Virus record (IMG/VR): IMGVR_UViG_3300045988_017048
Span: 1-64,000 of that record
Reading direction: 5' to 3' (one strand)
DNA length: 64,000 bases
Origin: a virus
Shown: positions 1 to 64,000 of the stretch, in pieces
How the letters are laid out: every line of letters starts with the position of its first letter
How positions within the stretch are numbered: the first letter of the stretch is position 1
Made by a program: the position numbers and the translations under genes
The notes under the pieces: model-generated
The model's input: only the letters and a program-made list of their open reading frames with translations
What the model was told of the DNA's origin: nothing
Database searches by the model: none

Positions 1-1
1 A

Positions 2-388
2 TTATATGGTGAAAAAGATAACCTCTCATTAGAGGAAGACATGGCAGAGGGATTCAGAGAGTATGTAATGACAAGGCAGAATAGAGGCTTAGGCAAGAGA
101 ATACTTGATTTCTTCAAGGAACTCTTTACCAAGGTTACTAACTGGAATAACATAAGACCCTCTCTGATAGATTACTATAGAAGAATTAATGAGGGTAAAT
201 ATGCAGATAGCACATTCAAAGTTCCTACTATCAGTGAGTTGAGAGGTGCTACTTCAACTACCACTTCATTCAATACTCTAAGTGAGTCTGCACAAGAGGA
301 CCTATTGAAGAAAGGTTGGACAGCAGAGAAGTTTGATTCAATCTCCCAAGAGGAGAGAGACCAAGCTATTAAATGTATAGCCTTTTAG
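2..388 (+). CDS. C-terminal end of a rightward gene that starts upstream of the window; function unknown
   Basis: Frame is open from nt 2 (LYGEKDNLSLEED precedes the listed Met at 41); stop TAG 386-388; followed by an intrinsic terminator; last rightward gene before the convergent leftward genes. Confidence 0.5.
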   Translation, partial: LYGEKDNLSLEEDMAEGFREYVMTRQNRGLGKRILDFFKELFTKVTNWNNIRPSLIDYYRRINEGKYADSTFKVPTISELRGATSTTTSFNTLSESAQEDLLKKGWTAEKFDSISQEERDQAIKCIAF

Positions 389-412
389 TCAGTAGGATGA
401 AATTTTTTATTA

Positions 413-447
413 GGGAGGTAACAGAAATGTTACTTCCCTTTTATTTT
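413..447 (+). terminator. Intrinsic terminator of the rightward gene
   Basis: Hairpin GGGAGGTAAC-agaaat-GTTACTTCCC followed by TTTTATTTT. Confidence 0.7.
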
Positions 448-454
448 GTAGGAA

Positions 455-503
455 ATAAAAAAAAATAAGGGGAGGAGTAGAACTTAATCTACTCACTCCC
501 CTT
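455..503 (-). terminator. Intrinsic terminator of the leftward 1362-aa gene
   Basis: On the minus strand, hairpin AAGGGGAGTGAGTAG-attaagtt-CTACTCCTCCCCTT followed by ATTTTTTTTTATTT; starts about 20 nt after the stop at 524. Confidence 0.7.
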
Positions 504-523
504 TCTATTATTAACAATTAACT

Positions 524-3500
524 TTATTGCTTAAAGAATGGAATACTTTCTTCTGGGTGTAAACCTCTATATATAGTCTTATTCATAGGAATTAATGGAG
601 ACTCAAACCATAACTTAGTTGCTCTTGAATCACCTTTAAACCTACCTGACTGAATAATAGCATCTTCACCTGCAAAAGTTTCATAATTCATAGGATTTAG
701 TAGTCCTACCATATCCAAAACACTCTCTACAGTATTAATACCAGCAGCAGGAGATTTCAAGATTTTAAGAGCTTCTCCTACCATTTGAGGGCCTGGAACC
801 TGAGTACCAATTTCAGTATAAAGTCTTCTTGCTTGATACTCAATCATCTTCTGTAACCAAGGTCTATTCTTATTATCATCCCAATCCATGAGACCCAAGA
901 ATGCAGCAATAATTAAGAAGTGTCCTACCTCAGTGGCTGCTCTTTTAATATTAGCTTTCTCAGTCCTTGTAAGGTTTTTCCAATTAGCAGCTATTGCAAA
1001 TTGACCTTCCTTCAACTCTTTAGCTAATTGCCACATAAATCTTCCTGTAGTATTATAATAACCTTCCGTCCATGCTTGCAAATCATAGTTATATGTAGCA
1101 GACTTGAATCTTCTATTAAGTGAGGGTTTTATCCACTTTCTGAACATAACACCCATTCTACCTATAGCTAATCTTTGTACTGCACTTCTATCAGCCTTAT
1201 TGTAAATACCGTGCATTCTCTGATTTATAGCAGCAGATTTTCTACTAAATGCTATAATATCATCTCTTGTAAATGCAGACCCATCCTCCTTAGTATAACC
1301 TTGCTTTAACTGTAACTTAGCACCTAATTTCTTATTGTTCTTATCAATGGGAACCACTTCCATAGCATCCCACAAAGAAACTATTTTACCATCAGGAGCT
1401 TTCATCTTGTAAGCATCAGCAAGTGCTAATGAAGTTCTATTCTGCATCCAATGCTCACCAGCATTATTCATAAGGAACAGAGCAGAGGTACCAAACATTC
1501 TACTGAACCAAGTCTTCCTATCAAAGTTTACTTCTCTAACATCAGTTTCATATTCCTGCAATACATTGAATAACTCATCCCATAAAGCAAGCTTGCTTGT
1601 CTTGACTCTATTACCTATCTCAGCTAAGTACTCTGGTAATGCTTTACCATAATTCCTATCAGCATGTAGGGTATTGGATTCATTATAGAACTCACCTGCA
1701 AAGGACTCAATTCTCATCATAATTTTACCAGTAGTAACATTTGATATACCACTTAACAGGTTTAGGCCTAACATATTAAGAGAAGTTATCCTATTAACAA
1801 AGTTAGCTACCTTTCCTTTATCAATCTTGGTATTACCAAATGTGCCTTCATCAGCCATGTATCTGCCATAGACTTGCATTTCAAAGAAGTCATTTAGTCT
1901 CTGCATGGACTTTGTTTCATCACCAGATTTAGTGAGAGTAGATTCAACTTTCCTACCTACAGACTTGAACTTTTCAATCAATGGTTTACCACCTCTTGTC
2001 TGTATAATCTCCCTCTCCTTTAGCATGTCTCTGCCAAGCTCAAGAACATCAATTACTTTATTCATTTCATTGAAATCATTAGCCATAGCTGCATAAGCTG
2101 TAAGAGTAGAAACTATATCAGTAGATAGGTCATTAGGACTTTCACCCTCTTTCATCTTAGTATAGTAGATAGGAAGTACTTGTACCTCTTTACCTTCAAA
2201 GTCCTTTACTGTAGCTCTGTCTCCAAACTCAGTGTCATCTGTTCTTCTAATGAATTGGTCTTTAACAGCTTCCCATACTTGTGTACTACCTGACCTTACA
2301 CCATCAGATGCCTTTACTCTTTCAAGTAAGTCCTTTCTGATTTTAACTGCATTAGTTAAGGTAGTGTACTTGTCAGGAAGGTATGAATCCAGCTTAGCTT
2401 TTATCTCCATAACCTTGTTATAGTATTCTTTCTGGGCAGGATTCAAATTCTGATAAGCCTTATTGCCATAGATTGATACTTTAGGTTGCTTCTTTCCATT
2501 GACTACCTCCATATTAGCATCAAACCAAGCTTGTCTCTCTTTTCTGTACTTCTCTGCATTATCTCCTACAGGATTCTTGCCATACTTCTCATTGAGAGAC
2601 TTGAACATTTCTCTGACTTTCTCCTTGAATAGACCTTGGCTAACCTCAGAGATATAATTACCTGTAAGATTACCTTTGCTATCCCTTTCAAACATCCAAT
2701 CAGTGTTCTTAACTCCAGCTTGCTCTAACTTAATAGTAGCAGCTTGAAGCTCCTTCATAACATTGATAGTCTCCAACCTTGCATTTTCTTTACTCTTCTT
2801 GACAGCTTGGTCCATAACTTTCAGCATATAATCTGAAGAGTCTGCCATAGAGTCAAGCCATCTATCAAAGAAAGATATTTCTTTTTGATACCATTCTACC
2901 TTACCTTCTCTATCTTTTTTCACACCTTTAATAAGCTCTTCTATAGTTATAGTTTTATTTTTCCATTTACCAAAAGGAACAGTTATACTCTCTCCTACAA
3001 AAGGCTTAATGAAATCAACAAAAAGAGGCATTGCCACATTGTTATATCCGACAAACAAGTTTTCAAGTAGTGTAGTTGTGTTGTCTAACACAACCCTTAC
3101 CCTTTGACCATATCTATTGTCTGCATGCCTCTCTTCATCAATAAGAGCCTTCCTAATATCATCAGTAATATGCTTGTAACTATACAAGTAATTTCTGACA
3201 TCCCTTAGTACTCTGGCTCTCTCATTAACATTAGTAGCAGGAGTATTCTGCAACATAGTAAGTCTGTCACTTACCTTGGTTAATTCTTCAAGAGCATTCT
3301 CAACAAAAGTATAAATACCCTCAATCTCATTGTTATCAGTTAATTCAATATCCAATCTATCAATGAGTAACCTTTGATTAGCACTGAACTTGCTATTAGG
3401 ATTTCTCTTTTCATAAATCTTCAATCTCTTCAACTCGTTTTCAATGATTCCTTGAAGCAGCTTTTTATCTCTTGCAACTCTCTCTGAGGTATTATAAAAC

Positions 3501-4612
3501 ACCCCACTTGAAGTAATATTGCTAATGTCAATAGCCTCATCCATACTACCATCAAGGATTTGCTGTGCTAAAGAACCAAAGTTCTTGTCAGCCTCCCTCA
3601 TGGCTCTTTGTATAGGACTTGCATTCAGGTTCTTGAAGAAATTCTTGACTGCTTGAATTACTCTTTGCAGTAGATTCCCATAAGGAGCAGATGGAATATT
3701 TTCACCTTGAAGAAGATGCTTTGCAAGTAGTTTACCCGCAGCTTCCTTTGCCAACTTGGTCTCATCACTGTGATATAAAGTATCATAGGTATCATAGTCC
3801 TCACCTATAATTTTTCTTGCCAATCCATTGGAAGATATATTATTGATGAGTCTATTGATAAGTGGATTATCTCCCATAGCTTCAATGGCAAAGTGTGCAA
3901 ATTCCTCAGGAAGTGCTCTTTCACCATGAATACCATTAGCAAGCCTAATCATTTCAACAAGACCATTTGCTGCATTTCTTGCAACATCAAAGTCAGTTAC
4001 ACCATGAATACCCATTCTCTTTTCAAGGTCAGTCAAAGCACCTATCCCTACACCATGAGACTCAAGAATACCCCTCAACCTGTTATTAAGGTTTTCATTG
4101 TATTCCATCTTATCTGCATTGATAGAGTTAAGCCTATTTCTTCTTTCAACCTTTATTCCAATATGAACTTTTCCTGTTTCACTGTCTTGTATTTTGATTA
4201 CACTAGCCACATAATCATCCCTATACTCTGAGTTTTGATTAAAAGCTATAGCTCTTTGTTTCAGCTTCTGATAATTCTCATCATTGTTTACCCACAAGGC
4301 TGGCCTGTCCATCCCTTTCTTATAGTACCCTATTTCTCTATTGAGCCTTTCAAGTACCTTAGTCTCTGGAATAACCTTACTGAGATTAGTCTGCTTTAGC
4401 AAACTCCTCAATGTAGGCTCATTGTTTTCATCTAATGTTAATCTTGGATTCCAATCTCTTATAAAAGAGTCAGCTTTTGTAATAAGATATAGTCTTGTAG
4501 CTTCACTTCTATTGTTTGAAGTGAAGGACAGCAAGTCCTTAAATAACTTGCTGTCCACTACTTGACCATTCCTATTCTTTACCTTTGGTATAATTGCACA
4601 ACTTCTTGCCAT
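524..4612 (-). CDS. Very large protein of unknown function, directly downstream of the virion RNAP gene; probably virion-associated by analogy with crAss-like phages
   Basis: Uninterrupted 1362-aa ORF starting 18 nt after the 2553-aa gene ends; no motif recognised by eye. Confidence 0.75.
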   Translation of the reverse strand: MARSCAIIPKVKNRNGQVVDSKLFKDLLSFTSNNRSEATRLYLITKADSFIRDWNPRLTLDENNEPTLRSLLKQTNLSKVIPETKVLERLNREIGYYKKGMDRPALWVNNDENYQKLKQRAIAFNQNSEYRDDYVASVIKIQDSETGKVHIGIKVERRNRLNSINADKMEYNENLNNRLRGILESHGVGIGALTDLEKRMGIHGVTDFDVARNAANGLVEMIRLANGIHGERALPEEFAHFAIEAMGDNPLINRLINNISSNGLARKIIGEDYDTYDTLYHSDETKLAKEAAGKLLAKHLLQGENIPSAPYGNLLQRVIQAVKNFFKNLNASPIQRAMREADKNFGSLAQQILDGSMDEAIDISNITSSGVFYNTSERVARDKKLLQGIIENELKRLKIYEKRNPNSKFSANQRLLIDRLDIELTDNNEIEGIYTFVENALEELTKVSDRLTMLQNTPATNVNERARVLRDVRNYLYSYKHITDDIRKALIDEERHADNRYGQRVRVVLDNTTTLLENLFVGYNNVAMPLFVDFIKPFVGESITVPFGKWKNKTITIEELIKGVKKDREGKVEWYQKEISFFDRWLDSMADSSDYMLKVMDQAVKKSKENARLETINVMKELQAATIKLEQAGVKNTDWMFERDSKGNLTGNYISEVSQGLFKEKVREMFKSLNEKYGKNPVGDNAEKYRKERQAWFDANMEVVNGKKQPKVSIYGNKAYQNLNPAQKEYYNKVMEIKAKLDSYLPDKYTTLTNAVKIRKDLLERVKASDGVRSGSTQVWEAVKDQFIRRTDDTEFGDRATVKDFEGKEVQVLPIYYTKMKEGESPNDLSTDIVSTLTAYAAMANDFNEMNKVIDVLELGRDMLKEREIIQTRGGKPLIEKFKSVGRKVESTLTKSGDETKSMQRLNDFFEMQVYGRYMADEGTFGNTKIDKGKVANFVNRITSLNMLGLNLLSGISNVTTGKIMMRIESFAGEFYNESNTLHADRNYGKALPEYLAEIGNRVKTSKLALWDELFNVLQEYETDVREVNFDRKTWFSRMFGTSALFLMNNAGEHWMQNRTSLALADAYKMKAPDGKIVSLWDAMEVVPIDKNNKKLGAKLQLKQGYTKEDGSAFTRDDIIAFSRKSAAINQRMHGIYNKADRSAVQRLAIGRMGVMFRKWIKPSLNRRFKSATYNYDLQAWTEGYYNTTGRFMWQLAKELKEGQFAIAANWKNLTRTEKANIKRAATEVGHFLIIAAFLGLMDWDDNKNRPWLQKMIEYQARRLYTEIGTQVPGPQMVGEALKILKSPAAGINTVESVLDMVGLLNPMNYETFAGEDAIIQSGRFKGDSRATKLWFESPLIPMNKTIYRGLHPEESIPFFKQ

Positions 4613-4629
4613 GTTTATTCTATAAACCG

Positions 4630-7600
4630 TTATAAACTATATAATGTTGGAGCACCACAAATACTATCACCATTCTCATCCTTATACTCTGTATTAGGCT
4701 GAATAGATGTTACATCATCAGCCTTAGGAGCAGAAGTATCAAGAGGAGTACCATATACTTGTTGGAAAGCATCAGTATCTACTTGTGGAATAGAATCCCA
4801 ATACTCTTGAGGCATACCTTGATAATCAGGCATAGAATCATAATCAACCCCAGCATCCCCAAGGTCAAATCTTGACAATGTGTCTGCATAAGGGTCATAA
4901 TCTTTCCTGTTCTTATCAATTACAGTTTCCATCTCTTCTACATCCTTACCATACTCATATTCAATGAAGCTGTTTCTGAAACCTAATGGTTCAATCCTTT
5001 CATAGGTTGCAACATTGGCTTGTTCAGTACTTAATGAAGCCAGTTTGTAATAGATATATTTTCCTCTGATTCTCTTACCTATATACTTAAAGAAGTCATA
5101 AGCAGGACCATCAGGAGTATCTATCCTTTTCTTGATAACTTTCTTATCTCCAAAGGTAGTATTATCATCAATCACAAATGTAACTTCATCCTTAACTTCA
5201 TTGTCCTCTCCTATGAATTGGACAGAGGCTGTATCAGGGATTTCAGGAACCAACTTTCTATTATCCAAGTGGTTATAGACATATTGGTCTACAAATTGAC
5301 TATAATCATCACTTGATGACAAGAGAGTCCTCAATGTACTTATGTACCCTGGGATAGCATTTCTCACTGCCACAGGTGCCAAATGGATAAAGGTTGAAGG
5401 TCCAAATGCAAAGCCATTTCTATAATAGCTATACCTAAATAGATTAAGAGCAAGTTTCTGAGCTTCTGGGTTATTCATATATAATAGAGATGCCCAATCT
5501 CTCATATATCTTTCTCTCAAAGTAGGACTTAATTGACCAACATTCTTGAACACTACTGTGTCCACAGGATTATTGTCATTTGCCCTAATTACCTTGAGTC
5601 TCTTAATAAATTCAAGGTCAGCTATATCCTCATTATCTGTAACCACTCTCTTAAAGTATTCAGGAAAGTTATTGATAAAATCCTTCCTCTTATCTGAGGA
5701 AGTTACAATAGTATCACCTACTTCTGAGTCAGGGTTTACAATCAATTCAGAACCAAAGAAGTCATTCTTTGACATGATATAGGCAAGCAAATCATTATAA
5801 ATACTATTCATAGTCTTTACATTCAACTTACCAGTCTTAGTCATGTCTCTAAGGTCATCAATTACAGCTCTGAATGATTCAGTATATTGAGGGAAATAGG
5901 ATTTGAAAAAATCCTCTGTCCTCTGTAAACCAAGAGTATAGAAAGCCTGTAAGAAAGGAAGAGGAGCTGACAATAGTCTTTCTCTTAGAGTGCTAGTGTC
6001 AGGATTGTCTGATAGCAGACCATCAAGTATTACATTGGCATTCTTCAATGGGAACTTGGCATTATTCTCTATTTGGTCTAGCAGGTCTTTCACCTTCTGC
6101 ATCTTCAACTCTGTATCTGCAATAGTAGGGCCAGCAGCACCTCCTTGGGTATCAGACCTTGTAGCCTGTACTAACTGTCCTAAAGCATCAGCAGAGTTCA
6201 TAACTCTCTTGAACAAATATCCAACTGCAACTTGTTTCTGATAGAACTCAATCTTTCTGAAATCAGAGGTCTGAGACCTGTCAGCAACAGCTTCCTTAGC
6301 AAGCATTATATTGTCTGCAAGCTCTTCATTGTAGAAGCTATTATTCTTGTAGTTATCATAAGTCAAGTCATTATTAAGAGCAGCCTTCTCCTTGTACTTA
6401 TCCAGTACTTCATCAATGATAGTATCCTTACCTTTACCTTCTCTGCTCTCTCTGAAATAGGTCTGAGTAATCTCTTGTACAATAGGCTGCATCATCAACA
6501 GACCTATCTCAATAGGATTGTAACCTAATCTTGAAAGAAGCATAGAAGCATCAGCAGTGAAAGTATTCTGATTAAGTGCTGCAAGCACAGGGTCTTTAAC
6601 ATTATCCACAGAAGCAGCCAAGAATCCAGCATTATTCTTTGAGATAAATTCCTTGTCACCATTCATAATATCATGTAAAGATGTAAGTCTCTTTCCATTC
6701 AATACAAATGAGCCATTTTCTTCATCCAAAGCTAACTGAGTATGTTGCATCAAAGCATGGTTTGCATTATGGTTGGCATAAATACCAATCAACTTAGCAC
6801 CAGTCATGTTCTGTTGATGCAGCATTACCTGAGTTCTTGGTGATAATGGGTCCATCTTGACCTTTGTTTTCTCTGCCAACTTATCAAGAGTACCAAGGTC
6901 TAAGTCAAATAGATATGAAGCAATAGACTTAGGATAAGACTTTCCACCTTTTTGTACAGTCTTATTAAGTTCTACACCCACATCTTTAAGTGCTTGAGCC
7001 AAATCACTCTCATAAGAATCATTGAGAATAGTCATTATTCTTGCAGCTTTCTTCTGATAATCAAAACCACCTGGGTTAAGAATCTTTGAAGCTGTATCTG
7101 CATTAGTCAGAACTCCATACATCATGTCTATCAGCAAGTTATTTCTTGCTTCAAGACTATTCTCCTGCGGAGACTTATTGAAGTTATAATTTACCTTGCT
7201 TATAGTAGGCTTGGCAAGTCTGTACTTCTCTTTATTCTCCTTGAACCATTCCTTAAAGTCATCAGTATCTGCATTGAGAATATCCTCTGCTAATTGGCTA
7301 TTAGTGAATTGTGACAATACTTGATTGAATATACTATTCATTCTTGCATAGTCCTCTCTTGCCTGTCTCATATCATACTTCTTAACTCTGAACTCAGGTA
7401 ACATGATATACATCTTATCCACGTCAAAGTCAGAACCTGATAGAGTAGTAATCTCAGCAGGAAGCATAATTGCAGAACCATTCTGTTGAGGAAGGAATCC
7501 CTTAATATACAGAGGAGCCATTGAATATTTATCCTCTGTTGGAACTCTATATCCAATCAACTTTCTCAAATCATCAGGAAGTTTAGTTACATCAAGCTGG

Positions 7601-10600
7601 TGAGTATTTGGGTTCATGAGAGGCTCATAGAACTCTCTACTATATGCAGGCATATAGCACTCAAGATACTTAATCCTCTTGTTAGCACCTTCACCTTCAA
7701 ATACTATATGAAGCTCATCAGTCAAGCCATAATCAGATACCTGAATTAAAGCTCCACCTCTAATCTTCTGTTTAGTAATTCTACTCTTGATTACACTATT
7801 AAGAAGTGTCTGTACTCTTTGAGATTGTACAGGGTCAAAGAGAGGGATATTAAAGTTATTGTTCTCATCAAGAGTACAGGCCCTCATCATATCCATACCA
7901 TATCTTTGATTACCTCTTATCTCTTCAAGTAAGATTTCCTCTACTTTCTTTGGGTCTTTGAATATCTCATCTACATCAGCAAATGCTTGAAGAATGTTCT
8001 CAGTGTTGATAGCATTGTACAGGTCAAGCCACTCTCTCTTAGTCATCTTCTTACCATTAACCTCAATGATTGTATCATCAGAGATGTCAGCAGTAATTAG
8101 CTTTCTAATCTGAGTACCTACCAACTGAACTGCATCAATGGCATGTTCAGGAGTTGCAGTCTGAATACCATAATCTTCATAAGATACCTTATGTACTACA
8201 TTAGGATTCTCATTACCAAATCCAATACCTGTGGCATCTTTAAGTCTTTGGATTACATCAGCCTCTGTATTAATATCATTCAAATCTATCACACCTTGTT
8301 TTCCAACCTTAGTGGTAGATTCAAACTGAACTACATCAATCTGATTATCCTCCATAAACTTATTTATGGCTTTCAATTTACCTGACCTTCCTAAAGGACC
8401 AGCAATTAATTCGTGCATAGCAAGTAACAGGAACTCTGAGTTCTTATGCTGTACAGGGGTCTTAATTCCAGTATGGCCTTCAATGCCACTGTTATTGTTG
8501 ACCTGTGTATAGACATAAGGCTTCTTAGTCTGCCAAATGATATTGAAGTCCTTAATATTCCAATCTCCATTCTTGAAGTTGTTATATGCTTGCTCCATAT
8601 CATCTGTCCACTGACCTGACATACCAAGTATTGCCCTATAGGAACTCAAACTTCTATATGCCTGAGCATCTGCTACATTCACATTTCTAAACTTGCTGAT
8701 GATGTTATCCCTGTCTATCTTGGTCATTTCATTTCTTCTAACCCTTTCATCAAGTACAGTCTTGATGTCTTCAAGTACAGAGGATATTATCTCATCATCT
8801 TTCAAGTAGATGGTTCTTTCCCAATCCCTACCAATTCTCTCACCTTTGTAAGTAGCCTTAGTATTCAGTCTAAGGGCAGGAGCATGAACCTCCTTATATC
8901 TCTTCTGAAAGTCCTCAAGGTTCTTATAGAAAGCAAGGTCAGTAGTAGTAAGCTGGATAATTTGTGAAGTAGCTAACTTACTATTCCAATAGTACTCTCT
9001 AAGTGCATCCTTAGCATTATTCTTAACAAACAGGCTTCTTGAGATTGACTGAACATCTTTCAACTCCATCTCACCTCTTGTTGCCTTATCTGTAAGTAAT
9101 GCCTTGATTTGCTCCATTAAGCTATTAGCCTCTCTGTTATCAAAAGCACTATTATTGTTATAGGCTCTGAGCATTAGTTCCATATTGGTATTCCACAATG
9201 AACCTAAGGCATCTTTGGCCTTAGTAAGTGCTTTTGCAGTTATTGTATTCTGCTTGGACTGACCTTCAAATGGAAGATACTTGTATTTACCATTAGGAAG
9301 CTCATCCAAAAGTCCTACCCTTGACCAATCTCTGTAGGTCTGTTCAAAACCATCTTCCATCATGTCATTAAGGGCAGTTCTTAGGAAGTTCCTAAGTTCA
9401 GCACCAGTACCTTTGGATTTAAGTCTGCTTAGTCTATCAATGAATGTCTCTCCATTGTCATATCTGAGGTTGTTAAGTGCAGGAAGGAACTTAAATTCTG
9501 CACCTCCCATACTCTTTATATTACCATTCTTATCCCTGGCAATATCATAGTTAGCAATAGGCTCTACACCCTTATCTCCTCTCTGATAAGCTTCATCTCT
9601 TTCTCTAACCAGCATAATTCTGTCATACTCTTGATTAACCAAGTCCACTAACTTGTCAAGGATAACATCATCATAGGTTCTCTTCTTACCATTTTCATCA
9701 AGTACATCACCTGTTGTATACTTTCTGAATCTAATAAACTCAGCAGAAGGGCTATCTGAAAGAATAGGAACATGATACCAAGCATACTTTATACTTGACT
9801 TTGCAGAGTCAGGGTCTCCCCAATACTCTGTAAGAAGAGCTAAAGTATAGTCCAAATCATCCCAATTGGTATAGTCTACTTTGTCAGAGTTCAATACTAC
9901 TTTATGGTTAAGACCTTTTCTTAACTCATCAGACTCTGCAAGCTGTCTTAGCCAGTCATTTCTCCAATGGTCACTCTTAAAGAACCACTCATACTGTTTA
10001 AACTCAGTCTGCATAAACTGTTCAAATCTCTTCTTGTCATTCATAACATTCTTGAGATTCTTAATCAGCTTACCTAAGTAGTTAGGAGTAACATGAGAAT
10101 AGTAAGACTTATCATTCTCTCTGACACTACTTTCAATAGCATCCTCAGTAACTTCTGCCATCATACTTGCAATCATATTGTAAGCAGAGCCAAAAGTATT
10201 GATAAGGTCTCCTCTCTTTTCAGTGCCATCCTCCTTTGTCTCAGACTTAACTTCACCTTTCTTAATACCACTGAATATAATATTCAATTGTGGTAAAAGA
10301 AGCATGATTGGGTCAGTAAATGTGATACCTGGAGCTGTCTTTATATCAGTTAATGCAGTTTTCAATATAGAAGGATTGGCATCAATACCTAACATATGAA
10401 GCAACTTCATTATAGTATTCCATACATCTTCTCTCTCCAAGAGTTGAAGTCTGGATTCTGTATCAAGGTTCTGGAACATATTATTTAATGTTTCAGTCCA
10501 TTGTAAACCTTTAGCCGCATTATCCTTGTTTATTTCCCCATTCTTCTCATATACACTATCATCATCAAGCTGTACTCCATTCTCATAGTTATCTCTCCAA

Positions 10601-12291
10601 GCATCAAGGAGATAATATACACCCTCAGGCTTATTAATGGCAATAGTTTCCATCTTGAATGCACCATCAGGCATCATCTTCTTCTTTTGAATCCAGTAAG
10701 GCATAAAGTCCTTTCTGAAGTCTTGGTAGAATTGAGAGAATAAAGTCTCATTACCTTGGAGTAACTTGGTTACTTGCTTAACCCAAGGCTTGATTTTTTG
10801 CAAATCCTGCATCAAAGGAAGCATATCATCAGAGTTAATCATGTTCCTTAACTTATCAATGAAAGTAGCATGAACATAGTCAGCATCAAGGTATCTTGTG
10901 AAACCTAAATCATCCTTTTCATACTTACCTCTATAGTCAAGTTTAGGTACTTGTCTGATTACTTTTCTTACAGCTTGTGACAGAGACTCATGTGAACTTA
11001 CCTGTCTGAAATTAGTCATCCATCCATCTTTATAAGCCTCTTCTTGTCTCCAATCCTCTGTTTCATTGTCTACCTCACTATTACCATCAGGGTCATCATT
11101 ATTGAGATTTGCATCAGCAGGTGCAATGTAGTTGGGGTCTATCCTAATACCCTCAGTCATTACAAGTAAAGTACTTGCTTCCTCAGCAAGAGCTTTATAA
11201 ACACTAGGGTCATCAACTATCTTCTTATACTCCTGATTCTTATAAGCAGCTTTCTTCTTGGCAGCTTCTAACTTCTGCTCATCAGAGAACTTATCTGCAC
11301 CTCTCATAGAGTTGATTGCATTAAGTTCTTGTTGTATTCTGCCTTCTTCTGTATCTTGTACATAAGAATTAAAGATATTAGCTACTCTCTTGAATATGCC
11401 AGCAGGAGTATACTTCTTTATAGCAGAGAATCTATCCAAGCTATTAAGCTCGGCCTGCAATTCTTCTTTCTCTACACCACTGGCATCATCAATTCTTCTC
11501 TTCAAAGAATCAGTCATTTCCTGCAAGGCATTATCAACTTCATTACTGAAGAATCTTGCAATAAGTGTCACTCTATCTCTTCTTGTTTTTGGGTCAAAGA
11601 GTAGGTCCACCTTTTGCTGTTCCTCAACAGAAGTAATCCTTGGAGTATCAAAAGAACTGCTAAGTGACTCATCAAGAGTAGTAGCTTTAACTCCACTACT
11701 CTGACTATTGAGTATTTCAGCCAAAGCTCTTGCCTGACTTACTCTTGTATTAGCAAATTGGTCAGTAAGTGTTTTACCTTTAGCTTTTATTCTAAGCTCA
11801 TCTATTAACTCAGGATTCTGCCTTGCCCATTCTTGCCATAATGGTAGATAACCTTCAGTATAAGAGAAGTCTTCTCTTTCTTCTTTAGTTTTCAAAGCTT
11901 CATTATAGAGTCTTGAATCTTTAGCAGGAGCTTGACCTTTTCTACTCTTCTTAATGACAGATTGATACACATCTTCAATAGTTCTGCCACCTACATCAAC
12001 ACCATCTATAACAGTGCCTTTCTTGAATGTAGCTACAAGAGCAGAAAATCTTTTATCTCCTCTTGTAGAAACTTCATAGCCATTTTCAGCAGTTCTTGCC
12101 CACTTAGATGGGACTGCCTTTCTTATTTCCTTAATAAAATCATTGAGTTCACTACCTAATGGAATATCCTCAATAGACTTATTATTCTTTTCCTGCCACA
12201 GTCCAACCAAATTAAGTATTGATTGCTCTGTTTCATTAGGAAACTTCTTAGCTAATTCTCTAATTTCTGGTGTTATAATTAAACAACTCAT
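4630..12291 (-). CDS. crAss-like giant virion RNA polymerase (two-barrel, phi14:2 gp66-type)
   Basis: 2553-aa ORF; contains LSGSDFDVDKMY (a DxDxD metal-binding signature); the size and the paired giant downstream gene are typical of crAss-like phages; own promoter upstream. Confidence 0.8.
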   Translation of the reverse strand: MSCLIITPEIRELAKKFPNETEQSILNLVGLWQEKNNKSIEDIPLGSELNDFIKEIRKAVPSKWARTAENGYEVSTRGDKRFSALVATFKKGTVIDGVDVGGRTIEDVYQSVIKKSRKGQAPAKDSRLYNEALKTKEEREDFSYTEGYLPLWQEWARQNPELIDELRIKAKGKTLTDQFANTRVSQARALAEILNSQSSGVKATTLDESLSSSFDTPRITSVEEQQKVDLLFDPKTRRDRVTLIARFFSNEVDNALQEMTDSLKRRIDDASGVEKEELQAELNSLDRFSAIKKYTPAGIFKRVANIFNSYVQDTEEGRIQQELNAINSMRGADKFSDEQKLEAAKKKAAYKNQEYKKIVDDPSVYKALAEEASTLLVMTEGIRIDPNYIAPADANLNNDDPDGNSEVDNETEDWRQEEAYKDGWMTNFRQVSSHESLSQAVRKVIRQVPKLDYRGKYEKDDLGFTRYLDADYVHATFIDKLRNMINSDDMLPLMQDLQKIKPWVKQVTKLLQGNETLFSQFYQDFRKDFMPYWIQKKKMMPDGAFKMETIAINKPEGVYYLLDAWRDNYENGVQLDDDSVYEKNGEINKDNAAKGLQWTETLNNMFQNLDTESRLQLLEREDVWNTIMKLLHMLGIDANPSILKTALTDIKTAPGITFTDPIMLLLPQLNIIFSGIKKGEVKSETKEDGTEKRGDLINTFGSAYNMIASMMAEVTEDAIESSVRENDKSYYSHVTPNYLGKLIKNLKNVMNDKKRFEQFMQTEFKQYEWFFKSDHWRNDWLRQLAESDELRKGLNHKVVLNSDKVDYTNWDDLDYTLALLTEYWGDPDSAKSSIKYAWYHVPILSDSPSAEFIRFRKYTTGDVLDENGKKRTYDDVILDKLVDLVNQEYDRIMLVRERDEAYQRGDKGVEPIANYDIARDKNGNIKSMGGAEFKFLPALNNLRYDNGETFIDRLSRLKSKGTGAELRNFLRTALNDMMEDGFEQTYRDWSRVGLLDELPNGKYKYLPFEGQSKQNTITAKALTKAKDALGSLWNTNMELMLRAYNNNSAFDNREANSLMEQIKALLTDKATRGEMELKDVQSISRSLFVKNNAKDALREYYWNSKLATSQIIQLTTTDLAFYKNLEDFQKRYKEVHAPALRLNTKATYKGERIGRDWERTIYLKDDEIISSVLEDIKTVLDERVRRNEMTKIDRDNIISKFRNVNVADAQAYRSLSSYRAILGMSGQWTDDMEQAYNNFKNGDWNIKDFNIIWQTKKPYVYTQVNNNSGIEGHTGIKTPVQHKNSEFLLLAMHELIAGPLGRSGKLKAINKFMEDNQIDVVQFESTTKVGKQGVIDLNDINTEADVIQRLKDATGIGFGNENPNVVHKVSYEDYGIQTATPEHAIDAVQLVGTQIRKLITADISDDTIIEVNGKKMTKREWLDLYNAINTENILQAFADVDEIFKDPKKVEEILLEEIRGNQRYGMDMMRACTLDENNNFNIPLFDPVQSQRVQTLLNSVIKSRITKQKIRGGALIQVSDYGLTDELHIVFEGEGANKRIKYLECYMPAYSREFYEPLMNPNTHQLDVTKLPDDLRKLIGYRVPTEDKYSMAPLYIKGFLPQQNGSAIMLPAEITTLSGSDFDVDKMYIMLPEFRVKKYDMRQAREDYARMNSIFNQVLSQFTNSQLAEDILNADTDDFKEWFKENKEKYRLAKPTISKVNYNFNKSPQENSLEARNNLLIDMMYGVLTNADTASKILNPGGFDYQKKAARIMTILNDSYESDLAQALKDVGVELNKTVQKGGKSYPKSIASYLFDLDLGTLDKLAEKTKVKMDPLSPRTQVMLHQQNMTGAKLIGIYANHNANHALMQHTQLALDEENGSFVLNGKRLTSLHDIMNGDKEFISKNNAGFLAASVDNVKDPVLAALNQNTFTADASMLLSRLGYNPIEIGLLMMQPIVQEITQTYFRESREGKGKDTIIDEVLDKYKEKAALNNDLTYDNYKNNSFYNEELADNIMLAKEAVADRSQTSDFRKIEFYQKQVAVGYLFKRVMNSADALGQLVQATRSDTQGGAAGPTIADTELKMQKVKDLLDQIENNAKFPLKNANVILDGLLSDNPDTSTLRERLLSAPLPFLQAFYTLGLQRTEDFFKSYFPQYTESFRAVIDDLRDMTKTGKLNVKTMNSIYNDLLAYIMSKNDFFGSELIVNPDSEVGDTIVTSSDKRKDFINNFPEYFKRVVTDNEDIADLEFIKRLKVIRANDNNPVDTVVFKNVGQLSPTLRERYMRDWASLLYMNNPEAQKLALNLFRYSYYRNGFAFGPSTFIHLAPVAVRNAIPGYISTLRTLLSSSDDYSQFVDQYVYNHLDNRKLVPEIPDTASVQFIGEDNEVKDEVTFVIDDNTTFGDKKVIKKRIDTPDGPAYDFFKYIGKRIRGKYIYYKLASLSTEQANVATYERIEPLGFRNSFIEYEYGKDVEEMETVIDKNRKDYDPYADTLSRFDLGDAGVDYDSMPDYQGMPQEYWDSIPQVDTDAFQQVYGTPLDTSAPKADDVTSIQPNTEYKDENGDSICGAPTLYSL

Positions 12292-12313
12292 ATAATTTAA
12301 AATATTATTTGTG

Positions 12314-12344
12314 CAAAGGTAAGGAATTTAATTGTAATATACAA
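12314..12344 (-). promoter_or_regulatory. Bacteroidetes sigma-A-type promoter for the RNAP gene
   Basis: Minus strand TTGTAT-N17-TACCTTTG (-33-like / -7 TAnnTTTG); the -7 box ends about 22 nt before the ATG at 12291. Confidence 0.65.
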
Positions 12345-12349
12345 GCTTT

Positions 12350-12396
12350 TATTCAAAAAGCTAAAGGGAGAACAAGTATTTAACTTATTCCCCCTT
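12350..12396 (-). terminator. Probable intrinsic terminator after the 209-aa gene
   Basis: Minus strand hairpin AAGGGGGAATAAGT-taaat-ACTTGTTCTCCCTT followed by TAGCTTTTTG. Confidence 0.5.
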
Positions 12397-12403
12397 ACAA
12401 GAA

Positions 12404-13033
12404 TTATTCAACTACATACTTGACACCACCAAAGATTAAATATTTAATGGTGTTGATATTGACAGGTCTAACTCCAGACTCTTTATCTGTTTGTTGTATA
12501 TCCATATCAATGCAATTATATCTACCATCTCTTGACTCAAATTGAATCTTATAGCCTCTAAGGACTCTATCTTCACCTTCTTCATAGGGTAAGATAGGCT
12601 CTTTGATAAGCTCAGTAATGAGTTGCTTAGCCCTTTCAGCTACTCCCTTCTTATTTGCTTTAACCTTATCAATATCCTTAGAGAACTGGTCTACAAGATA
12701 GTCAATCTCCTCATTGAGCTTCTTCTTACTCTTAGGCTTATCCTGCTTCTTAAAGCATACAGTAAATACCTGACCAGAGTGGATGTTCTCCCAGATGCTT
12801 CTAATACCAAGAGTACCATCCTTCTTATCTTCCTTAGTTACTTTTACTGTAGTCTCAAACAAGTCAGCAGAATCAGTATAGTTCTTCAAATAGCTCATAC
12901 CAATCTGAACCTCTTCACCACTTTCAAAATGAGTAAGACAAGCATTAGAACCTGATACTCTGTTCACAATATAGTGAGAACTCTCACTAATAATGGAACC
13001 TTGTTTTAACTGATTTATATGCTCAATAGCCAT
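12404..13033 (-). CDS. Hypothetical protein (209 aa)
   Basis: ORF in the leftward operon; A-rich leader (AAAAAAAAAGATT) before the ATG. Confidence 0.7.
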   Translation of the reverse strand: MAIEHINQLKQGSIISESSHYIVNRVSGSNACLTHFESGEEVQIGMSYLKNYTDSADLFETTVKVTKEDKKDGTLGIRSIWENIHSGQVFTVCFKKQDKPKSKKKLNEEIDYLVDQFSKDIDKVKANKKGVAERAKQLITELIKEPILPYEEGEDRVLRGYKIQFESRDGRYNCIDMDIQQTDKESGVRPVNINTIKYLIFGGVKYVVE

Positions 13034-13044
13034 AATCTTTTTTT

Positions 13045-14067
13045 TTAGTTATTAATATACTTTCTTGCAATAAATTCCTTCATCAAAGGTTCTGCTAATT
13101 CCTTAGCCTGAGGATGTGGAGCACCTGTAGTACCTCTTGCTCTTAGGTCAAAGAAGTGATTCCAATCAGATACAAATCCAGTTACAACCAATTCTGTCTT
13201 TAAGGAGTTAGGTAAAACAGCTCTTGCTTGCTGAGGTGTCCATGGATTACCTTTAAATCCTGTAGTATATCTTATATCAGCAACTCTATTTTCCCATTTA
13301 TCCATCAACCTAAAATATGCCTTCTCAGCACTATCTAATGCTTGAATGTAATCACATACTTCTACATAATTACTCTTTTTATTTACCCAAGCCTTGAAGT
13401 TCACAGATTCTCCAAATGGATTCTCCTCTGTAGCCCCAACTCTATAATTTATTCCATCATGCCAATATGCTCTTCCTTCTGGTATATCTAACCAACAAGG
13501 AATAATGAAGGTAATTTCATTACCAAACTTATCCTTGGAGTAGTTACAGTATCTTGTACTTTCTTGAGCAAAAGACATTACTCTATGCCTTACAAACTCA
13601 TGTGATACACCTCTATCACATACAAAGTGTACAGTAACTCTCTTCTCATGGAACACTGTAGGTTCACAGATATACTTTAAGTCTTTGAGCCAATTATTCT
13701 CTATTAATACCCTGTAATTAGTAGTTATGAAGACAGTATCATAATAATGATTTACTTTTATTATAGAGTATTTATTATTAGCATACCTACTTATAAGCTT
13801 ATTTAGTTCACTTTGCTGACTATGATACTCTTCTTCTCCTACCTCAGATGGGTCTTTAACATGAAATTCCAAATACACAGTTCCATGTTCCAACATAGCA
13901 CCATGACCAGACTTAATCATCCTGTCTACAAATGGCTTAGCAGAACCTTCTGTTATCTTATCCTCAGATTTATAGCATACTCTGCCCACTTTCTCAATCT
14001 GTTTATAAACTCCTTCAAGACCAGCAGGCTGATTCCATATTTCAAAACTTGGCTTAATTAGCTTCAT
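13045..14067 (-). CDS. thyX: Flavin-dependent thymidylate synthase ThyX
   Basis: ThyX signature RHRxxS in VRHRVMSFAQESTRY; 340 aa. Confidence 0.85.
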   Translation of the reverse strand: MKLIKPSFEIWNQPAGLEGVYKQIEKVGRVCYKSEDKITEGSAKPFVDRMIKSGHGAMLEHGTVYLEFHVKDPSEVGEEEYHSQQSELNKLISRYANNKYSIIKVNHYYDTVFITTNYRVLIENNWLKDLKYICEPTVFHEKRVTVHFVCDRGVSHEFVRHRVMSFAQESTRYCNYSKDKFGNEITFIIPCWLDIPEGRAYWHDGINYRVGATEENPFGESVNFKAWVNKKSNYVEVCDYIQALDSAEKAYFRLMDKWENRVADIRYTTGFKGNPWTPQQARAVLPNSLKTELVVTGFVSDWNHFFDLRARGTTGAPHPQAKELAEPLMKEFIARKYINN

Positions 14068-14305
14068 TGCAGAACCCTTTTAACTCTTGAATACCTAACA
14101 GACCACTATGTCTTTTTACAACATTTCCCTCATCATCTACTAAGATAAGAGTAGGTACTGTTCTTATCTCATACTTGGCTACAATATCTTCACCTTGTAT
14201 AGATTGAACATCTATACTTTCATGAGGAATACCCGCAAGTTGAAGATTACTCTCCAGTACTTTACAGGGTCCACAAGTTCTCGAATAAATCTTTAATACT
14301 TTCAT
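14054..14305 (-). CDS. Thioredoxin/glutaredoxin-like redoxin
   Basis: CGPC active-site motif (SRTCGPCKVL); 83 aa; next to RNR and ThyX genes. Confidence 0.65.
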   Translation of the reverse strand: MKVLKIYSRTCGPCKVLESNLQLAGIPHESIDVQSIQGEDIVAKYEIRTVPTLILVDDEGNVVKRHSGLLGIQELKGFCNEAN

Positions 14306-14463
14306 TATTTTAAATTTATAGTTACACTCTCACAGAACATAACACTACATTCATCAATGTTATGTCCATACTCTCTTAATAGTGCTTCAGTATCCTTATC
14401 TTCAGGATTAGTATATACACTTACACTACTATCAGAGAAGTCCATTACAACTAATCTTTCCAT
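14305..14463 (-). CDS. Small hypothetical protein (52 aa, below the ORF-track cutoff)
   Basis: ATG lies 2 nt after the upstream stop; its TAA overlaps the thioredoxin ATG (TAATG); translation checked by hand: MERLVVMDFSDSSVSVYTNPEDKDTEALLREYGHNIDECSVMFCESVTINLK. Confidence 0.5.
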   Translation of the reverse strand: MERLVVMDFSDSSVSVYTNPEDKDTEALLREYGHNIDECSVMFCESVTINLK

Positions 14464-14465
14464 AG

Positions 14466-14804
14466 CTACTCCTCCAAATTTACTTCAAAATCATCAACAC
14501 ACCAATTACTTAAATCTTCATGTACTTTTGGATTGCTCTTAACATAAGGGTGAGCACTTTGAGGTAATACAATCTGCTCTTCAACTGCACCTTTAAGGTC
14601 ACAGTTTGAGTAGTCTATATCCTCAGAATACTCACCATCTTCATCCTTTCCAGAGTCAGTAATCTCATAGTCAGATACTCTAACCTTTACAGTTTTACTA
14701 AGGGTGATACTTACTGTGACCTCAATTTCCCTTTCAGGATTATCAGTTTGATTCCAGGGTGCATCTTTAGTATCTGCACCCATAGGATAATTACAATTGT
14801 CCAT
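14466..14804 (-). CDS. Highly acidic hypothetical protein (112 aa), overlapping and downstream of the HicA-like gene
   Basis: D/E-rich ORF; its start overlaps the end of the HicA-like ORF by 14 nt. Confidence 0.65.
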   Translation of the reverse strand: MDNCNYPMGADTKDAPWNQTDNPEREIEVTVSITLSKTVKVRVSDYEITDSGKDEDGEYSEDIDYSNCDLKGAVEEQIVLPQSAHPYVKSNPKVHEDLSNWCVDDFEVNLEE

Positions 14805-15018
14805 TATTTTTTTTTCTCCTTTTAATGTCTGTTATCAAGTTATTCTCTTTAATCAGTCTTCGAGCAATTACACATTCAAGATTCTTAGGTATGCTGATAT
14901 GCCTTCCCTTATCATTCACATAGATAGCATGGTCTCCACTATGTCTGTTATAATGGAAACCATTAAACTCTACTATCTTTATGAACTCTCTTGATATATA
15001 TTGTCTCATACTATACAT
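14791..15018 (-). CDS. HicA/YcfA-like mRNA interferase family protein
   Basis: NGFHYNRHSGDHAIYVNDKGRHISIPKN..IARRLIKENNL resembles the HicA core (G-x-H ... vP.H ... l..i.kq.gl); 75 aa. Confidence 0.55.
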   Translation of the reverse strand: MYSMRQYISREFIKIVEFNGFHYNRHSGDHAIYVNDKGRHISIPKNLECVIARRLIKENNLITDIKRRKKNNGQL

Positions 15019-15469
15019 TCAGGATGTCTTTATACTTTTCATAAGTCTTCCTTATGACTTCTTCTCCCACAGGATTAGGTCTCTTTGAGTCCCTCTCTAT
15101 ACACTCTTGAAGGGGTGTAAAGAAGTCTTTGAACTCAAGGCTATACTTGGGTCTTACTACATCAGGCACTACTCCCTTTGGATTATTCCAACTATCAAGT
15201 ATTGTGTTATAATACTCTATTTCCTTAGGATTGAGATTCATATTGTCGATAACAATATCAAGTCCACAGGACATAGAACTTAGCAAGAAAACACTTCTCA
15301 AGCTTTTTACTAAATCCTCTCTGCTGGGAACCCAATACTTACCTAACATATTTCTGATGTCATCATTGTTGAATCTTACTCTATGTTCTGGGTCTTCAAG
15401 TGCCCATTGTTTAGCCCATGTAGTCTTACCACTACCTTGAATACCTCTACATAAAATTATCTTTGGCAT
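15011..15469 (-). CDS. P-loop polynucleotide kinase-like protein (T4 Pnk kinase domain only)
   Basis: MPKIILCRGIQGSGKTTWAKQW...RFNNDDIR resembles the T4 PseT N-terminus (recalled as MKKIILTIGCPGSGKSTWA...NINRDDYR); no phosphatase domain. Confidence 0.6.
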   Translation of the reverse strand: MPKIILCRGIQGSGKTTWAKQWALEDPEHRVRFNNDDIRNMLGKYWVPSREDLVKSLRSVFLLSSMSCGLDIVIDNMNLNPKEIEYYNTILDSWNNPKGVVPDVVRPKYSLEFKDFFTPLQECIERDSKRPNPVGEEVIRKTYEKYKDILNV

Positions 15470-15744
15470 TGTCTTTCCCCCATGTATTCTTTATGTTCTT
15501 TACAATATTCACTGCCTTCCACAACAGGTTCCCCACAAAAGCACCTCTTCTTGGCATTAAATCCTAATTCAATACTTGACTCTGTTGAATCTCGGATTAT
15601 TTTTCTAATGATGCTAAGGGCAGTATTCAGTTCATTCATTTCAAGAGGTGTAAGCACTCCCTCTTCAAAGGAAAAGCCTGTAATACCTTTTAACCTAAAA
15701 AGTATTCTATTCCTTTTCTGCCATCTTAGTTGCTTCTCTGTCAT
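15457..15744 (-). CDS. Hypothetical protein (95 aa) with a C-terminal Cys/His cluster
   Basis: ORF in operon; CFCGEPVVEGSEYCKEH. Confidence 0.6.
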   Translation of the reverse strand: MTEKQLRWQKRNRILFRLKGITGFSFEEGVLTPLEMNELNTALSIIRKIIRDSTESSIELGFNAKKRCFCGEPVVEGSEYCKEHKEYMGERQCQR

Positions 15745-15745
15745 A

Positions 15746-15928
15746 TTACTTACTTTTATTGACTACAGAGTTCAAAACTAACAAAGCATCCCTAAGGATT
15801 TTCTTCTGAGCAGAAGTACAGTTACTCAATTCACCATACTCCTGTTCAAAAAGAAATGACCTTAGGTGGTTAGATAGTTTCAGAGTCTCTTTAGCCTTTG
15901 TTTTAACACTAACTTTAATTCCACTCAT
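15746..15928 (-). CDS. Hypothetical protein (60 aa)
   Basis: ORF whose end abuts the start of the next gene (2-nt spacing). Confidence 0.5.
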   Translation of the reverse strand: MSGIKVSVKTKAKETLKLSNHLRSFLFEQEYGELSNCTSAQKKILRDALLVLNSVVNKSK

Positions 15929-15937
15929 CTAGTATTT

Positions 15938-16084
15938 TCATATTATAATTGATTTAATCATTTCTTTTCTAAAGTAAGATAGTTGCTCTGTAGTAAGATT
16001 ATTTATCCACTCTATTGCATACTTTCTGTACTTAGGATGATTACTTTTATTAAACCTTATCAATAAATATTCATCTAGAGTCAT
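15938..16084 (-). CDS. Small hypothetical protein (48 aa, below the track cutoff)
   Basis: Hand-translated MTLDEYLLIRFNKSNHPKYRKYAIEWINNLTTEQLSYFRKEMIKSIII; ATG lies 1 nt after the upstream TAA. Confidence 0.4.
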   Translation of the reverse strand: MTLDEYLLIRFNKSNHPKYRKYAIEWINNLTTEQLSYFRKEMIKSIII

Positions 16085-16085
16085 A

Positions 16086-16229
16086 TTAAAATTCTTCTAT
16101 ATAGTCAGCATCAGGAAATGTAGCATAGACATCATCCCATGCTGCATCTCTCTCATGCTCTACATCCTCATCATACCTATTACTATAGGTTTCCCTGTGT
16201 CCATCTTTGAAATGTATTATAAATGTCAT
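16086..16229 (-). CDS. Small hypothetical acidic protein (47 aa, below the track cutoff)
   Basis: Hand-translated MTFIIHFKDGHRETYSNRYDEDVEHERDAAWDDVYATFPDADYIEEF; fills an otherwise empty gap in the operon. Confidence 0.4.
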   Translation of the reverse strand: MTFIIHFKDGHRETYSNRYDEDVEHERDAAWDDVYATFPDADYIEEF

Positions 16230-16238
16230 ATCCTACTG

Positions 16239-16910
16239 TTAAATATAATCTACTAAATATATACTCTCTCTAATTTTATAAGAATCATACAATTCTCTAA
16301 TGCTATCAGCATACCATTTAGTTCCTAGTAGGTACTCATACCATTTAGCAGTGACACTAGCATGAATCTCTATTAAGCCCCGATAATCCAGCTCAGAGAT
16401 GGTTGGAGGTTGTATGTCTTTGTAAACTGCTATGTAAGGCATTACTGATTGCCAGTTCCAATAAGTTATGGCTGAAGCTACTACTAGATTGTCATAAAGG
16501 TTTATTACCTTATGACAAAACTCTACAAAGAGGAGTCTCTGCCTGAGTAGTTGGTTTTCCTCAAAGTCACTCTTACTTCTTATATCTAGGATTAATCTAA
16601 GATATGCTTTATTAAAGCCATTGACTTGGATATATTCATTCAGCAGTTCTAATATATGGTAGACATCTCCTCTATATTCTACCTTATTATGAACTGCCAC
16701 AGGGTTTCCGTCTTTGTCAAACCTTACTCTTATGTCAAAGTATCTAGCACCATTGTTATATTGCCTTATTAAGTCCTTGTCTTGACACTTAGTCCAAGGA
16801 GATAATATCTTTCCCCAAAGTGTTTTAGGAGAAAGATATGTTAAACTATTATGACTACCTAACATAATTAAAATTTTGAAAATGATAATATCTTTAATAA
16901 CCAAAAGCAC
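16239..16910 (-). CDS. PI-PLC X-domain-like phosphodiesterase with an N-terminal hydrophobic segment
   Basis: GSHNSLTY ... QYNNGARYFDIRVRF resembles the PLC-like phosphodiesterase X-box (G-[ST]-H-[DN]-S ... G-x-R-Y-[FL]-D-[IL]-R); the true start may be the internal Met at 16865. Confidence 0.5.
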   Translation of the reverse strand: MLLVIKDIIIFKILIMLGSHNSLTYLSPKTLWGKILSPWTKCQDKDLIRQYNNGARYFDIRVRFDKDGNPVAVHNKVEYRGDVYHILELLNEYIQVNGFNKAYLRLILDIRSKSDFEENQLLRQRLLFVEFCHKVINLYDNLVVASAITYWNWQSVMPYIAVYKDIQPPTISELDYRGLIEIHASVTAKWYEYLLGTKWYADSIRELYDSYKIRESIYLVDYI

Positions 16911-17026
16911 AAGAGGAAGTACTACTAAACTAGCTCCTAGCCCTCCTATACAATAGGCTCCTAAACAGAAGGAAACACAGATGTGAAGGAATAATTACAT
17001 TCTTTACATCTCTTTTAAAAAGAGTA

Positions 17027-17287
17027 TTAATCTTCTGATATTCCATCTTTTTCTAGTCTTTTTATTTCATCATTGAGATAGAAGGCAGCCTTCTTCAAAT
17101 CTTCTATCCTCTTTTGTTTATCACTCATGCCCTTTTCAGATTTATGACCTGACCTAAGGACATATTTAATTACATTCCCTAGGTTGAAGTTCATGTGTCT
17201 AGTAATATCAATGACCTCTACACCACATAACTTTTTAAGCCATGTGTAATGTGGAGGATGATTAACATTATCAACTCTCTGTTCCAT
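17027..17287 (-). CDS. DUF3310-like small phage protein
   Basis: VNHPPHY...IDITRHMNFNLGNVIKYVLR is typical of DUF3310; the track ORF extends to 17389 and overlaps the polymerase, so the start is more likely the ATG at 17287. Confidence 0.6.
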   Translation of the reverse strand: MEQRVDNVNHPPHYTWLKKLCGVEVIDITRHMNFNLGNVIKYVLRSGHKSEKGMSDKQKRIEDLKKAAFYLNDEIKRLEKDGISED

Positions 17288-17300
17288 ATTATTTTTCTTT

Positions 17301-19610
17301 TCAATGTACCCAGCAGGATGCCAGTTCAGGAACTGCCTTAATGGATACTTTTTTACAAAAGATATTAGCCGCATACTCCATACACTCACTTAATTTCTTA
17401 GCTTCCTGCTCTGCAATTTCTTCAGGTGGCTCTATCAAATACTCATCATGCACATCATTAGGAATGAGAACTTTGAATATAAGCCCATCATTAACTAAGT
17501 GATTAAAGTATCTAATACCTGCTATCTTAGTCATTGCAGCAGCAGTGCCTTGTGAGGGATAGTTGCATGACTGGTTATCAGAAGCACTCTTCCTCTTCCA
17601 TAAGTATTTCATCACTGACACATATACAGTTTCCCTGTTAATATCAATGAATCTTTCTTCCACCTTACCTGCCTTTTTAACCTTATATGAATACCTAACA
17701 GCCACTTCTTCAATAGGAACACCTTGGGCAAACTTCTTTGCAATTTCTTGCATGACAGATGGTGGAATTTCAGATATTACTCTGCCACTATCTCTTGCAG
17801 CTTTATATATATCCCAGAAATCTTCCATACCATTCTTTCTCCTTTCAATACCTTTCAGTATAGGATAGTCATAGATATATGCCCTTAATCCAGTTATCTT
17901 TGAGATTAGGATATAGCCTCTATTCCACATGTCTCTCTTTTGTACCTTGAAATAGCTTGCTATACCATTGAATCTCTTGAAATAGTTGTTATAAATCTCA
18001 GTTGCAAAGTCCACAGGAATATTACAATTAGTTGCCATTGTAGGAGCCTGACCATTATAATTGAAACAGAACCTTGCCTTCTTAGCCAAATCCCTAAGGT
18101 CTTTTCTTACCTTCTTGACATCTTTCTCTGCAACCCCATCAAGGTCTTTAGGGAAACACATCTTGGCTACAAAGGAATGTCCATCTCTCTGGGCAGGGTC
18201 ATTATAAAATGCAATCCATTCCCTATCATTGGATAGTTCAGTGAATACATGACCCTCTTGGTCTCCATAATCACAATCTACTAACAAATGTCCCTTTTCA
18301 GGCACAAATGCTGCTCTTGTTTCTTCTGTGGCTGGTAGTTGTTGAACATTAACACTCTTGTCATTTGCCTGTATAGAAGTGTCTTTATTCTCATCTGCCT
18401 CCTCTGCAACATCATCATCTTTAGTCTTGCCTCCTTTACCTTTTCCTCCTGAGCCACAAGATAACCTACCTGTATCCATCATTTGATTGAATGTTGGATG
18501 GATTCTTTGTGTAACAGGATTAATGGCATCAAGGAAGTTTTGACCAAAAGATGTTACTACCTTGAAAGCTGCTGAATATTCCAAGTATAAAGGAACAATA
18601 CTGCTCTTACTTGCTTGCAATTCTATAAACTTAGACTCCACAGACTTTTTCATTTTGCCTGTTTTCTTGTCTTTGACTAATAGGTCAAACCCAAGTTCTT
18701 CAAACAATTTGATTACCTGCTTGGAACTATTCCAGTTAATAATACATTGAGGCCCAGTATCAAACTCAGAGAATAATGAGGGTTGTGGTATTACTACATA
18801 CACATTATCTGCAAGTTTGGCTGGCTTACCTTTCTTGTGAGTATCATAGTTTCTTGCAATAAGAGAGGAGTCACCCTTTTTCATTACATAATCTACTACC
18901 CAATCATTAAGTTTTTGCTCAGCAATCTTTAACCTCTCTGCATCTTTAGCCATCTTAGCTTTCCATCTAACAGGGTCAAGTTTAATGCCACAATATTCAA
19001 TATATGCAAGGACTCTTACAAACTCATTCTCAATGTCAAGTGCCACTTTCTGACCTCTTGCATTGATAGTAACAAGCTGTAAGTTCATAATATCCTCAAG
19101 ATGCACAACATCATTTGCTGCATAAACTATAACTTCTTCTGTCATACCTGCATGTATCTGTCCTCTGACAGTCTTGTCAAGATAGATATGTAAATACCTA
19201 TCACAACAAGCCTGCAAGGACAAAGATACAATGCCAGGTGGAAATCCAAGAAATAGAATCTTCTCAGCTAAATAAGTATCATAGACATTTCTGACTACAA
19301 TATGTTCCTTATACAGCCATCTTAAATCAAACTTTGCATTATGAATGATGAATAATCTGTCACTTTCAAGATAATCTTTATACTGTTTGACATCAATAGT
19401 CATACAGTCTATTACAACTTGATTTTCCTTATTACCAAGCTGAAGAGTAAGCAATTTACCTTGCCATATCTCTGTACCTGTAGTTTCAGTATCTAAACCT
19501 ACTACTCGAAGAGGCTCTAATATTTTAAGAGACTCTTCCATGGAGATACACTTATACTTAGCATTTGGAAACTCAAATAGTTCTCTCTGATTACTAACAA
19601 AATATATCAT
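17301..19610 (-). CDS. Family A DNA polymerase with 3'-5' exonuclease domain
   Basis: Exo motifs VGLDTETTG, IIHNAKFDLRWL, YAANDV; pol motif A LLVDCDYGDQEGHV, motif B RDLAKKARFCFNYNG, motif C NDVHDEYLIE. Confidence 0.9.
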   Translation of the reverse strand: MIYFVSNQRELFEFPNAKYKCISMEESLKILEPLRVVGLDTETTGTEIWQGKLLTLQLGNKENQVVIDCMTIDVKQYKDYLESDRLFIIHNAKFDLRWLYKEHIVVRNVYDTYLAEKILFLGFPPGIVSLSLQACCDRYLHIYLDKTVRGQIHAGMTEEVIVYAANDVVHLEDIMNLQLVTINARGQKVALDIENEFVRVLAYIEYCGIKLDPVRWKAKMAKDAERLKIAEQKLNDWVVDYVMKKGDSSLIARNYDTHKKGKPAKLADNVYVVIPQPSLFSEFDTGPQCIINWNSSKQVIKLFEELGFDLLVKDKKTGKMKKSVESKFIELQASKSSIVPLYLEYSAAFKVVTSFGQNFLDAINPVTQRIHPTFNQMMDTGRLSCGSGGKGKGGKTKDDDVAEEADENKDTSIQANDKSVNVQQLPATEETRAAFVPEKGHLLVDCDYGDQEGHVFTELSNDREWIAFYNDPAQRDGHSFVAKMCFPKDLDGVAEKDVKKVRKDLRDLAKKARFCFNYNGQAPTMATNCNIPVDFATEIYNNYFKRFNGIASYFKVQKRDMWNRGYILISKITGLRAYIYDYPILKGIERRKNGMEDFWDIYKAARDSGRVISEIPPSVMQEIAKKFAQGVPIEEVAVRYSYKVKKAGKVEERFIDINRETVYVSVMKYLWKRKSASDNQSCNYPSQGTAAAMTKIAGIRYFNHLVNDGLIFKVLIPNDVHDEYLIEPPEEIAEQEAKKLSECMEYAANIFCKKVSIKAVPELASCWVH

Positions 19611-19879
19611 TATTCAAATGTTATAGTCCATCCATAACCTTCAACAAAGTCTATAGACTTGACAACTGCCTTGGCCTCTTCAAGCTCATAACCTACCACA
19701 ATCATTGGACCTCCTGATGGGTCAATAAACTTATTTCCTCCTTGAACTTCACCTACTCTTAATGTAGGTATATCAGTCTTGAGTACATAAGTTTTTGATT
19801 CAGAACCATCAGGTTTAGGCATTTTCTTGAGATAGTTCTCAGCTTCATATCTGGACCTAAGTTTTATAATATCTTCCAT
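19610..19879 (-). CDS. Hypothetical protein (89 aa)
   Basis: ORF with start and stop shared with its neighbours (coupled). Confidence 0.6.
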   Translation of the reverse strand: MEDIIKLRSRYEAENYLKKMPKPDGSESKTYVLKTDIPTLRVGEVQGGNKFIDPSGGPMIVVGYELEEAKAVVKSIDFVEGYGWTITFE

Positions 19880-20379
19880 TATTTCTTAGAATAAGCAATA
19901 AGACTTTCAAAGTCAAAGACATATTTATATTTTTGGAAGAACAGGCTGCCAAGGATACCATGAATCTGCACACCAGACTCTTCCTTAACAATAGCAAAGG
20001 CATCATCCAAATCATGAATACAGAAATCACCTATAAATTCTTGCCCTTTATAAGTAATTGTCATTTCACAGAACCCAGTATTTACTGCCTTATTACCTTC
20101 AATTCCAACCACATTCATGTCTTTTCCCTCTATCTCCTTATAGTCAAGGAGAGGGAGAATGGAGCTGTTGATTTGAGAGATATTACTTCCAGTGTCCAAT
20201 AAGAAGTTAAGTTTCTTATCTCCATTATAGAATGTTACCACAGGCAACTCTACCAAATCCATAGCCTCTTTGAAAGACATATTTACCCTTTTACTCTGCT
20301 TACAGTAATCTTCTACACCATTAATGATAATAGATAGAATGATTACTGCAAGTATAATACCAATTACTTCTAATACCAT
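19879..20379 (-). CDS. Membrane-anchored retropepsin-like aspartic protease (putative)
   Basis: N-terminal TM helix (VLEVIGIILAVIILSIIING); FLLDTGSNISQI (D-T-G-S catalytic motif); HGILGSLFF (I-L-G motif). Confidence 0.5.
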   Translation of the reverse strand: MVLEVIGIILAVIILSIIINGVEDYCKQSKRVNMSFKEAMDLVELPVVTFYNGDKKLNFLLDTGSNISQINSSILPLLDYKEIEGKDMNVVGIEGNKAVNTGFCEMTITYKGQEFIGDFCIHDLDDAFAIVKEESGVQIHGILGSLFFQKYKYVFDFESLIAYSKK

Positions 20380-20401
20380 GCTTCATACTTTCTTTTGGTT
20401 A

Positions 20402-20935
20402 TTATTTGACACCAGAAGTACCAATTCCCCCTCTGTTATCATTACCCAAGTCATCTACTTCCACAAGTTCAATACCTGAACTTAGCAGCCATTTAATCTT
20501 CTGCCACATAGTAGCTTTCTGACTAAGTTGAATCCTAAATTGACAGATTCTATCTCCTTTATGAATTGTAGTATCTCTTAGTGCAGTAGCCCAATACTTC
20601 CATTCATCATTATTTCCATTATAAACATTGTCTATAACAGCTTCTGAATTAGGTTGAAAGAATCCTAATTTAGGAGTACTACTTCTTGGTAATACTTGAG
20701 CTTCAAATCCTTTAGGAAGTTCCATTGCAATACCTAGTCCAAACAATTTAGTATCAAATGACACATCTCTATGAGATATTTCTACACCATCAATAATCTT
20801 CCTCTTTAATACACCTGCTTGAGGGGCTTTTAATACTATGTCTTCTGCTGCCCTAAGGTCAACCCAATCACCATTCTCATTAATCACAGGCATACAGCCT
20901 TCAGTCAATACTTTTACTTTAATTTTCAGTTTCAT
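20402..20935 (-). CDS. dut: dUTPase
   Basis: All five motifs present: DLRAAED, PRSSTP, AVIDNVYNGNNDE, RICQFRI, NRGGIGTSG. Confidence 0.9.
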   Translation of the reverse strand: MKLKIKVKVLTEGCMPVINENGDWVDLRAAEDIVLKAPQAGVLKRKIIDGVEISHRDVSFDTKLFGLGIAMELPKGFEAQVLPRSSTPKLGFFQPNSEAVIDNVYNGNNDEWKYWATALRDTTIHKGDRICQFRIQLSQKATMWQKIKWLLSSGIELVEVDDLGNDNRGGIGTSGVK

Positions 20936-21428
20936 GTTTCCAAAATTTACTTGTTATATTTATCAATTCTCCATTACTAACCCCATAAAATCTCTGATTA
21001 GTAGTCCTACTGTTAAGTGGACCAAACTCTTCTTTGTAAGGACCAAGTTTTATATAATCAAAGTTATACAAGTCAATGTGATTACTTAACTCTTGCCTTC
21101 CACTATACCAAGCTGTTTTAATACCATTATAGTTATATTTTATTTCATTTGCAAGAGCATTAATTAATTCAGGTTCTGAATCTCCACCCATCAAACAGAT
21201 ACAGGTAATACCTTCATTACTTTCTATTAACTCTTCTATACAAGTATCAATAGAGTGTTCTTCATTTGAATACTCAGTCCACCATACCAAAGGCTCTCCT
21301 ATGTCTTGTGCCAAGTAAGAGCTATGACAGCCCTTACATTGGCATGGACAATTAGATATGTTGATAGCAAGAGTTATTTCATCTGGCACTTCAGCAAAGA
21401 CTACTTTTGTATCTACATACTTTAACAT
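20919..21428 (-). CDS. nrdG: Anaerobic ribonucleotide reductase activating protein (radical SAM)
   Basis: N-terminal Cys cluster NISNCPCQCKGCHS; 169 aa; near nrdD, separated from it only by a 79-aa ORF. Confidence 0.75.
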   Translation of the reverse strand: MLKYVDTKVVFAEVPDEITLAINISNCPCQCKGCHSSYLAQDIGEPLVWWTEYSNEEHSIDTCIEELIESNEGITCICLMGGDSEPELINALANEIKYNYNGIKTAWYSGRQELSNHIDLYNFDYIKLGPYKEEFGPLNSRTTNQRFYGVSNGELINITSKFWKHETEN

Positions 21429-21429
21429 A

Positions 21430-21669
21430 TCACAGTTTCAATCCATCAGCAGTTGGTGCTACATAATCTCCAGACTCAGGATTCTTGCTTCCTGGATAGG
21501 GGTCAGGACTATTAAGAGCCTTTAAGTGCATACCTAACCACATAATGCCCTCTTGTAACTTAGTTACTGCAAGACTTCTTTCTCTTGTAGAAGAAAGTTC
21601 TTTCACTCTTTGAAGCACCTCATCAATATCTTTTCTGAGTTGCTTTGTTTTAACTATTTCTGATTCCAT
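21430..21669 (-). CDS. Hypothetical protein (79 aa)
   Basis: ORF between nrdD exon 2 and nrdG with 1-nt spacings. Confidence 0.6.
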   Translation of the reverse strand: MESEIVKTKQLRKDIDEVLQRVKELSSTRERSLAVTKLQEGIMWLGMHLKALNSPDPYPGSKNPESGDYVAPTADGLKL

Positions 21670-21670
21670 A

Positions 21671-22083
21671 TTACTTAATATTTTTACTATAAACTCTTTT
21701 ACTTGCTTCTATTTGTCTATCCTTACCAAAGGACTTAATAGGTCTAAGATACCCAATTACCCTTGTATATTGAGTGATATTCTTACTGTGACACTTTGGG
21801 CATTCAGTAATAGGATGCTTAGTAATGTAACCACAATCATCACACTTACTATTAGGAATATTAAATGTGAAGTAGTTGGTTCCATTAGCTATGGCAAAGT
21901 CTATCAGCTTGAGATACTGCTCCTTACTTAAATGGTCTTCAAGATTGATATGACAAGCTGAACCTCCATCACAATATTGTGCTGTCTGCCTTCCATGCAG
22001 AATCATCTTATCTAATACTGAAGTATCATCATGGGCATCAAAGAAATATGAGTTGTAAAGATTTTCATCTTCAGGAACCCAAT
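21671..22083 (-). CDS. nrdD: Anaerobic RNR NrdD, exon 2 (C-terminal Zn-ribbon and glycyl-radical region)
   Basis: Frame is open upstream of the listed Met back to a TAA at about 22093; (Y)WVPEDENLYNSYFFDAH..., CDDCG...CPKCHS, glycyl-radical motif TRVIGYLRP; exact 5' end inferred from the splice model. Confidence 0.75.
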
Positions 22084-22547
22084 CATTCTGTTACACCCTC
22101 CCCCGTTGTGCAGAGAGGTGATTCATTAGTAATATAGTCATTTAAGTCTATCAACCCAGCATGGACTTTCCTGTGGCAGTTAGCACATAAACAAACACAT
22201 TTAGATATTTCTTGAGATAGCCATTCTCTATTTTTACCTCTATGTTTGCCTATAGTAAACTCTCTCTCATTTGGGTTAATATGATGAAAATCAATAGCTA
22301 CTGGCTCTGATTCTCCACAAACAACGCAAGGGGTTTTCATAGTTTTAAGCCACTCACTTTGTCTGTCTTGGTGTCTTGCAGCTTGTGCATGATACAAATC
22401 AGGATTATTCTGCCTCCATTGTTTTCTGTATCTTGCTCTACACTCTCTACAAGTACCTCTCCTTCTATCTCCATATTTAGTATGTTCCAACTCAAATTGG
22501 TCTATAGGAAGTTCTCTTCCGCATTCTCTACAAATTTTGGTTTCCAT
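22083..22547 (-). CDS. Intron-encoded HNH homing endonuclease
   Basis: Cys-rich N-terminus (CRECG...CRECR); HNH core IDFHHINPNE...CANCHRKVH; the stop TGA overlaps the predicted 3' splice site. Confidence 0.8.
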   Translation of the reverse strand: METKICRECGRELPIDQFELEHTKYGDRRRGTCRECRARYRKQWRQNNPDLYHAQAARHQDRQSEWLKTMKTPCVVCGESEPVAIDFHHINPNEREFTIGKHRGKNREWLSQEISKCVCLCANCHRKVHAGLIDLNDYITNESPLCTTGEGVTE

Positions 22548-22826
22548 AAATTATCTCTGTTTTGGGTACAAAGATAATAATTTTATCCCAATTATGCAAG
22601 ATTATAACTATATTTCTAATGAATGGGTTAATATTTCTATTAACCTCTCTATGTTACCATAGAGTTCCGACTATTGCATACCTTAATATTCTATCTTCAC
22701 AGATTGTATATTAAAGTCCTCTTTGTTTAGTCTGTCAGGCTGCACAGATTTCTCTTGCTTGCCCCTCATAATCCCATAGGGACTTCTGAGTCAATTAAAA
22801 GAGGTTTTAGATGGACATTGGTTCTA
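22084..22826 (-). mobile_element. Group I intron interrupting nrdD, carrying an HNH homing endonuclease ORF
   Basis: nrdD is split. Predicted P1: exon AGAUGGAU paired with intron GUCCAUCU (22816-22809), with a U.G pair at the splice site. ACAGACUAAAC (22735-22725) resembles the J6/7-P7 core of group I introns. The 3' end at the G at 22084 is the only choice that restores the frame. Boundaries are inferred. Confidence 0.6.
22569..22599 (-). promoter_or_regulatory. Bacteroidetes-type promoter inside the intron, upstream of the HNH ORF
   Basis: Minus strand TTGCAT-N17-TATCTTTG; the -7 box ends about 21 nt before the ATG at 22547. Confidence 0.6.
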
Positions 22827-24570
22827 ATCCATCTTTTTTGTCCCATCTATAATTCTTACCACCAAGAGATTCAGCAGGAACTACCTCAGAATTAAACAAG
22901 AAAGGTCTCTTACTATCATGTATAGAGTGTAACTTGTTCTGTTCCTTAATAGTACCAAGAACCAATTGTAAGAACTCAATATATTCCTTGTTGTTAGATA
23001 CCTCAAGACCTAAGAACTTAGCAGCCTCATTTAAGCCATTAATACCTATGGTACTATATAACTTGCTTATGTGGATATATCCACCATTTGAAGCAGCAAA
23101 CATTCCCTTATCTTCAAGTTCATAGAGCATTGTCTTAAATGCAATATGGTACTTATATACTCTATTTAATATATGTATTAAATAAAATTTAAGAGAATCA
23201 TGTTGATTACCTACAGTAGGAACTCCTCCTATAGATTTACACCAATCTTGAACAATTCTATTAATATTAAGAGTAATAACATTACAACTACCAGTCATTA
23301 CACCAGTAAGACCTGATGTAGGATTGAAGGTATTCTCTGCAAGCTCATTCCTCAACCTACAACATGATGCAAGACTATCAGCACTATCTGATATATAGGT
23401 GAAGAAGCTATGACCTTCTGCATACATTTCAGCAGTAAAGTCTTTATAGTCTTTGTCTATAATATCATTGGTCTTAGGGTCATACACCATAGCCATTGTC
23501 TCAACAGGAAAAGTTAATATCTGTTTAGTTCTCAACTTATTGAAGAACTTCATAAATAATCTTTGCAGACAATCTACTGCTTCCCATTGGGGCTTGGTAC
23601 CATCAGGATAATAGAACTCTCCAAACAATGAACTAAAGTATGTATGGTCATAATAAGATATATTTGTAAATGGACTTTGATATGACCTGTTACCAGCAGG
23701 CTGATTAATACCATAAATAAACTGCTTGAAAGCTTTCTCTATAAAATCTCTGACTGTTCTTTGAACCTTACAATGAGAATTTGTTACAACACAGTCAAGC
23801 TTCTCATACCACTTATCTCCAAACTCTGCAATAATGTAATAGTTTAAAGCAATGAAATATTCTCCAAAGGCTACTGCACCTTTACATTGAGAAGAAAGTA
23901 AGAAGGTAAGATTAGTTATTTGTCCACTAAATGATTGTAAATCATTAGGAGGTGTTGGAGTGATACCATCAATATTACCTACTCCTTCCACCATAAGAGG
24001 ATATAGACCCACAGCCATACAATACTGCTTCAAGACAGGAGTGGTTGCTTCATCATGTGTATAAATAATATGAGAGTTCAAATCCTCTTCATACTCCTTG
24101 GCTACTTCAGGGTACATTTCATTCAGCTTATCTTTCATCCTTTGCCTCTGAATAACCCTATTAGTAGTCTTATACACTTCACCCTCAAGGTTAGCAACAT
24201 TCTTCATAGTTACATTTGCATTAGCATCTGTTTCTGATGAAGTAGATGCATTCTCATTAGACTGACTGTACTCATTCATATAATCAATTCTTTCCCTAAT
24301 GAACCTTGCCTGCTTATGTTGCTCTCTATAAATGATATAACTCTTTGCTACATCAAAGTACTTGTCATTCATAAGAACATCTTCAACCTTATTCTGTATC
24401 TCTTCAATACCTATAGTATCTCCTTCCAAAGTGCCAAATAAAGCACCAAGCATATCATACAGATACTGAGGCATTTTCTTGTTGCAAGACTTAAAGGCTT
24501 TCTCTACAGCACTTATAATCTTATCAACATTAAATTCCTCTATACTGCCATCTCTTTTTACTACTTGCAT
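22827..24570 (-). CDS. nrdD: Anaerobic RNR NrdD, exon 1 (ATP-cone plus catalytic barrel)
   Basis: N-terminal ATP-cone (VVKRDGSIEEFNVDKI); 587-aa ORF whose last residues (LEPMSI*) are read-through into the intron; lacks the glycyl-radical C-terminus, which is found in exon 2. Confidence 0.8.
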
Positions 24571-24571
24571 A

Positions 24572-25630
24572 TCAAATCTTATTTAACCATTCTTTTAAAT
24601 CATTAGAACCAGTCTCATTAATGCCCACAGGAACTTTTGGTCTAGAAGTGAGATAAAAAGAAAGCTCTTCTCCTATTTCAAAAGGACTTCTCATTTCTAT
24701 TTGGTCATTCTTTCCAAACTTTAATGTGCCTACTGCCTTTGTAAATGGACAAGTCCACACCAATGGGACAAGGATTCTCCTATTGACTACAATGAAATCA
24801 TAGTCAAGTAGCTTGAAGTCTTTGAAATACTCATCCTTATCCATATTCTGCCTTATAATAGCCCAATATAGTCTGGCTTGAATATCATATCTCCAATCTA
24901 TGAAGGATTTATAGAAATCCCACTCTGCATGGGAACTTGTTTTCAAATCTACTGGCTTTATCCACTTCTCCTTATGATTAACTATAATTAAGTCAGCCAT
25001 ATTTCTATACTTTACACCATTAAACTCTCCTTTGAACTTCAACTGATAAAATCTTTCAATGTCTGGTTCAAATGGATTATTCTCTGCAAAGTAGAACTGA
25101 GTGGATTTGCTCTCTTTCAATGCCCTTACTGCATTACACACATCTTGATAGGTCTGAGTATCAAGTATAGTCTTGCTACCTGCTATAAATAGCAGGTTAT
25201 AGTAGTTAGCTCCTTTCTCCTTGATAACCTTAGCTCTTGTCTCAGGCTTCCAATTCATCTGATAACTCTGATATTCAGTCTCCTTAATGATTGCAGCATC
25301 AGGAATTGTAATAAGACTCCTATAAGAATCTCCATACTGACTGAACAAAGATTTTACCATCTTTGTAACAGAGTCTGGAGTAGAAGGAAACTCAGCAACC
25401 ATAAATCTCCCATTAAACTCTTCTTGACCACCTGTAATAATGCTGTCCACAGCACTACCAAAAGTAAGAGAAGGTGTTTCTATCCTGTCAAATAATTTAT
25501 CCAAGTTATTGAATCCTTCCCTCTCATATCTTGCAAGGGTTGAATAGCTTAATGCTGGGTCTGCCCTATATGTTTCTTCAGACACATCCCAAGATATATC
25601 TCTTAAACTTTTTCTATTCATCATCCACAT
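24572..25630 (-). CDS. PD-(D/E)XK (RecB/Cas4-like) nuclease
   Basis: MADLIIVN...IKPVDLKTS matches D...(D/E)xK; 352 aa; replication/recombination context. Confidence 0.55.
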   Translation of the reverse strand: MWMMNRKSLRDISWDVSEETYRADPALSYSTLARYEREGFNNLDKLFDRIETPSLTFGSAVDSIITGGQEEFNGRFMVAEFPSTPDSVTKMVKSLFSQYGDSYRSLITIPDAAIIKETEYQSYQMNWKPETRAKVIKEKGANYYNLLFIAGSKTILDTQTYQDVCNAVRALKESKSTQFYFAENNPFEPDIERFYQLKFKGEFNGVKYRNMADLIIVNHKEKWIKPVDLKTSSHAEWDFYKSFIDWRYDIQARLYWAIIRQNMDKDEYFKDFKLLDYDFIVVNRRILVPLVWTCPFTKAVGTLKFGKNDQIEMRSPFEIGEELSFYLTSRPKVPVGINETGSNDLKEWLNKI

Positions 25631-25811
25631 GATTTACAGTTAATTCATAATCTATTTCCATTTCCAAAGTCTGTAAGATACCAAGTCTCCTCTTGACTGC
25701 TTTTATGGTATCCTTGACATTATCCTTGAAAACTAAAATATTGTCACTATATTCAAGTGTAGGACTTTTGTTAGCCTCTTTTATCAATTCTTGTATTACA
25801 TTCTTCTGCAT
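25614..25811 (-). CDS. Hypothetical protein (65 aa)
   Basis: Overlaps both neighbours. Confidence 0.45.
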   Translation of the reverse strand: MQKNVIQELIKEANKSPTLEYSDNILVFKDNVKDTIKAVKRRLGILQTLEMEIDYELTVNHVDDE

Positions 25812-26286
25812 ATTGTTTGAATATTTCTATAGCCTGTAGTAACTGCTTCTTACTGTAAATCTCAAAGAAAATACTCTTTATACCTTGCTTAGACTGATTC
25901 TCTAAATATCTCCTAAATAACTTTTTCTTCAAATAGTACACATCATTTTCCATTCCCTTAGCTTCTATCCAAACATCTATATTATTATGTTGAATATAAA
26001 AGTCTGGAGTATAAGTAATTGGTAATAATACATTACCTTTAAGGTTGAGAAGCTTTGGGGGTTTCCCACCTTCTTCAAGCCTCTTCTTATATTGAGTGTC
26101 AGTTTCCTTATCATAGAAAGGGACAGTACAAGGCTCAAAGTTCAATAGTATAATTCTCTTAGGCTCATATTCAGGAGTAAATCCTTGTTCTATCAGAGTA
26201 TTATAGATAGTCTTCTCTAATTGAGATTTAAAAGTAATGCTACTGCCTTTGCAGACAGTAGCATTTCTAATCTTCTTATTAGCCAT
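25771..26286 (-). CDS. T7 endonuclease I-like junction-resolving nuclease (putative)
   Basis: ITYTPDFYIQHNNIDVWIEAKG resembles the endonuclease I core (PDF ... E-x-K). Confidence 0.5.
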   Translation of the reverse strand: MANKKIRNATVCKGSSITFKSQLEKTIYNTLIEQGFTPEYEPKRIILLNFEPCTVPFYDKETDTQYKKRLEEGGKPPKLLNLKGNVLLPITYTPDFYIQHNNIDVWIEAKGMENDVYYLKKKLFRRYLENQSKQGIKSIFFEIYSKKQLLQAIEIFKQYAEECNTRIDKRG

Positions 26287-26830
26287 TATTCTTGAACATT
26301 TCTTTCAGTATATCTCTCACAATAGAACAGGCAATCTTTGCATCACTTACAGTCCTGAATGCTGCAAAGTTCCTATAGTTCTTGATATGAGCCTTATTAG
26401 CCTTAGTAATCCTACCATCAAGCATAGAGATTACATAAATCTCAGGACTCTTCTCAATATGGTCCTCATACTTTTTGTCCAACTCAATAGCTATTTCTCT
26501 AAGTACCATAGAGAATGCAGCAGCAGGAAGAATACTATCTACACTATTGAGATAGTTGTAGACCTTCTCAACTTTCCAGCCAAGCTTCTCTGCAATCTTT
26601 TGAATGTAGTACCCTAGTTCCATAGGAACCTCAGTCTCAGCTACAGGCTTTTCAGGTTTGGCGGTAGTAACAATACCAGCTTTAAGGAGCTTAGGAAGGA
26701 TGTCCTTAGTTACTTTAATATGCTCAATTACAGTACCCTTACCAAAGAAGGGGTCTTTCACTTTAGATACTTTAGTCAGAGTGTCTCCAATCTGTACTTC
26801 TTTACCATTTTTCAAATAAATCTTTTCCAT
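26279..26830 (-). CDS. Hypothetical protein (183 aa)
   Basis: ORF in operon. Confidence 0.65.
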   Translation of the reverse strand: MEKIYLKNGKEVQIGDTLTKVSKVKDPFFGKGTVIEHIKVTKDILPKLLKAGIVTTAKPEKPVAETEVPMELGYYIQKIAEKLGWKVEKVYNYLNSVDSILPAAAFSMVLREIAIELDKKYEDHIEKSPEIYVISMLDGRITKANKAHIKNYRNFAAFRTVSDAKIACSIVRDILKEMFKNNG

Positions 26831-26850
26831 TTTGTTTTTATTATTTAATA

Positions 26851-27528
26851 TTAATACTCTTTATACCATTTTATAGGCACACCATAAATCTCTTTTACCT
26901 TATTACTTATATCAACAAATAGCTGATGTGGCATCTTAGTACCACTCCTTGCAAAGTATGCAGGATGCTCAATCTCTATAATGTGATTGAATCTACTATT
27001 GATATAAGGTTTGAAGGTTCGGGCTTGTCTGCCAAACAATACATATACTATAGCTGTATTATACTCAGACAAGTTCTTTAGCAATTTAGCTATGAATGGT
27101 CTCCATAACATTACATGGGAACCTATCCTATTCATTTCTACAGTGAGTGCAGAGTTTATCATTAGTATTCCCTGTTTAGCCCAACTCTCCAAAGTTTGGT
27201 CAAAGGTAATACAATAATGTGGAACCTCAAAATTAATGGCTGCTTCTTTAACAATATTTAATGAAGGAGACAAGTTATCCTCATTCACTTCCTTCCTATT
27301 ACCAAAAAGTATGCCAGTTGCAACTCCCTTTTGTGGATAGGGGTCTTGACCTAACATAACTACTTTTAAGTCCTTGAGAGGACAAAGCTCAAATGCTTTG
27401 AATACATCAGATTGGGCAGGACACAATGGCTTCCTCCTGTATTCCTGTCCAACCTTAACCATTACATTATTAAGCTCTGTCCTATCAATTACTTTCATCC
27501 AATCTCCAAAGTATTCATCTGATGTCAT
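26851..27528 (-). CDS. ung: Uracil-DNA glycosylase, family 1-like
   Basis: VVMLGQDPYPQKGVATGILF (GQDPY motif), LMINSALTV, IEHPAYF. Confidence 0.8.
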   Translation of the reverse strand: MTSDEYFGDWMKVIDRTELNNVMVKVGQEYRRKPLCPAQSDVFKAFELCPLKDLKVVMLGQDPYPQKGVATGILFGNRKEVNEDNLSPSLNIVKEAAINFEVPHYCITFDQTLESWAKQGILMINSALTVEMNRIGSHVMLWRPFIAKLLKNLSEYNTAIVYVLFGRQARTFKPYINSRFNHIIEIEHPAYFARSGTKMPHQLFVDISNKVKEIYGVPIKWYKEY

Positions 27529-28295
27529 ATCAGCATCATTATGTCATCAATATTGTCAATAAGGCATTCATTCAGTGCATCATTAGAGCAGGTAGATGGA
27601 GTAGGTTTAATAGGTTCTATAAAGAACTTATTGAAATTATCTACTATGACCTTTACTTTCCTGTCCTCCAGATTATTGCTGAAATTGTGATTGCTTCTTG
27701 GGAAACTTATATCCCTACTTGTATAACAGGGAATCAATTTCTTAATGATACCTTTATTAATCAACTTATCAGGCTCTAAGAATACTTTGGGACTGACATG
27801 GCACACAGGTCTGTAATAGACCATAGTATTACCATTGTTCTCAGTATGTACACTTCTTGCAGTTAATGTACATAATAGTAATGGAGTGTAGCTCTCATCA
27901 AAGATGATACCTTTACCACCATAATACACTTCACCCTTATTGGTAATTATCTTCTGCAATCTTTTACCATATTCTACATTAGCAAATAATTGAACCATGA
28001 TACTACCAAAGGTTCTTCTCTCTTGGCTTGGTGCATTATCATATAATGGCAGTATTATCTTCTTGACTCCCATAATTGTAGGATGAGCCAAATTATCTGA
28101 GACCACCTTTTCAAAGTGTCTTCTTGCAATCACAGGTATCTCTACCTCATCATTGTTTACTTCAATGACAAGACTTCTTCTAAATACATTGTTACTATCA
28201 AGAGACAGACTCATTTCAAGCTGGTCTGGATTATCAGATTCATTGTTATCAAAAACACCCATTACATTATATACAAATCTTGGGCTAAATTCCAT
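27525..28295 (-). CDS. Hypothetical protein (256 aa), last gene of the E1/JAB operon
   Basis: ATG shares a base with the E1-like stop (TAATG); its end overlaps the ung start by 4 nt. Confidence 0.7.
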   Translation of the reverse strand: MEFSPRFVYNVMGVFDNNESDNPDQLEMSLSLDSNNVFRRSLVIEVNNDEVEIPVIARRHFEKVVSDNLAHPTIMGVKKIILPLYDNAPSQERRTFGSIMVQLFANVEYGKRLQKIITNKGEVYYGGKGIIFDESYTPLLLCTLTARSVHTENNGNTMVYYRPVCHVSPKVFLEPDKLINKGIIKKLIPCYTSRDISFPRSNHNFSNNLEDRKVKVIVDNFNKFFIEPIKPTPSTCSNDALNECLIDNIDDIMMLI

Positions 28296-29428
28296 TATAC
28301 TTCAGTTTTAAAATACATTATTTCTGCATTATATGTGGTAAGGAATGGCAAGTCTCTGTCAATGACAGGCTCACATTGATTAGCACAGAAGTTTACAAAC
28401 AAATTAACCATATAAGATGCAATCATATTTGCACAGAAGGTAGTTTGTTTATAGGAGCAGATAGTTTCATCAGCTTCTGCATCAGAGAATAGGAACTCAT
28501 TATTGTACCTATTGATGTTGTACTCATCATCTCCCTTAATACACAATACCTGAAACTCTTCTGCTGCTAATCTGCCATCAATAAACAAGCAATTCTTTCT
28601 CTCCTCTTCTGGTTTGGATTGAACATGATTTACCCATTTATTAAAGAAAATTCTTCTTGCTGCCATGCTATCAAAGCCACAAATCATGATGTCTGATGCC
28701 TCAGACTCATCAGTGAATCTTTCACTTATTGCAAAGACACTACTATAGCCAGCATAGTTCCTAATCATCTCAGCCAGTGCAGATACCTTAGGTCTACCTA
28801 AATCAGATTGACCATATAACTGACCTGACATATTGACAGCTTCTACTATATCATTATCATAGATAAACATGGAAGCTGGCTTCATTCTTGCCAATAAAAA
28901 GCCCACATAACTACCAATACCACCTACACCTGCCAAAATGACAGTCTTCTTTTGAATGTTCTCATACCAAATGGCAGAACTGAACCTACTTGTAGCTTCA
29001 TCCACAAGCAAAGTTGCAGAGTTTGTAGGTATCTCTTGGTGTGCATCTTCTACAGCTTGGTCAAGGATAGCTTGCTCTTCCTCTGAAAGTTCAAAACTAA
29101 TACTATCACCATTATCTTCTACAGAGCTGCCTGTCCTCATAGCCCAAGCCTCTTCAATTAAACTCTTGAAGTGTTCATTGACAAAGATACTTGTTACACC
29201 TTCAGTGTCACTATATACAATTTTATAGGTATTAGGTACACCATCCAAACCAACAACATTGAGAGAGGTAATATCACCCATTCTAATACCATTAAGAACA
29301 TTATTGGTAGTGCTAATGTCAGCATATCCTACCTCATGATATTCACGAACATTATCCTCATTAATACTTTCCATAAGGGAATTGTAAGCTTCAGTTGCTT
29401 CTTGTGGAATTGTTACTTCTTCATTCAT
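28295..29428 (-). CDS. E1/ThiF/MoeB-like adenylyltransferase domain protein
   Basis: C-terminal Rossmann domain: KKTVILAGVGGIGSYVGFLLARM (GxGxxG), IYDNDIVEAVNMSGQ, DLGRPKVSALAEMI; N-terminal ~150 aa unknown; ATGA overlap with the JAB gene. Confidence 0.7.
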   Translation of the reverse strand: MNEEVTIPQEATEAYNSLMESINEDNVREYHEVGYADISTTNNVLNGIRMGDITSLNVVGLDGVPNTYKIVYSDTEGVTSIFVNEHFKSLIEEAWAMRTGSSVEDNGDSISFELSEEEQAILDQAVEDAHQEIPTNSATLLVDEATSRFSSAIWYENIQKKTVILAGVGGIGSYVGFLLARMKPASMFIYDNDIVEAVNMSGQLYGQSDLGRPKVSALAEMIRNYAGYSSVFAISERFTDESEASDIMICGFDSMAARRIFFNKWVNHVQSKPEEERKNCLFIDGRLAAEEFQVLCIKGDDEYNINRYNNEFLFSDAEADETICSYKQTTFCANMIASYMVNLFVNFCANQCEPVIDRDLPFLTTYNAEIMYFKTEV

Positions 29429-30633
29429 AATATTAAATATTTTTGAAGTACATCAATATACCCTTTGATATAATCATTTTCAGGGAGTTTTGTAAGCTCC
29501 TCTATCATATCATGGGCACAAATAGCACAAATTTCTGTTTCATCAAAGCCAAGCTCTTCTAATTTCTCATCTGTCGTATACCATGTAAGATAATCTGCAT
29601 AGGTATCTGCCCACACTTTGAAATTTTTCATGCCTTCTTCACCCTTACCAAATCTCTTTTCATACAGTGTAGGCATTGACTTAACCCATTTAGGAATATC
29701 AATCTTACTATCATTAGGGATAATAATACTGCCTGTAATCAATTGGAGTACAAGAGATTTCAAAGTAGCTCTATCAAATGTCACCTGACCATAGGGCAGA
29801 CTATAGTTATCATCAAATGGCAAGTCATCTGTATTATCAAAGAGAGTTGGCTGAACCACCTTAGGCTTATTAGCTTCCTTCTTGACAAGATTTGCTGGAC
29901 CTGCCTTTGTATCATGGGAATTAGCAATAATAGGCTTATAACCACCCTGATATACAGGTGTCTGTACTTTCTTGGCTTTCTCTGCCTTAGCTTGCTTAAT
30001 TCCCTCAAGTCTTGCTGCCATGTCTGGAAAGGAATAATTCTCACCTTCTTTCTCTATTTTAAGGTAGAACCATTCAATTTCATCTGCATCACTTACATAT
30101 TCCTTAGTATCCTGCTTTTCACCATCACCAAAGAACTCATAAGATACAGACTCCATGACCTGCTTTGACTTGATTCTCCTTGTGATTGCAGCAGTATAAG
30201 TACCTGCATTATTCACAATAAGAGATACAAAATTGTTCCTATCCCTGCCTTCTTCCTTTAGAGTAGCAGTATCTGTTCCACTAAAGAAAGTGCTCATATT
30301 GTTATGGGAATGTATAAGGCCCATCTGACAATCAAGCAGTTCAGGATTTTCACACATATAGGATATTACATCAGGATTCATATCAAACTCTGTATAGGCT
30401 TGAGTACCAATATCCATAATGTAAATATCCACACATCTTATTACAAGGTCGTCATTTTCAAATGAGCCTTCATGTGTAAAGAATAATGTGCCTGACCATT
30501 CAGTACTCCACACTTTTTGGCAGACAAATCTTATCTTTCTCTCCACTTCTGCTGGGATAATCAGCTTATAATTATAGGTACCTGACTTCTGTACCAAGCT
30601 GATTACTTTCGTGGGTTGCTTTATTTCTTCCAT
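29425..30633 (-). CDS. JAB/MPN (JAMM) metalloprotease domain protein
   Basis: Exact JAMM spacing HSH-NNMSTFF-SGTD (HxH-x7-S-xx-D) in the N-terminal ~160 aa; C-terminal ~240 aa unknown. Confidence 0.7.
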   Translation of the reverse strand: MEEIKQPTKVISLVQKSGTYNYKLIIPAEVERKIRFVCQKVWSTEWSGTLFFTHEGSFENDDLVIRCVDIYIMDIGTQAYTEFDMNPDVISYMCENPELLDCQMGLIHSHNNMSTFFSGTDTATLKEEGRDRNNFVSLIVNNAGTYTAAITRRIKSKQVMESVSYEFFGDGEKQDTKEYVSDADEIEWFYLKIEKEGENYSFPDMAARLEGIKQAKAEKAKKVQTPVYQGGYKPIIANSHDTKAGPANLVKKEANKPKVVQPTLFDNTDDLPFDDNYSLPYGQVTFDRATLKSLVLQLITGSIIIPNDSKIDIPKWVKSMPTLYEKRFGKGEEGMKNFKVWADTYADYLTWYTTDEKLEELGFDETEICAICAHDMIEELTKLPENDYIKGYIDVLQKYLIL

Positions 30634-31888
30634 ATCTATAATTTAACACTTTAAGTATTGTTGCTAATATGTATAGTGCAGTATGAGTATTAAGAATTAT
30701 ACTCTTATTCTCATTCCTCACCTCAGCAATATCTGTAATATTAACAGTAATCTCTTTTCCCTTGAACATGCAAACTTTTTTGCCTATATATTGAATATAA
30801 TCATCCACATTGTTCAAGCCCCTATCATAGTAAATCTTCCCATTATCTATGACACATTCTTTTAAGACATCTCTCCTCTTCAATTCTGCAAACTCAGTAG
30901 TTAGCTCCTTCTTATTGAACTGGTCATTATACCACTTAATAAATTCATTGCTAATAAGTACAATAAACTCAATGAGTGACATACCAATAGAATAAGAGCC
31001 ATTTATATAATTGAATTTAAGTTTCTTTGAATTGATAAAGCTTCTTACAAATTTCCTCAACTTATCAGAACTAAGGGCACTTCCATAGTTATAGTGGTTT
31101 GATGACAGATATGTAACAAACCTATCTACACCCATCTCCATGTTATCAGTACCTAGCTTTTCCAAATAATTATAAGGTCTGCCAGCAATGGATTCTACAG
31201 TTACATACTTACTTAGCTCAAGACAAAACATATTCCACATATCCCCATCATAGTCCCTATTGAGGGCACTAATAGTACCATTGATGGGACCACTGCCTGT
31301 GCAAGGACTCTGAAAATTGGTAAAGTCATCTTTAGGAATCCTACTGATATGACTGTGCATATATCCACTGCTAAAGTGAAGCATAGTATATTCTGACCTG
31401 TTAAGTCTAAATCCACCATTCAATGTATTCAATGTGCCATCATACATTACTTTCACCTTAGCCCACAGATGGTTAATATCCACAAATCTGTCATGCTCAT
31501 TAGTTACTCTTACATGAGGAAAATGTACAAGAATGAATATGTCATTGAACTTAGCATTACCAATTCTTTCCTTTACTATAGTATTTGCAAACGCACTTAC
31601 AACCTTTTCTACTTGGTCTGTAGGTAAATCAGTAATAGCCTGTGCTTCATACATGCTCCAGTCATTCCTGTTCATGCTTACAATATGCCTATCGGGAATA
31701 TAAGTAGATAAAGACTCTATATTCATCCAAGATTTGAACTTATCCAAACTCCAATATCCTTGCATATCAATTCTATCTTCCCCAAAGAAATCATTGAATA
31801 TGCCCAATACTCGGAGTGGCTTGTCCATCAAGGAGTTATATAGTTCTTCTATCTTTTCCTCAATTAATTTAATTGTTTCTTCACTCAT
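30572..31888 (-). CDS. Hypothetical protein (438 aa), first gene of the E1/JAB operon
   Basis: ORF overlaps the JAB gene start by 62 nt; contains GYMHSHI...FQSPCTGSGPI; no fold assigned. Confidence 0.7.
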   Translation of the reverse strand: MSEETIKLIEEKIEELYNSLMDKPLRVLGIFNDFFGEDRIDMQGYWSLDKFKSWMNIESLSTYIPDRHIVSMNRNDWSMYEAQAITDLPTDQVEKVVSAFANTIVKERIGNAKFNDIFILVHFPHVRVTNEHDRFVDINHLWAKVKVMYDGTLNTLNGGFRLNRSEYTMLHFSSGYMHSHISRIPKDDFTNFQSPCTGSGPINGTISALNRDYDGDMWNMFCLELSKYVTVESIAGRPYNYLEKLGTDNMEMGVDRFVTYLSSNHYNYGSALSSDKLRKFVRSFINSKKLKFNYINGSYSIGMSLIEFIVLISNEFIKWYNDQFNKKELTTEFAELKRRDVLKECVIDNGKIYYDRGLNNVDDYIQYIGKKVCMFKGKEITVNITDIAEVRNENKSIILNTHTALYILATILKVLNYRYGRNKATHESNQLGTEVRYL

Positions 31889-31894
31889 ATTACT

Positions 31895-31939
31895 GTAAAA
31901 AAAGTAGGTAAGGGGGCATTTCTAACCTCCTTACCTACT
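31895..31939 (-). terminator. Intrinsic terminator (hairpin usable in both orientations) after the 246-aa gene
   Basis: Stem AGTAGGTAAGG/CCTTACCTACT (31903-13 / 31929-39) flanked by an A run on one side and a T run on the other. Confidence 0.6.
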
Positions 31940-31952
31940 TACTTGTTTTTTT

Positions 31953-32693
31953 TTAATTGACTCCCATTCCTGTGAACATATCATCAATCTCATCATCAGA
32001 GTAAGGAGAAGCTGACTTAGGCTTATACTCCTCAGAAGGTGCAGCACTTACTGCAACTTCACTTCCAAGGATGCCAAGCACTTCCTCTTTCTCATACTCC
32101 TCAATTGTGCCATTGTTCTCAAGAATTTCCACCAACTTATTGATAGCAGTTCTTGCTACAATATCAACACACTCACCACCTTTACTTGCAGGTGCTACAG
32201 AGGCACTTACTTTAGGAGTGTTTACAGGTGCTTCTACCTTTTCCTCCTTTTTAGTCTCAGCCTTAGTCTCAGCTTTAGGGGCAGGCTTTAAAGCATCATT
32301 GTTCTGTACCAATGCAATAAGGTCAGCAGTCTTACACATAGTGAAGTTCTTACCAAACTTCTTTACACAAGCATCCTGCAAACCCATAGACTTGATAGCA
32401 TTATATGCCTCAGTTCTGCTCATTGCTCCTGACCTAATCTTCTTATTGGTGTTAGTAAGCATGAAAACCAACTCATTGGTGATAGTTCCCTTGTAAGGAA
32501 CATCATGAGGAAGAACTGAAGCATCATTCTTCAATTCAACCTTTGATGTACCCTCAAAGAAGGTCATACCATCATAGTCAATACCATTGGCTCTCAAGTC
32601 ACTCTTCAACTCAGCAAGAGTCGTGGCTGCTGACATAATAACACTCTTCTTCTGATTCTTAGTCTGTACGACTGTAATTTTTCTCGCTTCCAT
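31953..32693 (-). CDS. Hypothetical protein (246 aa) with Ala/Lys/Pro-rich linker and acidic C-terminal tail
   Basis: ORF with A-rich leader and its own terminator; C-terminus SDDEIDDMFTGMGVN resembles acidic tails of phage ssDNA-binding proteins. Confidence 0.7.
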   Translation of the reverse strand: MEARKITVVQTKNQKKSVIMSAATTLAELKSDLRANGIDYDGMTFFEGTSKVELKNDASVLPHDVPYKGTITNELVFMLTNTNKKIRSGAMSRTEAYNAIKSMGLQDACVKKFGKNFTMCKTADLIALVQNNDALKPAPKAETKAETKKEEKVEAPVNTPKVSASVAPASKGGECVDIVARTAINKLVEILENNGTIEEYEKEEVLGILGSEVAVSAAPSEEYKPKSASPYSDDEIDDMFTGMGVN

Positions 32694-32732
32694 GTTTTCA
32701 CTTTTTTTTTATAAATTGAACTTATTGAAACT

Positions 32733-33773
32733 TTAATCTATACAAAAGGGCAAATCATTCCAATCATTGTCCTCTTGTCTTGAAGGGTTAAATAAAGGCT
32801 TGATTATTCTAAGGAACTCATCTTTGCCCTTAGCCTTATACAAGTCTGAAATATCCTTCCCTTCATTAAAGGATGGTAATACTACATTAGTAAAACCTGT
32901 TTCCTCAGCTAATTTCTGGGCATCTTTCAATCCTGGCTCATCATTATCCAAGCAAATGAAGACTTGTTTATATCTTCTTTTCAGTTCACTAATTGCAGTA
33001 TCACTCATTCTATATCCCTCGCCTTGAATGGCAAGAGATGGAATACCTGTATTAGCCCATAGACATAGTGCATCCTTCAGTGATGAACATATACATACTC
33101 TGTCTCCATACGAAGGAACTTTAGTCCACAGGCTTATTACAGAATTGTCATGCTTGTTACTCCACTTATAACCAGCTTTATTGAAAGGCTGATATATCTT
33201 TAGAGTAACTTTACCTTCCTTGTGTTCTACATAAGCATAGGCATACTTATCAGCCCCAAACACATATCTATGACCATCTTTTATGATAATCTTATGAGAT
33301 ATAGGGTAAACCTCTGCATACTTGAGCCATTCCAAAGTTATACCATAGGATGACCAATATTCAATGTCATAACTTCTCCAATCTCTGACTTTGCACTGCA
33401 AGTCTGTATCTTTATTGTAACTGTTTGTATTTCTTACAGCACAGGGAGTGTATGAATGAATATTGGCACCACCACAGAACTTTGAAATGTCTTCATTAAC
33501 CCTTGTTAGAGTACTGATATAGTCAGTACCCCACATATGACCAAGAAGGTCAAATAAGCCTCCTCTATCCCTCGTGGATAAGTCTGTATAAAATATTCTT
33601 CTACCATCAGTAGAATAAAGACCAAAAGAGGGTCTTCTATCCTGTCTAAGGGGACTGTTAATTATGCACGGAACCTCTGTGACTCCTAAGTAATATGACA
33701 GAATGTCTGCTTCTGTCACTTTACTTAGAATATCATCAAGGCTCACAGAAGATTTACCTTTGCTGAATGCCAT
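32733..33773 (-). CDS. DnaG-like (TOPRIM) DNA primase
   Basis: Degenerate Zn-finger region SPLRQDRRPSFGLY; TOPRIM motifs ICSSLKDAL and ICLDNDEPG. Confidence 0.7.
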   Translation of the reverse strand: MAFSKGKSSVSLDDILSKVTEADILSYYLGVTEVPCIINSPLRQDRRPSFGLYSTDGRRIFYTDLSTRDRGGLFDLLGHMWGTDYISTLTRVNEDISKFCGGANIHSYTPCAVRNTNSYNKDTDLQCKVRDWRSYDIEYWSSYGITLEWLKYAEVYPISHKIIIKDGHRYVFGADKYAYAYVEHKEGKVTLKIYQPFNKAGYKWSNKHDNSVISLWTKVPSYGDRVCICSSLKDALCLWANTGIPSLAIQGEGYRMSDTAISELKRRYKQVFICLDNDEPGLKDAQKLAEETGFTNVVLPSFNEGKDISDLYKAKGKDEFLRIIKPLFNPSRQEDNDWNDLPFCID

Positions 33774-33788
33774 TTGTTTTTTTTCTAA

Positions 33789-34742
33789 TTATTTCTTACC
33801 AAAATCCCAAGGTGTACTACCAGCATCATTGCCAGGAGGGAAAGGCATATCACCTGCTGCACCAGAGTTACTGAGGTCTGTAGACTCTACATCATACTCC
33901 TTCAAATCATCTACAATAAACTCAGTAGTAGGATATACACCAGCAGCCTTCTTTTCCTGCAAGTTTTCATCCAACTTACTGTAATCAGTGGTATTGTTCC
34001 TTAAGAACATCTGATTATAAACAGCCTGATACTGCTTGTTATCATCAGTGGTTCTTACACCAAACAATACCTTAACCTTGTTATTAGGCTGCAATGCAAT
34101 AACATCTCTCAGCTCCTTGAAATTACCCTTGAAGTACTCAGCAATACTCTCAAGTCTTGCTTCACAATCCTCAGGGTTGTCTACCATAACCCAAGTATTA
34201 TTGACATACTTCATTACATTAGGAATGCCAAGATATGCCTTGATGAATTTGGTAAGTTCCTCCTCACCCTGATAAGCAGGTCTATAATCCTTGTCAATGT
34301 TGGCAGGACCATTCTTATATATAGGAATCTCATGTGCTCTAGCCTGCTCTATAGTAACCCAAGCAGTTCTACCATACTTGTCAATTACCTGTACCTTAGT
34401 TTGGCCTTTATTATATCTGTATTCATTCCTGATGAAGAAAGCTACCTTAGTAGTAAACTCAATACCACCACAGTTCTCAGCATCAGTCTTAACAATGAAG
34501 TCAAGTCTGACAGTCTGTACCTTGTGCTTGTCCTCACCTACCTCAACCTCACTCAAATATTCAGGGTCATTTTCAAGCTGGGTATTATAAAGTTTCTCTA
34601 ACTCTGCCTTGTTAGGATTTATAGCCAAAACAAATACAGGAGCTACACCTATATATCTCTTTACTGCATTGCCTTCCTTGCTCTCTGTTCCTTTACTAAA
34701 TGCCATGAAAGCATATCCAACTTTTTTATTATTCTCACTCAT
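33789..34742 (-). CDS. Putative ssDNA-binding protein
   Basis: Lies between the primase and ATPase/helicase genes; C-terminal tail GDMPFPPGNDAGSTPWDF resembles SSB tips; assignment is by context only. Confidence 0.35.
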   Translation of the reverse strand: MSENNKKVGYAFMAFSKGTESKEGNAVKRYIGVAPVFVLAINPNKAELEKLYNTQLENDPEYLSEVEVGEDKHKVQTVRLDFIVKTDAENCGGIEFTTKVAFFIRNEYRYNKGQTKVQVIDKYGRTAWVTIEQARAHEIPIYKNGPANIDKDYRPAYQGEEELTKFIKAYLGIPNVMKYVNNTWVMVDNPEDCEARLESIAEYFKGNFKELRDVIALQPNNKVKVLFGVRTTDDNKQYQAVYNQMFLRNNTTDYSKLDENLQEKKAAGVYPTTEFIVDDLKEYDVESTDLSNSGAAGDMPFPPGNDAGSTPWDFGKK

Positions 34743-34771
34743 ATTCTTATTTTTTTTTAGTTTCTAATTAA

Positions 34772-35254
34772 TTACTCTCCAAGAGACAGTCTGCTATCAG
34801 CCTCTGCATCATTAAAGGAGTTAGTAGGGTCAAAAGGAGCCTTTTCACCAGCCTTTACTTCTGTCTCAGGTGCCTTCTCAGTGTCATCTACCATCTCAAA
34901 GTCAATATTTTCAACCTCAGGCTCTTCTACATGGATTTCATATACATTAGCCTCCTCATTGAATACTACTGTACCAGCCTTAGGCTCATACTTAGTAACC
35001 TTTACAGGCTTACCATCCTTATCAACCTTACCAGTATCTTCTACCTTCTTGACAACCAAGTCTTCACTTGTGAAGCCACCTGTCAAAGCCTTGACACCCA
35101 TCTCATGTCCCTCAATCTCCTCAGTCAGAGCATTATACTCTGCATTGAGTTCATCAATCTTGGCAGCAATCTTGTTCTTCTTTACTACCAAGGGATTAAC
35201 ATTCTGTGCAATTCTTTTTACACCTGCAAACTGTCTTACTGTTAATGTCTTCAT
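34772..35254 (-). CDS. Hypothetical protein (160 aa)
   Basis: ORF in operon, acidic C-terminal half. Confidence 0.65.
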   Translation of the reverse strand: MKTLTVRQFAGVKRIAQNVNPLVVKKNKIAAKIDELNAEYNALTEEIEGHEMGVKALTGGFTSEDLVVKKVEDTGKVDKDGKPVKVTKYEPKAGTVVFNEEANVYEIHVEEPEVENIDFEMVDDTEKAPETEVKAGEKAPFDPTNSFNDAEADSRLSLGE

Positions 35255-35265
35255 AATTGTTTCTT

Positions 35266-35529
35266 TTAATATATTAAAATAACTTTGTTATTATTACTTA
35301 ATCTAAATACATTGTACTTGGTAATATAATAATCAATTGCAGTTAAATAGAAATTAAGAGTTATTTGTATTGGTAATTGGGATAGTGTTTTAATAAACAA
35401 ATCAATCTTACTTTTCTCTTTACCTTTTTCCAATAAGAACTCTTCTAACATCTGTAACTGACTATTCATATTAAATGGTGTAATACCATATATTTGATTA
35501 CCAAGTTCTATTGTCTTCTCTCTATCCAT
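35266..35529 (-). CDS. Hypothetical protein (87 aa)
   Basis: ORF in operon. Confidence 0.55.
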   Translation of the reverse strand: MDREKTIELGNQIYGITPFNMNSQLQMLEEFLLEKGKEKSKIDLFIKTLSQLPIQITLNFYLTAIDYYITKYNVFRLSNNNKVILIY

Positions 35530-36292
35530 AAATCTCTCTCAATTTATCTACTACTATAGATAAATCATTAGGAATCTCATCAGGAAGGTCATCCAATGCA
35601 CCAAGGCTGTCTTTAGCAGGATATTCTCCATCAAACTCCTTTACAAAGTGCTTGATAGGTCTCTTGTTTTCTGCATCATATCCTACCTTGCCAAAGAGGA
35701 TAATATCAAATTTCCCTTCTGGTGTGATGTAATCATCCACCATCTTTCCAGTAGTCTTAAACTTATAGGAAATAGAGTCTCCATTCTTATCCTTATACTC
35801 CTCATAGTGGGCACAGCAGATAATGTTCTTATTCTCAGGAAGACCCTTAAAGGCATCAAAGATAAGACCCATTCCATAGCCAATCTGCTTAGGAGTATCC
35901 CATCCACCCTTCATGGCATTAGCCATATAGAAATCCTGTGCAAGATAATTGAAATCATCAATCACAATATTCTTGAAAGGAGACTTCTTCAGCATATCTA
36001 TGAGTTCTGCTATCACTGCAAACCTATCAAGACCTGTAAGACTATCTACCTGTACCCTGTTACCTGTACCAAGGGCATTTGTATTTGTAAGTTTCTGTGT
36101 AGGCTTACCTACATTCTCTATCCCAATGCTACCCTCAATTAGTTTGAAGTTAGGGTTAGGAACACCCCTACCAATACACTGGATAACATAAGTTTCCTTT
36201 GGGTCAAGCCCCTTAATACCTAACTTCTCCCTACCACAGTAGGAAGTAGTCTTTCCAAAACCACTTTTTGCAAGAACTAAAATCTTTGCCAT
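35522..36292 (-). CDS. P-loop ATPase (RecA-fold, Sak4-like)
   Basis: Walker A LAKSGFGKTTS at the N-terminus; Walker B-like NIVIDDFNYL. Confidence 0.55.
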   Translation of the reverse strand: MAKILVLAKSGFGKTTSYCGREKLGIKGLDPKETYVIQCIGRGVPNPNFKLIEGSIGIENVGKPTQKLTNTNALGTGNRVQVDSLTGLDRFAVIAELIDMLKKSPFKNIVIDDFNYLAQDFYMANAMKGGWDTPKQIGYGMGLIFDAFKGLPENKNIICCAHYEEYKDKNGDSISYKFKTTGKMVDDYITPEGKFDIILFGKVGYDAENKRPIKHFVKEFDGEYPAKDSLGALDDLPDEIPNDLSIVVDKLREIYG

Positions 36293-36315
36293 TGTTTTTG
36301 TTTTATATGTTACTT

Positions 36316-37521
36316 TTACTTGAAAAGGGCTGCAAATTTACTAAATAGTTTAGTTATCCACAACCCTTTATCTATTTTACTTATTCCATAGCTAAAAAAT
36401 GACTTAGCTATCTTTGCTCTCATGTCTTGGAGAGATTTATATACGTTCTGTATCTTAGGGTCATCAGCTTTTGGTAGTTCACTGAAATAGTTGGCAGCTC
36501 CATCAAAGTATAAAGCTATTATACCTCCTGGACTTCCACCTCTATTGATAAGCACCTCCAAGAATCTACAATTATCCCTTAACTTTGAGATGTCATAACC
36601 AAAGTATTCTTTGAGTTCATACTTGAAAGGGCTAAATATACCCAAAGCTACATTACAATCTCTCATAGTATACTTTGAATCAGCAGCTCCTGCAACTGTA
36701 GGTCTTACTCTATTAAGTTTTATGTTCTCAATACCTTCATTCTCAAAGGCTTGCTGTTGTACAATTACAGGACTAAAGTTATATCTGTTTCTAAGTATAA
36801 CACAATACTCACTTAATTTGTCAATACTTTGTTTCAAGGACATTCCTCTCTCAGTATTAGTCAATGATATATGGTCATAGAATATAATTCTATACTCATC
36901 TGGGTCATTAGATTCATACCAATCAAAGGCATCCACAGTGGTAACTTCTCCTAATTCTCCTTTTATAGTTTGCTTCTTAGTGTGTACAATACCATTACTT
37001 TCTGCATACTTCCTACATTCATTGTATACTCCTGTAGGGTTTGTAGATGCACTAAATATAATATTACTTTCAAAGAATTTAAGAATATCCAAATACTCAT
37101 CCTTTTTAAGTAAGTCTATTATAGTTTCATCTAACACTTTATTATTCCTGACAGACCTTAGGTCAGTTGGGCTAATTCTTATCTTGTAGCCACTCAATGT
37201 GTAGAGCAGATAAGACATGAATCTTGTCATAATATCCTCAGGAGTTTCCTCCAAAGGATAATAAAATATCTTAACCCTCAGCTTGTCAGGATTATTATAG
37301 GCATAAAGTAGAGTATTATATATGAATAAATAAGATGCTATTTGAGTCTTAGCTGACTTTGTTGAGCCAGTTACAACATAATACTTACCCTGTTCTACTC
37401 CCAAGAAATCCTCACTAAATCTAATAAAGGGGGATGGAATAGAGTTTATACCGCCATTGATGACCTTTTTTCTCCTTTCTTCAAGACCACTTAATACTCT
37501 GTTTATAAGACTCTTATCCAT
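36316..37521 (-). CDS. DnaB-like replicative helicase
   Basis: Walker A VVTGSTKSAKTQ; Walker B IIFYDHISL; 401 aa; adjacent to the other replication genes. Confidence 0.6.
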   Translation of the reverse strand: MDKSLINRVLSGLEERRKKVINGGINSIPSPFIRFSEDFLGVEQGKYYVVTGSTKSAKTQIASYLFIYNTLLYAYNNPDKLRVKIFYYPLEETPEDIMTRFMSYLLYTLSGYKIRISPTDLRSVRNNKVLDETIIDLLKKDEYLDILKFFESNIIFSASTNPTGVYNECRKYAESNGIVHTKKQTIKGELGEVTTVDAFDWYESNDPDEYRIIFYDHISLTNTERGMSLKQSIDKLSEYCVILRNRYNFSPVIVQQQAFENEGIENIKLNRVRPTVAGAADSKYTMRDCNVALGIFSPFKYELKEYFGYDISKLRDNCRFLEVLINRGGSPGGIIALYFDGAANYFSELPKADDPKIQNVYKSLQDMRAKIAKSFFSYGISKIDKGLWITKLFSKFAALFK

Positions 37522-37522
37522 A

Positions 37523-38122
37523 CTACCTTAACTCTGTATTCCAATCCCTACTTAGAGTATCTTCTTGCCCGAAGTTCTCAATATAACTAATCAATTCTGA
37601 GTCTCCTTCAACCTCACCAGCAGCACCAACTTTCTCTTTGAATATGAAATACTTCAATAACCTCATATATGTATAGTTCCCATTGAAACCCTCCACATAC
37701 TTACTGGTTGCCTGTATGATTTGCTCATCAGTATAAGTACTTCCATACTTCTTAAAGAATAACTTTAATCTTCGCACAATCAAAGCTACCCCATCTGCCC
37801 AATAATAGTTAGTGCCATCTTTCTTACCTTTAGGAAATATCTCCTTTAGCCTTGTAGCCAACTGAATTAACCTGTCATTAGGTTCTTGTTTCTTATCAGA
37901 GTCTACAATTACAGAATCTATTACCTCAGTGCCCTTATTAGTAAGTCTCCATCCAATCTGCTGGAACAGGTCATCCCTGTTAGCAGTTATATAGCCTTTC
38001 CTGATTAGCTCCTTTTGAGCCACATCAAGGTCAGCATTATTATGGATGGCAAGCATTAAAAGAGCCTCAGCAAGACTAATGTTGTTCTTCTGACACCCTT
38101 CTTTACTTAAACATATTGTCAT
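37523..38122 (-). CDS. Hypothetical protein (199 aa)
   Basis: Coupled ORF between the two helicase genes. Confidence 0.65.
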   Translation of the reverse strand: MTICLSKEGCQKNNISLAEALLMLAIHNNADLDVAQKELIRKGYITANRDDLFQQIGWRLTNKGTEVIDSVIVDSDKKQEPNDRLIQLATRLKEIFPKGKKDGTNYYWADGVALIVRRLKLFFKKYGSTYTDEQIIQATSKYVEGFNGNYTYMRLLKYFIFKEKVGAAGEVEGDSELISYIENFGQEDTLSRDWNTELR

Positions 38123-39255
38123 AGCTTAATGTCATTAATACTATCAACACTAATGATAGAATCCTCAGAGTACTCCTCTATCATCTTCTGCACAAGTTCT
38201 TCTTCCCTTGTATCCTTGAAATAAGGTATGATAATAATAGGGGATTTATGTCTAAGTATTCTACCAACTCTTTGCTTTACTACAATCTCCGAACTATTCA
38301 AGTTGCAGAATATACCTATCCTACAATTAGTCAAGTTCACACCTTCATTGAGTATGTTACAGGCAGTAATATGTTTAATCTTGTTGAGATTAAACATCTC
38401 AAGGTTCTTTACTGAAGCCTTATTCTTCGAGGTGATATTATATTTACCTAACCTCTCTGACTGTTCAATACTACTACAGAAAGTCAAAGTCTTGTAATTT
38501 CTGAACTTGTCAAGAAGAGATGATACAAGGGCTTCCTTCTGTTCAGCACACCACTTCAGCCTTTTACCTGCTGTTGAAAGCCATAAGTTCTTCATCCTCT
38601 CATTTCTTGAGTTAAAGTACTTATTCTTGTACCACTCTATGAGTGAAGAGACACTATCATAATAACCTTTCTGAGTAGTAGTAACCTCCTTGCCAAATCT
38701 TTTGGTTCTGTATTTACATATAGAATTATCCAAGGTTAAAGGCAACAGATACACTGTAGGCTCAGGTAATACTTCATCTTTTACAGCCTCCTTGAGACCA
38801 CATTTAATGACCTCAGCCTTATGATTGTAGATGAAATAATCCCTCATGTCTCTCTTAATAGTGGCAGACAATCCAATGAAAGATTCACTAATATGGATAG
38901 TCTCCAATACATCAATTCTTGCTTCTGACAAATGCTGCATCTCATCTGCTACTACTACATCAAAGCATGAGTTCTCATAGTTCTTTAATGACTCATAACA
39001 CTCAATGGTAATATAGTCAGACTTAATACCTCCCCATTTCTCAATCTCATCCTTCCAAGTCTGCTTATGTACAGTCTTGGCTACAAGGATAAGTATAGTA
39101 GGGCACTCATTATCCCTAAATATCCTATCACATATATGATTAATGAGGTCTATTGCCAATTTGGATTTACCAAAGCCTGTGATTAGCTCCAATATCATAT
39201 ACTTAGTCATATCTACCTTAGATAAGGCTAAATCATGTATCTCTTCTCTTGTCAT
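38119..39255 (-). CDS. Superfamily 2 (DEAD/DEAH-like) helicase
   Basis: Motif I LITGFGKSKLA, motif II VVADEMQHL, motif VI QRVGRILR. Confidence 0.75.
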   Translation of the reverse strand: MTREEIHDLALSKVDMTKYMILELITGFGKSKLAIDLINHICDRIFRDNECPTILILVAKTVHKQTWKDEIEKWGGIKSDYITIECYESLKNYENSCFDVVVADEMQHLSEARIDVLETIHISESFIGLSATIKRDMRDYFIYNHKAEVIKCGLKEAVKDEVLPEPTVYLLPLTLDNSICKYRTKRFGKEVTTTQKGYYDSVSSLIEWYKNKYFNSRNERMKNLWLSTAGKRLKWCAEQKEALVSSLLDKFRNYKTLTFCSSIEQSERLGKYNITSKNKASVKNLEMFNLNKIKHITACNILNEGVNLTNCRIGIFCNLNSSEIVVKQRVGRILRHKSPIIIIPYFKDTREEELVQKMIEEYSEDSIISVDSINDIKL

Positions 39256-39758
39256 TCTCTGTTATTTACAATACTTTTTAATGTACTTATATATTCTTTA
39301 TCATTTGCATAGTTTATCTTTTCAAGAAAAGCATAGTAGTTATTCGGAGGTTGATATTTCTTTTGTATCCACTCCTTATAAGCTACAACACTTTCAGCCC
39401 AATGCTTGAACTTACAATACCTCTTTTCTTTACTATTATAAAGACCAAAGAGGTTATTATACTTCAAGCATATCTTAGACTTGAAATGTCCTGTTTCAAG
39501 AACAGCTTGGGCATAGACAATATCCTTATGCTCTAAACCATAATAAGACAAAGCCTCCTCCAGACCCTCCTTAGGGGTCTGAGAGAAGAACTTTGGCTGC
39601 TCATTAATAATGGTATCAGCTACCTCTATGACAGGGACAGTTTCAACCTTTGGCTGTTGAGAAACTATACTCTTGACCTGCAAGAGTAATACAATTACTA
39701 CACTCCACGGCACCACTGTAGCTGCTACAATGAGTGCTTTCAACCATTTATTTCTCAT
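39252..39758 (-). CDS. GH73-type peptidoglycan hydrolase (N-acetylglucosaminidase) with N-terminal signal-anchor; candidate endolysin
   Basis: N-terminal TM LKALIVAATVVPWSVVIVLLL; YAQAVLETGHFKS...YNNLFGL resembles the GH73/FlgJ motif. Confidence 0.6.
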   Translation of the reverse strand: MRNKWLKALIVAATVVPWSVVIVLLLQVKSIVSQQPKVETVPVIEVADTIINEQPKFFSQTPKEGLEEALSYYGLEHKDIVYAQAVLETGHFKSKICLKYNNLFGLYNSKEKRYCKFKHWAESVVAYKEWIQKKYQPPNNYYAFLEKINYANDKEYISTLKSIVNNRE

Positions 39759-40075
39759 ATCTTTCTTGAAAAGAATTTATCCTTGAATCTCCAATATGTG
39801 TACCAAGTACCATAATAGTAACTATCAGGGTCTGAGTAGTGCTTTAACCATATAACCCAAAATACAATGACCTCTGCTATATTAACAAATGGTATAATAC
39901 TAGTAATCAGCATGATAAGTGCTATCCACAATGGAATACCTATCTTTTTAGCTTTTTCCCAGTCAAAGTCCCACTTATTATTACCTTCTGACATGATTGT
40001 AATTGTATAAGTGTGCTTTAGTACATATATCTGGATTATGAAGGACACTAAACCAATTATAGTTAGATTTGCCAT
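39755..40075 (-). CDS. Small membrane protein (2-3 TM), holin-like candidate
   Basis: Hydrophobic segments IIGLVSFIIQIYVL, IPLWIALIMLITSIIPFV, VIVFWVIWL; adjacent to the lysin. Confidence 0.45.
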   Translation of the reverse strand: MANLTIIGLVSFIIQIYVLKHTYTITIMSEGNNKWDFDWEKAKKIGIPLWIALIMLITSIIPFVNIAEVIVFWVIWLKHYSDPDSYYYGTWYTYWRFKDKFFSRKI

Positions 40076-40599
40076 TAGATGTTGAGTTTATTGTTAATAT
40101 CAGAAGACTTAGGAAAGAGTTTCTTTCTTTCAATATCAGCTACTTCAATAGCTTCATTAAGAGTTTTATATCTTCCAAATGAGATACCATTTATTCTTAC
40201 CCTATACTTCCCATCTTCTAATGTAACATTTCTATGTTTAGTATTAGAATTTAATAGAGTAGAGATATTCTGAGCATTTTCTGTAGGAGTTACCTCCCTG
40301 AGATTGCTCTTTCTATTGTTCAAGGTATTATGGTCTATATGGTCAATAACATTGTTAGGATTACTTTTGCTCATAATAACATTGTGAATCCAGTACTGCT
40401 TTCTCACCTTATCAATCTGAACTTTCGTCTTAACCCCATCAATGTGTCCTGTCCTATTTCTATTAATATGCCATGTACTCTTGAATTGTGACACCCTCAT
40501 TAAGTCCTCTCTGTCTATATAACAAATTAAGTCCCTTTCTTTATAGTTTATGACTATACCTAAGGTGTCATCATCAATCTCTACTACTCTATTTTTCAT
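40075..40599 (-). CDS. Free-standing HNH endonuclease with AP2-like DNA-binding domain
   Basis: VIDHIDHNTLNNRKSNLREVTPTENAQN (HNH_3-type) followed by KYRVRINGISFGRYKTLNEAIE (AP2-like). Confidence 0.75.
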   Translation of the reverse strand: MKNRVVEIDDDTLGIVINYKERDLICYIDREDLMRVSQFKSTWHINRNRTGHIDGVKTKVQIDKVRKQYWIHNVIMSKSNPNNVIDHIDHNTLNNRKSNLREVTPTENAQNISTLLNSNTKHRNVTLEDGKYRVRINGISFGRYKTLNEAIEVADIERKKLFPKSSDINNKLNI

Positions 40600-41405
40600 T
40601 ATTTACCTCCCATTTTACTTACATCTAAAAACACTCCACTATTACCCCCTGAAACTACAGTTGGAATTTCTCCATTCCACTTCTCAATCCACTGCTGCTT
40701 GAGAATCAATGGAGTCAAAGCCTGTGTTCTAAGCTTATTAGCCTCTGCTTCAGCCTGTGCTGCAACTACCTTCTTCTCTGCCTCTGCCTTAACTACAGCA
40801 AGCTCATTCTGAGCCTTCTGAGCCTTTTGTATAGCAGCATTTTTGGCATTAACTGCATCTACAATAGACTGAGGATATTTCAATCCTGAAGTTAGCTGTT
40901 CCAACTGAAAATTTTCCTTGAGCAATGCCTTGGACAAATGTGCTTCAATAGCTTTCTCTACCATATCTCTGTTTGATACAATCTCATCAGTAGTATACTT
41001 ATTGAGCTGAATCCTAAAGGCATCCTTTACATAGTTAAAGAGAGTTCCATTGATAACATCAGCAAGCTCCTTCCTATACTTCTTGAATACCTGAGGTGAC
41101 TTGCCATCAGCAATCTTCAATGAAATAGTAGGGTCAATACTGAACTCTGAACCATCCTTTGCATTAATTGTGAAAGCAGGATAATCTACTGTCTGGACAT
41201 AAGTAGGATACTCATAAACCTGCTCAGTGAATGGATTATACCACACTGCACCAGTAACCAAAGATACATCATCTACACCCTTTTCAGAGCCATAGAGGTT
41301 TACCTTAATACCCTCACAACCTGCATCCACTCTCTCATAACCACATGAGGACATACCCAACATGGTAAACAATGCCATAAGGCACATAATTACTTTACTT
41401 TTCAT
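40599..41405 (-). CDS. SPFH/band-7 (prohibitin-like) lipoprotein
   Basis: Lipobox LGMSSC; Ala/Glu/Lys-rich coiled-coil tail AQKAQNELAVVKAEAEKKVVAAQAEAEANK is typical of SPFH proteins. Confidence 0.6.
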   Translation of the reverse strand: MKSKVIMCLMALFTMLGMSSCGYERVDAGCEGIKVNLYGSEKGVDDVSLVTGAVWYNPFTEQVYEYPTYVQTVDYPAFTINAKDGSEFSIDPTISLKIADGKSPQVFKKYRKELADVINGTLFNYVKDAFRIQLNKYTTDEIVSNRDMVEKAIEAHLSKALLKENFQLEQLTSGLKYPQSIVDAVNAKNAAIQKAQKAQNELAVVKAEAEKKVVAAQAEAEANKLRTQALTPLILKQQWIEKWNGEIPTVVSGGNSGVFLDVSKMGGK

Positions 41406-41586
41406 TTTCTTTTGTTTTAATGAATTTAATTATTACTTCTACACCCATCCATATAGCTACTATTAACAATACAATTCCTGCAATGTTAGCAGCTGTGTTA
41501 CTCATGGTGAGTAATTGAGTAACAGCATTTAGTGCTATGAATAAACATAGTACTAAACATACTACCTTGATAATGAATTTTCTCAT
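41395..41586 (-). CDS. Small membrane protein (63 aa, 2 TM)
   Basis: Hydrophobic ORF. Confidence 0.55.
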   Translation of the reverse strand: MRKFIIKVVCLVLCLFIALNAVTQLLTMSNTAANIAGIVLLIVAIWMGVEVIIKFIKTKENEK

Positions 41587-41590
41587 ATTA

Positions 41591-41797
41591 TTAATCCCAA
41601 TACCAAATACTTCTTGATACCATCTTTCTCATAGATATATGACCATCCAAGAGCTTCCAAAGCTTTTTATGTCTAAAAAACTTAAACTTTGCTTTTTCAC
41701 CATTTTTGCCTCCCACTATCTTATATATAGCTCTTTTCCTTATAGGATATTTGCTAAGATACTTATGGGGTATTTTGTACTTCTTTCCTTTACTCAT
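41591..41797 (-). CDS. Small basic hypothetical protein (68 aa)
   Basis: K/R-rich ORF. Confidence 0.5.
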   Translation of the reverse strand: MSKGKKYKIPHKYLSKYPIRKRAIYKIVGGKNGEKAKFKFFRHKKLWKLLDGHISMRKMVSRSIWYWD

Positions 41798-41988
41798 ATT
41801 ACAAATAGTTGTATGTAATTTCTTACTACCATAGGCTCATTGATAAAATGATTCCATTGGTGTTTATTATACCATAATAGAATCTTATATCTATTGCCTA
41901 CTACTATTATATCTATTGATGGCTCATAATGATTAAATAGGACCATCGCGTATATTATGAGTAAAACTATAATCCATATCCTTGTCAT
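41794..41988 (-). CDS. Small membrane protein (64 aa)
   Basis: N-terminal TM IWIIVLLIIYAMVLF. Confidence 0.5.
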   Translation of the reverse strand: MTRIWIIVLLIIYAMVLFNHYEPSIDIIVVGNRYKILLWYNKHQWNHFINEPMVVRNYIQLFVI

Positions 41989-42002
41989 AAATTACTTTTT
42001 TT

Positions 42003-42563
42003 TTATTCATCCTCTTTTGGTTCAGGACAACATACTACATACCTAAATCTTGAACAAATTCCTTTCCATTTTTTATAGTCCATACATGAGTTCTTTTTCA
42101 GCGATTTTTCATCAATGAAGTTACTTACACAAAGCATATCATACTTCTCAGTAGGATGATGAATTATCCCAAAGTACCTATCCAGTTCCTGTATAACTGC
42201 TTCAATAGTTTCACCTGATGATATAAAGTCATCCACAACTATAAACCTTGTAGCACCAACCTCATCAATTCCTCTCAATGAAGAACAATGAGCACCATCT
42301 TCCTTCTTCCTGACAATCAAGATATAGGTTCTAATAGTTGGATTAATGTTATGTAGCTCATTAAGCATAGCACCTGCAATCATGGCTCCTGATGTGCCTC
42401 TTGCTACAAAAGTAATGCTTGTACCTTTCTCAATGTCTTCTTTATATGTATTGAAGATTGCTTCTGCACATTGTTGTATATAACTATGCCTCCAATAAAC
42501 ACCAAATGGATATTCTACGCTAATAAAATGGTCAAGATGTATAAATTTAGGAATATATCCCAT
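42003..42563 (-). CDS. Phosphoribosyltransferase (PRTase) family protein
   Basis: PRPP-binding motif FIVVDDFISSGETI. Confidence 0.65.
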   Translation of the reverse strand: MGYIPKFIHLDHFISVEYPFGVYWRHSYIQQCAEAIFNTYKEDIEKGTSITFVARGTSGAMIAGAMLNELHNINPTIRTYILIVRKKEDGAHCSSLRGIDEVGATRFIVVDDFISSGETIEAVIQELDRYFGIIHHPTEKYDMLCVSNFIDEKSLKKNSCMDYKKWKGICSRFRYVVCCPEPKEDE

Positions 42564-42600
42564 AGTCTCTTAGTTTTATCCTACTTATTCAGTAGGTTGT

Positions 42601-42641
42601 AAAAAAAAGAAGGACAAGGATATTATAGTACCCTTGTCCTT
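42601..42641 (-). terminator. Intrinsic terminator after the 144-aa gene
   Basis: Minus strand hairpin AAGGACAAGG-gtactataatat-CCTTGTCCTT followed by CTTTTTTTT. Confidence 0.7.
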
Positions 42642-42661
42642 TGCTATAAGAATATTCCCAG

Positions 42662-43096
42662 TTAGTCCTCAAACACTTGATAAGTGTACGAAGTACCCCC
42701 AAGATGTTCTACTGTTCTCTGCAAATGAGCTTCAAGTCTTTCCTTTTCACTCATTGCAGCCCACTTGCCAGGCTTAGACCATGAAGGACAAGAATCCTTG
42801 TCAATCATGTACTCATAAGCCTCTTTGCTCATGTTCAGGGACTGTGTAGCTGGCTTGCACTTCCTTGTATAGAAAGTGATAATCTCTGGGTTGGTACCAT
42901 CCTTGTTAATCACTCTCATAGAGCACTTCTCCATCTTATCCCAATCCTCTACCTTTACCTTAATGGTTTTCTTGTAAATTTTACCAGATTTGGTCTTCTT
43001 CTCAATCACTTTGTGAGTTGTTTTAAGGCACTCCTCCTTGCTGAACATTGTGCTTCCTTGAAGCTCAATACTCAGACTTAACTTGATTTCACTCAT
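42662..43096 (-). CDS. Hypothetical protein (144 aa)
   Basis: ORF followed by a terminator. Confidence 0.65.
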   Translation of the reverse strand: MSEIKLSLSIELQGSTMFSKEECLKTTHKVIEKKTKSGKIYKKTIKVKVEDWDKMEKCSMRVINKDGTNPEIITFYTRKCKPATQSLNMSKEAYEYMIDKDSCPSWSKPGKWAAMSEKERLEAHLQRTVEHLGGTSYTYQVFED

Positions 43097-43101
43097 GTTT
43101 A

Positions 43102-43467
43102 TTAATCTTCTTCAGATTCTTTCTTCATAGTTGCAGCAAGCAAAAGGGCAGCTATTGTATCTTCTGCTGTGGCTTCTCCCTTATCTACCTTTTCTTTCAG
43201 TTCCTCTACCATTTTGACACGGAGAGTATACTTCAAGGCTTCAGTAACACTCACCAACTCTTTTGCATTGAGGAATATTGCACTTGTTATAATCACCTCA
43301 ATAGGTGCCTGTACTGTCTTGCCTTTGTAGCTTTCTACCAAGTTTTCAACAAGTTCAACATTGGTTAAACTACCACTCTCTTTGCCACCTTCAATGGCTT
43401 TCATAGCATTCTCAAAATGCTTCTGTTCCAGATTTCTTTCCAGAACCTTTTCTTCATTCTTTTCCAT
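43102..43467 (-). CDS. Hypothetical protein (121 aa)
   Basis: ORF with A-rich leader. Confidence 0.65.
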   Translation of the reverse strand: MEKNEEKVLERNLEQKHFENAMKAIEGGKESGSLTNVELVENLVESYKGKTVQAPIEVIITSAIFLNAKELVSVTEALKYTLRVKMVEELKEKVDKGEATAEDTIAALLLAATMKKESEED

Positions 43468-43496
43468 TTTTTTTTAGAAATGAAACAATAAATGTA

Positions 43497-43565
43497 GTGT
43501 ATCTTAAGACTCGAACCTAACCTCTAACCCAACAGTTAGTGTGCTACCAATTACACCAAGATACA
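43497..43565 (-). tRNA. tRNA-like gene with aberrant anticodon arm (possible pseudo-tRNA)
   Basis: Acceptor TGTATCT/AGATACA (7 bp), D arm GTGT-aattggta-GCAC, T arm TAGG-TTCGAGT-CTTA. The anticodon stem CTAAC/GTTAG encloses only 6 nt (TGTTGG); opened by one pair it is 8 nt. Total 69 nt. Confidence 0.4.
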
Positions 43566-43823
43566 AAGACAAGTTACACATAGCAAGTATCTACCAATAC
43601 AAAACCAATATCAATAGCAAGAACCTGTTACTCCATCAAGAACAAGAACATCCCTCCATCAGTCAGACTTCATAGGGTTGATTATTTGGAATAACAGACT
43701 ATCTAATGGCTGAGCATTAGATATATTACTTTGCATTAGCAATCATGTATATTCTTATTAATAAGAACAGATACCTGCCATGTGTATTCAATAAGGTTAG
43801 GGATTAATATCCCAAGTCCTTAT

Positions 43824-44723
43824 TTACTTGCCCAAAGAGTTGATAGTATTATAAATACCCAACAGTGAGTTAGGTACTACAATCTTCAACTTGCTGTACT
43901 CTTGAGATTTCTCATCCTTCCATGTCTTGAAGGCTCCCAATACATCTTTGAGTTCAGCTTGGTACTTCTGTGAAGCAGCCATATACTCTGTGTTCACCTT
44001 ATTGGTGGACTCATTAATAGCTTGTTCACAACTGTATTTCATAGCATTCAGTTGAGCCTGTACTTCTCTGTGCTTCTTTTGAAGCTCAAAGAATATATTA
44101 TCCACCTTTGTTACATCCACAGTAGGAATATAGGTATAGATGAAAGCATCCCTACCTTTACCATCTACCTTATGTGGGTGTTGGAGCTTATCTTTCAACT
44201 CCTTTCTTGCATCAGACAAGTGTCCTTCAGGATGAATATACTTGCCAAATACAGCAGCCTCAGCCTCTAACTGATAGTATCTATTTCTCTCCTTAATAGG
44301 AAGAGAATCATAATACTCTGCCTCAGTTAATACATGACCTCGGTTAGGAGCCTCAGGCTTAACTATTCCACTCTCCTTGTACCAGTCTTCAAGACTAATA
44401 GTCTGTAGGCCTTTCATCAAATTCTCCTTAGCTTTGATAGCTTCTCTCAACCAAGCTATAAGGGACTTAACCTGTGCTACCCCCTCAAGCATTGACTGTA
44501 GATTATTCAAGGCTTCAGGTGATACTCCTGCCTGAATGGTGATTGCATCACCAACACTACCTACTAATGCTACCTCAGCATAGAAGAAGCATATATTATT
44601 CAGTTGTGTCTCCACACCTTGGATATACTCCTTAGCTAAGTTAGCAATGTGGTTAGCACTTGTAGAAGTTAAGGCTACTCCTTCTTCACCTTCCTTCTTG
44701 AAGAAAACTAAATCCTCTTGCAT
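43824..44723 (-). CDS. Hypothetical protein (299 aa)
   Basis: ORF in the leftward arm. Confidence 0.7.
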   Translation of the reverse strand: MQEDLVFFKKEGEEGVALTSTSANHIANLAKEYIQGVETQLNNICFFYAEVALVGSVGDAITIQAGVSPEALNNLQSMLEGVAQVKSLIAWLREAIKAKENLMKGLQTISLEDWYKESGIVKPEAPNRGHVLTEAEYYDSLPIKERNRYYQLEAEAAVFGKYIHPEGHLSDARKELKDKLQHPHKVDGKGRDAFIYTYIPTVDVTKVDNIFFELQKKHREVQAQLNAMKYSCEQAINESTNKVNTEYMAASQKYQAELKDVLGAFKTWKDEKSQEYSKLKIVVPNSLLGIYNTINSLGK

Positions 44724-44738
44724 ATCTTACTGTTTTAA

Positions 44739-45134
44739 TTATTCGTGTAAATGTTTTAAGTAATTCTTATCTAAGTCAGGATGTTTGTGTATTAAGAATC
44801 TGCAACTTATACACACTATCAGGTGAGCTACACCTTCTGCTGCTATAATTCCTATTACAATATCCTGCCACTTAGGAAGTGAATCCCAGCTTGTCAAGAA
44901 GAGTACAAGAATGAGCATGGTTATCCAAAAAGTACTGCAATAGATGCAGAATCCCAATGGATATGCTATAAAATGTAAGAACCTATTGCCACTTTTAACC
45001 ATAGGTATAAACACTTTACTGTACAAAGGATAGAATATCATATCCTCAACCTTCAGGCAATTCCTATAGAATATGCCTAATAGTCCACCTATTACTCCCA
45101 ATAGCATGAACTCAAACATTAATACATAAAACAT
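44739..45134 (-). CDS. Integral membrane protein (131 aa, about 4 TM)
   Basis: Multiple hydrophobic segments. Confidence 0.6.
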   Translation of the reverse strand: MFYVLMFEFMLLGVIGGLLGIFYRNCLKVEDMIFYPLYSKVFIPMVKSGNRFLHFIAYPLGFCIYCSTFWITMLILVLFLTSWDSLPKWQDIVIGIIAAEGVAHLIVCISCRFLIHKHPDLDKNYLKHLHE

Positions 45135-45167
45135 ACTTTTTTTTTAGTTAATACTAAGATTGTTTTG

Positions 45168-45548
45168 TGGAGCATAGGGGAGTCGAACCCCTGTCTTACC
45201 AATCTTTAATAAAAGAATTACACATGCTTACTACTTTTTAATGTGGTTAGTTACCCACTGGGCTGACTGGATTTACAGCATTTCCACCACCTTATTTTAT
45301 TGTCCATAAACAAGGAAAAAGTTGAGTTACCTTCTGTGAGACCACAGCCTATTAATGCTCTTAAAGTCGGACCCTCAGCCTTAGTCTTCATTCAGGCTTT
45401 GCACCTTTCTGTTTCCAAGTAAGTGCTACTCAGCCTATTTAGGCAGCAACTCTATAAGAAGTATTGCCAGTTATTGTTTTGATGTCTTTCCATCAGTCTT
45501 TGCATGTTCTCTTACCAAATAATTAGCAATCAAAACCAAAAATGCCCC
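45168..45548 (-). ncRNA. ssrA: tmRNA (transfer-messenger RNA)
   Basis: 5' GGGGCAU pairs with 3' AUGCUCC, including a G3:U70 pair, with discriminator A. T arm AGGGG-UUCGACU-CCCCU. UAAGCAUGU box near the 3' domain. Internal tag frame GGC AAU ACU UCU UAU AGA GUU GCU GCC UAA (45468-45439), giving (A)GNTSYRVAA. 381 nt. Confidence 0.8.
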
Positions 45549-45766
45549 TAATAAATGGATTCATTTTCTATTGAAAGAATGTCCTAACAAAGTCAAATAT
45601 TGTTTCTTCTTGAAACATCATTATTAAAGTCACTTAGCTTCCTCTTTATATCCCCACATTGAAGCAGTTGCATTTATTAAGTGGTGATAGCTTACCTATC
45701 AGCATCACATTTTGCTTTTCTTCAGGTTCCATGCTTAGTAGAAATAGTGAGCTAAATCCACCATTG

Positions 45767-45838
45767 TATCTCCACTGAGACTCGAACTCAGATATATAGT
45801 TTAGAAGACTATTGTTCTATCCCTTGAACTATGGAGAC
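45767..45838 (-). tRNA. tRNA-Arg (anticodon TCT)
   Basis: Acceptor GTCTCCA/TGGAGAT; anticodon arm ATAGT-CTTCTAA-ACTAT; T arm CTGAG-TTCGAGT-CTCAG. Confidence 0.8.
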
Positions 45839-45956
45839 ATTATAAAAGAAGACCTATATTCACATACCAGCCTCCTGTAGCAATATTACTATTGCCTGAA
45901 CTAAAAATCCTTTGCTTAAAAACAATCAAATTGCCTTATATGAGTAAATACCTTAG

Positions 45957-46030
45957 TACTCCCTATTGGGCTTGAACCAATGACCTATGGTTTAGGAAAC
46001 CATTGCTCTATCCAACTGAGCTAAGGGAGC
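45957..46030 (-). tRNA. tRNA-Arg (anticodon CCT)
   Basis: Acceptor GCTCCCT/AGGGAGT; D arm GCTC-AGTTGGATA-GAGC; anticodon arm ATGGT-TTCCTAA-ACCAT; T arm ATTGG-TTCAAGC-CCAAT. Confidence 0.8.
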
Positions 46031-46082
46031 AAATACTTCCACCATAGACAGTAGAAGTAAACTACACATGCTTATGCCATAA

Positions 46083-46475
46083 CTATTCCTCTACTTTCAT
46101 ACCGAAGGGTGTGCCATCAGTGAAAGTAAATTTTTCAAATACTTGTGCTAACTTCCACCAACTTCCATTGATAGATATTGGAAGGTCGTTGGCATCTTCT
46201 GAACCATCAAATACGTCAATCATTTTTGACCTTTCTGTATTTGTACTAATTATCCATCCGAATGGCTGATGTTTCAGCATCTCTTGCCAGCACTCTTCTG
46301 CATCCTTGAAAGGTCTGTAGGTAGGCTCTGGCTTGATACGAAACTCTTGTGTTCCATCAAAGAATGCTATAGCCTCAGCTGAATACCATCTTCCATTCTC
46401 CTTATATTGTATTTCTTTTCCTTCGCTAAATGCCTTAATAATAGGCAATAGCTTTGCTGCTTCATCTCTTCTCAT
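46083..46475 (-). CDS. Hypothetical protein (130 aa)
   Basis: ORF. Confidence 0.65.
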   Translation of the reverse strand: MRRDEAAKLLPIIKAFSEGKEIQYKENGRWYSAEAIAFFDGTQEFRIKPEPTYRPFKDAEECWQEMLKHQPFGWIISTNTERSKMIDVFDGSEDANDLPISINGSWWKLAQVFEKFTFTDGTPFGMKVEE

Positions 46476-46480
46476 ACGCT

Positions 46481-46642
46481 TTACTTAAATAATAAAAGCT
46501 TTCCTTTTTCAATGCCTATGGATTTAATTTCTCGATAGTGAGATTCCCTATCCCCATAAGGATTGATAACTACATCCTCTTTTATGCAAACATCCATATC
46601 TGGATTGAGTTGTAGAAACGCTGCTAATTCTTTTGCTTTCAT
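46481..46642 (-). CDS. Small hypothetical protein (53 aa, below the track cutoff)
   Basis: Hand-translated MKAKELAAFLQLNPDMDVCIKEDVVINPYGDRESHYREIKSIGIEKGKLLLFK; fills the gap between flanking genes. Confidence 0.4.
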   Translation of the reverse strand: MKAKELAAFLQLNPDMDVCIKEDVVINPYGDRESHYREIKSIGIEKGKLLLFK

Positions 46643-46647
46643 GTGAT

Positions 46648-46818
46648 TTACTCCTCAACTTTTTTAAATATTATATTTTTACCATCAGAACGGTCTGAAG
46701 CAGAACAATACTCATGACATGCTTCTCCTTCTATTGCAAAGAAACAGTCTTGACAAGAAATACATTCTACTTCAACTACTTCTAAGATAATTCTTTCTCC
46801 AACTTTAAGCTCTTTCAT
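46648..46818 (-). CDS. Small Cys-rich hypothetical protein (56 aa, below the track cutoff)
   Basis: Hand-translated MKELKVGERIILEVVEVECISCQDCFFAIEGEACHEYCSASDRSDGKNIIFKKVEE. Confidence 0.4.
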   Translation of the reverse strand: MKELKVGERIILEVVEVECISCQDCFFAIEGEACHEYCSASDRSDGKNIIFKKVEE

Positions 46819-46830
46819 AACTCTATCTAT

Positions 46831-47139
46831 TTAAACAATTTTAAAAATAAGCACTCTTAAATCCTTCTCAATCCAGTAATCATAATGTGGAAAACTAGAA
46901 GTAATGCAGGAATATTTTTGAAGTGTGGGAAACGGGTTTTCATTGTTATACATTACTGTAATATAGTCTCCTGGTTCAAAGAATTTATCACCTCCACTGC
47001 CAAAAACCTCATCAGCATTCCAAGTATAATCGCTGCTGAATACCATCCAAAATTCTTTGTCAACCTCTTCATTGTTAATTGCCTCCAACAACATTACTAT
47101 TTGGGCTTTATCTATTGGTTGTAATTCTATCATATCCAT
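46831..47139 (-). CDS. Hypothetical protein (102 aa)
   Basis: ORF. Confidence 0.6.
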   Translation of the reverse strand: MDMIELQPIDKAQIVMLLEAINNEEVDKEFWMVFSSDYTWNADEVFGSGGDKFFEPGDYITVMYNNENPFPTLQKYSCITSSFPHYDYWIEKDLRVLIFKIV

Positions 47140-47285
47140 CCAATTAATTTACACATTATTAAATAAATGTTATAAGCATAGCAGTTGGACGGATGATTAT
47201 TACAGAAATCTCCTAAATCACTCATCCAATCCAATACCCACTTTGCATATAACAACAACCACAAGTCTCTTTTCATCCTTTCCAT
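47130..47285 (-). CDS. Possible small ORF (51 aa)
   Basis: Hand-translated MERMKRDLWLLLYAKWVLDWMSDLGDFCNNHPSNCYAYNIYLIMCKLIGWI; overlaps the next ATG by 10 nt; weak support. Confidence 0.25.
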   Translation of the reverse strand: MERMKRDLWLLLYAKWVLDWMSDLGDFCNNHPSNCYAYNIYLIMCKLIGWI

Positions 47286-47487
47286 TCTTTAGTAGTGTCT
47301 ATTAAAGAGAGAGAGAAGTCTCTCATAGGGAATTTATGGTTTACTTCTTGATAGTTATTCAAGCATCTTGCAGGTTGCATATCCCCTTACCTACAATTAA
47401 CATGCACCAAGTTAAATGCTTGGGCTTTTCTAACCATACCAAATCTCGGGAATTTCTGGAATCTCCATAATCATACAATTTAATGTT

Positions 47488-48249
47488 CTAATCAAATAAG
47501 TTTTTCACTCTATCACCAAGAATCTTAGCTGCCTTGATTGCATCTTCTTGATTTCTGAAGTATACAATACCTGCATACTGTACAGTATTGTGCTGATATA
47601 CACCAACACCACTGCAAGTATCAACTACAGGACCACTGCCATTGTTATAATTGCCAAGGAAATATCCTGTATTGCTTGTAGTTTTCTTCCAAGAGCCATT
47701 GAAGAACTTAGCAATGACTGCCAAGTCTACAAGTGTATTATACTTCTCTGCTTCATCAACAGGGACATTGGCACAGAAGCATGTATTGCATACTTTACTG
47801 TTGATGTATTTGAAGTTGAGCTTCAATTCATCCTCAGTATATGCACTCAGTGCTAATGTACGCAATGTGCTATTACCACTATTATACCACTCTATTGCCT
47901 GTTCAAGTGTTACCTTGATGTTTCTTTTCTCTTCCATGTTATTTGTTCTTTGTTTGTCAATGTCAAAATCACTTCCTACCAAGCTACCATTAACCAATCC
48001 AGTAGGCTGGGTAATAACCTGTCCATTTACCTTGGTAATGTAGATGTCTTTCAGTGTTATTCCTTGTTGAACTCTATCAGTATCATAAGTAAACCCTACT
48101 ACCATCATCCCAGTAGTGTATCTTGGGTCTTCTACCATATCATAAAGAGATACAGTATCATAGTTGCACAAGAATTTATATCTCTTATATGAAGCTATTT
48201 GATAGAAAGGTTCTTTTCTGTGTGTGAAAATTACAGTTATTGTTCGCAT
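47488..48249 (-). CDS. Hypothetical protein (253 aa)
   Basis: ORF. Confidence 0.7.
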   Translation of the reverse strand: MRTITVIFTHRKEPFYQIASYKRYKFLCNYDTVSLYDMVEDPRYTTGMMVVGFTYDTDRVQQGITLKDIYITKVNGQVITQPTGLVNGSLVGSDFDIDKQRTNNMEEKRNIKVTLEQAIEWYNSGNSTLRTLALSAYTEDELKLNFKYINSKVCNTCFCANVPVDEAEKYNTLVDLAVIAKFFNGSWKKTTSNTGYFLGNYNNGSGPVVDTCSGVGVYQHNTVQYAGIVYFRNQEDAIKAAKILGDRVKNLFD

Positions 48250-48518
48250 GATTCTTCTCCTATTATTTTGTTAAACCACATGTACAAAGACAATACTTCA
48301 AACTCTTTCTTTGAGATTAGCTTATAGCAACAGAATATCATTACTGCAACAGCTATAAAAGTCTGAAAGAAATATCCATTGTCATAGATGCTATCTACTC
48401 CTCCTACAAAGAGTATAGTTACAAAGCCTGTTGTCCATAACAATATGCCTTTGATTATAAACTTAAATTTGTTCATTTTGTTTAATTGCTTGTTAAGTTG
48501 AAAATAATTCAAGCACAT
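48237..48518 (-). CDS. Small membrane protein (93 aa)
   Basis: Two hydrophobic segments. Confidence 0.55.
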   Translation of the reverse strand: MCLNYFQLNKQLNKMNKFKFIIKGILLWTTGFVTILFVGGVDSIYDNGYFFQTFIAVAVMIFCCYKLISKKEFEVLSLYMWFNKIIGEESCEQ

Positions 48519-48747
48519 CTTCTGTACTAAATTCTACCTTATTCTTATAGTCTATGTTAGACTTACTCATAGATTCACTGCCTTGATTATTCATAATGTT
48601 GCTATGAGCTAAGGTATTATTATGTACAGAGATGTGCTTTATATATTCATCAATGACCAATCCCACACTCTTGTCAAGAAGAGCATGAGATTGGGCAAAG
48701 ATGTATAACTCTCTAATTGTCACTGTTATATCTTTTATGGAATCCAT
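48493..48747 (-). CDS. Hypothetical protein (84 aa)
   Basis: Overlapping ORF in operon. Confidence 0.5.
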   Translation of the reverse strand: MDSIKDITVTIRELYIFAQSHALLDKSVGLVIDEYIKHISVHNNTLAHSNIMNNQGSESMSKSNIDYKNKVEFSTEDVLELFST

Positions 48748-48970
48748 CTAAGAAAGTAGAGTCAAGCTCATATCTAAGATTAAGATAATCAGACATATAA
48801 TCTGAACCATCTTTATCCCAAATCCCATTGTTATCCAGTATATTGTCTGAATAATTTAGGCACTTATCCATCAGTCTTATTGTATCATTCTGTTTGGATA
48901 TTGTTTCACCCATTGCTACTATTATCAGTAATAGAGCAAAAGATAAAAGTGTAATTATTATCTTATACAT
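48713..48970 (-). CDS. Small secreted or membrane-anchored protein (85 aa)
   Basis: N-terminal signal-like segment MYKIIITLLSFALLLIIVAMG. Confidence 0.55.
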   Translation of the reverse strand: MYKIIITLLSFALLLIIVAMGETISKQNDTIRLMDKCLNYSDNILDNNGIWDKDGSDYMSDYLNLRYELDSTFLDGFHKRYNSDN

Positions 48971-48981
48971 TGTTATCTATT

Positions 48982-49257
48982 TTATTGTTCAGTATCTATC
49001 AAATCTTCTATTATTATACAAGGTATCTTGTCTAGATTTAATTGATACTTACATACTTTGAAGCCTGTAATATCTAGGAGTTTTTCTATTTCCTTAAATG
49101 TAGTTAGTGTAATGTAGACTTCTTCATAGAATGATTCACCTAGAAAATATTCTTTGGCTCCAGTATTTCTGACTTTGAAACCTTTTCTTTTTAAGAAGTT
49201 ATATATTTCTACATTGACTCCTAAGGAGTTGCCTCTCTCTAATAATTGAAACTTCAT
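48982..49257 (-). CDS. Hypothetical protein (91 aa)
   Basis: ORF. Confidence 0.55.
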   Translation of the reverse strand: MKFQLLERGNSLGVNVEIYNFLKRKGFKVRNTGAKEYFLGESFYEEVYITLTTFKEIEKLLDITGFKVCKYQLNLDKIPCIIIEDLIDTEQ

Positions 49258-49268
49258 ATATTTAATAA

Positions 49269-49370
49269 CTATTTATTTAATTGTTCGTTGGTACTTTTGG
49301 CATATTCTATCAATAAATATATGAATAGAATGCCAAGAATTTGTGCAAGGATGAATAGGATTATTTCCAT
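49269..49370 (-). CDS. Possible 33-aa single-TM peptide
   Basis: Hand-translated MEIILFILAQILGILFIYLLIEYAKSTNEQLNK; fills a 100-nt gap. Confidence 0.3.
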   Translation of the reverse strand: MEIILFILAQILGILFIYLLIEYAKSTNEQLNK

Positions 49371-49597
49371 ATTATAGTCACCTCCTTTTCAAGTCTTGTT
49401 ACTTCCATTGGTGTAATAGCCATCAAGTTACCAAATACTTTGATATATGCCTGTTTCTTGATAACTATTTCCTTCTTTGTTGTCATTTCCATGAATACTT
49501 TATGATTTCTCTTCAACATATCCATGTGTAATTTCTTTGATTGCTTGTAATTCTTTGAACTACATACTGCATTAGGATTTACTCTGCATCTTGCCAT
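49361..49597 (-). CDS. Hypothetical basic protein (78 aa)
   Basis: ORF. Confidence 0.55.
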   Translation of the reverse strand: MARCRVNPNAVCSSKNYKQSKKLHMDMLKRNHKVFMEMTTKKEIVIKKQAYIKVFGNLMAITPMEVTRLEKEVTIIWK

Positions 49598-49600
49598 AAC

Positions 49601-49792
49601 TTAGTCCATCATTAAGTCCCATAAATATGATTCATACTCACATGCAATTTCACTATAAGTTAGTTTGGCTTCCTCTAAATACTCTGAGAGGAAATTACTT
49701 ACTTGTTGGAAATTGTTAATATCACCACTGAAGGTGACATTAAGCCACTGCTCACAAAAGTGAACAGCAGCTTTCTGTCTGTCTGTAGTCAT
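49601..49792 (-). CDS. Hypothetical protein (63 aa)
   Basis: ORF. Confidence 0.5.
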   Translation of the reverse strand: MTTDRQKAAVHFCEQWLNVTFSGDINNFQQVSNFLSEYLEEAKLTYSEIACEYESYLWDLMMD

Positions 49793-49977
49793 AATCCTAT
49801 TCCTTTGACAAGTTTATATGGTATATATACTGAATCACTAACAGATACTCCATGTTTGTGATACTTTATAGTATCCCACTCTGAGATACAAGCACACATA
49901 CCATTTTTACCTATTATAGTGCAAAAGCCTTTACTATTCTTCAAGACTTTCTTTATTCCTCTAACACTTTTGCTCAT
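49789..49977 (-). CDS. Hypothetical protein (62 aa)
   Basis: ORF, 4-nt overlap with the next gene. Confidence 0.5.
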   Translation of the reverse strand: MSKSVRGIKKVLKNSKGFCTIIGKNGMCACISEWDTIKYHKHGVSVSDSVYIPYKLVKGIGL

Positions 49978-50006
49978 TTGATTGTTTGTTTATGGATTGA
50001 TAAAAG

Positions 50007-50081
50007 GGAGATATGATAGACTCGAACTATCATTATAACTGCAATTATTGAGTTATGTACTAACCATTGTACTAATATCTC
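50007..50081 (-). tRNA. tRNA-like gene with a 10-nt anticodon loop (isotype undetermined)
   Basis: Otherwise canonical cloverleaf: acceptor GAGATAT/ATATCTC, D arm GTAC-aatggtta-GTAC, T arm GATAG-TTCGAGT-CTATC. The anticodon stem TAACT/AGTTA encloses CAATAATTGC (10 nt). Confidence 0.45.
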
Positions 50082-50474
50082 CTAATTCCTAAGTCATAAT
50101 ATTAGTTGCTGTCTTTTACATATCTTAATTCTGACCTAATATATTTAGTTTCAAAACCTTCTTACTCTCTGTGCAATTTTATGTTGATTCTGCTCCTTTC
50201 TATCCTCACTAAGTGTATTGAGTAATTAATAATGTTACTCTCACCACAGTCCTGTAGTAGTATGCTATTCTTTACATCTGCACCCAATTTCAGTAGCACT
50301 CCCAATATTATTGGTACTAATTGAAGACATTTTAACAACAATTAATATGTGTTTGTTCGATTGTTTGCTTGTTAGAGTGTGGTTTGTATTATTCCTGTAA
50401 CAGTAAAAACAGTCATACATTATTGGATGACTATTCTTTGTTGCTAATTGTAATGAGGTAATAATTATGGGGTA

Positions 50475-50508
50475 GTGACATAATGTCACACATCTGACAA
50501 TATGTCAG
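50475..50508. repeat. Two tandem palindromes, TGACA-N3-TGTCA
   Basis: GTGACATAATGTCAC (50475-89) and CTGACAATATGTCAG (50494-508), centres 19 bp apart, in a non-coding region. Confidence 0.6.
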
Positions 50509-50810
50509 TCCATTCTATTAACTCTCAGTAAATCAACAAGTTACATTCAACACAAGACAAGGAAGATAGGATATAAAGTGTATTCCACACTCTATTATCC
50601 TATCCTACTTATCCAATACATTAAACCCCTAAATACTCTACTTACCTCTCTAATCCTCTTGTCAGGAAGAGATATAAATAGGGCACATCTCATCTCACTC
50701 TATACATTAACAGAGTTAAATCCTATTACATATAATATAATGTGTAACATATCTCAGAGTTATACTAAGAGCATACTGATGCCTACTCATATAACTTTTA
50801 CACATAAATA

Positions 50811-50853
50811 CTATTAATGTTTAAAGGATTAAACTCTATTAATGCTTAAAGGA
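50811..50853. repeat. Two direct repeats of 18 nt (1 mismatch), 25-nt period
   Basis: CTATTAATGTTTAAAGGA (50811-28) and CTATTAATGCTTAAAGGA (50836-53). Confidence 0.6.
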
Positions 50854-50888
50854 AATGAAAAGGCAAACAGGCATTCCTGCCTGTTGCC
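50851..50888 (-). terminator. Intrinsic terminator of the 85-aa gene
   Basis: Minus strand hairpin GGCAACAGGCAGG-aat-GCCTGTTTGCC followed by TTTTCATTTCC. Confidence 0.7.
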
Positions 50889-50894
50889 CTCCTG

Positions 50895-51152
50895 TTAGAA
50901 GCTTGCCAATGTGGGTGCACCTCCCTGACCTTCCTCATGAAGAAGCCAGAATGAGCTACCATCTGAGCCTGTGACATTGCTCAGCATAGGATGAGTTGGA
51001 ATACCCTTGACTGCAACTGCTCCTGTCTTAGCACCATAGGTGAAGAACAACTTCCCAGTCTTAGGATTCTTCTTGACATCAATCTTGGTCACATGCATTT
51101 CAGCCTTGAACTGCTCAACAGTCAAGGTGTCATTAAAAACGAGATTTCCCAT
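50895..51152 (-). CDS. Hypothetical protein (85 aa); a stand-alone transcription unit next to the divergence point
   Basis: ORF with its own strong terminator; first leftward gene. Confidence 0.65.
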   Translation of the reverse strand: MGNLVFNDTLTVEQFKAEMHVTKIDVKKNPKTGKLFFTYGAKTGAVAVKGIPTHPMLSNVTGSDGSSFWLLHEEGQGGAPTLASF

Positions 51153-51190
51153 AGTAGTGTAAAATGTTAAATTGTTAATAATGTTAATTT

Positions 51191-51221
51191 TGGCTTACGG
51201 GGGTAGGACCCCCTTGGGCTA
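51191..51221. other. GC-rich extended hairpin within a GC-rich island (51192-51260)
   Basis: GGGGG-tagga-CCCCC core (51199-51213) extended by flanking pairs, followed by the G-rich tract GATGGGGAGGGTGTGGTTGGTG; stands out in an AT-rich genome. Confidence 0.5.
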
Positions 51222-51329
51222 AGTGATGGGGAGGGTGTGGTTGGTGTAACTACCACTCCTAAAAATACAATAGAAAAAAAAAATTAAAAAAAAAATTATT
51301 TTTATGCAATAAATTTTTTATTTATATAT

Positions 51330-51360
51330 TTGCATATATCAAAACTTTTACCTACCTTTG
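51330..51360 (+). promoter_or_regulatory. Bacteroidetes-type promoter, rightward
   Basis: TTGCAT-N17-TACCTTTG; preceded by long A/T tracts. Confidence 0.6.
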
Positions 51361-51657
51361 CATCCTAGTAGAGGCTGTGGTGGAAGAGCCTTTCACCCAT
51401 GAGGTTAAAAAGTAATGGGTCAGAAGTTGGGTTAGTACTCTCACACTTACATAGAGAGGAGGTTGTCCCCAATACTACTAAAATTGCTACTATATAAATT
51501 AGATTGCATGAGCATATCCACCTGAGAAAATGCACAGGGAATCATGCTATAGGGGTATAATCAAGAACTGGTCTAATGAAGTTAGTAGTTAAAAGGAGAT
51601 TAGAAATAACTCTTATGAAGCCATAACAAAGCTTCAGGGACATTACTATATACAAGA

Positions 51658-52059
51658 ATGAAGAAGATTAGTAATTACATTAAGGATTCTATTAAGTGGT
51701 TATGGCAGTTTCCACAGAATATGCTTGCTCTATGTATAGAGGGTATATTGTGTCAAGCTGCATACAGGGAAGGTAAAGCAGATGGTAATATCATTATAAT
51801 GAATATTGTTCTATCTTCAGCTATGTCATTAGGAGATTATCTCTTTGTGAGTCCTATGTCATCACAGGAGTCTATCCAACATGAATGTGGTCATAGTAAG
51901 CAATCTGACATATTAGGTCCACTATATTTGATAGTAATAGGAATACCATCATTACTACATAACATAATACATTATCTGTGTAGTAAGATAGGAATTAAAT
52001 GGAACTACTACAGTTTTTATACTGAATCTTGGGCTAACAAGTTAGTAGGAATTACTTGA
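51658..52059 (+). CDS. Membrane protein with HExxH motif (zincin-like, DUF3267-like)
   Basis: IQHECGHSKQ (HExxH) flanked by hydrophobic segments. Confidence 0.45.
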   Translation: MKKISNYIKDSIKWLWQFPQNMLALCIEGILCQAAYREGKADGNIIIMNIVLSSAMSLGDYLFVSPMSSQESIQHECGHSKQSDILGPLYLIVIGIPSLLHNIIHYLCSKIGIKWNYYSFYTESWANKLVGIT

Positions 52060-52148
52060 AAGAATATAGATAAGACCTAAAACCAAGCCTATTTTACTCC
52101 TTCAAGACGAGAAAATGATACTTGAATTGAAAATAATTGGGGAAAAGC

Positions 52149-52179
52149 TTGTACAATTCAAATATTTTTCTTACCTTTG
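52149..52179 (+). promoter_or_regulatory. Bacteroidetes-type promoter upstream of the tRNA array
   Basis: TTGTAC-N17-TACCTTTG. Confidence 0.6.
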
Positions 52180-52223
52180 CAGTGTGATTAAGGAAAATTG
52201 GTTTTAGGAAATTTCCACATAAG

Positions 52224-52269
52224 GAATGTTGCTTTAACCAGTTGTTTAAGGTAACATTCTTTTTTTTTT
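52224..52269 (+). terminator. Intrinsic terminator or attenuator between the promoter and the first tRNA
   Basis: Stem GAATGTT (52224-30) / AACATTC (52253-59), with further pairing inside the loop, followed by a run of 10 T (52260-69). Confidence 0.6.
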
Positions 52270-52271
52270 AT

Positions 52272-52344
52272 TGCCTCATAGTATAGTTGGTTATTACACG
52301 GGATTTTGGCTCCTGTAACATAAGTTCGAGTCTTATTGGGGTAA
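52272..52344 (+). tRNA. tRNA-Gln (TTG)
   Basis: Acceptor TGCCTCA/TGGGGTA; anticodon arm CGGGA-TTTTGGC-TCCTG; T arm ATAAG-TTCGAGT-CTTAT. Confidence 0.8.
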
Positions 52345-52361
52345 CAATAATAAAGGTAAAT

Positions 52362-52433
52362 ACCCTCTTAGTTCAATGGATAGAATAAGAGACTTCTAAT
52401 CTTTTGATATAGGTTCGATTCCTATAGGGGGTA
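52362..52433 (+). tRNA. tRNA-Arg (TCT)
   Basis: Acceptor ACCCTCT/AGGGGGT; anticodon arm AGAGA-CTTCTAA-TCTTT; T arm ATAGG-TTCGATT-CCTAT. Confidence 0.8.
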
Positions 52434-52439
52434 CTAAAT

Positions 52440-52513
52440 GTTGGGTTAGACGAAGTGGTGAAGTCATCACACTTTCAATGTGAAGATTATGGGTTCGAGT
52501 CCCATACCCAATA
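52440..52513 (+). tRNA. tRNA-Glu (TTC)
   Basis: Acceptor GTTGGGT/ACCCAAT; anticodon arm TCACA-CTTTCAA-TGTGA; T arm ATGGG-TTCGAGT-CCCAT. Confidence 0.8.
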
Positions 52514-52519
52514 CAATAT

Positions 52520-52591
52520 AGAGCTATCTACTAATGGACAGGTAACTGCCCTCTCAAGGCAGAAATTTGGGTTCAATTCCCAATAGCTCTA
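52520..52591 (+). tRNA. tRNA-Glu (CTC)
   Basis: Acceptor AGAGCTA/TAGCTCT; D arm TACT-aatggaca-GGTA; anticodon arm CTGCC-CTCTCAA-GGCAG; T arm TTGGG-TTCAATT-CCCAA. Confidence 0.75.
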
Positions 52592-52597
52592 CAATTT

Positions 52598-52670
52598 AGG
52601 GTGTGTAGCATAGTGGTTAATGTGCCTGACTGTCAATTAGGAGATTGGAGTTCAATTCTCCCACATCCTG
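52598..52670 (+). tRNA. tRNA-Asp (GTC)
   Basis: Acceptor AGGGTGT/ACATCCT; anticodon arm CCTGA-CTGTCAA-TTAGG; T arm GGAG-TTCAATT-CTCC. Confidence 0.8.
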
Positions 52671-52696
52671 CTAATCCACCTTTAATCTACTGAAGT

Positions 52697-52720
52697 CCTA
52701 TCCTACAGAGGTAGGATAGG
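52697..52720 (+). other. Perfect 10-bp hairpin between tRNA genes
   Basis: CCTATCCTAC-agag-GTAGGATAGG; the arm CCTATCCTAC also occurs at 50600-50609. Confidence 0.6.
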
Positions 52721-52725
52721 CAAAT

Positions 52726-52810
52726 GGAGAGGTAACTCAGTGGGACTGGGACTTGTCTTGAAAACAATGGGAGCAGTAAAATGCTTGGGGGTCAGGACCT
52801 CACCTCTCCG
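52726..52810 (+). tRNA. tRNA-Ser (TGA), type II
   Basis: Acceptor GGAGAGG/CCTCTCC, discriminator G; anticodon loop CTTGAAA; long variable arm; T loop atypical (GTCAGGA). Confidence 0.65.
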
Positions 52811-52849
52811 CAATAATGGTGTTCTTTGACATGTTGGTGAGGAAAGTAT

Positions 52850-52935
52850 GGAGAGTAAACTATCAAGGTGATAGTCCTATCTGCTAAATAGTGAGTACCC
52901 TAATAAGGTATTTGTTTCGAGTACAATGCTCTCCG
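52850..52935 (+). tRNA. tRNA-Ser (GCT), type II
   Basis: Acceptor GGAGAGT/GCTCTCC, discriminator G; anticodon loop CTGCTAA; long variable arm GTACC..GGTAT; T loop TTCGAGT. Confidence 0.7.
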
Positions 52936-52941
52936 CAATAT

Positions 52942-53014
52942 ATGGGTGTAATTCAGTAGGTAGAATGCTGGCTTTGGGAGCCAGTTGTCCTTGGTTCGAG
53001 TCCAAGTACCCATA
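52942..53014 (+). tRNA. tRNA-Pro (TGG)
   Basis: Acceptor ATGGGTG/TACCCAT; anticodon arm CTGGC-TTTGGGA-GCCAG; T arm CTTGG-TTCGAGT-CCAAG. Confidence 0.8.
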
Positions 53015-53019
53015 CTAAT

Positions 53020-53093
53020 GGGCTTTGTAGTGTAATCAGGTTAGCACAAGACATTTGCAATGTTTTAGAGGAGTTCAAATCTCACAAGGTCCA
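53020..53093 (+). tRNA. tRNA-Ala (TGC)
   Basis: Acceptor GGGCTTT/AAGGTCC with G3:U70; anticodon arm AGACA-TTTGCAA-TGTTT; T stem weak (3 bp). Confidence 0.65.
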
Positions 53094-53177
53094 CTATGCT
53101 TTCATGTTTTCATAATGTTGAGCTTTTGCTTGAACCCTCTTTTGGGTAGTTAGAGGTTAAAGAAATTACCCTATCAA

Positions 53178-53251
53178 TGCTCTTTAGTTCAGTGGTTTAG
53201 AATAGTTCCCTTACAAGGAAAAGGTCATTAGTTCGATTCTAATAGGAGCAA
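53178..53251 (+). tRNA. tRNA-Val (TAC)
   Basis: Acceptor TGCTCTT/AGGAGCA; anticodon loop CTTACAA; T arm ATTAG-TTCGATT-CTAAT. Confidence 0.8.
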
Positions 53252-53258
53252 CATAAAT

Positions 53259-53330
53259 GGGTCTTTAGTTCAAAGGTCAGAACAAGGGGCTGTTAACCCT
53301 TAGATGTAAGTTCGAGTCTTACAGGTCCCG
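53259..53330 (+). tRNA. tRNA-Asn (GTT)
   Basis: Acceptor GGGTCTT/AGGTCCC (one mismatch); anticodon arm AGGGG-CTGTTAA-CCCTT; T arm GTAAG-TTCGAGT-CTTAC. Confidence 0.75.
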
Positions 53331-53439
53331 CAAAAACTTTTGCAAGAAGTTTAGTCAAGTAGCTTGCAATACTTGATGCCATCATTTCTGAAAAGTCTCT
53401 GAGTGCAATAAGGAGGAGTAATCAATGATTTGATGCTTT

Positions 53440-53512
53440 AGCAGGTTAGAGAAGTAGTAATCTTGCCCCACCCATAATGGGGAGACCAGTGGTGCAAATC
53501 CACTACCTGCAA
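53440..53512 (+). tRNA. tRNA with CAT anticodon (Met or Ile2-type)
   Basis: Acceptor AGCAGGT/ACCTGCA with a 1:72 A/A mismatch; anticodon arm CCCCA-CCCATAA-TGGGG (C rather than U at position 33); T arm AGTGG-TGCAAAT-CCACT. Confidence 0.6.
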
Positions 53513-53520
53513 CTATAAAT

Positions 53521-53592
53521 TGGTACTTAGTTTAATGGTAAAACCTCAGACTCCAAATCTGAAAGATGAGTGTTCGAGTCATTCAGTACCTG
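53521..53592 (+). tRNA. tRNA-Trp (CCA)
   Basis: Acceptor TGGTACT/AGTACCT (1:72 mismatch); anticodon arm TCAGA-CTCCAAA-TCTGA; T arm GAGTG-TTCGAGT-CATTC. Confidence 0.75.
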
Positions 53593-53598
53593 CTATAT

Positions 53599-53670
53599 TG
53601 GCATATCTTCTAATGGTCAGGAAGCTACTCTGATAAGGTAGTAATCAAGGTTCAATTCCTTGTATGCCAA
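53599..53670 (+). tRNA. tRNA-Ile (GAT)
   Basis: Acceptor TGGCATA/TATGCCA; anticodon arm CTACT-CTGATAA-GGTAG; T arm CAAGG-TTCAATT-CCTTG. Confidence 0.8.
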
Positions 53671-53672
53671 CT

Positions 53673-54092
53673 ATGATTAGAAAATATTTAAGTAGTAGAG
53701 GCAAGAGAATAGTTCTTATCTGTAAACATTGTGGCAAGGAATTTGAAACCTTGCAACTAAAGGCTAATGCAGGTAGAGAAAAGTTCTGTAGTAGGGAATG
53801 TTATAACCAATACAGGAAGGAATGCTGTACCAGCATAAAAGAAAGGAACATTTTATATCAGAAAAAGTCTAAATATGGTTTGACAGAAGAGGAATATAAG
53901 GGTCTATTTGATGCACAAGGTAATAGATGTTCTATATGTGGGACTTCTTTTGAAGTTACTAAAGCTTTTGTAGACCATGACCATAAAACAGGAAGGGTAA
54001 GAGGATTGCTATGTTCTCAATGCAATACATTACTTGGGATGGCTAAGGATAATACTGAGGTATTAGAAGCTGCTATTCAATACCAGAAATAG
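53673..54092 (+). CDS. Endonuclease VII-type HNH homing endonuclease inside the tRNA array
   Basis: GNRCSICG...VDHDHKTGRVRGLLCSQCNTLLG (endo VII/HNH signature); the track start at 53664 lies inside tRNA-Ile, so the ATG at 53673 is preferred; the last base of the stop TAG is the first base of the next tRNA. Confidence 0.7.
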   Translation: MIRKYLSSRGKRIVLICKHCGKEFETLQLKANAGREKFCSRECYNQYRKECCTSIKERNILYQKKSKYGLTEEEYKGLFDAQGNRCSICGTSFEVTKAFVDHDHKTGRVRGLLCSQCNTLLGMAKDNTEVLEAAIQYQK

Positions 54093-54163
54093 CTGATGTA
54101 CTTCAATGGTAGAAGACTGCTCTCATAAGGCAGTAGTTGAAAGTTCGAGTCTTTCTATCAGCA
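54092..54163 (+). tRNA. tRNA-Met (CAT)
   Basis: Acceptor GCTGATG/TATCAGC; anticodon arm CTGCT-CTCATAA-GGCAG; T arm GAAAG-TTCGAGT-CTTTC. Confidence 0.8.
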
Positions 54164-54165
54164 CT

Positions 54166-54239
54166 GTGTTAGTAGCTCAGTCAGGTAGAGCAAAGGATTG
54201 TGGCTCCTTATGGCATGGGTTCAAATCCCATCTAACACC
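54166..54239 (+). tRNA. tRNA-His (GTG)
   Basis: Acceptor GTGTTAG/CTAACAC, discriminator C; D arm GCTC-agtcaggta-GAGC; anticodon arm AAGGA-TTGTGGC-TCCTT; T arm ATGGG-TTCAAAT-CCCAT. Confidence 0.8.
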
Positions 54240-54246
54240 CCAATAT

Positions 54247-54323
54247 ACTAGCATATCCCCTCTGTCTTATACACAGTAGAAAGGGTAATAGGTCACATGT
54301 GGGTTCAATCCCCTCTGCTAGTA
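54247..54323 (+). tRNA. Atypical tRNA-like gene, possible anticodon TAT (Ile, AUA)
   Basis: Perfect acceptor ACTAGCA/TGCTAGT and T arm GTGGG-TTCAATC-CCCTC. The only 7-nt-loop hairpin is (T)CTGT-CTTATAC-ACAG(T). No D arm could be folded, and 21 nt lie between the anticodon arm and the T arm. Confidence 0.35.
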
Positions 54324-54327
54324 CTAT

Positions 54328-54401
54328 CTTGGAGTACCAGAGTGGCTAATGGCACAGACTGCAAATCTGATGATTCGTGGGTTCAAATCCCACCTCCAAG
54401 T
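54328..54401 (+). tRNA. tRNA-Cys (GCA)
   Basis: Acceptor CTTGGAG/CTCCAAG, discriminator T; anticodon arm CAGA-CTGCAAA-TCTG; T arm GTGGG-TTCAAAT-CCCAC. Confidence 0.8.
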
Positions 54402-54403
54402 CT

Positions 54404-54655
54404 ATGTGTTATATAGATAAACTTATAAAGAACAATACAGGAGTTTCTTCAAAGAACTTCTTCTTAGTGGCAGTTACCTTAATAGGTTTAATCCTACTAT
54501 TAGTTCCTGCTGTACTTCTTATAATAGAAGTATATTATAATCATACTATACAGACAGACCTTAATGGTCTTGCTGCTTATATAGGTGCTGTTGCTGGAGT
54601 ATTTGCATCAGCAGGTATTACTAAAGCATGGTCTGAAAAGTATGAAAAGAAATAA
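54404..54655 (+). CDS. Small membrane protein (83 aa, 2 TM)
   Basis: The track ORF starts (GTG) inside tRNA-Cys, so the ATG at 54404 is preferred; hydrophobic segments FFLVAVTLIGLILLLVPAVLLII and LAAYIGAVAGVFASAGI. Confidence 0.55.
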   Translation: MCYIDKLIKNNTGVSSKNFFLVAVTLIGLILLLVPAVLLIIEVYYNHTIQTDLNGLAAYIGAVAGVFASAGITKAWSEKYEKK

Positions 54656-54656
54656 T

Positions 54657-54730
54657 GCTCCTATAGCTGAATTGGTTAAAGCAACAGTCTCTTAAACTGT
54701 GGATTCAAGGTTCAAGTCCTTGTGGGGGCA
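54657..54730 (+). tRNA. tRNA-Lys (CTT)
   Basis: Acceptor GCTCCTA/TGGGGGC; anticodon arm ACAGT-CTCTTAA-ACTGT; T arm CAAGG-TTCAAGT-CCTTG. Confidence 0.8.
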
Positions 54731-54751
54731 CAACCCAACCTTGGCAAATAT

Positions 54752-54824
54752 TCCCCCAAAGCATTGATGGTGGATGCTCTGGACTTTTAATCCTGAAAGT
54801 AAGGTTCGATTCCTTATGGGGGAA
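54752..54824 (+). tRNA. tRNA-Lys (TTT)
   Basis: Acceptor TCCCCCA/TGGGGGA; anticodon loop CTTTTAA; T arm TAAGG-TTCGATT-CCTTA. Confidence 0.8.
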
Positions 54825-54858
54825 CATAACATATTATTAACTCCAAATTTTTATTGTT

Positions 54859-54966
54859 ATGAAGAAAGTTATTTCATTAATTAAGAGAGGTGCTAAGGCA
54901 TACTTTAGACAATCTGCTAAGACTTATGCTTGGGCACCTACAGGAACTATTCCAGTTGGAATATAG
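54859..54966 (+). CDS. Possible 35-aa basic peptide
   Basis: Hand-translated MKKVISLIKRGAKAYFRQSAKTYAWAPTGTIPVGI; the only ORF in a 180-nt tRNA-free gap; weak support. Confidence 0.25.
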   Translation: MKKVISLIKRGAKAYFRQSAKTYAWAPTGTIPVGI

Positions 54967-55002
54967 TTCCTTTGATGCTGGAGTGAGTAATAAATATTAT
55001 AT

Positions 55003-55085
55003 GGGGTAGCTTTAATGTGGTGAATTAGTGTGGACTGTAAATCCACTGCCTCAGGCTATTTAAGGTTCGATTCCTTTCTGCCCCA
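55003..55085 (+). tRNA. tRNA-Tyr (GTA), type II
   Basis: Acceptor GGGGTAG/CTGCCCC; anticodon arm GTGGA-CTGTAAA-TCCAC; long variable arm; T loop TTCGATT. Confidence 0.8.
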
Positions 55086-55153
55086 CTTCAATAGAAATCT
55101 TTGTCCTTGACTTATGGAAAGTGATGTGGGTAGAGACACAAATAAGTCATTAT

Positions 55154-55228
55154 GGGTGTTGGGCAGGTATGGTTACATTGCGTAGGTCTGAAAAACCTAA
55201 GAATAAAGTTCGATTCTTTGAACACCCA
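55154..55228 (+). tRNA. tRNA-Phe (GAA)
   Basis: Acceptor GGGTGTT/AACACCC; anticodon arm TAGGT-CTGAAAA-ACCTA; T arm AAAG-TTCGATT-CTTT. Confidence 0.8.
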
Positions 55229-55234
55229 CTATAT

Positions 55235-55319
55235 ACTCCTGTGGTGGAACTGGTAGACACACTTGCCTCAAAAGCAAGAGCTTGAAAAAAGAGTAAGAGT
55301 TCAAGTCTCTTCAGGAGTA
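55235..55319 (+). tRNA. tRNA-Leu (CAA), type II
   Basis: Acceptor ACTCCTG/CAGGAGT; anticodon arm CTTGC-CTCAAAA-GCAAG; long variable arm; T arm AAGAG-TTCAAGT-CTCTT. Confidence 0.8.
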
Positions 55320-55327
55320 CTTATAAT

Positions 55328-55416
55328 GCCCTCTTGGTGGAATTTGGTAGACACATCTGCCTTAGAAGCAGACATGAAGTAATAGTAGTGTAAGAGTTCA
55401 AGTCTCTTAGAGGGTA
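55328..55416 (+). tRNA. tRNA-Leu (TAG), type II
   Basis: Acceptor GCCCTCT/AGAGGGT; anticodon arm TCTGC-CTTAGAA-GCAGA; long variable arm; T arm AAGAG-TTCAAGT-CTCTT. Confidence 0.8.
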
Positions 55417-55418
55417 CT

Positions 55419-55739
55419 ATGAAAGAGATTAATATTAAATATAGTGAGTACATTATTAATGTGCTTTTAAGTACCAATAATACTTCTATAACAGACTCTT
55501 ATAGGATAAGGAGAGTAAAAGACATGGTTAATGTCTTAAAGAAGATAAGAAACACATGTGATAATTCTTATGCTATACACAAGAGAAGTATATTTGGTAT
55601 GGTTAATGAATGGAGAGTACATAATCTATTATACTTTTTACATATAAAAAGGAGAAGGACAGGTACAGTAGATTTAAATATAAATCAGAGTATATGGGCA
55701 AAAATAGCTTATACATTGCTCTCTGTATTTTATTTTTAA
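55419..55739 (+). CDS. Hypothetical protein (106 aa)
   Basis: ATG lies 2 nt after tRNA-Leu; hydrophobic C-terminus. Confidence 0.55.
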   Translation: MKEINIKYSEYIINVLLSTNNTSITDSYRIRRVKDMVNVLKKIRNTCDNSYAIHKRSIFGMVNEWRVHNLLYFLHIKRRRTGTVDLNINQSIWAKIAYTLLSVFYF

Positions 55740-55767
55740 AGAATAAAAAAAATAAATAGTATTTTAC

Positions 55768-55798
55768 TTGCATATTTCAATTAAAATACTTATCTTTG
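55768..55798 (+). promoter_or_regulatory. Bacteroidetes-type promoter for the Dps-like gene
   Basis: TTGCAT-N17-TATCTTTG; the -7 box ends 20 nt before the ATG at 55819. Confidence 0.65.
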
Positions 55799-55818
55799 CA
55801 CCATCAAAATAAGAGAAT

Positions 55819-56265
55819 ATGTTTGAAGAAGATAACCTATTTACTCCAATGGAATCAAGTAGAAGTACTGAAGTATCTGGCTCTCAGTTCTTTATTAACT
55901 TCTTAAACCAGCTTGAAGGTTGGAAGACCAAGTGTAAGAACTTGCATTGGGCAGCACCTAAGAAGAATATCCATGTATATCTTGATGAATTTCTTGATAT
56001 ATTGTCAGACTATCAAGATGGTCTTGCAGAAGGATATATGGGAATACTTGGTAAGATGCAACCTAATGTAATCAAAGGAACTCCAAGTGATGCACTGAAT
56101 GCTTTTGACTTTATAAGTGAAGTTAAGTCTGCTACTACTGCATTTTATGATAAGATTCCTCAAGAGACTATTTATAAAGGTATAGCATCTGAATGTGAGA
56201 CCTTTATTCAGAATATCAATAAGTATGACTTCTTATTCCACTTATGTGATATAAGACCTTATTGA
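55819..56265 (+). CDS. Dps/ferritin-like four-helix-bundle protein (putative)
   Basis: KCKNLHWAAPKKNIHVYLDEFLD resembles the Dps helix-A/B region (K-N-x-H-W ... H-x-x-x-[DE]-E). Confidence 0.4.
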   Translation: MFEEDNLFTPMESSRSTEVSGSQFFINFLNQLEGWKTKCKNLHWAAPKKNIHVYLDEFLDILSDYQDGLAEGYMGILGKMQPNVIKGTPSDALNAFDFISEVKSATTAFYDKIPQETIYKGIASECETFIQNINKYDFLFHLCDIRPY

Positions 56266-56273
56266 CAAGAGAT

Positions 56274-56359
56274 GCTCTCATGGTGGAATTGGTAGACACG
56301 AGGGACTTAAAATCCCTTGGCCAGAAATGGTTGTCTGGGTTCAACTCCCAGTGGGAGTA
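56274..56359 (+). tRNA. tRNA-Leu (TAA), type II
   Basis: Acceptor GCTCTCA/TGGGAGT; anticodon arm AGGGA-CTTAAAA-TCCCT; long variable arm; T arm CTGGG-TTCAACT-CCCAG. Confidence 0.8.
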
Positions 56360-56365
56360 CCATTT

Positions 56366-56439
56366 GCCTCCTTAGTGTTAATGGTTTAGCAAGCCTGTCT
56401 TGTAAACAGGAAGAGAGGGTTCAAATCCTTCAGGAGGCT
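56366..56439 (+). tRNA. tRNA-Thr (TGT)
   Basis: Acceptor GCCTCCT/AGGAGGC; anticodon arm CCTGT-CTTGTAA-ACAGG; T arm GAGGG-TTCAAAT-CCTTC. Confidence 0.8.
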
Positions 56440-56445
56440 CAAAGT

Positions 56446-56518
56446 GTAGGTATGGTGTTAGTGGTTAGCATATGACATTGCCAATGTCAAGGGGTCAGTT
56501 CAAATCTGATTATCTACT
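56446..56518 (+). tRNA. tRNA-Gly (GCC)
   Basis: Acceptor GTAGGTA/TATCTAC; anticodon arm TGACA-TTGCCAA-TGTCA; T arm GTCAG-TTCAAAT-CTGAT. Confidence 0.8.
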
Positions 56519-56523
56519 CAAAT

Positions 56524-56595
56524 GCAGGTATAGTATAAAGGTTAGTATGTAACACTTCCAATGTTAATGTGTGGGTTCGATTCCCACTATCTGCT
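56524..56595 (+). tRNA. tRNA-Gly (TCC)
   Basis: Acceptor GCAGGTA/TATCTGC; anticodon arm TAACA-CTTCCAA-TGTTA; T arm GTGGG-TTCGATT-CCCAC. Confidence 0.8.
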
Positions 56596-56604
56596 CAGAT
56601 ATAT

Positions 56605-56677
56605 CATGGGGTGATAGCAATGGTAGCTAGCAAGGCTCATAACCTTGAGGTTGGAGGTTCGAGTCCTCCCCCCGTAA
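56605..56677 (+). tRNA. Initiator-type tRNA-fMet (CAT)
   Basis: Acceptor CATGGGG/CCCCGTA with a C1xA72 mismatch, as in bacterial initiators; anticodon arm CAAGG-CTCATAA-CCTTG; T arm GGAGG-TTCGAGT-CCTCC; overall similar to E. coli tRNA-fMet as recalled. Confidence 0.75.
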
Positions 56678-56691
56678 CTAAATTACTTTAT

Positions 56692-56889
56692 ATGGAAGAG
56701 ATAGAGAAGGCAAAGATGACAAGAGTCAAGAAGACCAATGGTTCAGAAGTTCATCAAATTATGACTGCATTGACTGATACTACAATCAGAGGCATTGTAA
56801 GGTCAGCCAATGAGGAAGGAATTAAGAGAGAGAATATAGTTTCTCTACTTAAAGAAAATGGTCAGTTTGTATTAATCTACTTTAAATAA
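56692..56889 (+). CDS. Hypothetical protein (65 aa)
   Basis: The track ORF (56569) starts inside tRNA-Gly, so the first ATG after the tRNA array (56692, MEEIEKAKM...) is preferred. Confidence 0.5.
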   Translation: MEEIEKAKMTRVKKTNGSEVHQIMTALTDTTIRGIVRSANEEGIKRENIVSLLKENGQFVLIYFK

Positions 56890-56894
56890 ACATC

Positions 56895-57224
56895 ATGGAA
56901 ATGGAAGAGCAGAAGACAATAGAAAGGCCCTTGATGGGTGAAGAGGAGTTCAAGGACTACATGGAGAAGAATAGAGTAGATATTGTGGGAGATTTCTATG
57001 AAAGAGGTATTCTTCACCTGAGAACTTATGAAGCAGTAAGCAAATTCAAGTCTGTAAGGAGGGCAATCAAGAGAGGCCATGTATCTCTTGATGGTATTAT
57101 CTTTCCTAAGAGACCTTTCAACAATAAGGCTAATACTTGTAAGAGAAAAGGGCATCACAGTAGGACTATTAATGAAAGAAAGAAGATGATTTATGAGCAA
57201 CTTAAACACAGAAAATCAGCCTAA
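56895..57224 (+). CDS. Hypothetical basic protein (109 aa)
   Basis: ORF in the rightward operon. Confidence 0.6.
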   Translation: MEMEEQKTIERPLMGEEEFKDYMEKNRVDIVGDFYERGILHLRTYEAVSKFKSVRRAIKRGHVSLDGIIFPKRPFNNKANTCKRKGHHSRTINERKKMIYEQLKHRKSA

Positions 57225-57414
57225 TGATTACAATAAAGTGCCAGTATTATACTGCAAGCATTGTCTATCATTGAATATTAGGAACATTCCAAGAATAAAG
57301 GATTCAGATTACTGTGATGAGTGTGGCTCCACTGATATAGGAGAATGTTCAATAGAAGAGTGGGAAACTCTATACAAGAATAGATATGGACATAGATTCC
57401 TTGAAGAATATTAA
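57193..57414 (+). CDS. Small zinc-ribbon protein (73 aa)
   Basis: CKHC...CDEC Cys pairs. Confidence 0.55.
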   Translation: MSNLNTENQPNDYNKVPVLYCKHCLSLNIRNIPRIKDSDYCDECGSTDIGECSIEEWETLYKNRYGHRFLEEY

Positions 57415-57434
57415 TAACTTAATTATAAATTAAA

Positions 57435-57755
57435 ATGGAAGAGCAGAAGGGAAAAGTTGTAGAAATGCAACAAAAACAAAAGGAAACAGAGAGACCTGAG
57501 AAGATGTCTTATGAGCAGTTAGAGAACATAGCTCATCAGCTTAGTGAGCAAGCTAAGCAGTTATATATGAAGCTACAAGCTGCCAATATGGGCAATATGT
57601 TCAAGAGGCTTGACTACTTGTTTAAAGTAGTAGAGAATGGACATATGTTTAAGCAAGACTTCCTTGAGAAGTGTATTGCTGAGATTGAGGAGCTTATGAC
57701 AGTTCCTGAAGAGGTTGAGGAAGAGGAAGCACCAGATATTAAAACTGAAGAGTAG
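57435..57755 (+). CDS. Hypothetical acidic coiled-coil protein (106 aa)
   Basis: ORF. Confidence 0.6.
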   Translation: MEEQKGKVVEMQQKQKETERPEKMSYEQLENIAHQLSEQAKQLYMKLQAANMGNMFKRLDYLFKVVENGHMFKQDFLEKCIAEIEELMTVPEEVEEEEAPDIKTEE

Positions 57756-57767
57756 CATCAATGTGTT

Positions 57768-58148
57768 ATGAAGAAGCCTAATAATATAGTTAGAGTGCCA
57801 TGTTCTTTGAGTGGAAGCTTCTTTAGGTACTGGTTTATGTTCTTAGAGCCTTTTCATAAGCTAACTGATAGAGAGATTGATGTAATTACATCCTTTGTTA
57901 AGCAGAGATATGAACTCAGTAAAGTTATCAAGGATAATGAGATACTTGATAAAGTTACAATGAGTGAAGATACAAAGAAGAAAGTAAGGGAAGAGTGTAA
58001 CATCACTCTCCCACACTTTCAAGTAATTATGGGCAAGCTAAGGAAGAATAAGGTCATCATTAATGGTAAGATTAATCCAAGGTTTATTCCTAACATTGAT
58101 GAAGAAACTGGTACTTTCCAACTATTGTTACTTTTTGAATTGAAATGA
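57768..58148 (+). CDS. Hypothetical protein (126 aa)
   Basis: ORF coupled to the next gene (ATGA overlap). Confidence 0.6.
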   Translation: MKKPNNIVRVPCSLSGSFFRYWFMFLEPFHKLTDREIDVITSFVKQRYELSKVIKDNEILDKVTMSEDTKKKVREECNITLPHFQVIMGKLRKNKVIINGKINPRFIPNIDEETGTFQLLLLFELK

Positions 58149-58417
58149 ATTATTCTGATGTAATTGGTAAGGTTTCTGAAGAGTTGAATTTACCTAAAGA
58201 AGTGGTAGATAAAACATATAAAGCATTTTGGTTATTCATTAACCAATCCATACAGTCCTTGCCATTAAAGGAGAATCTTAATGAAGAGGATTTTGCTAAG
58301 TTAAGAACAAATTTCAACATTCCATCACTGGGTAAATTGACTTGCACTTATGATAGGATGTTAGGTATGAAAAAGAGACTCAAGTTTATAAAACAGATAA
58401 GGGAGAAGAAATGTTAA
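58145..58417 (+). CDS. Possible HU/IHF-like DNA-binding protein (90 aa)
   Basis: N-terminal helix pattern DVIGKVSEELNLPKEVVDKTYKAFWLFI and IPSLGKL resemble HU/IHF; crAss-like phages carry IHF-like genes near the terminase (recalled). Confidence 0.35.
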   Translation: MNYSDVIGKVSEELNLPKEVVDKTYKAFWLFINQSIQSLPLKENLNEEDFAKLRTNFNIPSLGKLTCTYDRMLGMKKRLKFIKQIREKKC

Positions 58418-58836
58418 AATTAAAAAAGATAAAGCCAATGTTCACTGCACTTATCACTACAATGGATAAGTATGAGCATGATATGATGGTGGGAGCTGGT
58501 CTTATTGATGTGACCAAGAGAGAAGGCAGCTTGAAGGAATATCAGAGAGTACTTGCAGTGGGTAGCTCTGTAAGAGACATTAAAGTTGGTGACTTGGTAT
58601 GGGTTAATCCTACAAGATTTGGTGTAAAGAAACACCAAGAAGGTTCTCTAAAAGATGGAGTAGTAACTGATAACCCTATCATAACTTACAACTTTGATGT
58701 TGTTGAGATGGATGGGAAGCAGTGCCTATTACTACAGGATAGGGATATTGACTTCATTATTGAAGAGTATGAGGAAGTTCCTGACCCAACTCCTTCACCA
58801 ATCATTCAACCAGAGAAGAAGAAACTAATTGTATAA
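58411..58836 (+). CDS. Possible GroES/Cpn10-like protein (141 aa)
   Basis: IKPMFTALITT...GLID...QRVLAVGSSVRDIKVGDLVWVN follows the GroES pattern (L-x-P-L-x-D-R-V ... G-x-V-x-A-V-G ... V-K-x-G-D-x-V). Confidence 0.35.
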   Translation: MLKLKKIKPMFTALITTMDKYEHDMMVGAGLIDVTKREGSLKEYQRVLAVGSSVRDIKVGDLVWVNPTRFGVKKHQEGSLKDGVVTDNPIITYNFDVVEMDGKQCLLLQDRDIDFIIEEYEEVPDPTPSPIIQPEKKKLIV

Positions 58837-58842
58837 CTCAAA

Positions 58843-58885
58843 AGAGTGTATCAGGAAAACCAATCTTGATACACTCTTTTTTTTT
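58843..58885 (+). terminator. Intrinsic terminator after the GroES-like gene
   Basis: 11-bp stem AGAGTGTATCA/TGATACACTCT followed by a run of about 9 T. Confidence 0.7.
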
Positions 58886-58895
58886 ACCAGACTTT

Positions 58896-59435
58896 ATGTT
58901 GAAATTATTCAAATATGAGGGTTACAAGATAGTAATATCTGAGGAAGCCTTTGCTCTTAAACCATTCAGACAGATATGGCAAAGAGACAAGACTGTTAAT
59001 AAGGATAAGGCTATTATGGAACTTGGCTTCATATACTTCTTTTGTGACCCAAGAAGTGACTATCAATACCTTGTAGATGACAAGGAAAGAATGGAAGCTA
59101 TCAAAGAGGGAGAGGGATTACCTCCTAAATGGGCACCAGACAGGATAGTAACAGAAGCAATGGAGTTTTATAAGTCCTTTAAGCCAATTTCAGCTTTACT
59201 CCTTGAAGACACGAGGTTTATGGTTGATAAGTATAGGAAAAGATTAAAAGCCCAAGAGTTTGATGAACTTGAAATTAAGGATTTGAAGGAAGCAGGTGCC
59301 CTCATTAAGCAAATACCTTCTCTTGTGAAAGACCTCAATGAGGCTGAAAAGGCACTTAACTCTGAAATGAGAGAGTCAGGTAGAATGAGAGGTCAGGGAG
59401 AAAAGACTATATTTGAGGATGACTTATCATTATAA
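58896..59435 (+). CDS. Hypothetical protein (179 aa from the ATG at 58896)
   Basis: The track start (TTG at 58866) lies inside the terminator hairpin, so the first ATG at 58896 is preferred. Confidence 0.6.
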   Translation: MLKLFKYEGYKIVISEEAFALKPFRQIWQRDKTVNKDKAIMELGFIYFFCDPRSDYQYLVDDKERMEAIKEGEGLPPKWAPDRIVTEAMEFYKSFKPISALLLEDTRFMVDKYRKRLKAQEFDELEIKDLKEAGALIKQIPSLVKDLNEAEKALNSEMRESGRMRGQGEKTIFEDDLSL

Positions 59436-59790
59436 TATGAAAGCAGAAGATATAATAGAAGGACTCAATAGACATATTGAGATAAGGAGAAGTGAAAGAG
59501 GAATTGAAAATGTAGGACATATTGTACTACAGAGGGAAATAATACCCCATTCCTCATTCAAAGTTTATAAGATTTATAAGTACACTCTTTGGTTCACTAA
59601 GAGAGGTAAATCTTATAGAGTAATGGCAGTACAGCACACTGCTAAGGTTCCTGATGGTCAGGAAGAGAATATGTTAAGGGAGATGAATGTCAGGTTGAGT
59701 ACACTAATATTCAATTGGATGGACTCTGCTTCTTATGAAGCAGTTATAAAGGGAGAATATAATGGAGTTTCAGAAGATACCAATGAATGA
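59413..59790 (+). CDS. Hypothetical protein (125 aa)
   Basis: ORF overlapping both neighbours, immediately upstream of terL. Confidence 0.6.
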   Translation: MRMTYHYNMKAEDIIEGLNRHIEIRRSERGIENVGHIVLQREIIPHSSFKVYKIYKYTLWFTKRGKSYRVMAVQHTAKVPDGQEENMLREMNVRLSTLIFNWMDSASYEAVIKGEYNGVSEDTNE

Positions 59791-62062
59791 ATATCAGACT
59801 GAGCTAACTGAGGAATTGGTTAATAGCCTTCCTCAGGAAGTTCAGGACCAGTTATTTGATATTATAAATAATGTAGAGTTTGTCAAGAGATTGATAAGTC
59901 CTACAAGAGAACATGCCAAGGATAGACCAAGAGATGATAGGGGTAGAATCATTGTAGACTTGGCTAATCCTCATATATTGGAGGATATGGACTATTTCAG
60001 ACCATCTGCTATACATTATGAGAAGTATGGTACATTTACTAACCTTAGACCCAATGCCAATCCTAATAGTGAATATGGTAAGTGGGTAAGAGAAGAAAGG
60101 AGAAGAATCTGGGATGGTTGTGTGAGGGAAAGTGATGGAGAATGGGTTACAGGCTATATGTACTGGTTCCTTAACTATTCTCCTATGATGCTCTCTAAGA
60201 TTAGAGAATACAAGGATAAGAATGGTAAGAAGAGAAAGTCCAAGAGGGCTGATAGAGTAGAGGCACTTCCTGAATGTTGGGAAGGAATCTATTGGAGATT
60301 CCATTGCTTAGACCAAGCATCAAATGGAGGCTTATATAATAACTTTGAGGGAGGTCAGCACATGGCTGAGCTTGCTTCCAGAGGTAAGGGTAAGTCATAT
60401 AGTCTTGCATCAATACTTAACCATATCTTTGTGGTAGGTGAGAATGAGGAAGCACATGAAAAGGTAAAGGGCATAGTAACTGCCTATCAGAAAGAGTACC
60501 TTACTAAGGATGGTGTTCTTAACAAGTTTGTAGATATGGCTAACTTCTGTGCAACTAATACTCAGTTTCCAAGAAAGAGATTAAAGAACTCTTTGCAGGA
60601 AATGACATGGATAATGGGATATAAGGATGTAGACCTTGATATTGAAAGAGGTACTCAAAATACAGTACTTGGAGTATCATCTAAGGATGATGAGTCTAAG
60701 TTGAGAGGTAAGAGAGCTGCTAAGATTCTTATTGAGGAGTTTGGTACATTCCCAAGACTTGTGGACCTTTATAATGTGTTGTTACCTTCAGTACAAGAAG
60801 GTGATATTGTCTTTGGTCAAATCTACATGTTAGGTACTGCTGGTGATAATGAATCAGACTTTGCTGGTGCTCAGGAAATCATGTATAATCCTAAAGGTTA
60901 TAATATGTATGCCTTACCTAATGTATTTGATAAATACAACCAAGGTAAACCTTACTTTGTATTCTTCTTTCCTGGCTATGTAAATAGAAAGGGATGCTAT
61001 AATGAGAATGGTGTATCTGATGTAATTAAGGCTCTAATTGAAATCCTTATGAATAGGTATAGGGTAAAGTACAATTCTACTGACCCTAATACTATTATTA
61101 AAACCATTGCTGAGGTTCCTATTACTCCTGCTGAGGCTATTGTTAAGACAGGTGTAAATATGTTCCCTGTAGCTGACTTGACTGAGAGAATAGGTCAATT
61201 GGATGCTAATCCTACAGAGTATGATGATGTATATGTAGGTGATTTGGTATTTAATAAAGATGGTCAAGTAGAGTATAAACCTACCTCTGCTACACCTATT
61301 AGGGATTTCCCACATAAGGATAACAAAATAGAGGGTGCTATTGAAATATATCAAATGCCTGAGATTGATAGGAATACAAGCAAGCCATACAATGACAGGT
61401 ATATATTAGGTGCTGACCCTTATGATGATGATGAATCAAATACTATGTCTTTAGGTTCTATATTTGTATTAGACCTATGGACAGATAGGATAGTAGCTGA
61501 ATACACTGGAAGACCTCCTTTTGCTGATGATTACTATGAGATTTGTAGAAAACTTTGTCTATTCTACAATGGTAGATTGAATTATGAGTATAATAAGAAA
61601 GGTCTATTCTCTCACTTCTCGACAAGAAATAGTCTTTATCTTCTCACAGATGTTCTTGATTTCTTAAAGGAAAAGCAGATGATGAAGGATGGCTATGGTA
61701 ACAAGTCAAAAGGTACTAATGCCTCTCCTGCCATTAATGCTTATGCAAGAAGTAGATTGAGAAGCTGGCTATTGGCTCCAGTTCCTATTATGCAGACTAT
61801 TGATGGAGAAGAGAAAGAAGTAATGGTCCCAAGATTATTTACTGTAAGGAATAGAGCACTGCTAAAAGAACTTATTAATTATAACTCTGAGGGTAACTTC
61901 GATAGAATATCTGCTATGGGTATGCTGATGCTTCTAAGGGAAGATAGGATGATAAGATACCAAGGAGATGTTAGTAAGGAAAAGCAAGAAAGGGCTAATA
62001 ATAGCTATGATGGTAATGACCCATTCTTCAAGAGAAATTATGACTTTAGGTTCAGGCAGTAA
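59762..62062 (+). CDS. terL: Terminase large subunit
   Basis: 766-aa ORF directly upstream of the portal gene; Walker A-like LASRGKGKSYS; C-terminal acidic nuclease-like region ILGADPYDDDE. Confidence 0.75.
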   Translation: MEFQKIPMNEYQTELTEELVNSLPQEVQDQLFDIINNVEFVKRLISPTREHAKDRPRDDRGRIIVDLANPHILEDMDYFRPSAIHYEKYGTFTNLRPNANPNSEYGKWVREERRRIWDGCVRESDGEWVTGYMYWFLNYSPMMLSKIREYKDKNGKKRKSKRADRVEALPECWEGIYWRFHCLDQASNGGLYNNFEGGQHMAELASRGKGKSYSLASILNHIFVVGENEEAHEKVKGIVTAYQKEYLTKDGVLNKFVDMANFCATNTQFPRKRLKNSLQEMTWIMGYKDVDLDIERGTQNTVLGVSSKDDESKLRGKRAAKILIEEFGTFPRLVDLYNVLLPSVQEGDIVFGQIYMLGTAGDNESDFAGAQEIMYNPKGYNMYALPNVFDKYNQGKPYFVFFFPGYVNRKGCYNENGVSDVIKALIEILMNRYRVKYNSTDPNTIIKTIAEVPITPAEAIVKTGVNMFPVADLTERIGQLDANPTEYDDVYVGDLVFNKDGQVEYKPTSATPIRDFPHKDNKIEGAIEIYQMPEIDRNTSKPYNDRYILGADPYDDDESNTMSLGSIFVLDLWTDRIVAEYTGRPPFADDYYEICRKLCLFYNGRLNYEYNKKGLFSHFSTRNSLYLLTDVLDFLKEKQMMKDGYGNKSKGTNASPAINAYARSRLRSWLLAPVPIMQTIDGEEKEVMVPRLFTVRNRALLKELINYNSEGNFDRISAMGMLMLLREDRMIRYQGDVSKEKQERANNSYDGNDPFFKRNYDFRFRQ

Positions 62063-62107
62063 ATTTAGTAAAAATGAAGACTAATGGTTAATAAATTACT
62101 TATATAC

Positions 62108-62138
62108 TTGCATGGGTCAAGGATTTTATTTACCTTTG
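62108..62138 (+). promoter_or_regulatory. Bacteroidetes-type promoter for the portal gene
   Basis: TTGCAT-N17-TACCTTTG; the -7 box ends 22 nt before the ATG at 62161. Confidence 0.65.
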
Positions 62139-62160
62139 CACAGTAATTAAATTGAAGAAT

Positions 62161-64000
62161 ATGGGATATGAAATGATAAATTTACCCCCACAGCAACTTC
62201 CATTTACTAAGAAGAATAAAGCTTGGAGAAAAAAGCACCTTGACTGGGCTGATTCTAAAACATTCTTCAATTATAGTTTGGTAAGGAAGTCTGTGATACA
62301 TAAGAAAATAAACTATGACCTCCTTAATGGGAAACTTCACATGAGTGACCTTGAGATGATACTGAATCCTGAAAAGCTACAGGCAGGTTTTATACCTGAC
62401 AGGATTCAACATTATCCTATTATGAATAGTAAGTTGAATGTGCTTAGAGGTGAGGAAAGCAAGAGAGTCTTTGACTTCAAGGTAGTAGTCACTAACCCTA
62501 ATGCTATTACAGAGATAGAGAATAATAAGAAGCAAGAATTGCTCCAAAAGCTACAAGAATGGGTGTCTAATACTTCTCAATCAGAAGAAGAAGCTAATCA
62601 AGAGCTTGAAAAGATAAATGACTATTACAGCTATGAGTGGCAGGACATGAGGGAAATAAGGGCAAATGCCCTATTAAACCATTATGTAAAGGAATTAAAT
62701 ATCCCTCTAATGTTCAACCAAGGCTTCATGGATGCAATGGCAGTTGGTGAAGAGATTTATCAATGTGATATTGTAGGAGGTGAGCCTACTATTGAAAGAC
62801 TGAACCCACTCAAAGTAAGAATCTTCAAGTCGGGATATAGCAATAAGATTGAGGATGCAGACATGATAATCCTTGAAGATTATTGGAGTCCAGGCAAGGT
62901 TATTGATACTTACTATGATGTATTGACAAAGAAAGACATGGAGTACATAGAGAAGATGCCTGACCATATAGGTCAAGCTGCTACAGACTCTATGGATAAC
63001 ATAGATGAAAGATATGGCTTTGTCAATAACCACATGATAGGAGATGAAATAAGTACAGAGGGACTCTTTTGGGACCCATTAGGAGAATATGATGGTGTTA
63101 ATAACTCACTTCTTCCTTATGATGTTGCAGGAAACTTGAGAGTACTTAGAGTATATTGGAAGTCAAGGAGAAAGATTAAGAAGGTAAGAAGTTATGACCC
63201 TCAAACAGGTGAAGAAGTATTTAACTTCTACCCAGAGACCTATGTAATAGATAGGGATGCTGGAGAGGAGGAGCAGATATTCTACATCAATGAAGCATGG
63301 GAAGGAACTAAGATTGGTACTGATATTTATGTTAATATGAGACCAAGAGTAGTTCAGTACAACAGGCTAAGTAATCCTTCAAGATGTCACTTTGGAATTG
63401 TTGGCTCTATTTACAACCTTAATGACAATAGACCATTCAGTTTAGTAGACATGATGAAGCCATACAATTACTTGTATGATGCAATACATGATAGATTAAA
63501 TAAGCTGATAGCAAGGAACTGGGGTTCATTAGTCAGACTTGACTTTGCCAAAAAGCCTAAAGGATGGGATGTAGAGAAGTGGTTGTACTATGCAAAGACT
63601 ATGGGTCTTGCAGTAGAGGATAGCTTCAATGAAGGTAATGTAGGTGCAGCTACAGGTAAACTTGCAGGTGCATTAAACAATGCCTCTACTGGTGTAATTA
63701 CAGCCTCTGATGGTAATCAGATACAGCAATACATCAATCTTCTTGAGTTTATCAAGATGGAAATGGCAGAAGTTGCTGGTATTACCAAGCAAAGAGAAGG
63801 TCAGGTAAGTAATAGAGAAACAGTAGGTGGAGTAGAGAGAGCTACCCTCCAATCTTCTCACATTACAGAGTGGCTATTTGTAGTGCATGAAGATGTCAAG
63901 AAGAGAGCATTAGAATGCTTGCTTGAAACAGCTAAGATAGCATTAAGAGGCAGAAGCAAGAAGTTCCAGTACATCTTATCAGATAATTCAATGAGAGTTA
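62161..64000 (+). CDS. Portal protein (5' part; the ORF runs off the window end)
   Basis: Hand-translated frame from the ATG at 62161 has no stop through nt 64000 (613 codons, MGYEMINLPPQQLPFTKKNKAWRKKHLDWADSK...). It is absent from the ORF track only because it has no stop in the window. Its position after terL and its size fit a portal. Confidence 0.7.
   Translation, partial: MGYEMINLPPQQLPFTKKNKAWRKKHLDWADSKTFFNYSLVRKSVIHKKINYDLLNGKLHMSDLEMILNPEKLQAGFIPDRIQHYPIMNSKLNVLRGEESKRVFDFKVVVTNPNAITEIENNKKQELLQKLQEWVSNTSQSEEEANQELEKINDYYSYEWQDMREIRANALLNHYVKELNIPLMFNQGFMDAMAVGEEIYQCDIVGGEPTIERLNPLKVRIFKSGYSNKIEDADMIILEDYWSPGKVIDTYYDVLTKKDMEYIEKMPDHIGQAATDSMDNIDERYGFVNNHMIGDEISTEGLFWDPLGEYDGVNNSLLPYDVAGNLRVLRVYWKSRRKIKKVRSYDPQTGEEVFNFYPETYVIDRDAGEEEQIFYINEAWEGTKIGTDIYVNMRPRVVQYNRLSNPSRCHFGIVGSIYNLNDNRPFSLVDMMKPYNYLYDAIHDRLNKLIARNWGSLVRLDFAKKPKGWDVEKWLYYAKTMGLAVEDSFNEGNVGAATGKLAGALNNASTGVITASDGNQIQQYINLLEFIKMEMAEVAGITKQREGQVSNRETVGGVERATLQSSHITEWLFVVHEDVKKRALECLLETAKIALRGRSKKFQYILSDNSMRV

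Follow-up and report, generated by a model that had tools for sequence, protein, structure and literature searches.

The replication genes of a crAss-like gut phage house a conserved cassette, which encodes a ubiquitin-like protein (Ubl), an E1-like enzyme, a JAB metallopeptidase and two orphan proteins. In the window (the whole 64,000-nucleotide stretch of viral DNA that was analysed), all five genes lie on the minus strand, and their position is fixed, with a primase on one side and a uracil-DNA glycosylase on the other. Four leftward genes had been described as a chain of overlaps, and the ORF coordinates, lengths and overlaps were exactly as claimed. Gene A (438 aa, 30572-31888) overlaps the JAB gene (402 aa, 29425-30633) by 62 nt. 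The JAB stop and the start of the E1-like gene (377 aa, 28295-29428) share ATGA at 29425-29428, a 4-nt overlap; the E1 stop and the start of gene B (256 aa, 27525-28295) share TAATG at 28295 (1 nt); and the gene B stop overlaps the glycosylase start by 4 nt, also at ATGA. The extent of the unit had to be corrected: the 246-aa gene U (31953-32693) is its upstream member, also kept in related loci, and the cassette has five genes rather than four.

The region between gene U and gene A (31889-31952, minus strand) contains a hairpin with a U-run, ending only about 14 nt from the next ATG. The predicted RNA fold has a ΔG of -22.1 kcal/mol (z = -5.24), and none of 200 shuffled sequences folded as well. 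A simple terminator scan overlooked this element because its loop is longer than the limit of the scan. The crAss001 and DAC15 genomes carry a hairpin and T-run at the equivalent spot with different stem sequences. The hairpin is probably an intrinsic terminator or attenuator.

Distribution of the cassette

The original prediction had named co-occurrence in related genomes as a check, and the genes were found together. In every locus with sufficient flank, the five genes are on one strand and in the same order. The cassette was seen in the close relatives of the window, in crAss001, DAC15, cr111_1 and Dulem virus 41, and also in Fpv1, a phage of Flavobacterium, and in a contig associated with Alistipes. 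Its range is limited to Steigviridae-like lineages, to Fipvunavirus and to some phages without a classification; it is no Crassvirales-wide core. The original prediction did not know the module as part of the described crAss-like core gene set, but it is already present in ΦcrAss001 (the module as Gp74-Gp79, the five genes as Gp79-Gp75), where the existing annotation gives only "ThiF" and "metalloprotease". The gene for the β-grasp protein co-occurs strictly with both the E1 and the JAB genes. Group I introns and homing endonucleases usually home to strongly constrained sequence. In these phages they are inserted at the Ser-Gly site of the Ubl, at the HSH motif of the JAB (in two lineages) and in the E1.

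The JAB and E1-like proteins

The predicted metal site HSH-x7-S-xx-D of the JAB protein (HSHNNMSTFFSGTD) is present, and it is not a chance match. The full JAMM pattern is E…HxH-x7-S-xx-D, and its five residues (E45, H108, H110, S118 and D121) are invariant across 85 non-redundant homologues. The catalytic domain covers about residues 1-165, followed by a low-complexity middle and a conserved helical domain at the C-terminal (about residues 285-402). The Prok-JAB profile PF14464 matched the window protein at 5.7e-4, which is under the Pfam gathering score, and matched eight of nine family members (best 5.4e-5). In the PDB, the family profile was closest to P. furiosus JAMM1 (E 0.026) and also found CSN5, and the metal motif was part of the alignment. 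Translation of the JAB starts within gene A, and an N-terminal ‘ME…K’ is kept across genomes. Judged by its sequence, the 402-aa protein has a Prok-JAB-type domain whose JAMM site is complete.

The 377-aa protein carries the motifs GVGGIGS, DNDIVEAVNMSGQ and GRPKV, on which a ThiF/MoeB/E1 Rossmann domain had been proposed. Pfam ThiF matched residues 155-267 at 1.5e-16, well beyond chance, and the best curated matches were the NCBIfam models ThiF PRK08644 (3.6e-18) and thiF_fam2 (5.8e-15). The nearest solved relative of the family profile is UBA5 (1.2e-12); other PDB matches include MccB, PaaA, TcdA, MoeB, ThiF, Cap2 and BubCD. A dehydrogenase or methyltransferase was rejected, since the profile searches gave the ThiF/E1 family instead. 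By these profiles and motifs, the protein is an E1/ThiF-type (UBA5-like) adenylating enzyme. Residues 1-140 form a variable N-terminal extension, which is missing from several relatives. The core (146-377) contains G167-x-G169-G170, D191, D193, N199, K214, the Mg-binding D253, R258 and the invariant C324 (CSYKQT). Conservation was assessed in 89 non-redundant homologues, across which the residues of the motifs are invariant. The alignment gave no placement of Cys324 relative to the crossover loop; only its spacing from GxGGxG fits. The canonical Arg of the ‘NLxRQ’ motif is replaced by Gly202 in all 88 aligned sequences, and in alignments with MccB and UBA5 this Gly stands opposite their conserved Arg. 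This Arg contacts ATP, and therefore the chemistry may deviate from that of canonical E1s.

The putative ubiquitin-like precursor

A small β-grasp protein was suspected to be hidden in the 438-aa, 256-aa, E1 or JAB proteins. Such a domain does exist, but in the next gene upstream, and it ends in Ser-Gly rather than Gly-Gly. In an AlphaFold2 model of gene U, built from an input alignment of 68 sequences, about residues 1-82 adopt a β-grasp Ubl domain (pLDDT 86-94), with the fold itself at residues 3-81. Every top Foldseek match in the PDB was a ubiquitin-superfamily domain, including SUMO1, DIX, UBX, ISG15, a bacterial Ubl and ubiquitin (probability 1.0, target TM-score 0.55-0.71, with a modest E of about 2e-3). 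The domain is followed by a basic tail (residues 82-89, TNKKIRSG) with the terminal pair Ser88-Gly89; residues 84-89 are predicted to be flexible (pLDDT <50). Further downstream are a three-helix domain (93-133, HeH-like by eye only), a disordered linker rich in K, E and P (135-175), helices at 178-209 and an acidic C-terminal tail (SPYSDDEIDDMF…). All 202 non-redundant sequences retain K84, S88 and G89, and 94% of them also have A90. No sequence match to gene U was found in Pfam, NCBIfam or the PDB, nor any sequence or profile similarity to a Ubl family, ThiS and MoaD included. The model nevertheless indicates with high confidence that the N-terminal domain is a previously unrecognised β-grasp Ubl.

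Natural splits also mark the end of this domain. In three near-complete phage contigs (L033, L061 and L062), gene U is split by a free-standing HNH homing endonuclease two codons past Gly89, with no intron signal at the site. The products are a separate 91-aa Ubl and a C-terminal protein with its own start codon. Because this split occurs naturally, the two halves need not stay joined, and the boundary coincides with the predicted cleavage site.

The two orphan proteins

Gene A encodes an enzyme-like protein, whose family comprises 3,293 representative clusters at 50% identity. With the AlphaFold2 model (pLDDT 85.1, pTM 0.67), Foldseek found nothing significant in the PDB (best E about 1, probability ≤0.12), and in BFVD it found solely uncharacterised crAss-like or podovirus proteins. 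No sequence match was found in Pfam, NCBIfam, PADLOC or the PDB; the protein belongs to phrog_15310, a PHROG of no assigned function. Its conserved centre consists of N130-E131, R164, Y176-x-H178-S179-H180, C196-x-G198-x-G200-P201 and E232-S233-x-x-G236-x-P238. Among 217 diverse sequences, S179, H180, C196, G198, E232, S233, G236, P238 and F280 are 100% invariant. In the model, the invariant Cys is part of a Gly-rich loop from which a helix starts.

Gene B is fast-evolving and always closes the gene chain. It directly follows the E1 gene in 92 of 94 loci, and one locus (L092) has a diverged 248-aa equivalent after E1. The only conserved motif in an eight-genome alignment is G-x-x-G129-x-I-x-D133…LLL, and the same alignment showed no conserved Cys, Ser or His. 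Gene B had no match in Pfam, PHROG, NCBIfam or the PDB, and only a chance-level match in PADLOC.

An E2 was thought to be possibly hidden in one of these two proteins, but no E2/UBC fold was found in any cassette partner. Gene A is not recognisable as an E2, for want of a PDB fold match and of profile similarity to E2s, and neither is gene B, whose family has no conserved Cys. As a guess, gene A is the best candidate for a transfer or ligase role.

Comparison with known systems

The archaeal SAMP/UbaA/HvJAMM1 and Thermus TtuB/TtuC systems also combine a β-grasp modifier, a single-domain ThiF/MoeB-type E1 and a JAMM protein, without a recognisable E2 or E3. SAMP and TtuB are conjugated independently of an E2 and double as sulfur carriers. 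The nearest solved relative of the phage JAB family is the archaeal JAMM1, and the phage E1 weakly matches the model of the SAMP-activating E1 (1.1e-6). However, the phage Ubl belongs to a sequence family of its own, which is new and has a Ser-Gly end, and it is made as the N-terminal portion of a longer protein; the NLxRQ Arg is missing from the E1; and the cassette is viral, lies among replication genes and adds two conserved, obligatory orphans (the 438-aa protein with its Cys/His centre and the 256-aa protein).

Type I Bub (6E.1/DUF6527) operons encode BubAB, a Ubl-E2 fusion, BubCD, a JAB-E1 fusion, and BubE. The N-terminal Ubl fusion and the small homodimer-type UBA5/ThiF-like E1 are common to both systems (BubCD matched the phage E1 at 3.4e-5), and cleavage past a conserved Gly is predicted for the phage JAB. 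In the phage, however, JAB and E1 are separate proteins, the Ubl partner is a helical/acidic-tail protein instead of a UBC-fold E2, and the DUF6527 serine protease is absent. The phage E1 retains an invariant Cys, whereas Bub uses oxyester intermediates. Bub operons lie in bacterial defence islands; the phage cassette is viral.

Two cassettes of phages and mobile elements are also comparable. TAPI of lambdoid/T1 phages is, like gene U, a β-grasp domain with a conserved C-terminal Gly, a linker and a second domain, and it was predicted to be released by the phage JAB peptidase TAPK (Iyer et al. 2006, PMC1779556); but these tail-assembly proteins have no E1, whereas the present cassette has an E1, other partners and a place in the replication module. 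The PRTRC cassette of integrative conjugative elements pairs a ThiF-family protein with a JAB-like protein (PRTRC_A). The PRTRC_ThiF and PRTRC_A models matched weakly (9.9e-8 and 0.048), far under their curated cut-offs (31.6 vs 144.75 and 13.2 vs 101.8 bits). None of the remaining PRTRC models matched the 438-aa, 256-aa or Ubl proteins, and the phage cassette has no ParB.

Possible function of the cassette

On balance, and with moderate confidence, we consider the cassette to be a phage-encoded system in the replication module for processing and activating a Ubl, in which the Ubl would be processed by the JAB, activated by the E1 and transferred to a target. The gene U product might be made in excess over the enzymes, because the hairpin/terminator separates it from their genes. 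It would be a precursor composed of the Ubl, the flexible KKI(R/K)SG tail and the helical/acidic protein. The JAB is predicted to cut past Gly89, which would release a Ubl of about 89 residues with a free C-terminal glycine and the helical/acidic-tail protein. This step has an experimental precedent in Type I Bub operons, where the JAB domain of BubCD cuts the Ubl-E2 fusion right behind a conserved Gly (PMC11601596). From the conserved chemistry, the small homodimer-type E1 would bind ATP and adenylate Gly89, and it may next carry the Ubl on the invariant Cys324. Speculatively, the Ubl might then pass to its target directly, as happens without an E2 in archaeal SAMPylation and in the conjugation of Thermus TtuB, or through gene A, with the Cys196/His178/His180/Glu232 centre as the transfer or ligation site. 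The JAB could also undo the modification. The fixed location, flanked by primase and uracil-DNA glycosylase, and the attachment of the Ubl to a protein whose acidic tail is SSB-like point to replication-associated protein targets.

The processed and adenylated Ubl might instead be a sulfur carrier, whose C-terminal thiocarboxylate would serve thio-modification of a nucleotide, tRNA or cofactor, with the invariant Cys of gene A as a persulfide relay or part of a sulfur-insertion enzyme. The E1 is small and single-domain with ThiF equivalogs as its best curated matches, the Cys of gene A is invariant and lies in its Gly-rich loop, nucleotide- and DNA-metabolism genes surround the cassette, and several sulfur-carrier operons of bacteria are characterised by a Ubl+E1+JAB triad (Iyer et al. 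2006, PMC1779556). This role is nevertheless unlikely: Pfam, PHROG and NCBIfam revealed neither a rhodanese nor a cysteine desulfurase in the cassette, nor a protein of the PP-loop or ThiG/ThiH/MoaE/TtuA type; in structure the Ubl is close to SUMO, DIX, UBX, ISG15 and ubiquitin instead of ThiS or MoaD, which its profile does not resemble either; and fusion to a helical/acidic-tail protein is atypical of a sulfur carrier.

Many non-conjugated proteins contain β-grasp domains, and the domain of gene U, with DIX and UBX among its top matches, might just serve structure or interaction in a replication accessory protein and stay uncleaved. The JAB would then be an unrelated protease and the E1, which lacks the canonical Arg and has MccB, PaaA and TcdA among its best-scoring solved relatives, would act on a peptide C-terminus (as MccB/PaaA) or a nucleic-acid group (as TcdA). 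We regard this as quite improbable, since the invariant Ser-Gly closes a flexible, basic tail at the very point at which modifiers of the ubiquitin type end, the natural splits fall at that end, the gene strictly accompanies E1 and JAB, and the cassette shows no small MccA- or PaaP-like peptide gene.

A link to host defence had also been proposed, in which the JAB would strip the Ubl or CD-NTase conjugates that a host makes by Bil or type II CBASS. In addition or instead, the Ubl and E1 might be decoys jamming host conjugation. Bil (BilA Ubl, BilB E2, BilC JAB and BilD E1) tags phage structural proteins with a Ubl, and in CBASS, CD-NTases are controlled through a Ubl-like conjugation by Cap2/Cap3 (PMC11601596). 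Both share E1-type adenylation and a JAB deconjugase with the cassette, Bil also the Ubl, and all three belong to phage-host biology; the E1 is weakly similar to Cap2 E1 domains (PADLOC 3e-12; PDB Cap2 6.8e-6), and a 2026 preprint raised, as speculation, a possible connection of a UBA5-like protein from a gut phage with defence systems of this kind. However, Cap2 fuses an E2 to an E1 and acts on a CD-NTase, features that are absent here; the Cap2 likeness is limited to the generic Rossmann segment and weaker than that to ThiF/UBA5; and the PADLOC JAB, E2 and Ubl models gave no match in a direct scan of the four cassette proteins other than gene U, nor did any PADLOC model match the JAB protein or gene A. 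Counter-defence is therefore very improbable: the cassette brings along a Ubl of its own and two private orphans, and, as it always lies inside the replication block, never in a variable accessory region, and is kept from Bacteroides to Flavobacterium phages, a core phage process fits better than a host-specific one.

Processing and activation of a phage Ubl remains the preferred reading. If it is true, the phage would own a ubiquitin-style protein-tagging system.

Organization and genomic setting of the cassette

The original prediction described four overlapping leftward genes, and their coordinates and overlaps agree with the ORF list and a nucleotide check. All four lie on the minus strand and encode the 438-aa protein A (30572-31888), the 402-aa putative JAB metallopeptidase (29425-30633), the 377-aa E1 (28295-29428) and the 256-aa protein B (27525-28295). 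A and JAB overlap by 62 nt, JAB and E1 by 4 nt (ATGA), E1 and B by 1 nt (TAATG), and B and the downstream uracil-DNA glycosylase (UDG) gene (26851-27528) by 4 nt; we infer that these overlaps translationally couple the enzyme genes. A fifth gene, U (31953-32693, minus strand), lies directly upstream of A and is syntenic in every genome; it encodes a 246-aa protein, the counterpart of Gp79 of Bacteroides phage ΦcrAss001. The gap between U and A contains a hairpin (ΔG -22.1 kcal/mol, z = -5.2) and then a U-run, which leave some 14 nt to the start codon of A. Hairpins with a T-run were also found at the equivalent place in ΦcrAss001 and DAC15, with different stem sequences. The hairpin might cause partial termination, so that the U product would exceed the enzymes.

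The cassette sits in a replication block, in the order helicase, Sak4-like ATPase, primase, cassette, UDG, resolvase-like nuclease and PD-(D/E)XK exonuclease. The closest public genome is bajarodcaudo virus 1, with 79.6% nucleotide identity across the region. Identical gene order was found in ΦcrAss001 (Gp79-Gp74; Steigviridae), DAC15, cr111_1, cr128_1 and Dulem virus 41; the order is also kept in Flavobacterium phage Fpv1 (Fipvunavirus), but there the UDG gene is relocated. In public records the E1 is labelled "thiamine biosynthesis protein ThiF" or "E1 enzyme family protein", the JAB "metalloprotease domain containing protein", and the remaining cassette genes "hypothetical"; such labels conceal the cassette from annotation-based surveys. 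Elsewhere in the window, the GC skew changes sign at ~48000-53000 and the G+C content falls to 0.31 near 48-52 kb, which is consistent with a switch from the leftward replication/early block to a rightward gene block.

Distribution and co-occurrence of the five families

Co-occurrence was analysed by searching the five family HMMs against the ORFs of 94 loci, of which 7 are annotated phage loci, 80 come from IMG/VR and 7 from genome assemblies. E1 was used as the locus anchor; the family of A was too divergent for pattern back-translation. The single-strand order U-A-JAB-E1-B was observed wherever the flanks reach, and the genes thus co-occur in related genomes, as the check set out with the original prediction had asked. 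U was detected in 85 loci, A in 87, JAB in 91, E1 in all 94, and B in 92. Every missing member coincides with the end of a contig or locus, except B in L092, where a diverged B is recognisable by eye. This locus, on a 120-kb Alistipes finegoldii contig, holds the most divergent copy of the cassette and adjoins ThyX and a ClpP-like gene.

The tblastn searches recovered the cassette in only 74-83 of 50,697 phage records; these belong to the Steigviridae-like and Fipvunavirus-type lineages named, together with a few unrelated ThiF genes. The original prediction was not aware of the module in the described crAss-like core gene set. It is no core element across the Crassvirales, yet it was already present, and partly annotated, in ΦcrAss001. 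The E1 clade was found on 350 IMG/VR contigs. Cellular homologues of this clade were sought in ~185,000 species genomes; the 7 matches were essentially all on phage-like contigs, mostly in metagenome-assembled genomes (MAGs). Cassette-bearing crAss-like contigs (L088-L094) were binned in MAGs labelled Bacilli, Acholeplasmatales, Spirochaetia, Clostridium and Eubacteriales, and the 94,451-bp contig of L089 occurs in IMG/VR too, as locus L064. These labels probably reflect binning contamination and not the hosts.

Gene U encodes a predicted ubiquitin-like precursor

According to the original prediction, no small β-grasp protein ending in Gly-Gly was recognisable among the four genes; a β-grasp ubiquitin-like protein (Ubl) ending in Ser-Gly is predicted for the next gene upstream. 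Alignment of U showed about 90 strongly conserved N-terminal residues, closing with K84-x-x-x-S88-G89. None of the 202 non-redundant U sequences departs from K84, S88 or G89, and 94% retain A90. The tail K-K-I-(R/K)-S-G may be likened to the basic tail L-R-L-R-G-G of ubiquitin.

The AlphaFold2 model of U, built from a 68-sequence alignment, has a β-β-α-β-β-β domain with pLDDT 86-94 over residues 1-80, followed by a tail with pLDDT below 50 (residues 84-89), a three-helix domain, a disordered linker and C-terminal helices. The top Foldseek matches in the PDB, at probability 1.0 and target-normalised TM-scores of 0.55-0.71, were SUMO1, DIX, UBX, ISG15, ubiquitin, TINCR and a bacterial Ubl (8tyx). 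Ubiquitin-superfamily domains dominate the best 50 PDB matches, with a probability of mostly 1.0 and a target TM-score of at most 0.71. On the strength of this model, the N-terminal domain is predicted to be a ubiquitin-like β-grasp.

Sequence comparison placed U in none of the described Ubl families (ubiquitin, ThiS, MoaD, Prok_Ub, PRTRC_C and others). Pfam, NCBIfam and PDB sequence searches gave no match for any of 8 family members, and hhalign against Ub/NEDD8/SUMO and ThiS/MoaD reference sequences, which were entered by hand, gave a probability below 0.1%. Since it is recognised by no sequence method, U represents a new Ubl sequence family. Beyond the Ubl, the three-helix domain (residues 93-133) appears HeH/SAP-like by eye, with no supporting profile; the C-terminus (31953-32100) carries a conserved acidic motif, S-x-Y-S-D-D-E-I-D-D-M-F, like SSB-type acidic tails.

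Three near-complete phage contigs have an HNH homing-endonuclease gene that entered U two codons past Gly89 (L033:4144-5445, L061:4282-5495 and L062:4425-5354; the endonuclease ORF of L062 is degraded). The Ubl is there a stand-alone 91-aa ORF that stops two residues after the Gly (…KKIRSGIC or …KKIKSGKF), and the C-terminal protein is separately encoded with its own start (MNTNNMTR…). The two halves of U therefore need not stay joined, and the boundary of the split coincides exactly with the predicted processing site after Gly89. Eukaryotic Ubl precursors likewise carry a short cap past the Gly. A group I intron was considered as the cause of the split, but no Rfam signal was found at E ≤ 1, unlike for the interruptions of the JAB and E1 genes.

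The JAB gene is interrupted within its catalytic motif, GLIH|SHNN, by a group I intron in L065 (5882-6842; RF00028, 66.4 bits) and in Fpv1 (8321-9269; 43.4 bits). Both introns carry an endonuclease ORF on the opposite strand, of LAGLIDADG type in L065. The insertion site is identical in these two distant phage lineages. In L056, a group I intron (8828-9991; 76.9 bits) with a LAGLIDADG-type ORF (8846-9658) lies near the 3′ end of the E1 gene, and the 3′ exon is intact downstream, encoding …NPLIDRDLPFLTTYNAETMYLKTEV and a stop. Selfish elements have thus homed into three cassette genes, which argues that their sequences are strongly constrained. Additional free-standing HNH genes were found in the U/A gap of L008 (4960-5499) and in the primase/U gap of L033 (3571-4125). 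This stretch of the replication module is a homing-element hot spot.

The E1-like and JAB-like proteins

The motifs quoted for E1 and JAB in the original prediction were both found in the proteins. The assignment of the 377-aa protein to the E1/ThiF type with a Rossmann GxGxxG loop was borne out by Pfam ThiF (60.8 bits against a cut-off of 28.1 bits, E 1.5e-16) and by the PDB search of its family profile, where UBA5 was nearest (1.2e-12). MccB, PaaA, TcdA, MoeB and ThiF were also matched, as were Cap2 (6.8e-6) and BubCD (3.4e-5). The top curated models were ThiF equivalogs (best 3.6e-18), with weaker matches to 6A-MBL cap2_3 (3.1e-9), PRTRC_ThiF, MoeB, the SAMP-activating E1 and TcdA. The Gly-rich loop (G167, G169 and G170) is unchanged in 88 of 88 aligned sequences. 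Among 89 non-redundant E1s, the invariant residues are these three together with D191, D193, N199, Q203, K214, D253, R258 and C324.

The Arg position of the "NLxRQ" motif is Gly202 in all E1 sequences and faces the Arg of MccB and UBA5 in the alignments; the other ATP/Mg ligands (D191, K214 and D253) are invariant. The invariant N-terminal R148 may stand in for the absent Arg. C324, the candidate for the crossover-loop Cys that would carry a thioester or acyl-persulfide, is unchanged in 89 of 89 sequences and lies 157 residues past GxGGxG, and the alignments to solved E1s end before it; we take this spacing to be similar to that of the catalytic Cys of ThiF, MoeB and UBA5. Residues 1-140 are variable and are missing from cr111_1, Dulem virus 41 and Fpv1. 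A diverged form of this 140-residue extension is common to ΦcrAss001 and DAC15.

The JAB protein carries the complete JAMM metal motif that had been read from the sequence. E45, H108, H110, S118 and D121 (E…HxH-x7-S-xx-D) are invariant in all that could be aligned of 85 sequences, and the family profile aligned the metal motif with its best PDB matches, JAMM1 of P. furiosus (E 0.026) and CSN5. Prok-JAB matched the window protein with E 5.7e-4, under the gathering score; 8 of 9 family members matched this model, at 20 bits against a gathering score of 25 bits.

Proteins A and B

An E2 hidden in the 438-aa or the 256-aa protein had also been suggested, and neither protein bore this out. The AlphaFold2 model of A is confident (pLDDT 85.1), yet Foldseek against the PDB gave nothing significant (best E ~1) and no E2 among its matches, and the hhalign comparison with four hand-entered canonical E2s gave a probability below 0.1%. 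The PDB sequence profile search returned no match at E ≤ 10, and in BFVD the model matched only uncharacterised crAss-like or podovirus proteins. The layout of a helix, four long antiparallel strands, a His…Cys loop and helices is UBC-like by eye only. Repeated matches of ~56 residues to picornavirus 3C proteases had probabilities of at most 0.05 and were discounted. An 892-aa protein of a Xanthomonas jumbo phage was also considered for the likeness of its 'HPH…CLG' to the conserved centre of A, and was rejected at an hhalign probability of 0.3%.

Exhaustive HMMER searches recovered 3,293 representative clusters of the A family, all of 360-445 aa, including 1,153 at E ≤ 1e-30. In 217 diverse members S179, H180, C196, G198, E232, S233, G236, P238 and F280 are fully conserved (100%), and N130 (99%), H178 (98%), R164, Y176 and D41 are conserved in at least 97%. 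An invariant nucleophile near His/Asn, a necessary and not sufficient mark of an E2, is represented by C196 with H180, H178 and N130. This pattern of conservation points to an enzyme. Its last ~15 residues (window 30572-30620) are predicted to be disordered (pLDDT <50), yet a terminal Tyr-Leu/Ile is conserved even between distant genomes; the C-terminus could be a docking or recognition tail.

Gene B evolves fast and directly follows E1 in 92 of 94 loci. The protein had no Pfam, PHROG, NCBIfam or PDB match. It retains only a G-x-x-G-x-I-x-D…LLL motif, in which G129 and D133 are the sole invariant residues among 8 genomes, and the alignment of these genomes contains no conserved Cys, Ser or His. 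An E2 role was rejected for B, which has no invariant nucleophile.

Comparison with known systems

Membership in CBASS Cap2/Cap3 or Bil systems was not supported. In A, JAB, E1 and B, PADLOC matched only the Rossmann segment of E1 and no JAB, E2, CD-NTase or Ubl model, and the 6A-MBL cap2_3 model reached 35.9 bits against a cut-off of 320 bits. The type II CBASS and Bil systems comprise an E2-E1 fusion or an IAD-AAD-CYS E1, a Cap3/BilC-type JAB, and a CD-NTase or BilA; this set was not found in the cassette. The PRTRC system is defined by the curated PRTRC_A-F and PRTRC_ThiF models plus ParB; the cassette gave 31.6 bits for PRTRC_ThiF (cut-off 144.75) and 13.2 bits for PRTRC_A (101.8), with no further PRTRC model matched. 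The derivation of the cassette from PRTRC, CBASS or Bil was rejected, the similarity being limited to a generic E1.

Ubl conjugation without an E2 is known from archaeal SAMPylation and from Thermus TtuB. In Type I Bub operons, BubCD cleaves BubAB after a conserved Gly (PMC11601596); this release of a fused Ubl by a JAB is a direct precedent for the JAB step proposed for the cassette. JAB release of a fused Ubl was also predicted for phage TAPI/TAPK (PMC1779556). Our literature search found no description of the cassette and no paper linking crAss-like phages with ThiF, E1 or ubiquitin-like systems; a 2026 virome preprint contains a one-line remark on a gut-phage protein family resembling UBA5.

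A small ThiF-like E1 (27% identical) was found among ligase and topoisomerase genes of the jumbo Xanthomonas phage PhiXhv-15 (L095:3751-7630). Upstream of this E1 gene are a 141-aa ORF ending in …AKASGG, which may be a ThiS/Ub-type modifier, and the gene of an 892-aa Cys-rich protein. The other four crAss-type families were not found at this locus, which looks like a different phage Ubl/E1 arrangement.

Proposed mechanism and biological meaning

The best-supported reading is a phage-owned Ubl system, all of whose enzymatic steps we infer. The Ubl precursor would be produced in excess and cut by the JAB after Gly89. The E1 would then adenylate Gly89, possibly with a thioester on Cys324, and the Ubl would pass to its targets either directly or through the Cys196 centre of A; the JAB may also undo the modification. 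The rival readings are that the product is a sulfur carrier, that the cassette serves counter-defence, and that its substrate is not a Ubl. Within the preferred reading of a phage-owned Ubl system, a more specific proposal is that Bacteroidota phages run their own Ubl conjugation with a JAB-cut precursor, an Arg-less E1 and A as a Cys/His enzyme replacing E2/E3, acting on replisome or host targets in the control of replication. We hold this only tentatively and consider it rather improbable. It would extend to a widespread set of Bacteroidota phages, with the culturable ΦcrAss001 and DAC15 among them, and A would stand for a new class of enzyme, from a family of more than 3,000 clusters without a known fold relative.

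The E1 and JAB components are of known kinds. The Ubl family, the precursor architecture, the Arg-less E1, the obligatory 438-aa Cys/His orphan and the fixed site in the replication module appear to be new. Both ΦcrAss001 (Gp75-Gp79) and DAC15 can be cultured and the proteins are small, which opens the phage-owned Ubl system to direct tests. If true, it would add a new Ubl sequence family, an E1 without a residue regarded as universal, and a very large orphan family with an invariant Cys/His/Glu centre that may be a new kind of Ubl transferase. Prokaryotic Ubl conjugation has so far been characterised as the business of cells, in sulfur transfer, archaeal SAMPylation and anti-phage defence by CBASS, Bil and Bub; a complete phage-owned Ubl/E1/JAB cassette, conserved in a replication module, would reverse this picture, with viruses of gut Bacteroidota turning Ubl chemistry to their own replication or against their hosts.

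Follow-up and report, generated by a model that had tools for sequence, protein, structure and literature searches.

The minus strand of positions 45168..45548 in a 64,000-nt stretch of viral DNA (IMG/VR record IMGVR_UViG_3300045988_017048, positions 1 to 64,000; the whole stretch is called "the window" hereafter) raises the question of whether a phage carries its own tmRNA here and, if so, what such an RNA would do in an infected cell. ARAGORN called a tmRNA at 45167-45548 (minus strand) with the tag GNTSYRVAA*, and the Rfam model RF00023 matched 45165-45548 (minus strand) over its full length (model positions 1-374; 76.1 bits, E 9.1e-28, gathering score 47 bits). Homologues were collected by exact conserved patterns, a procedure which favours conserved copies, and gave a family of about 63 IMG/VR phage contigs (from more than 10 metagenome datasets) and 3 GenBank phages, with 47 unique copies. 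The two programs and the homologues agreed on a standard one-piece, ssrA-like gene of 381 nt to the discriminator A. These matches, the family-wide covariation and the phage context bore out the original prediction of a phage-encoded one-piece tmRNA with a non-host tag: the window carries a genuine, intact tmRNA gene of a crAss-like gut phage.

All the parts predicted for the tRNA-like domain were read directly on the minus strand. The acceptor stem is formed by GGGGCAU (45542..45548, G3 at 45546) and AUGCUCC (45175-45169), includes the pair G3:U70 and is followed directly by the discriminator A (45168, closing the 3' segment 45168..45175); the T arm, AGGGG-UUCGACU-CCCCU, lies at 45192-45176 with its loop at 45181-45187. 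The gene does not encode CCA: CAA follows the discriminator. All 7 acceptor pairs, G3:U70 among them, were invariant in the 47 unique copies; in L182 and L188 pairs 6 and 7 were swapped by compensated change (GGGGCUA/UAGCUCC) and G3:U70 was kept. The T stem was more variable, 4 of its 5 pairs differing on both sides across the family (in 17, 21, 1 and 1 sequences).

The mRNA-like domain (45439..45473, minus strand) was delimited by ARAGORN and by the 18 tag alleles of the family, every one of which was in frame. As predicted, a mini-ORF running from GGC to GCC UAA was read on the minus strand at 45468-45439, preceded by AUCAAAACAAUAACU: U-5 and A-4 at 45473 and 45472, the resume codon GGC at 45468-45466, the tag (A)GNTSYRVAA at 45468-45442 and the stop UAA at 45441-45439. 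U-5 and A-4 were invariant across the family, and their importance follows from U85 and A86 of the E. coli tmRNA. Synonymous changes (AAT/AAC, GCT/GCA/GCC, TCT/TCC and TAA/TGA) and indels of exactly one codon were found in the family tags. The other possible frame (GCA AUA CUU and so on) was rejected because these changes fit the ARAGORN frame only; U-5/A-4 also point to GGC. Conserved features of the family tags were the Tyr, a basic residue, a hydrophobic residue and the final Ala.

The Bacteroides tag named in the original prediction, GETNYALAA, was correct according to the literature; of 105 Bacteroidota ssrA genes called by ARAGORN, 101 had it in full, these loci having been retrieved with that tag itself as the search pattern. 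The predicted Bacteroidetes-like resume context was also recovered, AUCAAAAC..UA.CUGGC being common to the phage tmRNA and Bacteroidota ssrA. Overall identity between the window gene and host ssrA was 40-50 %, with a distinct tag. The prediction that the tag is divergent held in part: a basic R or K consistently replaces the host Ala at position -4, but the divergence is moderate, since the tags are of equal length and agree in G, T, Y and the final AA (5 of 9 residues).

Covariation argued for a conserved fold. In the alignment of the 47 unique copies, from which the structure was both derived and tested (a design favouring conserved copies), 99.8 % of cells were paired, vs. 42-47 % with slid partners; 11 pairs changed on both sides, a number reached by none of 500 shuffles, and the slid controls gave 2-4. 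The UAAGCAUGU box noted in the original prediction (45230-45222) proved to belong to helix 2, in which it supplies the 3' strand of the conserved CAUGC/GCAUG segment. The 5' strand of this helix (UGCUAAUU.UUUGGUAAGAGA.ACAUGC; 45502..45528, minus strand) pairs with 45197..45227, which contains most of the box (45222-45227). All 47 sequences could form each of its 26 pairs (100 % paired); changes were one-sided in 9 cases and double in 1, and the outer part of the helix was compensated in L182 and L188. Helix 5 (45428..45447, minus strand; RNAalifold) encompasses the end of the tag reading frame, stop codon included, and was paired in about 99 % of cells with one-sided changes only.

Of the PK1-PK4 architecture, which the original prediction had proposed as a check, only helices and one candidate pseudoknot pairing were recovered. 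At the usual PK1 site only a hairpin was found (GAUG-GAAAGA-CAUC; 45481..45494, minus strand; RNAalifold), 43 sequences having A:U and 4 having U:A at columns 58:69; this region is about 14 nt shorter than the Bacteroides PK1, and an H-type PK1 was rejected, inspection having revealed no second stem. Four covariation-supported helices follow 3' of helix 5. The first body hairpin (GCACUU/AGGUGC; 45401..45426, minus strand), where columns 131:157 are occupied by G:C (38 sequences) or U:A (7 sequences), probably represents the first stem of PK2. A candidate PK2 would be completed by pairing of the GGAAAC motif in its loop to UUUC(C), located 5' of the 45290-45315 hairpin; both motifs were conserved across the size classes despite an intervening distance of 30-176 nt. 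A stretch of about 80 nt (45319..45400, minus strand), missing in alignments from the 302-nt forms of the cr106_1 type, contains two local helices: GCCU/AGGC (45378-45397) and CUGUG/CACAG (45334-45347). The hairpin CCUUGUUU/AAAUAAGG (45290..45315, minus strand), immediately 5' of a GUGGUGG element, showed strong compensatory variation between classes (CUUGCAU/AUGCAAG, CUCUAUU/AAUAGAG, UCUGCAU/AUGCAGA and CCUUAUUUC/GAAAUAAGG). In the PK4-like region (45243..45291, minus strand), UGG/CCA surrounds a hairpin CUG(U)/CAG and is followed by GUGG/CCAC; 37 sequences had G:C and 10 had A:U at columns 437:448, and the inner hairpin covaried (CUGU/ACAG, GUUGA/UCAAC, GUCAA/UUGAC and AUUGU/ACAAU). Genuine tmRNAs with reduced pseudoknots occur.

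The surrounding genome is that of a phage: the window matched Crassvirales genomes (relatives in Steigviridae/Asinivirinae), encodes a terminase, a DNA polymerase, a primase and helicases, and has 30 tRNA genes in all (ARAGORN). The two tRNA-Arg genes predicted upstream on the same strand were located by ARAGORN and Rfam within 45766..46030: UCU at 45766-45838 and CCU at 45956-46030. One or both were found no more than 680 nt upstream of the tmRNA in 53 of 59 family loci, and they probably form one transcription unit with it. A scan for sigma-70 promoters and terminators around the tmRNA, which covered neither Bacteroides nor crAss promoters, gave 7 sites vs. 7.4 expected from shuffled sequence. 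None of the 30 tRNA genes was a suppressor and the long ORFs were open under code 11; stop-codon recoding was discarded as a link to the tmRNA.

The window also lacks smpB, as predicted: tblastn and phmmer on the six frames returned only noise (best E 0.37-1.2) for the SmpB of E. coli, a query whose validity had been checked against PDB. The absence of smpB from the window, together with the unencoded CCA, means that host factors are needed. The tmRNA belongs to an indel cassette of about 1 kb (44744..45761, minus strand; delimited by blastn synteny), missing from the closest relative, bajarodcaudo virus 1. Besides the tmRNA, this cassette includes a spacer of 217 nt and a downstream ORF of 131 aa (44739-45134). 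This ORF was considered as a divergent SmpB-like partner and the idea was rejected because its product is strongly hydrophobic and membrane-like, it has no Pfam or PHROG match, and it is present in only 36 of 71 family loci at a variable distance from the tmRNA.

We consider it probable that this gene encodes a functional one-piece phage tmRNA, performing trans-translation in an infected Bacteroides-type host by means of host factors. The chain of events that we infer would begin with a minus-strand transcript that probably also includes the two tRNA-Arg genes lying upstream, where the replication-gene module starts. The transcript would be trimmed by host tRNA-processing enzymes, would receive its CCA from the host CCA-adding enzyme, and would be charged with alanine by the host AlaRS through G3:U70 and the discriminator A. 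Host SmpB and EF-Tu would then deliver it wherever ribosomes had stalled on mRNAs that are broken or lack a stop codon; translation would resume on GGC (45468), as set by U-5/A-4, add (A)GNTSYRVAA and end at the UAA within helix 5. The ribosome would be freed, the hydrophobic-Ala-Ala end would mark the product for host proteases, and the phage would putatively gain additional ribosome-rescue capacity during infection. As the window has no SmpB, this model depends on compatibility with the host SmpB, despite the 40-50 % identity of the two tmRNAs.

The tag itself is at the centre of the first of three alternatives, in which the RNA is a modulator: it would compete with the host tmRNA for SmpB and stalled ribosomes so as to alter the fate of the products, its tag being read differently by host proteases or adaptors (more slowly, faster or by another protease), or its added rescue capacity would counter host abortive-infection toxins that cleave mRNA. 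Both functional ideas of the original prediction, a changed fate of tagged proteins and the replacement of a damaged host tmRNA, are speculative. Position -4 was R or K in 18 of 18 alleles and the host Glu (position 2) was present in none (Y-R/K-V-A-A vs. Y-A-L-A-A in the host), the literature describes very strong degradation of proteins with the native Bacteroides tag, and the CDS-less tmRNA of mycobacteriophage DS6A, to which one family member (L037) is comparable in form, has been recorded as interfering with the host tmRNA. However, the window tag still has its Tyr and ends in hydrophobic-Ala-Ala, as ordinary proteolysis tags do, and its difference from the host tag may correspond to neutral drift within the tolerance of the proteases. 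It seems unlikely, on balance, that the phage RNA acts in this way; equally doubtful is the more specific proposal that the conserved basic residue, in a tag without the host acidic residue, alters the route or the timing by which tagged proteins are destroyed, or that rescue serves as an anti-defence against host systems cutting mRNA or tRNA.

The losses of the gene bear on a second alternative: a once-captured ssrA which no longer contributes to the phage and is being lost. The gene is accessory and dispensable; it was absent in bajarodcaudo virus 1, IAS virus and crAss001, and several copies are dead. In the cultured phage Kehishuvirus tikkala a T-loop-to-T-loop deletion has destroyed the tmRNA and left a chimeric copy, and in L037 an internal deletion has left about 91 nt, the tRNA-like domain only. 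Rfam scores were also lower in the phage family than in host genes (60-76 vs. 100-109 bits). Against this patchy distribution, every element is intact in the window copy, and the compensatory and synonymous tag changes among the 47 unique copies indicate continuing purifying selection.

Copies interrupted by introns likewise argue against decay. In cr128_1 and five IMG/VR contigs the T loop of the tmRNA is interrupted by a group I intron; L003, L013, L035, L040, L049 and L058 are the intron-bearing relatives of the window copy. The window T arm is uninterrupted, and no match to the group I intron model RF00028 was obtained anywhere in the window. The introns (869-871 nt, with an antisense ORF inside, a -1 U and an omega G) are inserted between T-loop nucleotides 2 and 3, which by our reading of the numbering in PMC11915505 is the "position 3" subsite, known only from the class Bacteroidia in that survey of T-loop group I introns. 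A host counterpart was not detected by blastn among 120 Bacteroidota ssrA loci, nor was any group I intron found by Rfam in 13 host loci checked from among those uncalled by ARAGORN (6 of which had a tmRNA match, mostly cut at the contig end). The exons of the split copies are predicted from their sequence to splice to a perfect T arm, and this retention of spliceable exons suggests that the mature RNA is needed. A decaying passenger is a very improbable description of this gene, well behind the functional tmRNA described above.

The third alternative, host DNA in the form of an assembly chimera (named in the original prediction as a possible refutation) or of an attP-type ssrA fragment from an integrating element, recalls that tmRNA genes are common integration sites and that ssrA fragments are frequent in prophages (literature), but is practically excluded by the full length of the gene, which is not a 3' fragment, by the 40-50 % identity to Bacteroidota ssrA (which argues against both recent capture and chimerism) with a longest exact match to any host ssrA of 15 nt, in the universal T arm, by the recurrence of the same gene and phage context in many independent contigs and complete phage genomes, and by the absence of an integrase among the 28 window ORFs scanned.

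The role of a phage tmRNA during infection has had no experimental demonstration so far, and crAss-like phages, among the most abundant human gut viruses, offer an opportunity, as some relatives with this gene family can be cultivated on Bacteroides. A natural experiment exists within one family: intact, knocked-out (tikkala), tRNA-like-domain-only and intron-split copies. Whether the RNA is a helper or a modulator is directly testable, because a Bacteroides assay of ssrA-tag degradation has been published (bioRxiv 10.1101/2025.03.18.644028). If modulation proved true, a crAss-like phage would be actively taking over ribosome quality control, and the tikkala knock-out and the intron-regulated version of cr128_1 would be ready test cases. 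For annotation, tmRNA genes were missed or mis-annotated in several deposited crAss genomes: two "hypothetical protein" CDSs overlie the tmRNA in the tikkala deposit, and that of cr128_1 has no feature there. Literature searches on crAss or Crassvirales tmRNA returned tool citations only, and nothing was returned under the phrase "phage-encoded tmRNA".

With respect to known systems, the window tmRNA and Bacteroidota ssrA (about 395 nt; 90-97 % identical among Bacteroides species) have in common the one-piece organization, G3:U70, the T loop, the GCAUG element, resumption on a GGC codon, a tag of 9 residues with AA at its end and the lack of an encoded CCA. They differ at 4 of 9 tag positions, notably at -4 (R, host A) and -3 (V, host L), and in residence, the window gene lying in a phage genome without smpB and ssrA being chromosomal. 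GC content also differs (39 % vs. 48.5 % in host ssrA, with 36 % in the phage), and this phage-like composition indicates that the gene has resided in phage genomes for a long time.

Phage tmRNAs as such are well established: the tmRNA database contains 79 unique phage sequences, and 2.3 % of phage genomes carry a tmRNA. Like the window copy, the other phage tmRNAs are complete genes in lytic-type genomes rich in tRNA genes; huge phages often encode SmpB too, unlike the window. The OM43 phage Melnitz has a permuted two-piece tmRNA gene with a riboswitch, whereas the window copy has the standard form and belongs to a crAss-like phage of Bacteroides of about 100 kb. The intron-form genes of PMC11915505 carry a T-loop group I intron, as does the cr128_1 homologue; the window copy is intron-free, and the phage introns showed no nucleotide similarity to the host loci compared. 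The DS6A tmRNA lacks the CDS, as does the L037 copy reduced to its tRNA-like domain, whereas the tag frame of the window copy is complete and conserved.

The closest annotated system is cr106_1 (Mahstovirus faecalis, MT774378/NC_055871, 29657-29960), whose homologue, labelled "transfer-messenger RNA, SsrA" in GenBank and RefSeq, was 91.6 % identical over the aligned 64 % of the query and scored 74.3 bits with Rfam. The tRNA-like domain, helix 2, the resume context and the place after a tRNA-Arg gene are common to both. The cr106_1 tmRNA is shorter (302-304 nt, without the body segment of about 80 nt), has a tRNA-Ile immediately upstream, unlike the window, and its tag, DNTYRVAA, is of the same family, one codon shorter and with Asp rather than Gly in first position. 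The novelty implied by the original prediction was overrated, because this homologue had already been annotated and phage tmRNAs were a known category; the window tmRNA is a further, fairly ordinary member of the family annotated in cr106_1.

The window contained a single tmRNA gene according to ARAGORN (45167-45548, minus strand, tag peptide GNTSYRVAA*), and a match at 45165-45548 (-) covered the Rfam model RF00023 end to end (76.1 bits, E 9.1e-28; gathering score 47). The feature is real: the original prediction, which proposed detection with these two tools, was right in calling it a tmRNA and also right about its parts (read on the minus strand): the acceptor stem GGGGCAU (45548-45542) with AUGCUCC (45175-45169), G3 opposite U70; the discriminator A (45168); the T arm AGGGG-UUCGACU-CCCCU (45192-45176); the UAAGCAUGU box (45230-45222); and the tag mini-ORF GGC AAU ACU UCU UAU AGA GUU GCU GCC UAA (45468-45439), behind AUCAAAACAAUAACU. 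CCA was unencoded, and CAA directly followed the discriminator. The two tRNA-Arg genes (UCU and CCU) described upstream on the same strand were present, and the Arg codon of the tag (AGA) is matched by the tRNA-Arg(UCU) encoded immediately upstream.

By megablast and blastn, the window grouped with crAss-like phages of Bacteroides (Crassvirales, Steigviridae/Asinivirinae), the related records being bajarodcaudo virus 1, IAS virus, Kehishuvirus tikkala, cr106_1, cr128_1 and crAss001. The minus strand coded for helicases, a primase, a Sak4-like protein, DNA polymerase and NrdD, and the tmRNA with the two tRNA-Arg genes formed the head of this replication module. Genes downstream of the tmRNA region on this strand encoded an HNH endonuclease (40075-40599), an SPFH/Band 7 protein (40599-41405), a neighbour conserved also in cr128_1 and tikkala, and a phosphoribosyltransferase (42003-42563). 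The plus strand carried a large tRNA array upstream of the terminase: about 26 densely packed genes (52272-56678), none of them a suppressor tRNA, with a second tRNA-Arg(UCU) at 52362-52434 and a gene found by Rfam and not by ARAGORN (56366-56439), whose anticodon loop reads as tRNA-Thr(UGU). ARAGORN also reported two tRNA-like genes with odd anticodon loops at 50006-50081 (-) and 43497-43565 (-) ('taat', an oversized loop, and 'tt'); both were below the Rfam tRNA threshold and are perhaps degenerate genes, genes with an intron or unusual decoders.

The survey of other Crassvirales genomes suggested with the original prediction returned a family of homologues. Used as blastn query, the 384-nt gene matched three phage genomes: cr106_1, where the homologue was already annotated "transfer-messenger RNA, SsrA" (tag DNTYRVAA by ARAGORN, 74.3 bits by Rfam); Kehishuvirus tikkala, where two 'hypothetical protein' CDSs overlie it; and cr128_1, whose record has no annotation there. 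Scans of IMG/VR with two exact patterns, one anchored in the 5' part of the gene and one in the 3' part, added 55 and 8 loci from more than 10 metagenome datasets. One or both tRNA-Arg genes lay within 680 nt upstream of the tmRNA in 53 of 59 loci, indicating that the family represents one orthologous locus. In cr106_1, a gene for a TROVE-domain (Ro60-like) protein (locus L001, 6565-7986), a type associated with RNA quality control, was found downstream of the tmRNA, at a distance of about 2.3 kb. Family genes fell into length classes of about 302, 316, 381, 388 and 445 nt, and the differences lay in the part of the body that separates helix 5 from the 3' pseudoknot region. In the window tmRNA (45319-45447), the motif UAGGCUGAG or AGGCUG was present three times, in helix 5 and twice in an approximately 80-nt class-specific segment, and the helix 5/PK2 module appeared duplicated in one IMG/VR locus (L017, 4370-4755), its tag extended to AKSYRMTPALMAA and followed by three stop codons; these repeats suggest that the size classes may arise by internal duplication.

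RNAalifold was run on a MAFFT alignment of 47 unique copies, with introns taken out in silico, and recovered the acceptor stem, the T arm, a helix 2 of 26 bp with a CAUGC/GCAUG element, a hairpin where PK1 would lie, helix 5 around the stop codon, a further hairpin downstream of it, and two helices in the PK4 region. Standard pairs filled 99.8 % of cells, versus 42-47 % when partners were slid by 1-3 columns, and both-sided changes occurred at 11 pairs (2-4 in the slid controls; 0 of 500 shuffles reached 11), figures to be read knowing that the structure came from this very alignment and that conserved exact patterns were used to collect the family. The T stem varied as AGGGG/CCCCU, AAGGG/CCCUU, GAGGG/CCCUC, UUGGG/CCCAA and UCCAG/CUGGA, and G3:U70 was kept in all 47 copies. 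Two loci outside this set (L182 and L188) had acceptor pairs 6 and 7 swapped (GGGGCUA/UAGCUCC) with G3:U70 retained and the outer helix 2 also compensated. The hairpin 5' of GUGGUGG and the inner PK4 hairpin, out of register in the alignment, covaried clearly when read per sequence. As for the four pseudoknots proposed for inspection, the elements recovered may or may not amount to the classic layout: the PK4 region gave helices that may form a pseudoknot, and the PK1 position only a hairpin, with about 14 nt fewer than in Bacteroides ssrA; a GGAAAC loop motif after helix 5 and a downstream UUUC(C), conserved 30-176 nt apart in all size classes, showed no covariation and form a plausible candidate PK2 pairing.

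The family contained 18 tag alleles, all in the ARAGORN frame: among them GNTSYRVAA, DNTYRVAA, GNTYRAAA, DNTSYRVAA, GNTSYKVAA, DNTYKVAA, GTSYKMAA, GTSYRIAA, GNSYRVVA, GNTSYRAAA and the long form AKSYRMTPALMAA. Changes between alleles included synonymous ones (AAT/AAC, GCT/GCA/GCC, TCT/TCC) and stop-to-stop replacements (TAA/TGA); every indel spanned a single codon; conservation extended to Tyr, one basic position (R/K), one hydrophobic position (V/A/M/I) and the last Ala; and ahead of the resume codon, U (-5) and A (-4), equivalent to the U85/A86 which set the frame in E. coli, were invariant. Changes of this kind speak for translation of the tag.

That phages can carry tmRNAs is well established: such genes have been reported in 402 of 18,146 phage genomes (2.3 %), the tmRNA database holds 79 unique phage sequences (its sources include RefSeq viruses), and in huge phages the tmRNA is accompanied by SmpB. 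Our literature search found no paper discussing tmRNA in crAss-like phages. The absence of a visible smpB noted in the original prediction was borne out with a validated E. coli SmpB query, by tblastn on the window and by phmmer on all its stop-to-stop segments, a search whose sensitivity in Bacteroidota sequence rests on SmpB conservation, with no positive control from that group. The 131-aa ORF adjoining the tmRNA was considered and rejected as SmpB-like, being hydrophobic. With no SmpB in the window, host SmpB, AlaRS, EF-Tu, RNase P and CCA-adding enzyme would have to serve the phage RNA. Quite probably, the phage tmRNA would perform ordinary trans-translation with host factors, the phage gaining extra ribosome-rescue capacity. 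A modulating role tied to the conserved basic residue of the tag is considerably less probable, and tag changes following the pattern of a translated frame weigh against a pure decoy.

The gene is accessory in these phages. No blastn match to it was obtained in crAss001 or IAS virus, and in bajarodcaudo virus 1 (L191), the closest sequenced relative, flanking genes were collinear with the window and about 1 kb was missing at 7673-7678 (window 44744-45761: the tmRNA, a 217-nt spacer containing neither an ORF nor a known RNA, and the 131-aa ORF). A homologue of this ORF (44739-45134) was present at 36 of the 71 family loci, and neither Pfam nor PHROG gave a match to it. In the cultured phage Kehishuvirus tikkala (L002, OQ198717, 4001-4305), the tmRNA was intact up to the T loop, where the sequence passed into the exact 3' terminus of a phage tRNA gene; in related genomes (L007, L011), that tRNA gene lies about 3.9 kb further downstream. 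This fusion points to a deletion between the two T loops which destroyed the T stem and acceptor, and the product is a dead chimera. In L037 (IMGVR_UViG_3300008272_000065, 9457-9550), an internal deletion left the tRNA-like domain of about 91 nt (acceptor, part of helix 2 and T arm, without tag frame), which reached the Rfam threshold (47.3 bits) and resembled the CDS-less tmRNA of mycobacteriophage DS6A. With a single contig showing this form, an assembly artefact is also possible. For the window copy, a decaying passenger is unlikely.

In cr128_1 (L003, MT774392, 4001-5330) and five IMG/VR contigs (L013, L035, L040, L049 and L058), a group I intron interrupted the T loop after loop nucleotide 2 (...GAGGGUU / intron / CGAAUCCCUC AUGCUCCA). 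It measured 869-871 nt, scored 86-88 bits with RF00028 and had -1 U and omega G; its removal by splicing would leave a perfect T arm. The introns formed two lineages (74 % mutual identity), and for an antisense ORF inside, Pfam matches were limited to a zinc-finger family. No related intron was present in the Bacteroidota ssrA loci compared. Group I introns have been described at four T-loop subsites, those at 'position 3' all from class Bacteroidia (PMC11915505); by our reading of that numbering, the phage introns occupy 'position 3'. The natural knock-out, minimal and intron-split forms have some value as a test system.

For comparison with the host, 120 Bacteroidota ssrA loci were retrieved by a degenerate pattern for the GETNYALAA tag, and ARAGORN called 105 tmRNAs among them, mostly of 395 nt. 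This tag, named correctly in the original prediction, is according to the literature the native Bacteroides SsrA tag and drives strong degradation. Host DNA or an assembly chimera, which the original prediction had named as a possible objection, is essentially excluded, together with recent capture and an att fragment: identity to host tmRNAs was 40-50 % (90-97 % among Bacteroides species), the longest exact match was 15 nt, within the T arm, and GC was 39 % in the window tmRNA and 36 % in the phage, versus 48.5 % in host ssrA. These values suggest long residence in phages, the gene probably descending from a Bacteroidota-type ssrA. The predicted resemblance to Bacteroidetes tmRNAs held for the resume context with its GGC codon; the unencoded CCA and the universal elements were shared as well. 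The window and host tags were of equal length and alike at 5 of 9 residues, with consistent differences in a basic residue at -4, Val for Leu at -3, and the lack of Glu at position 2.
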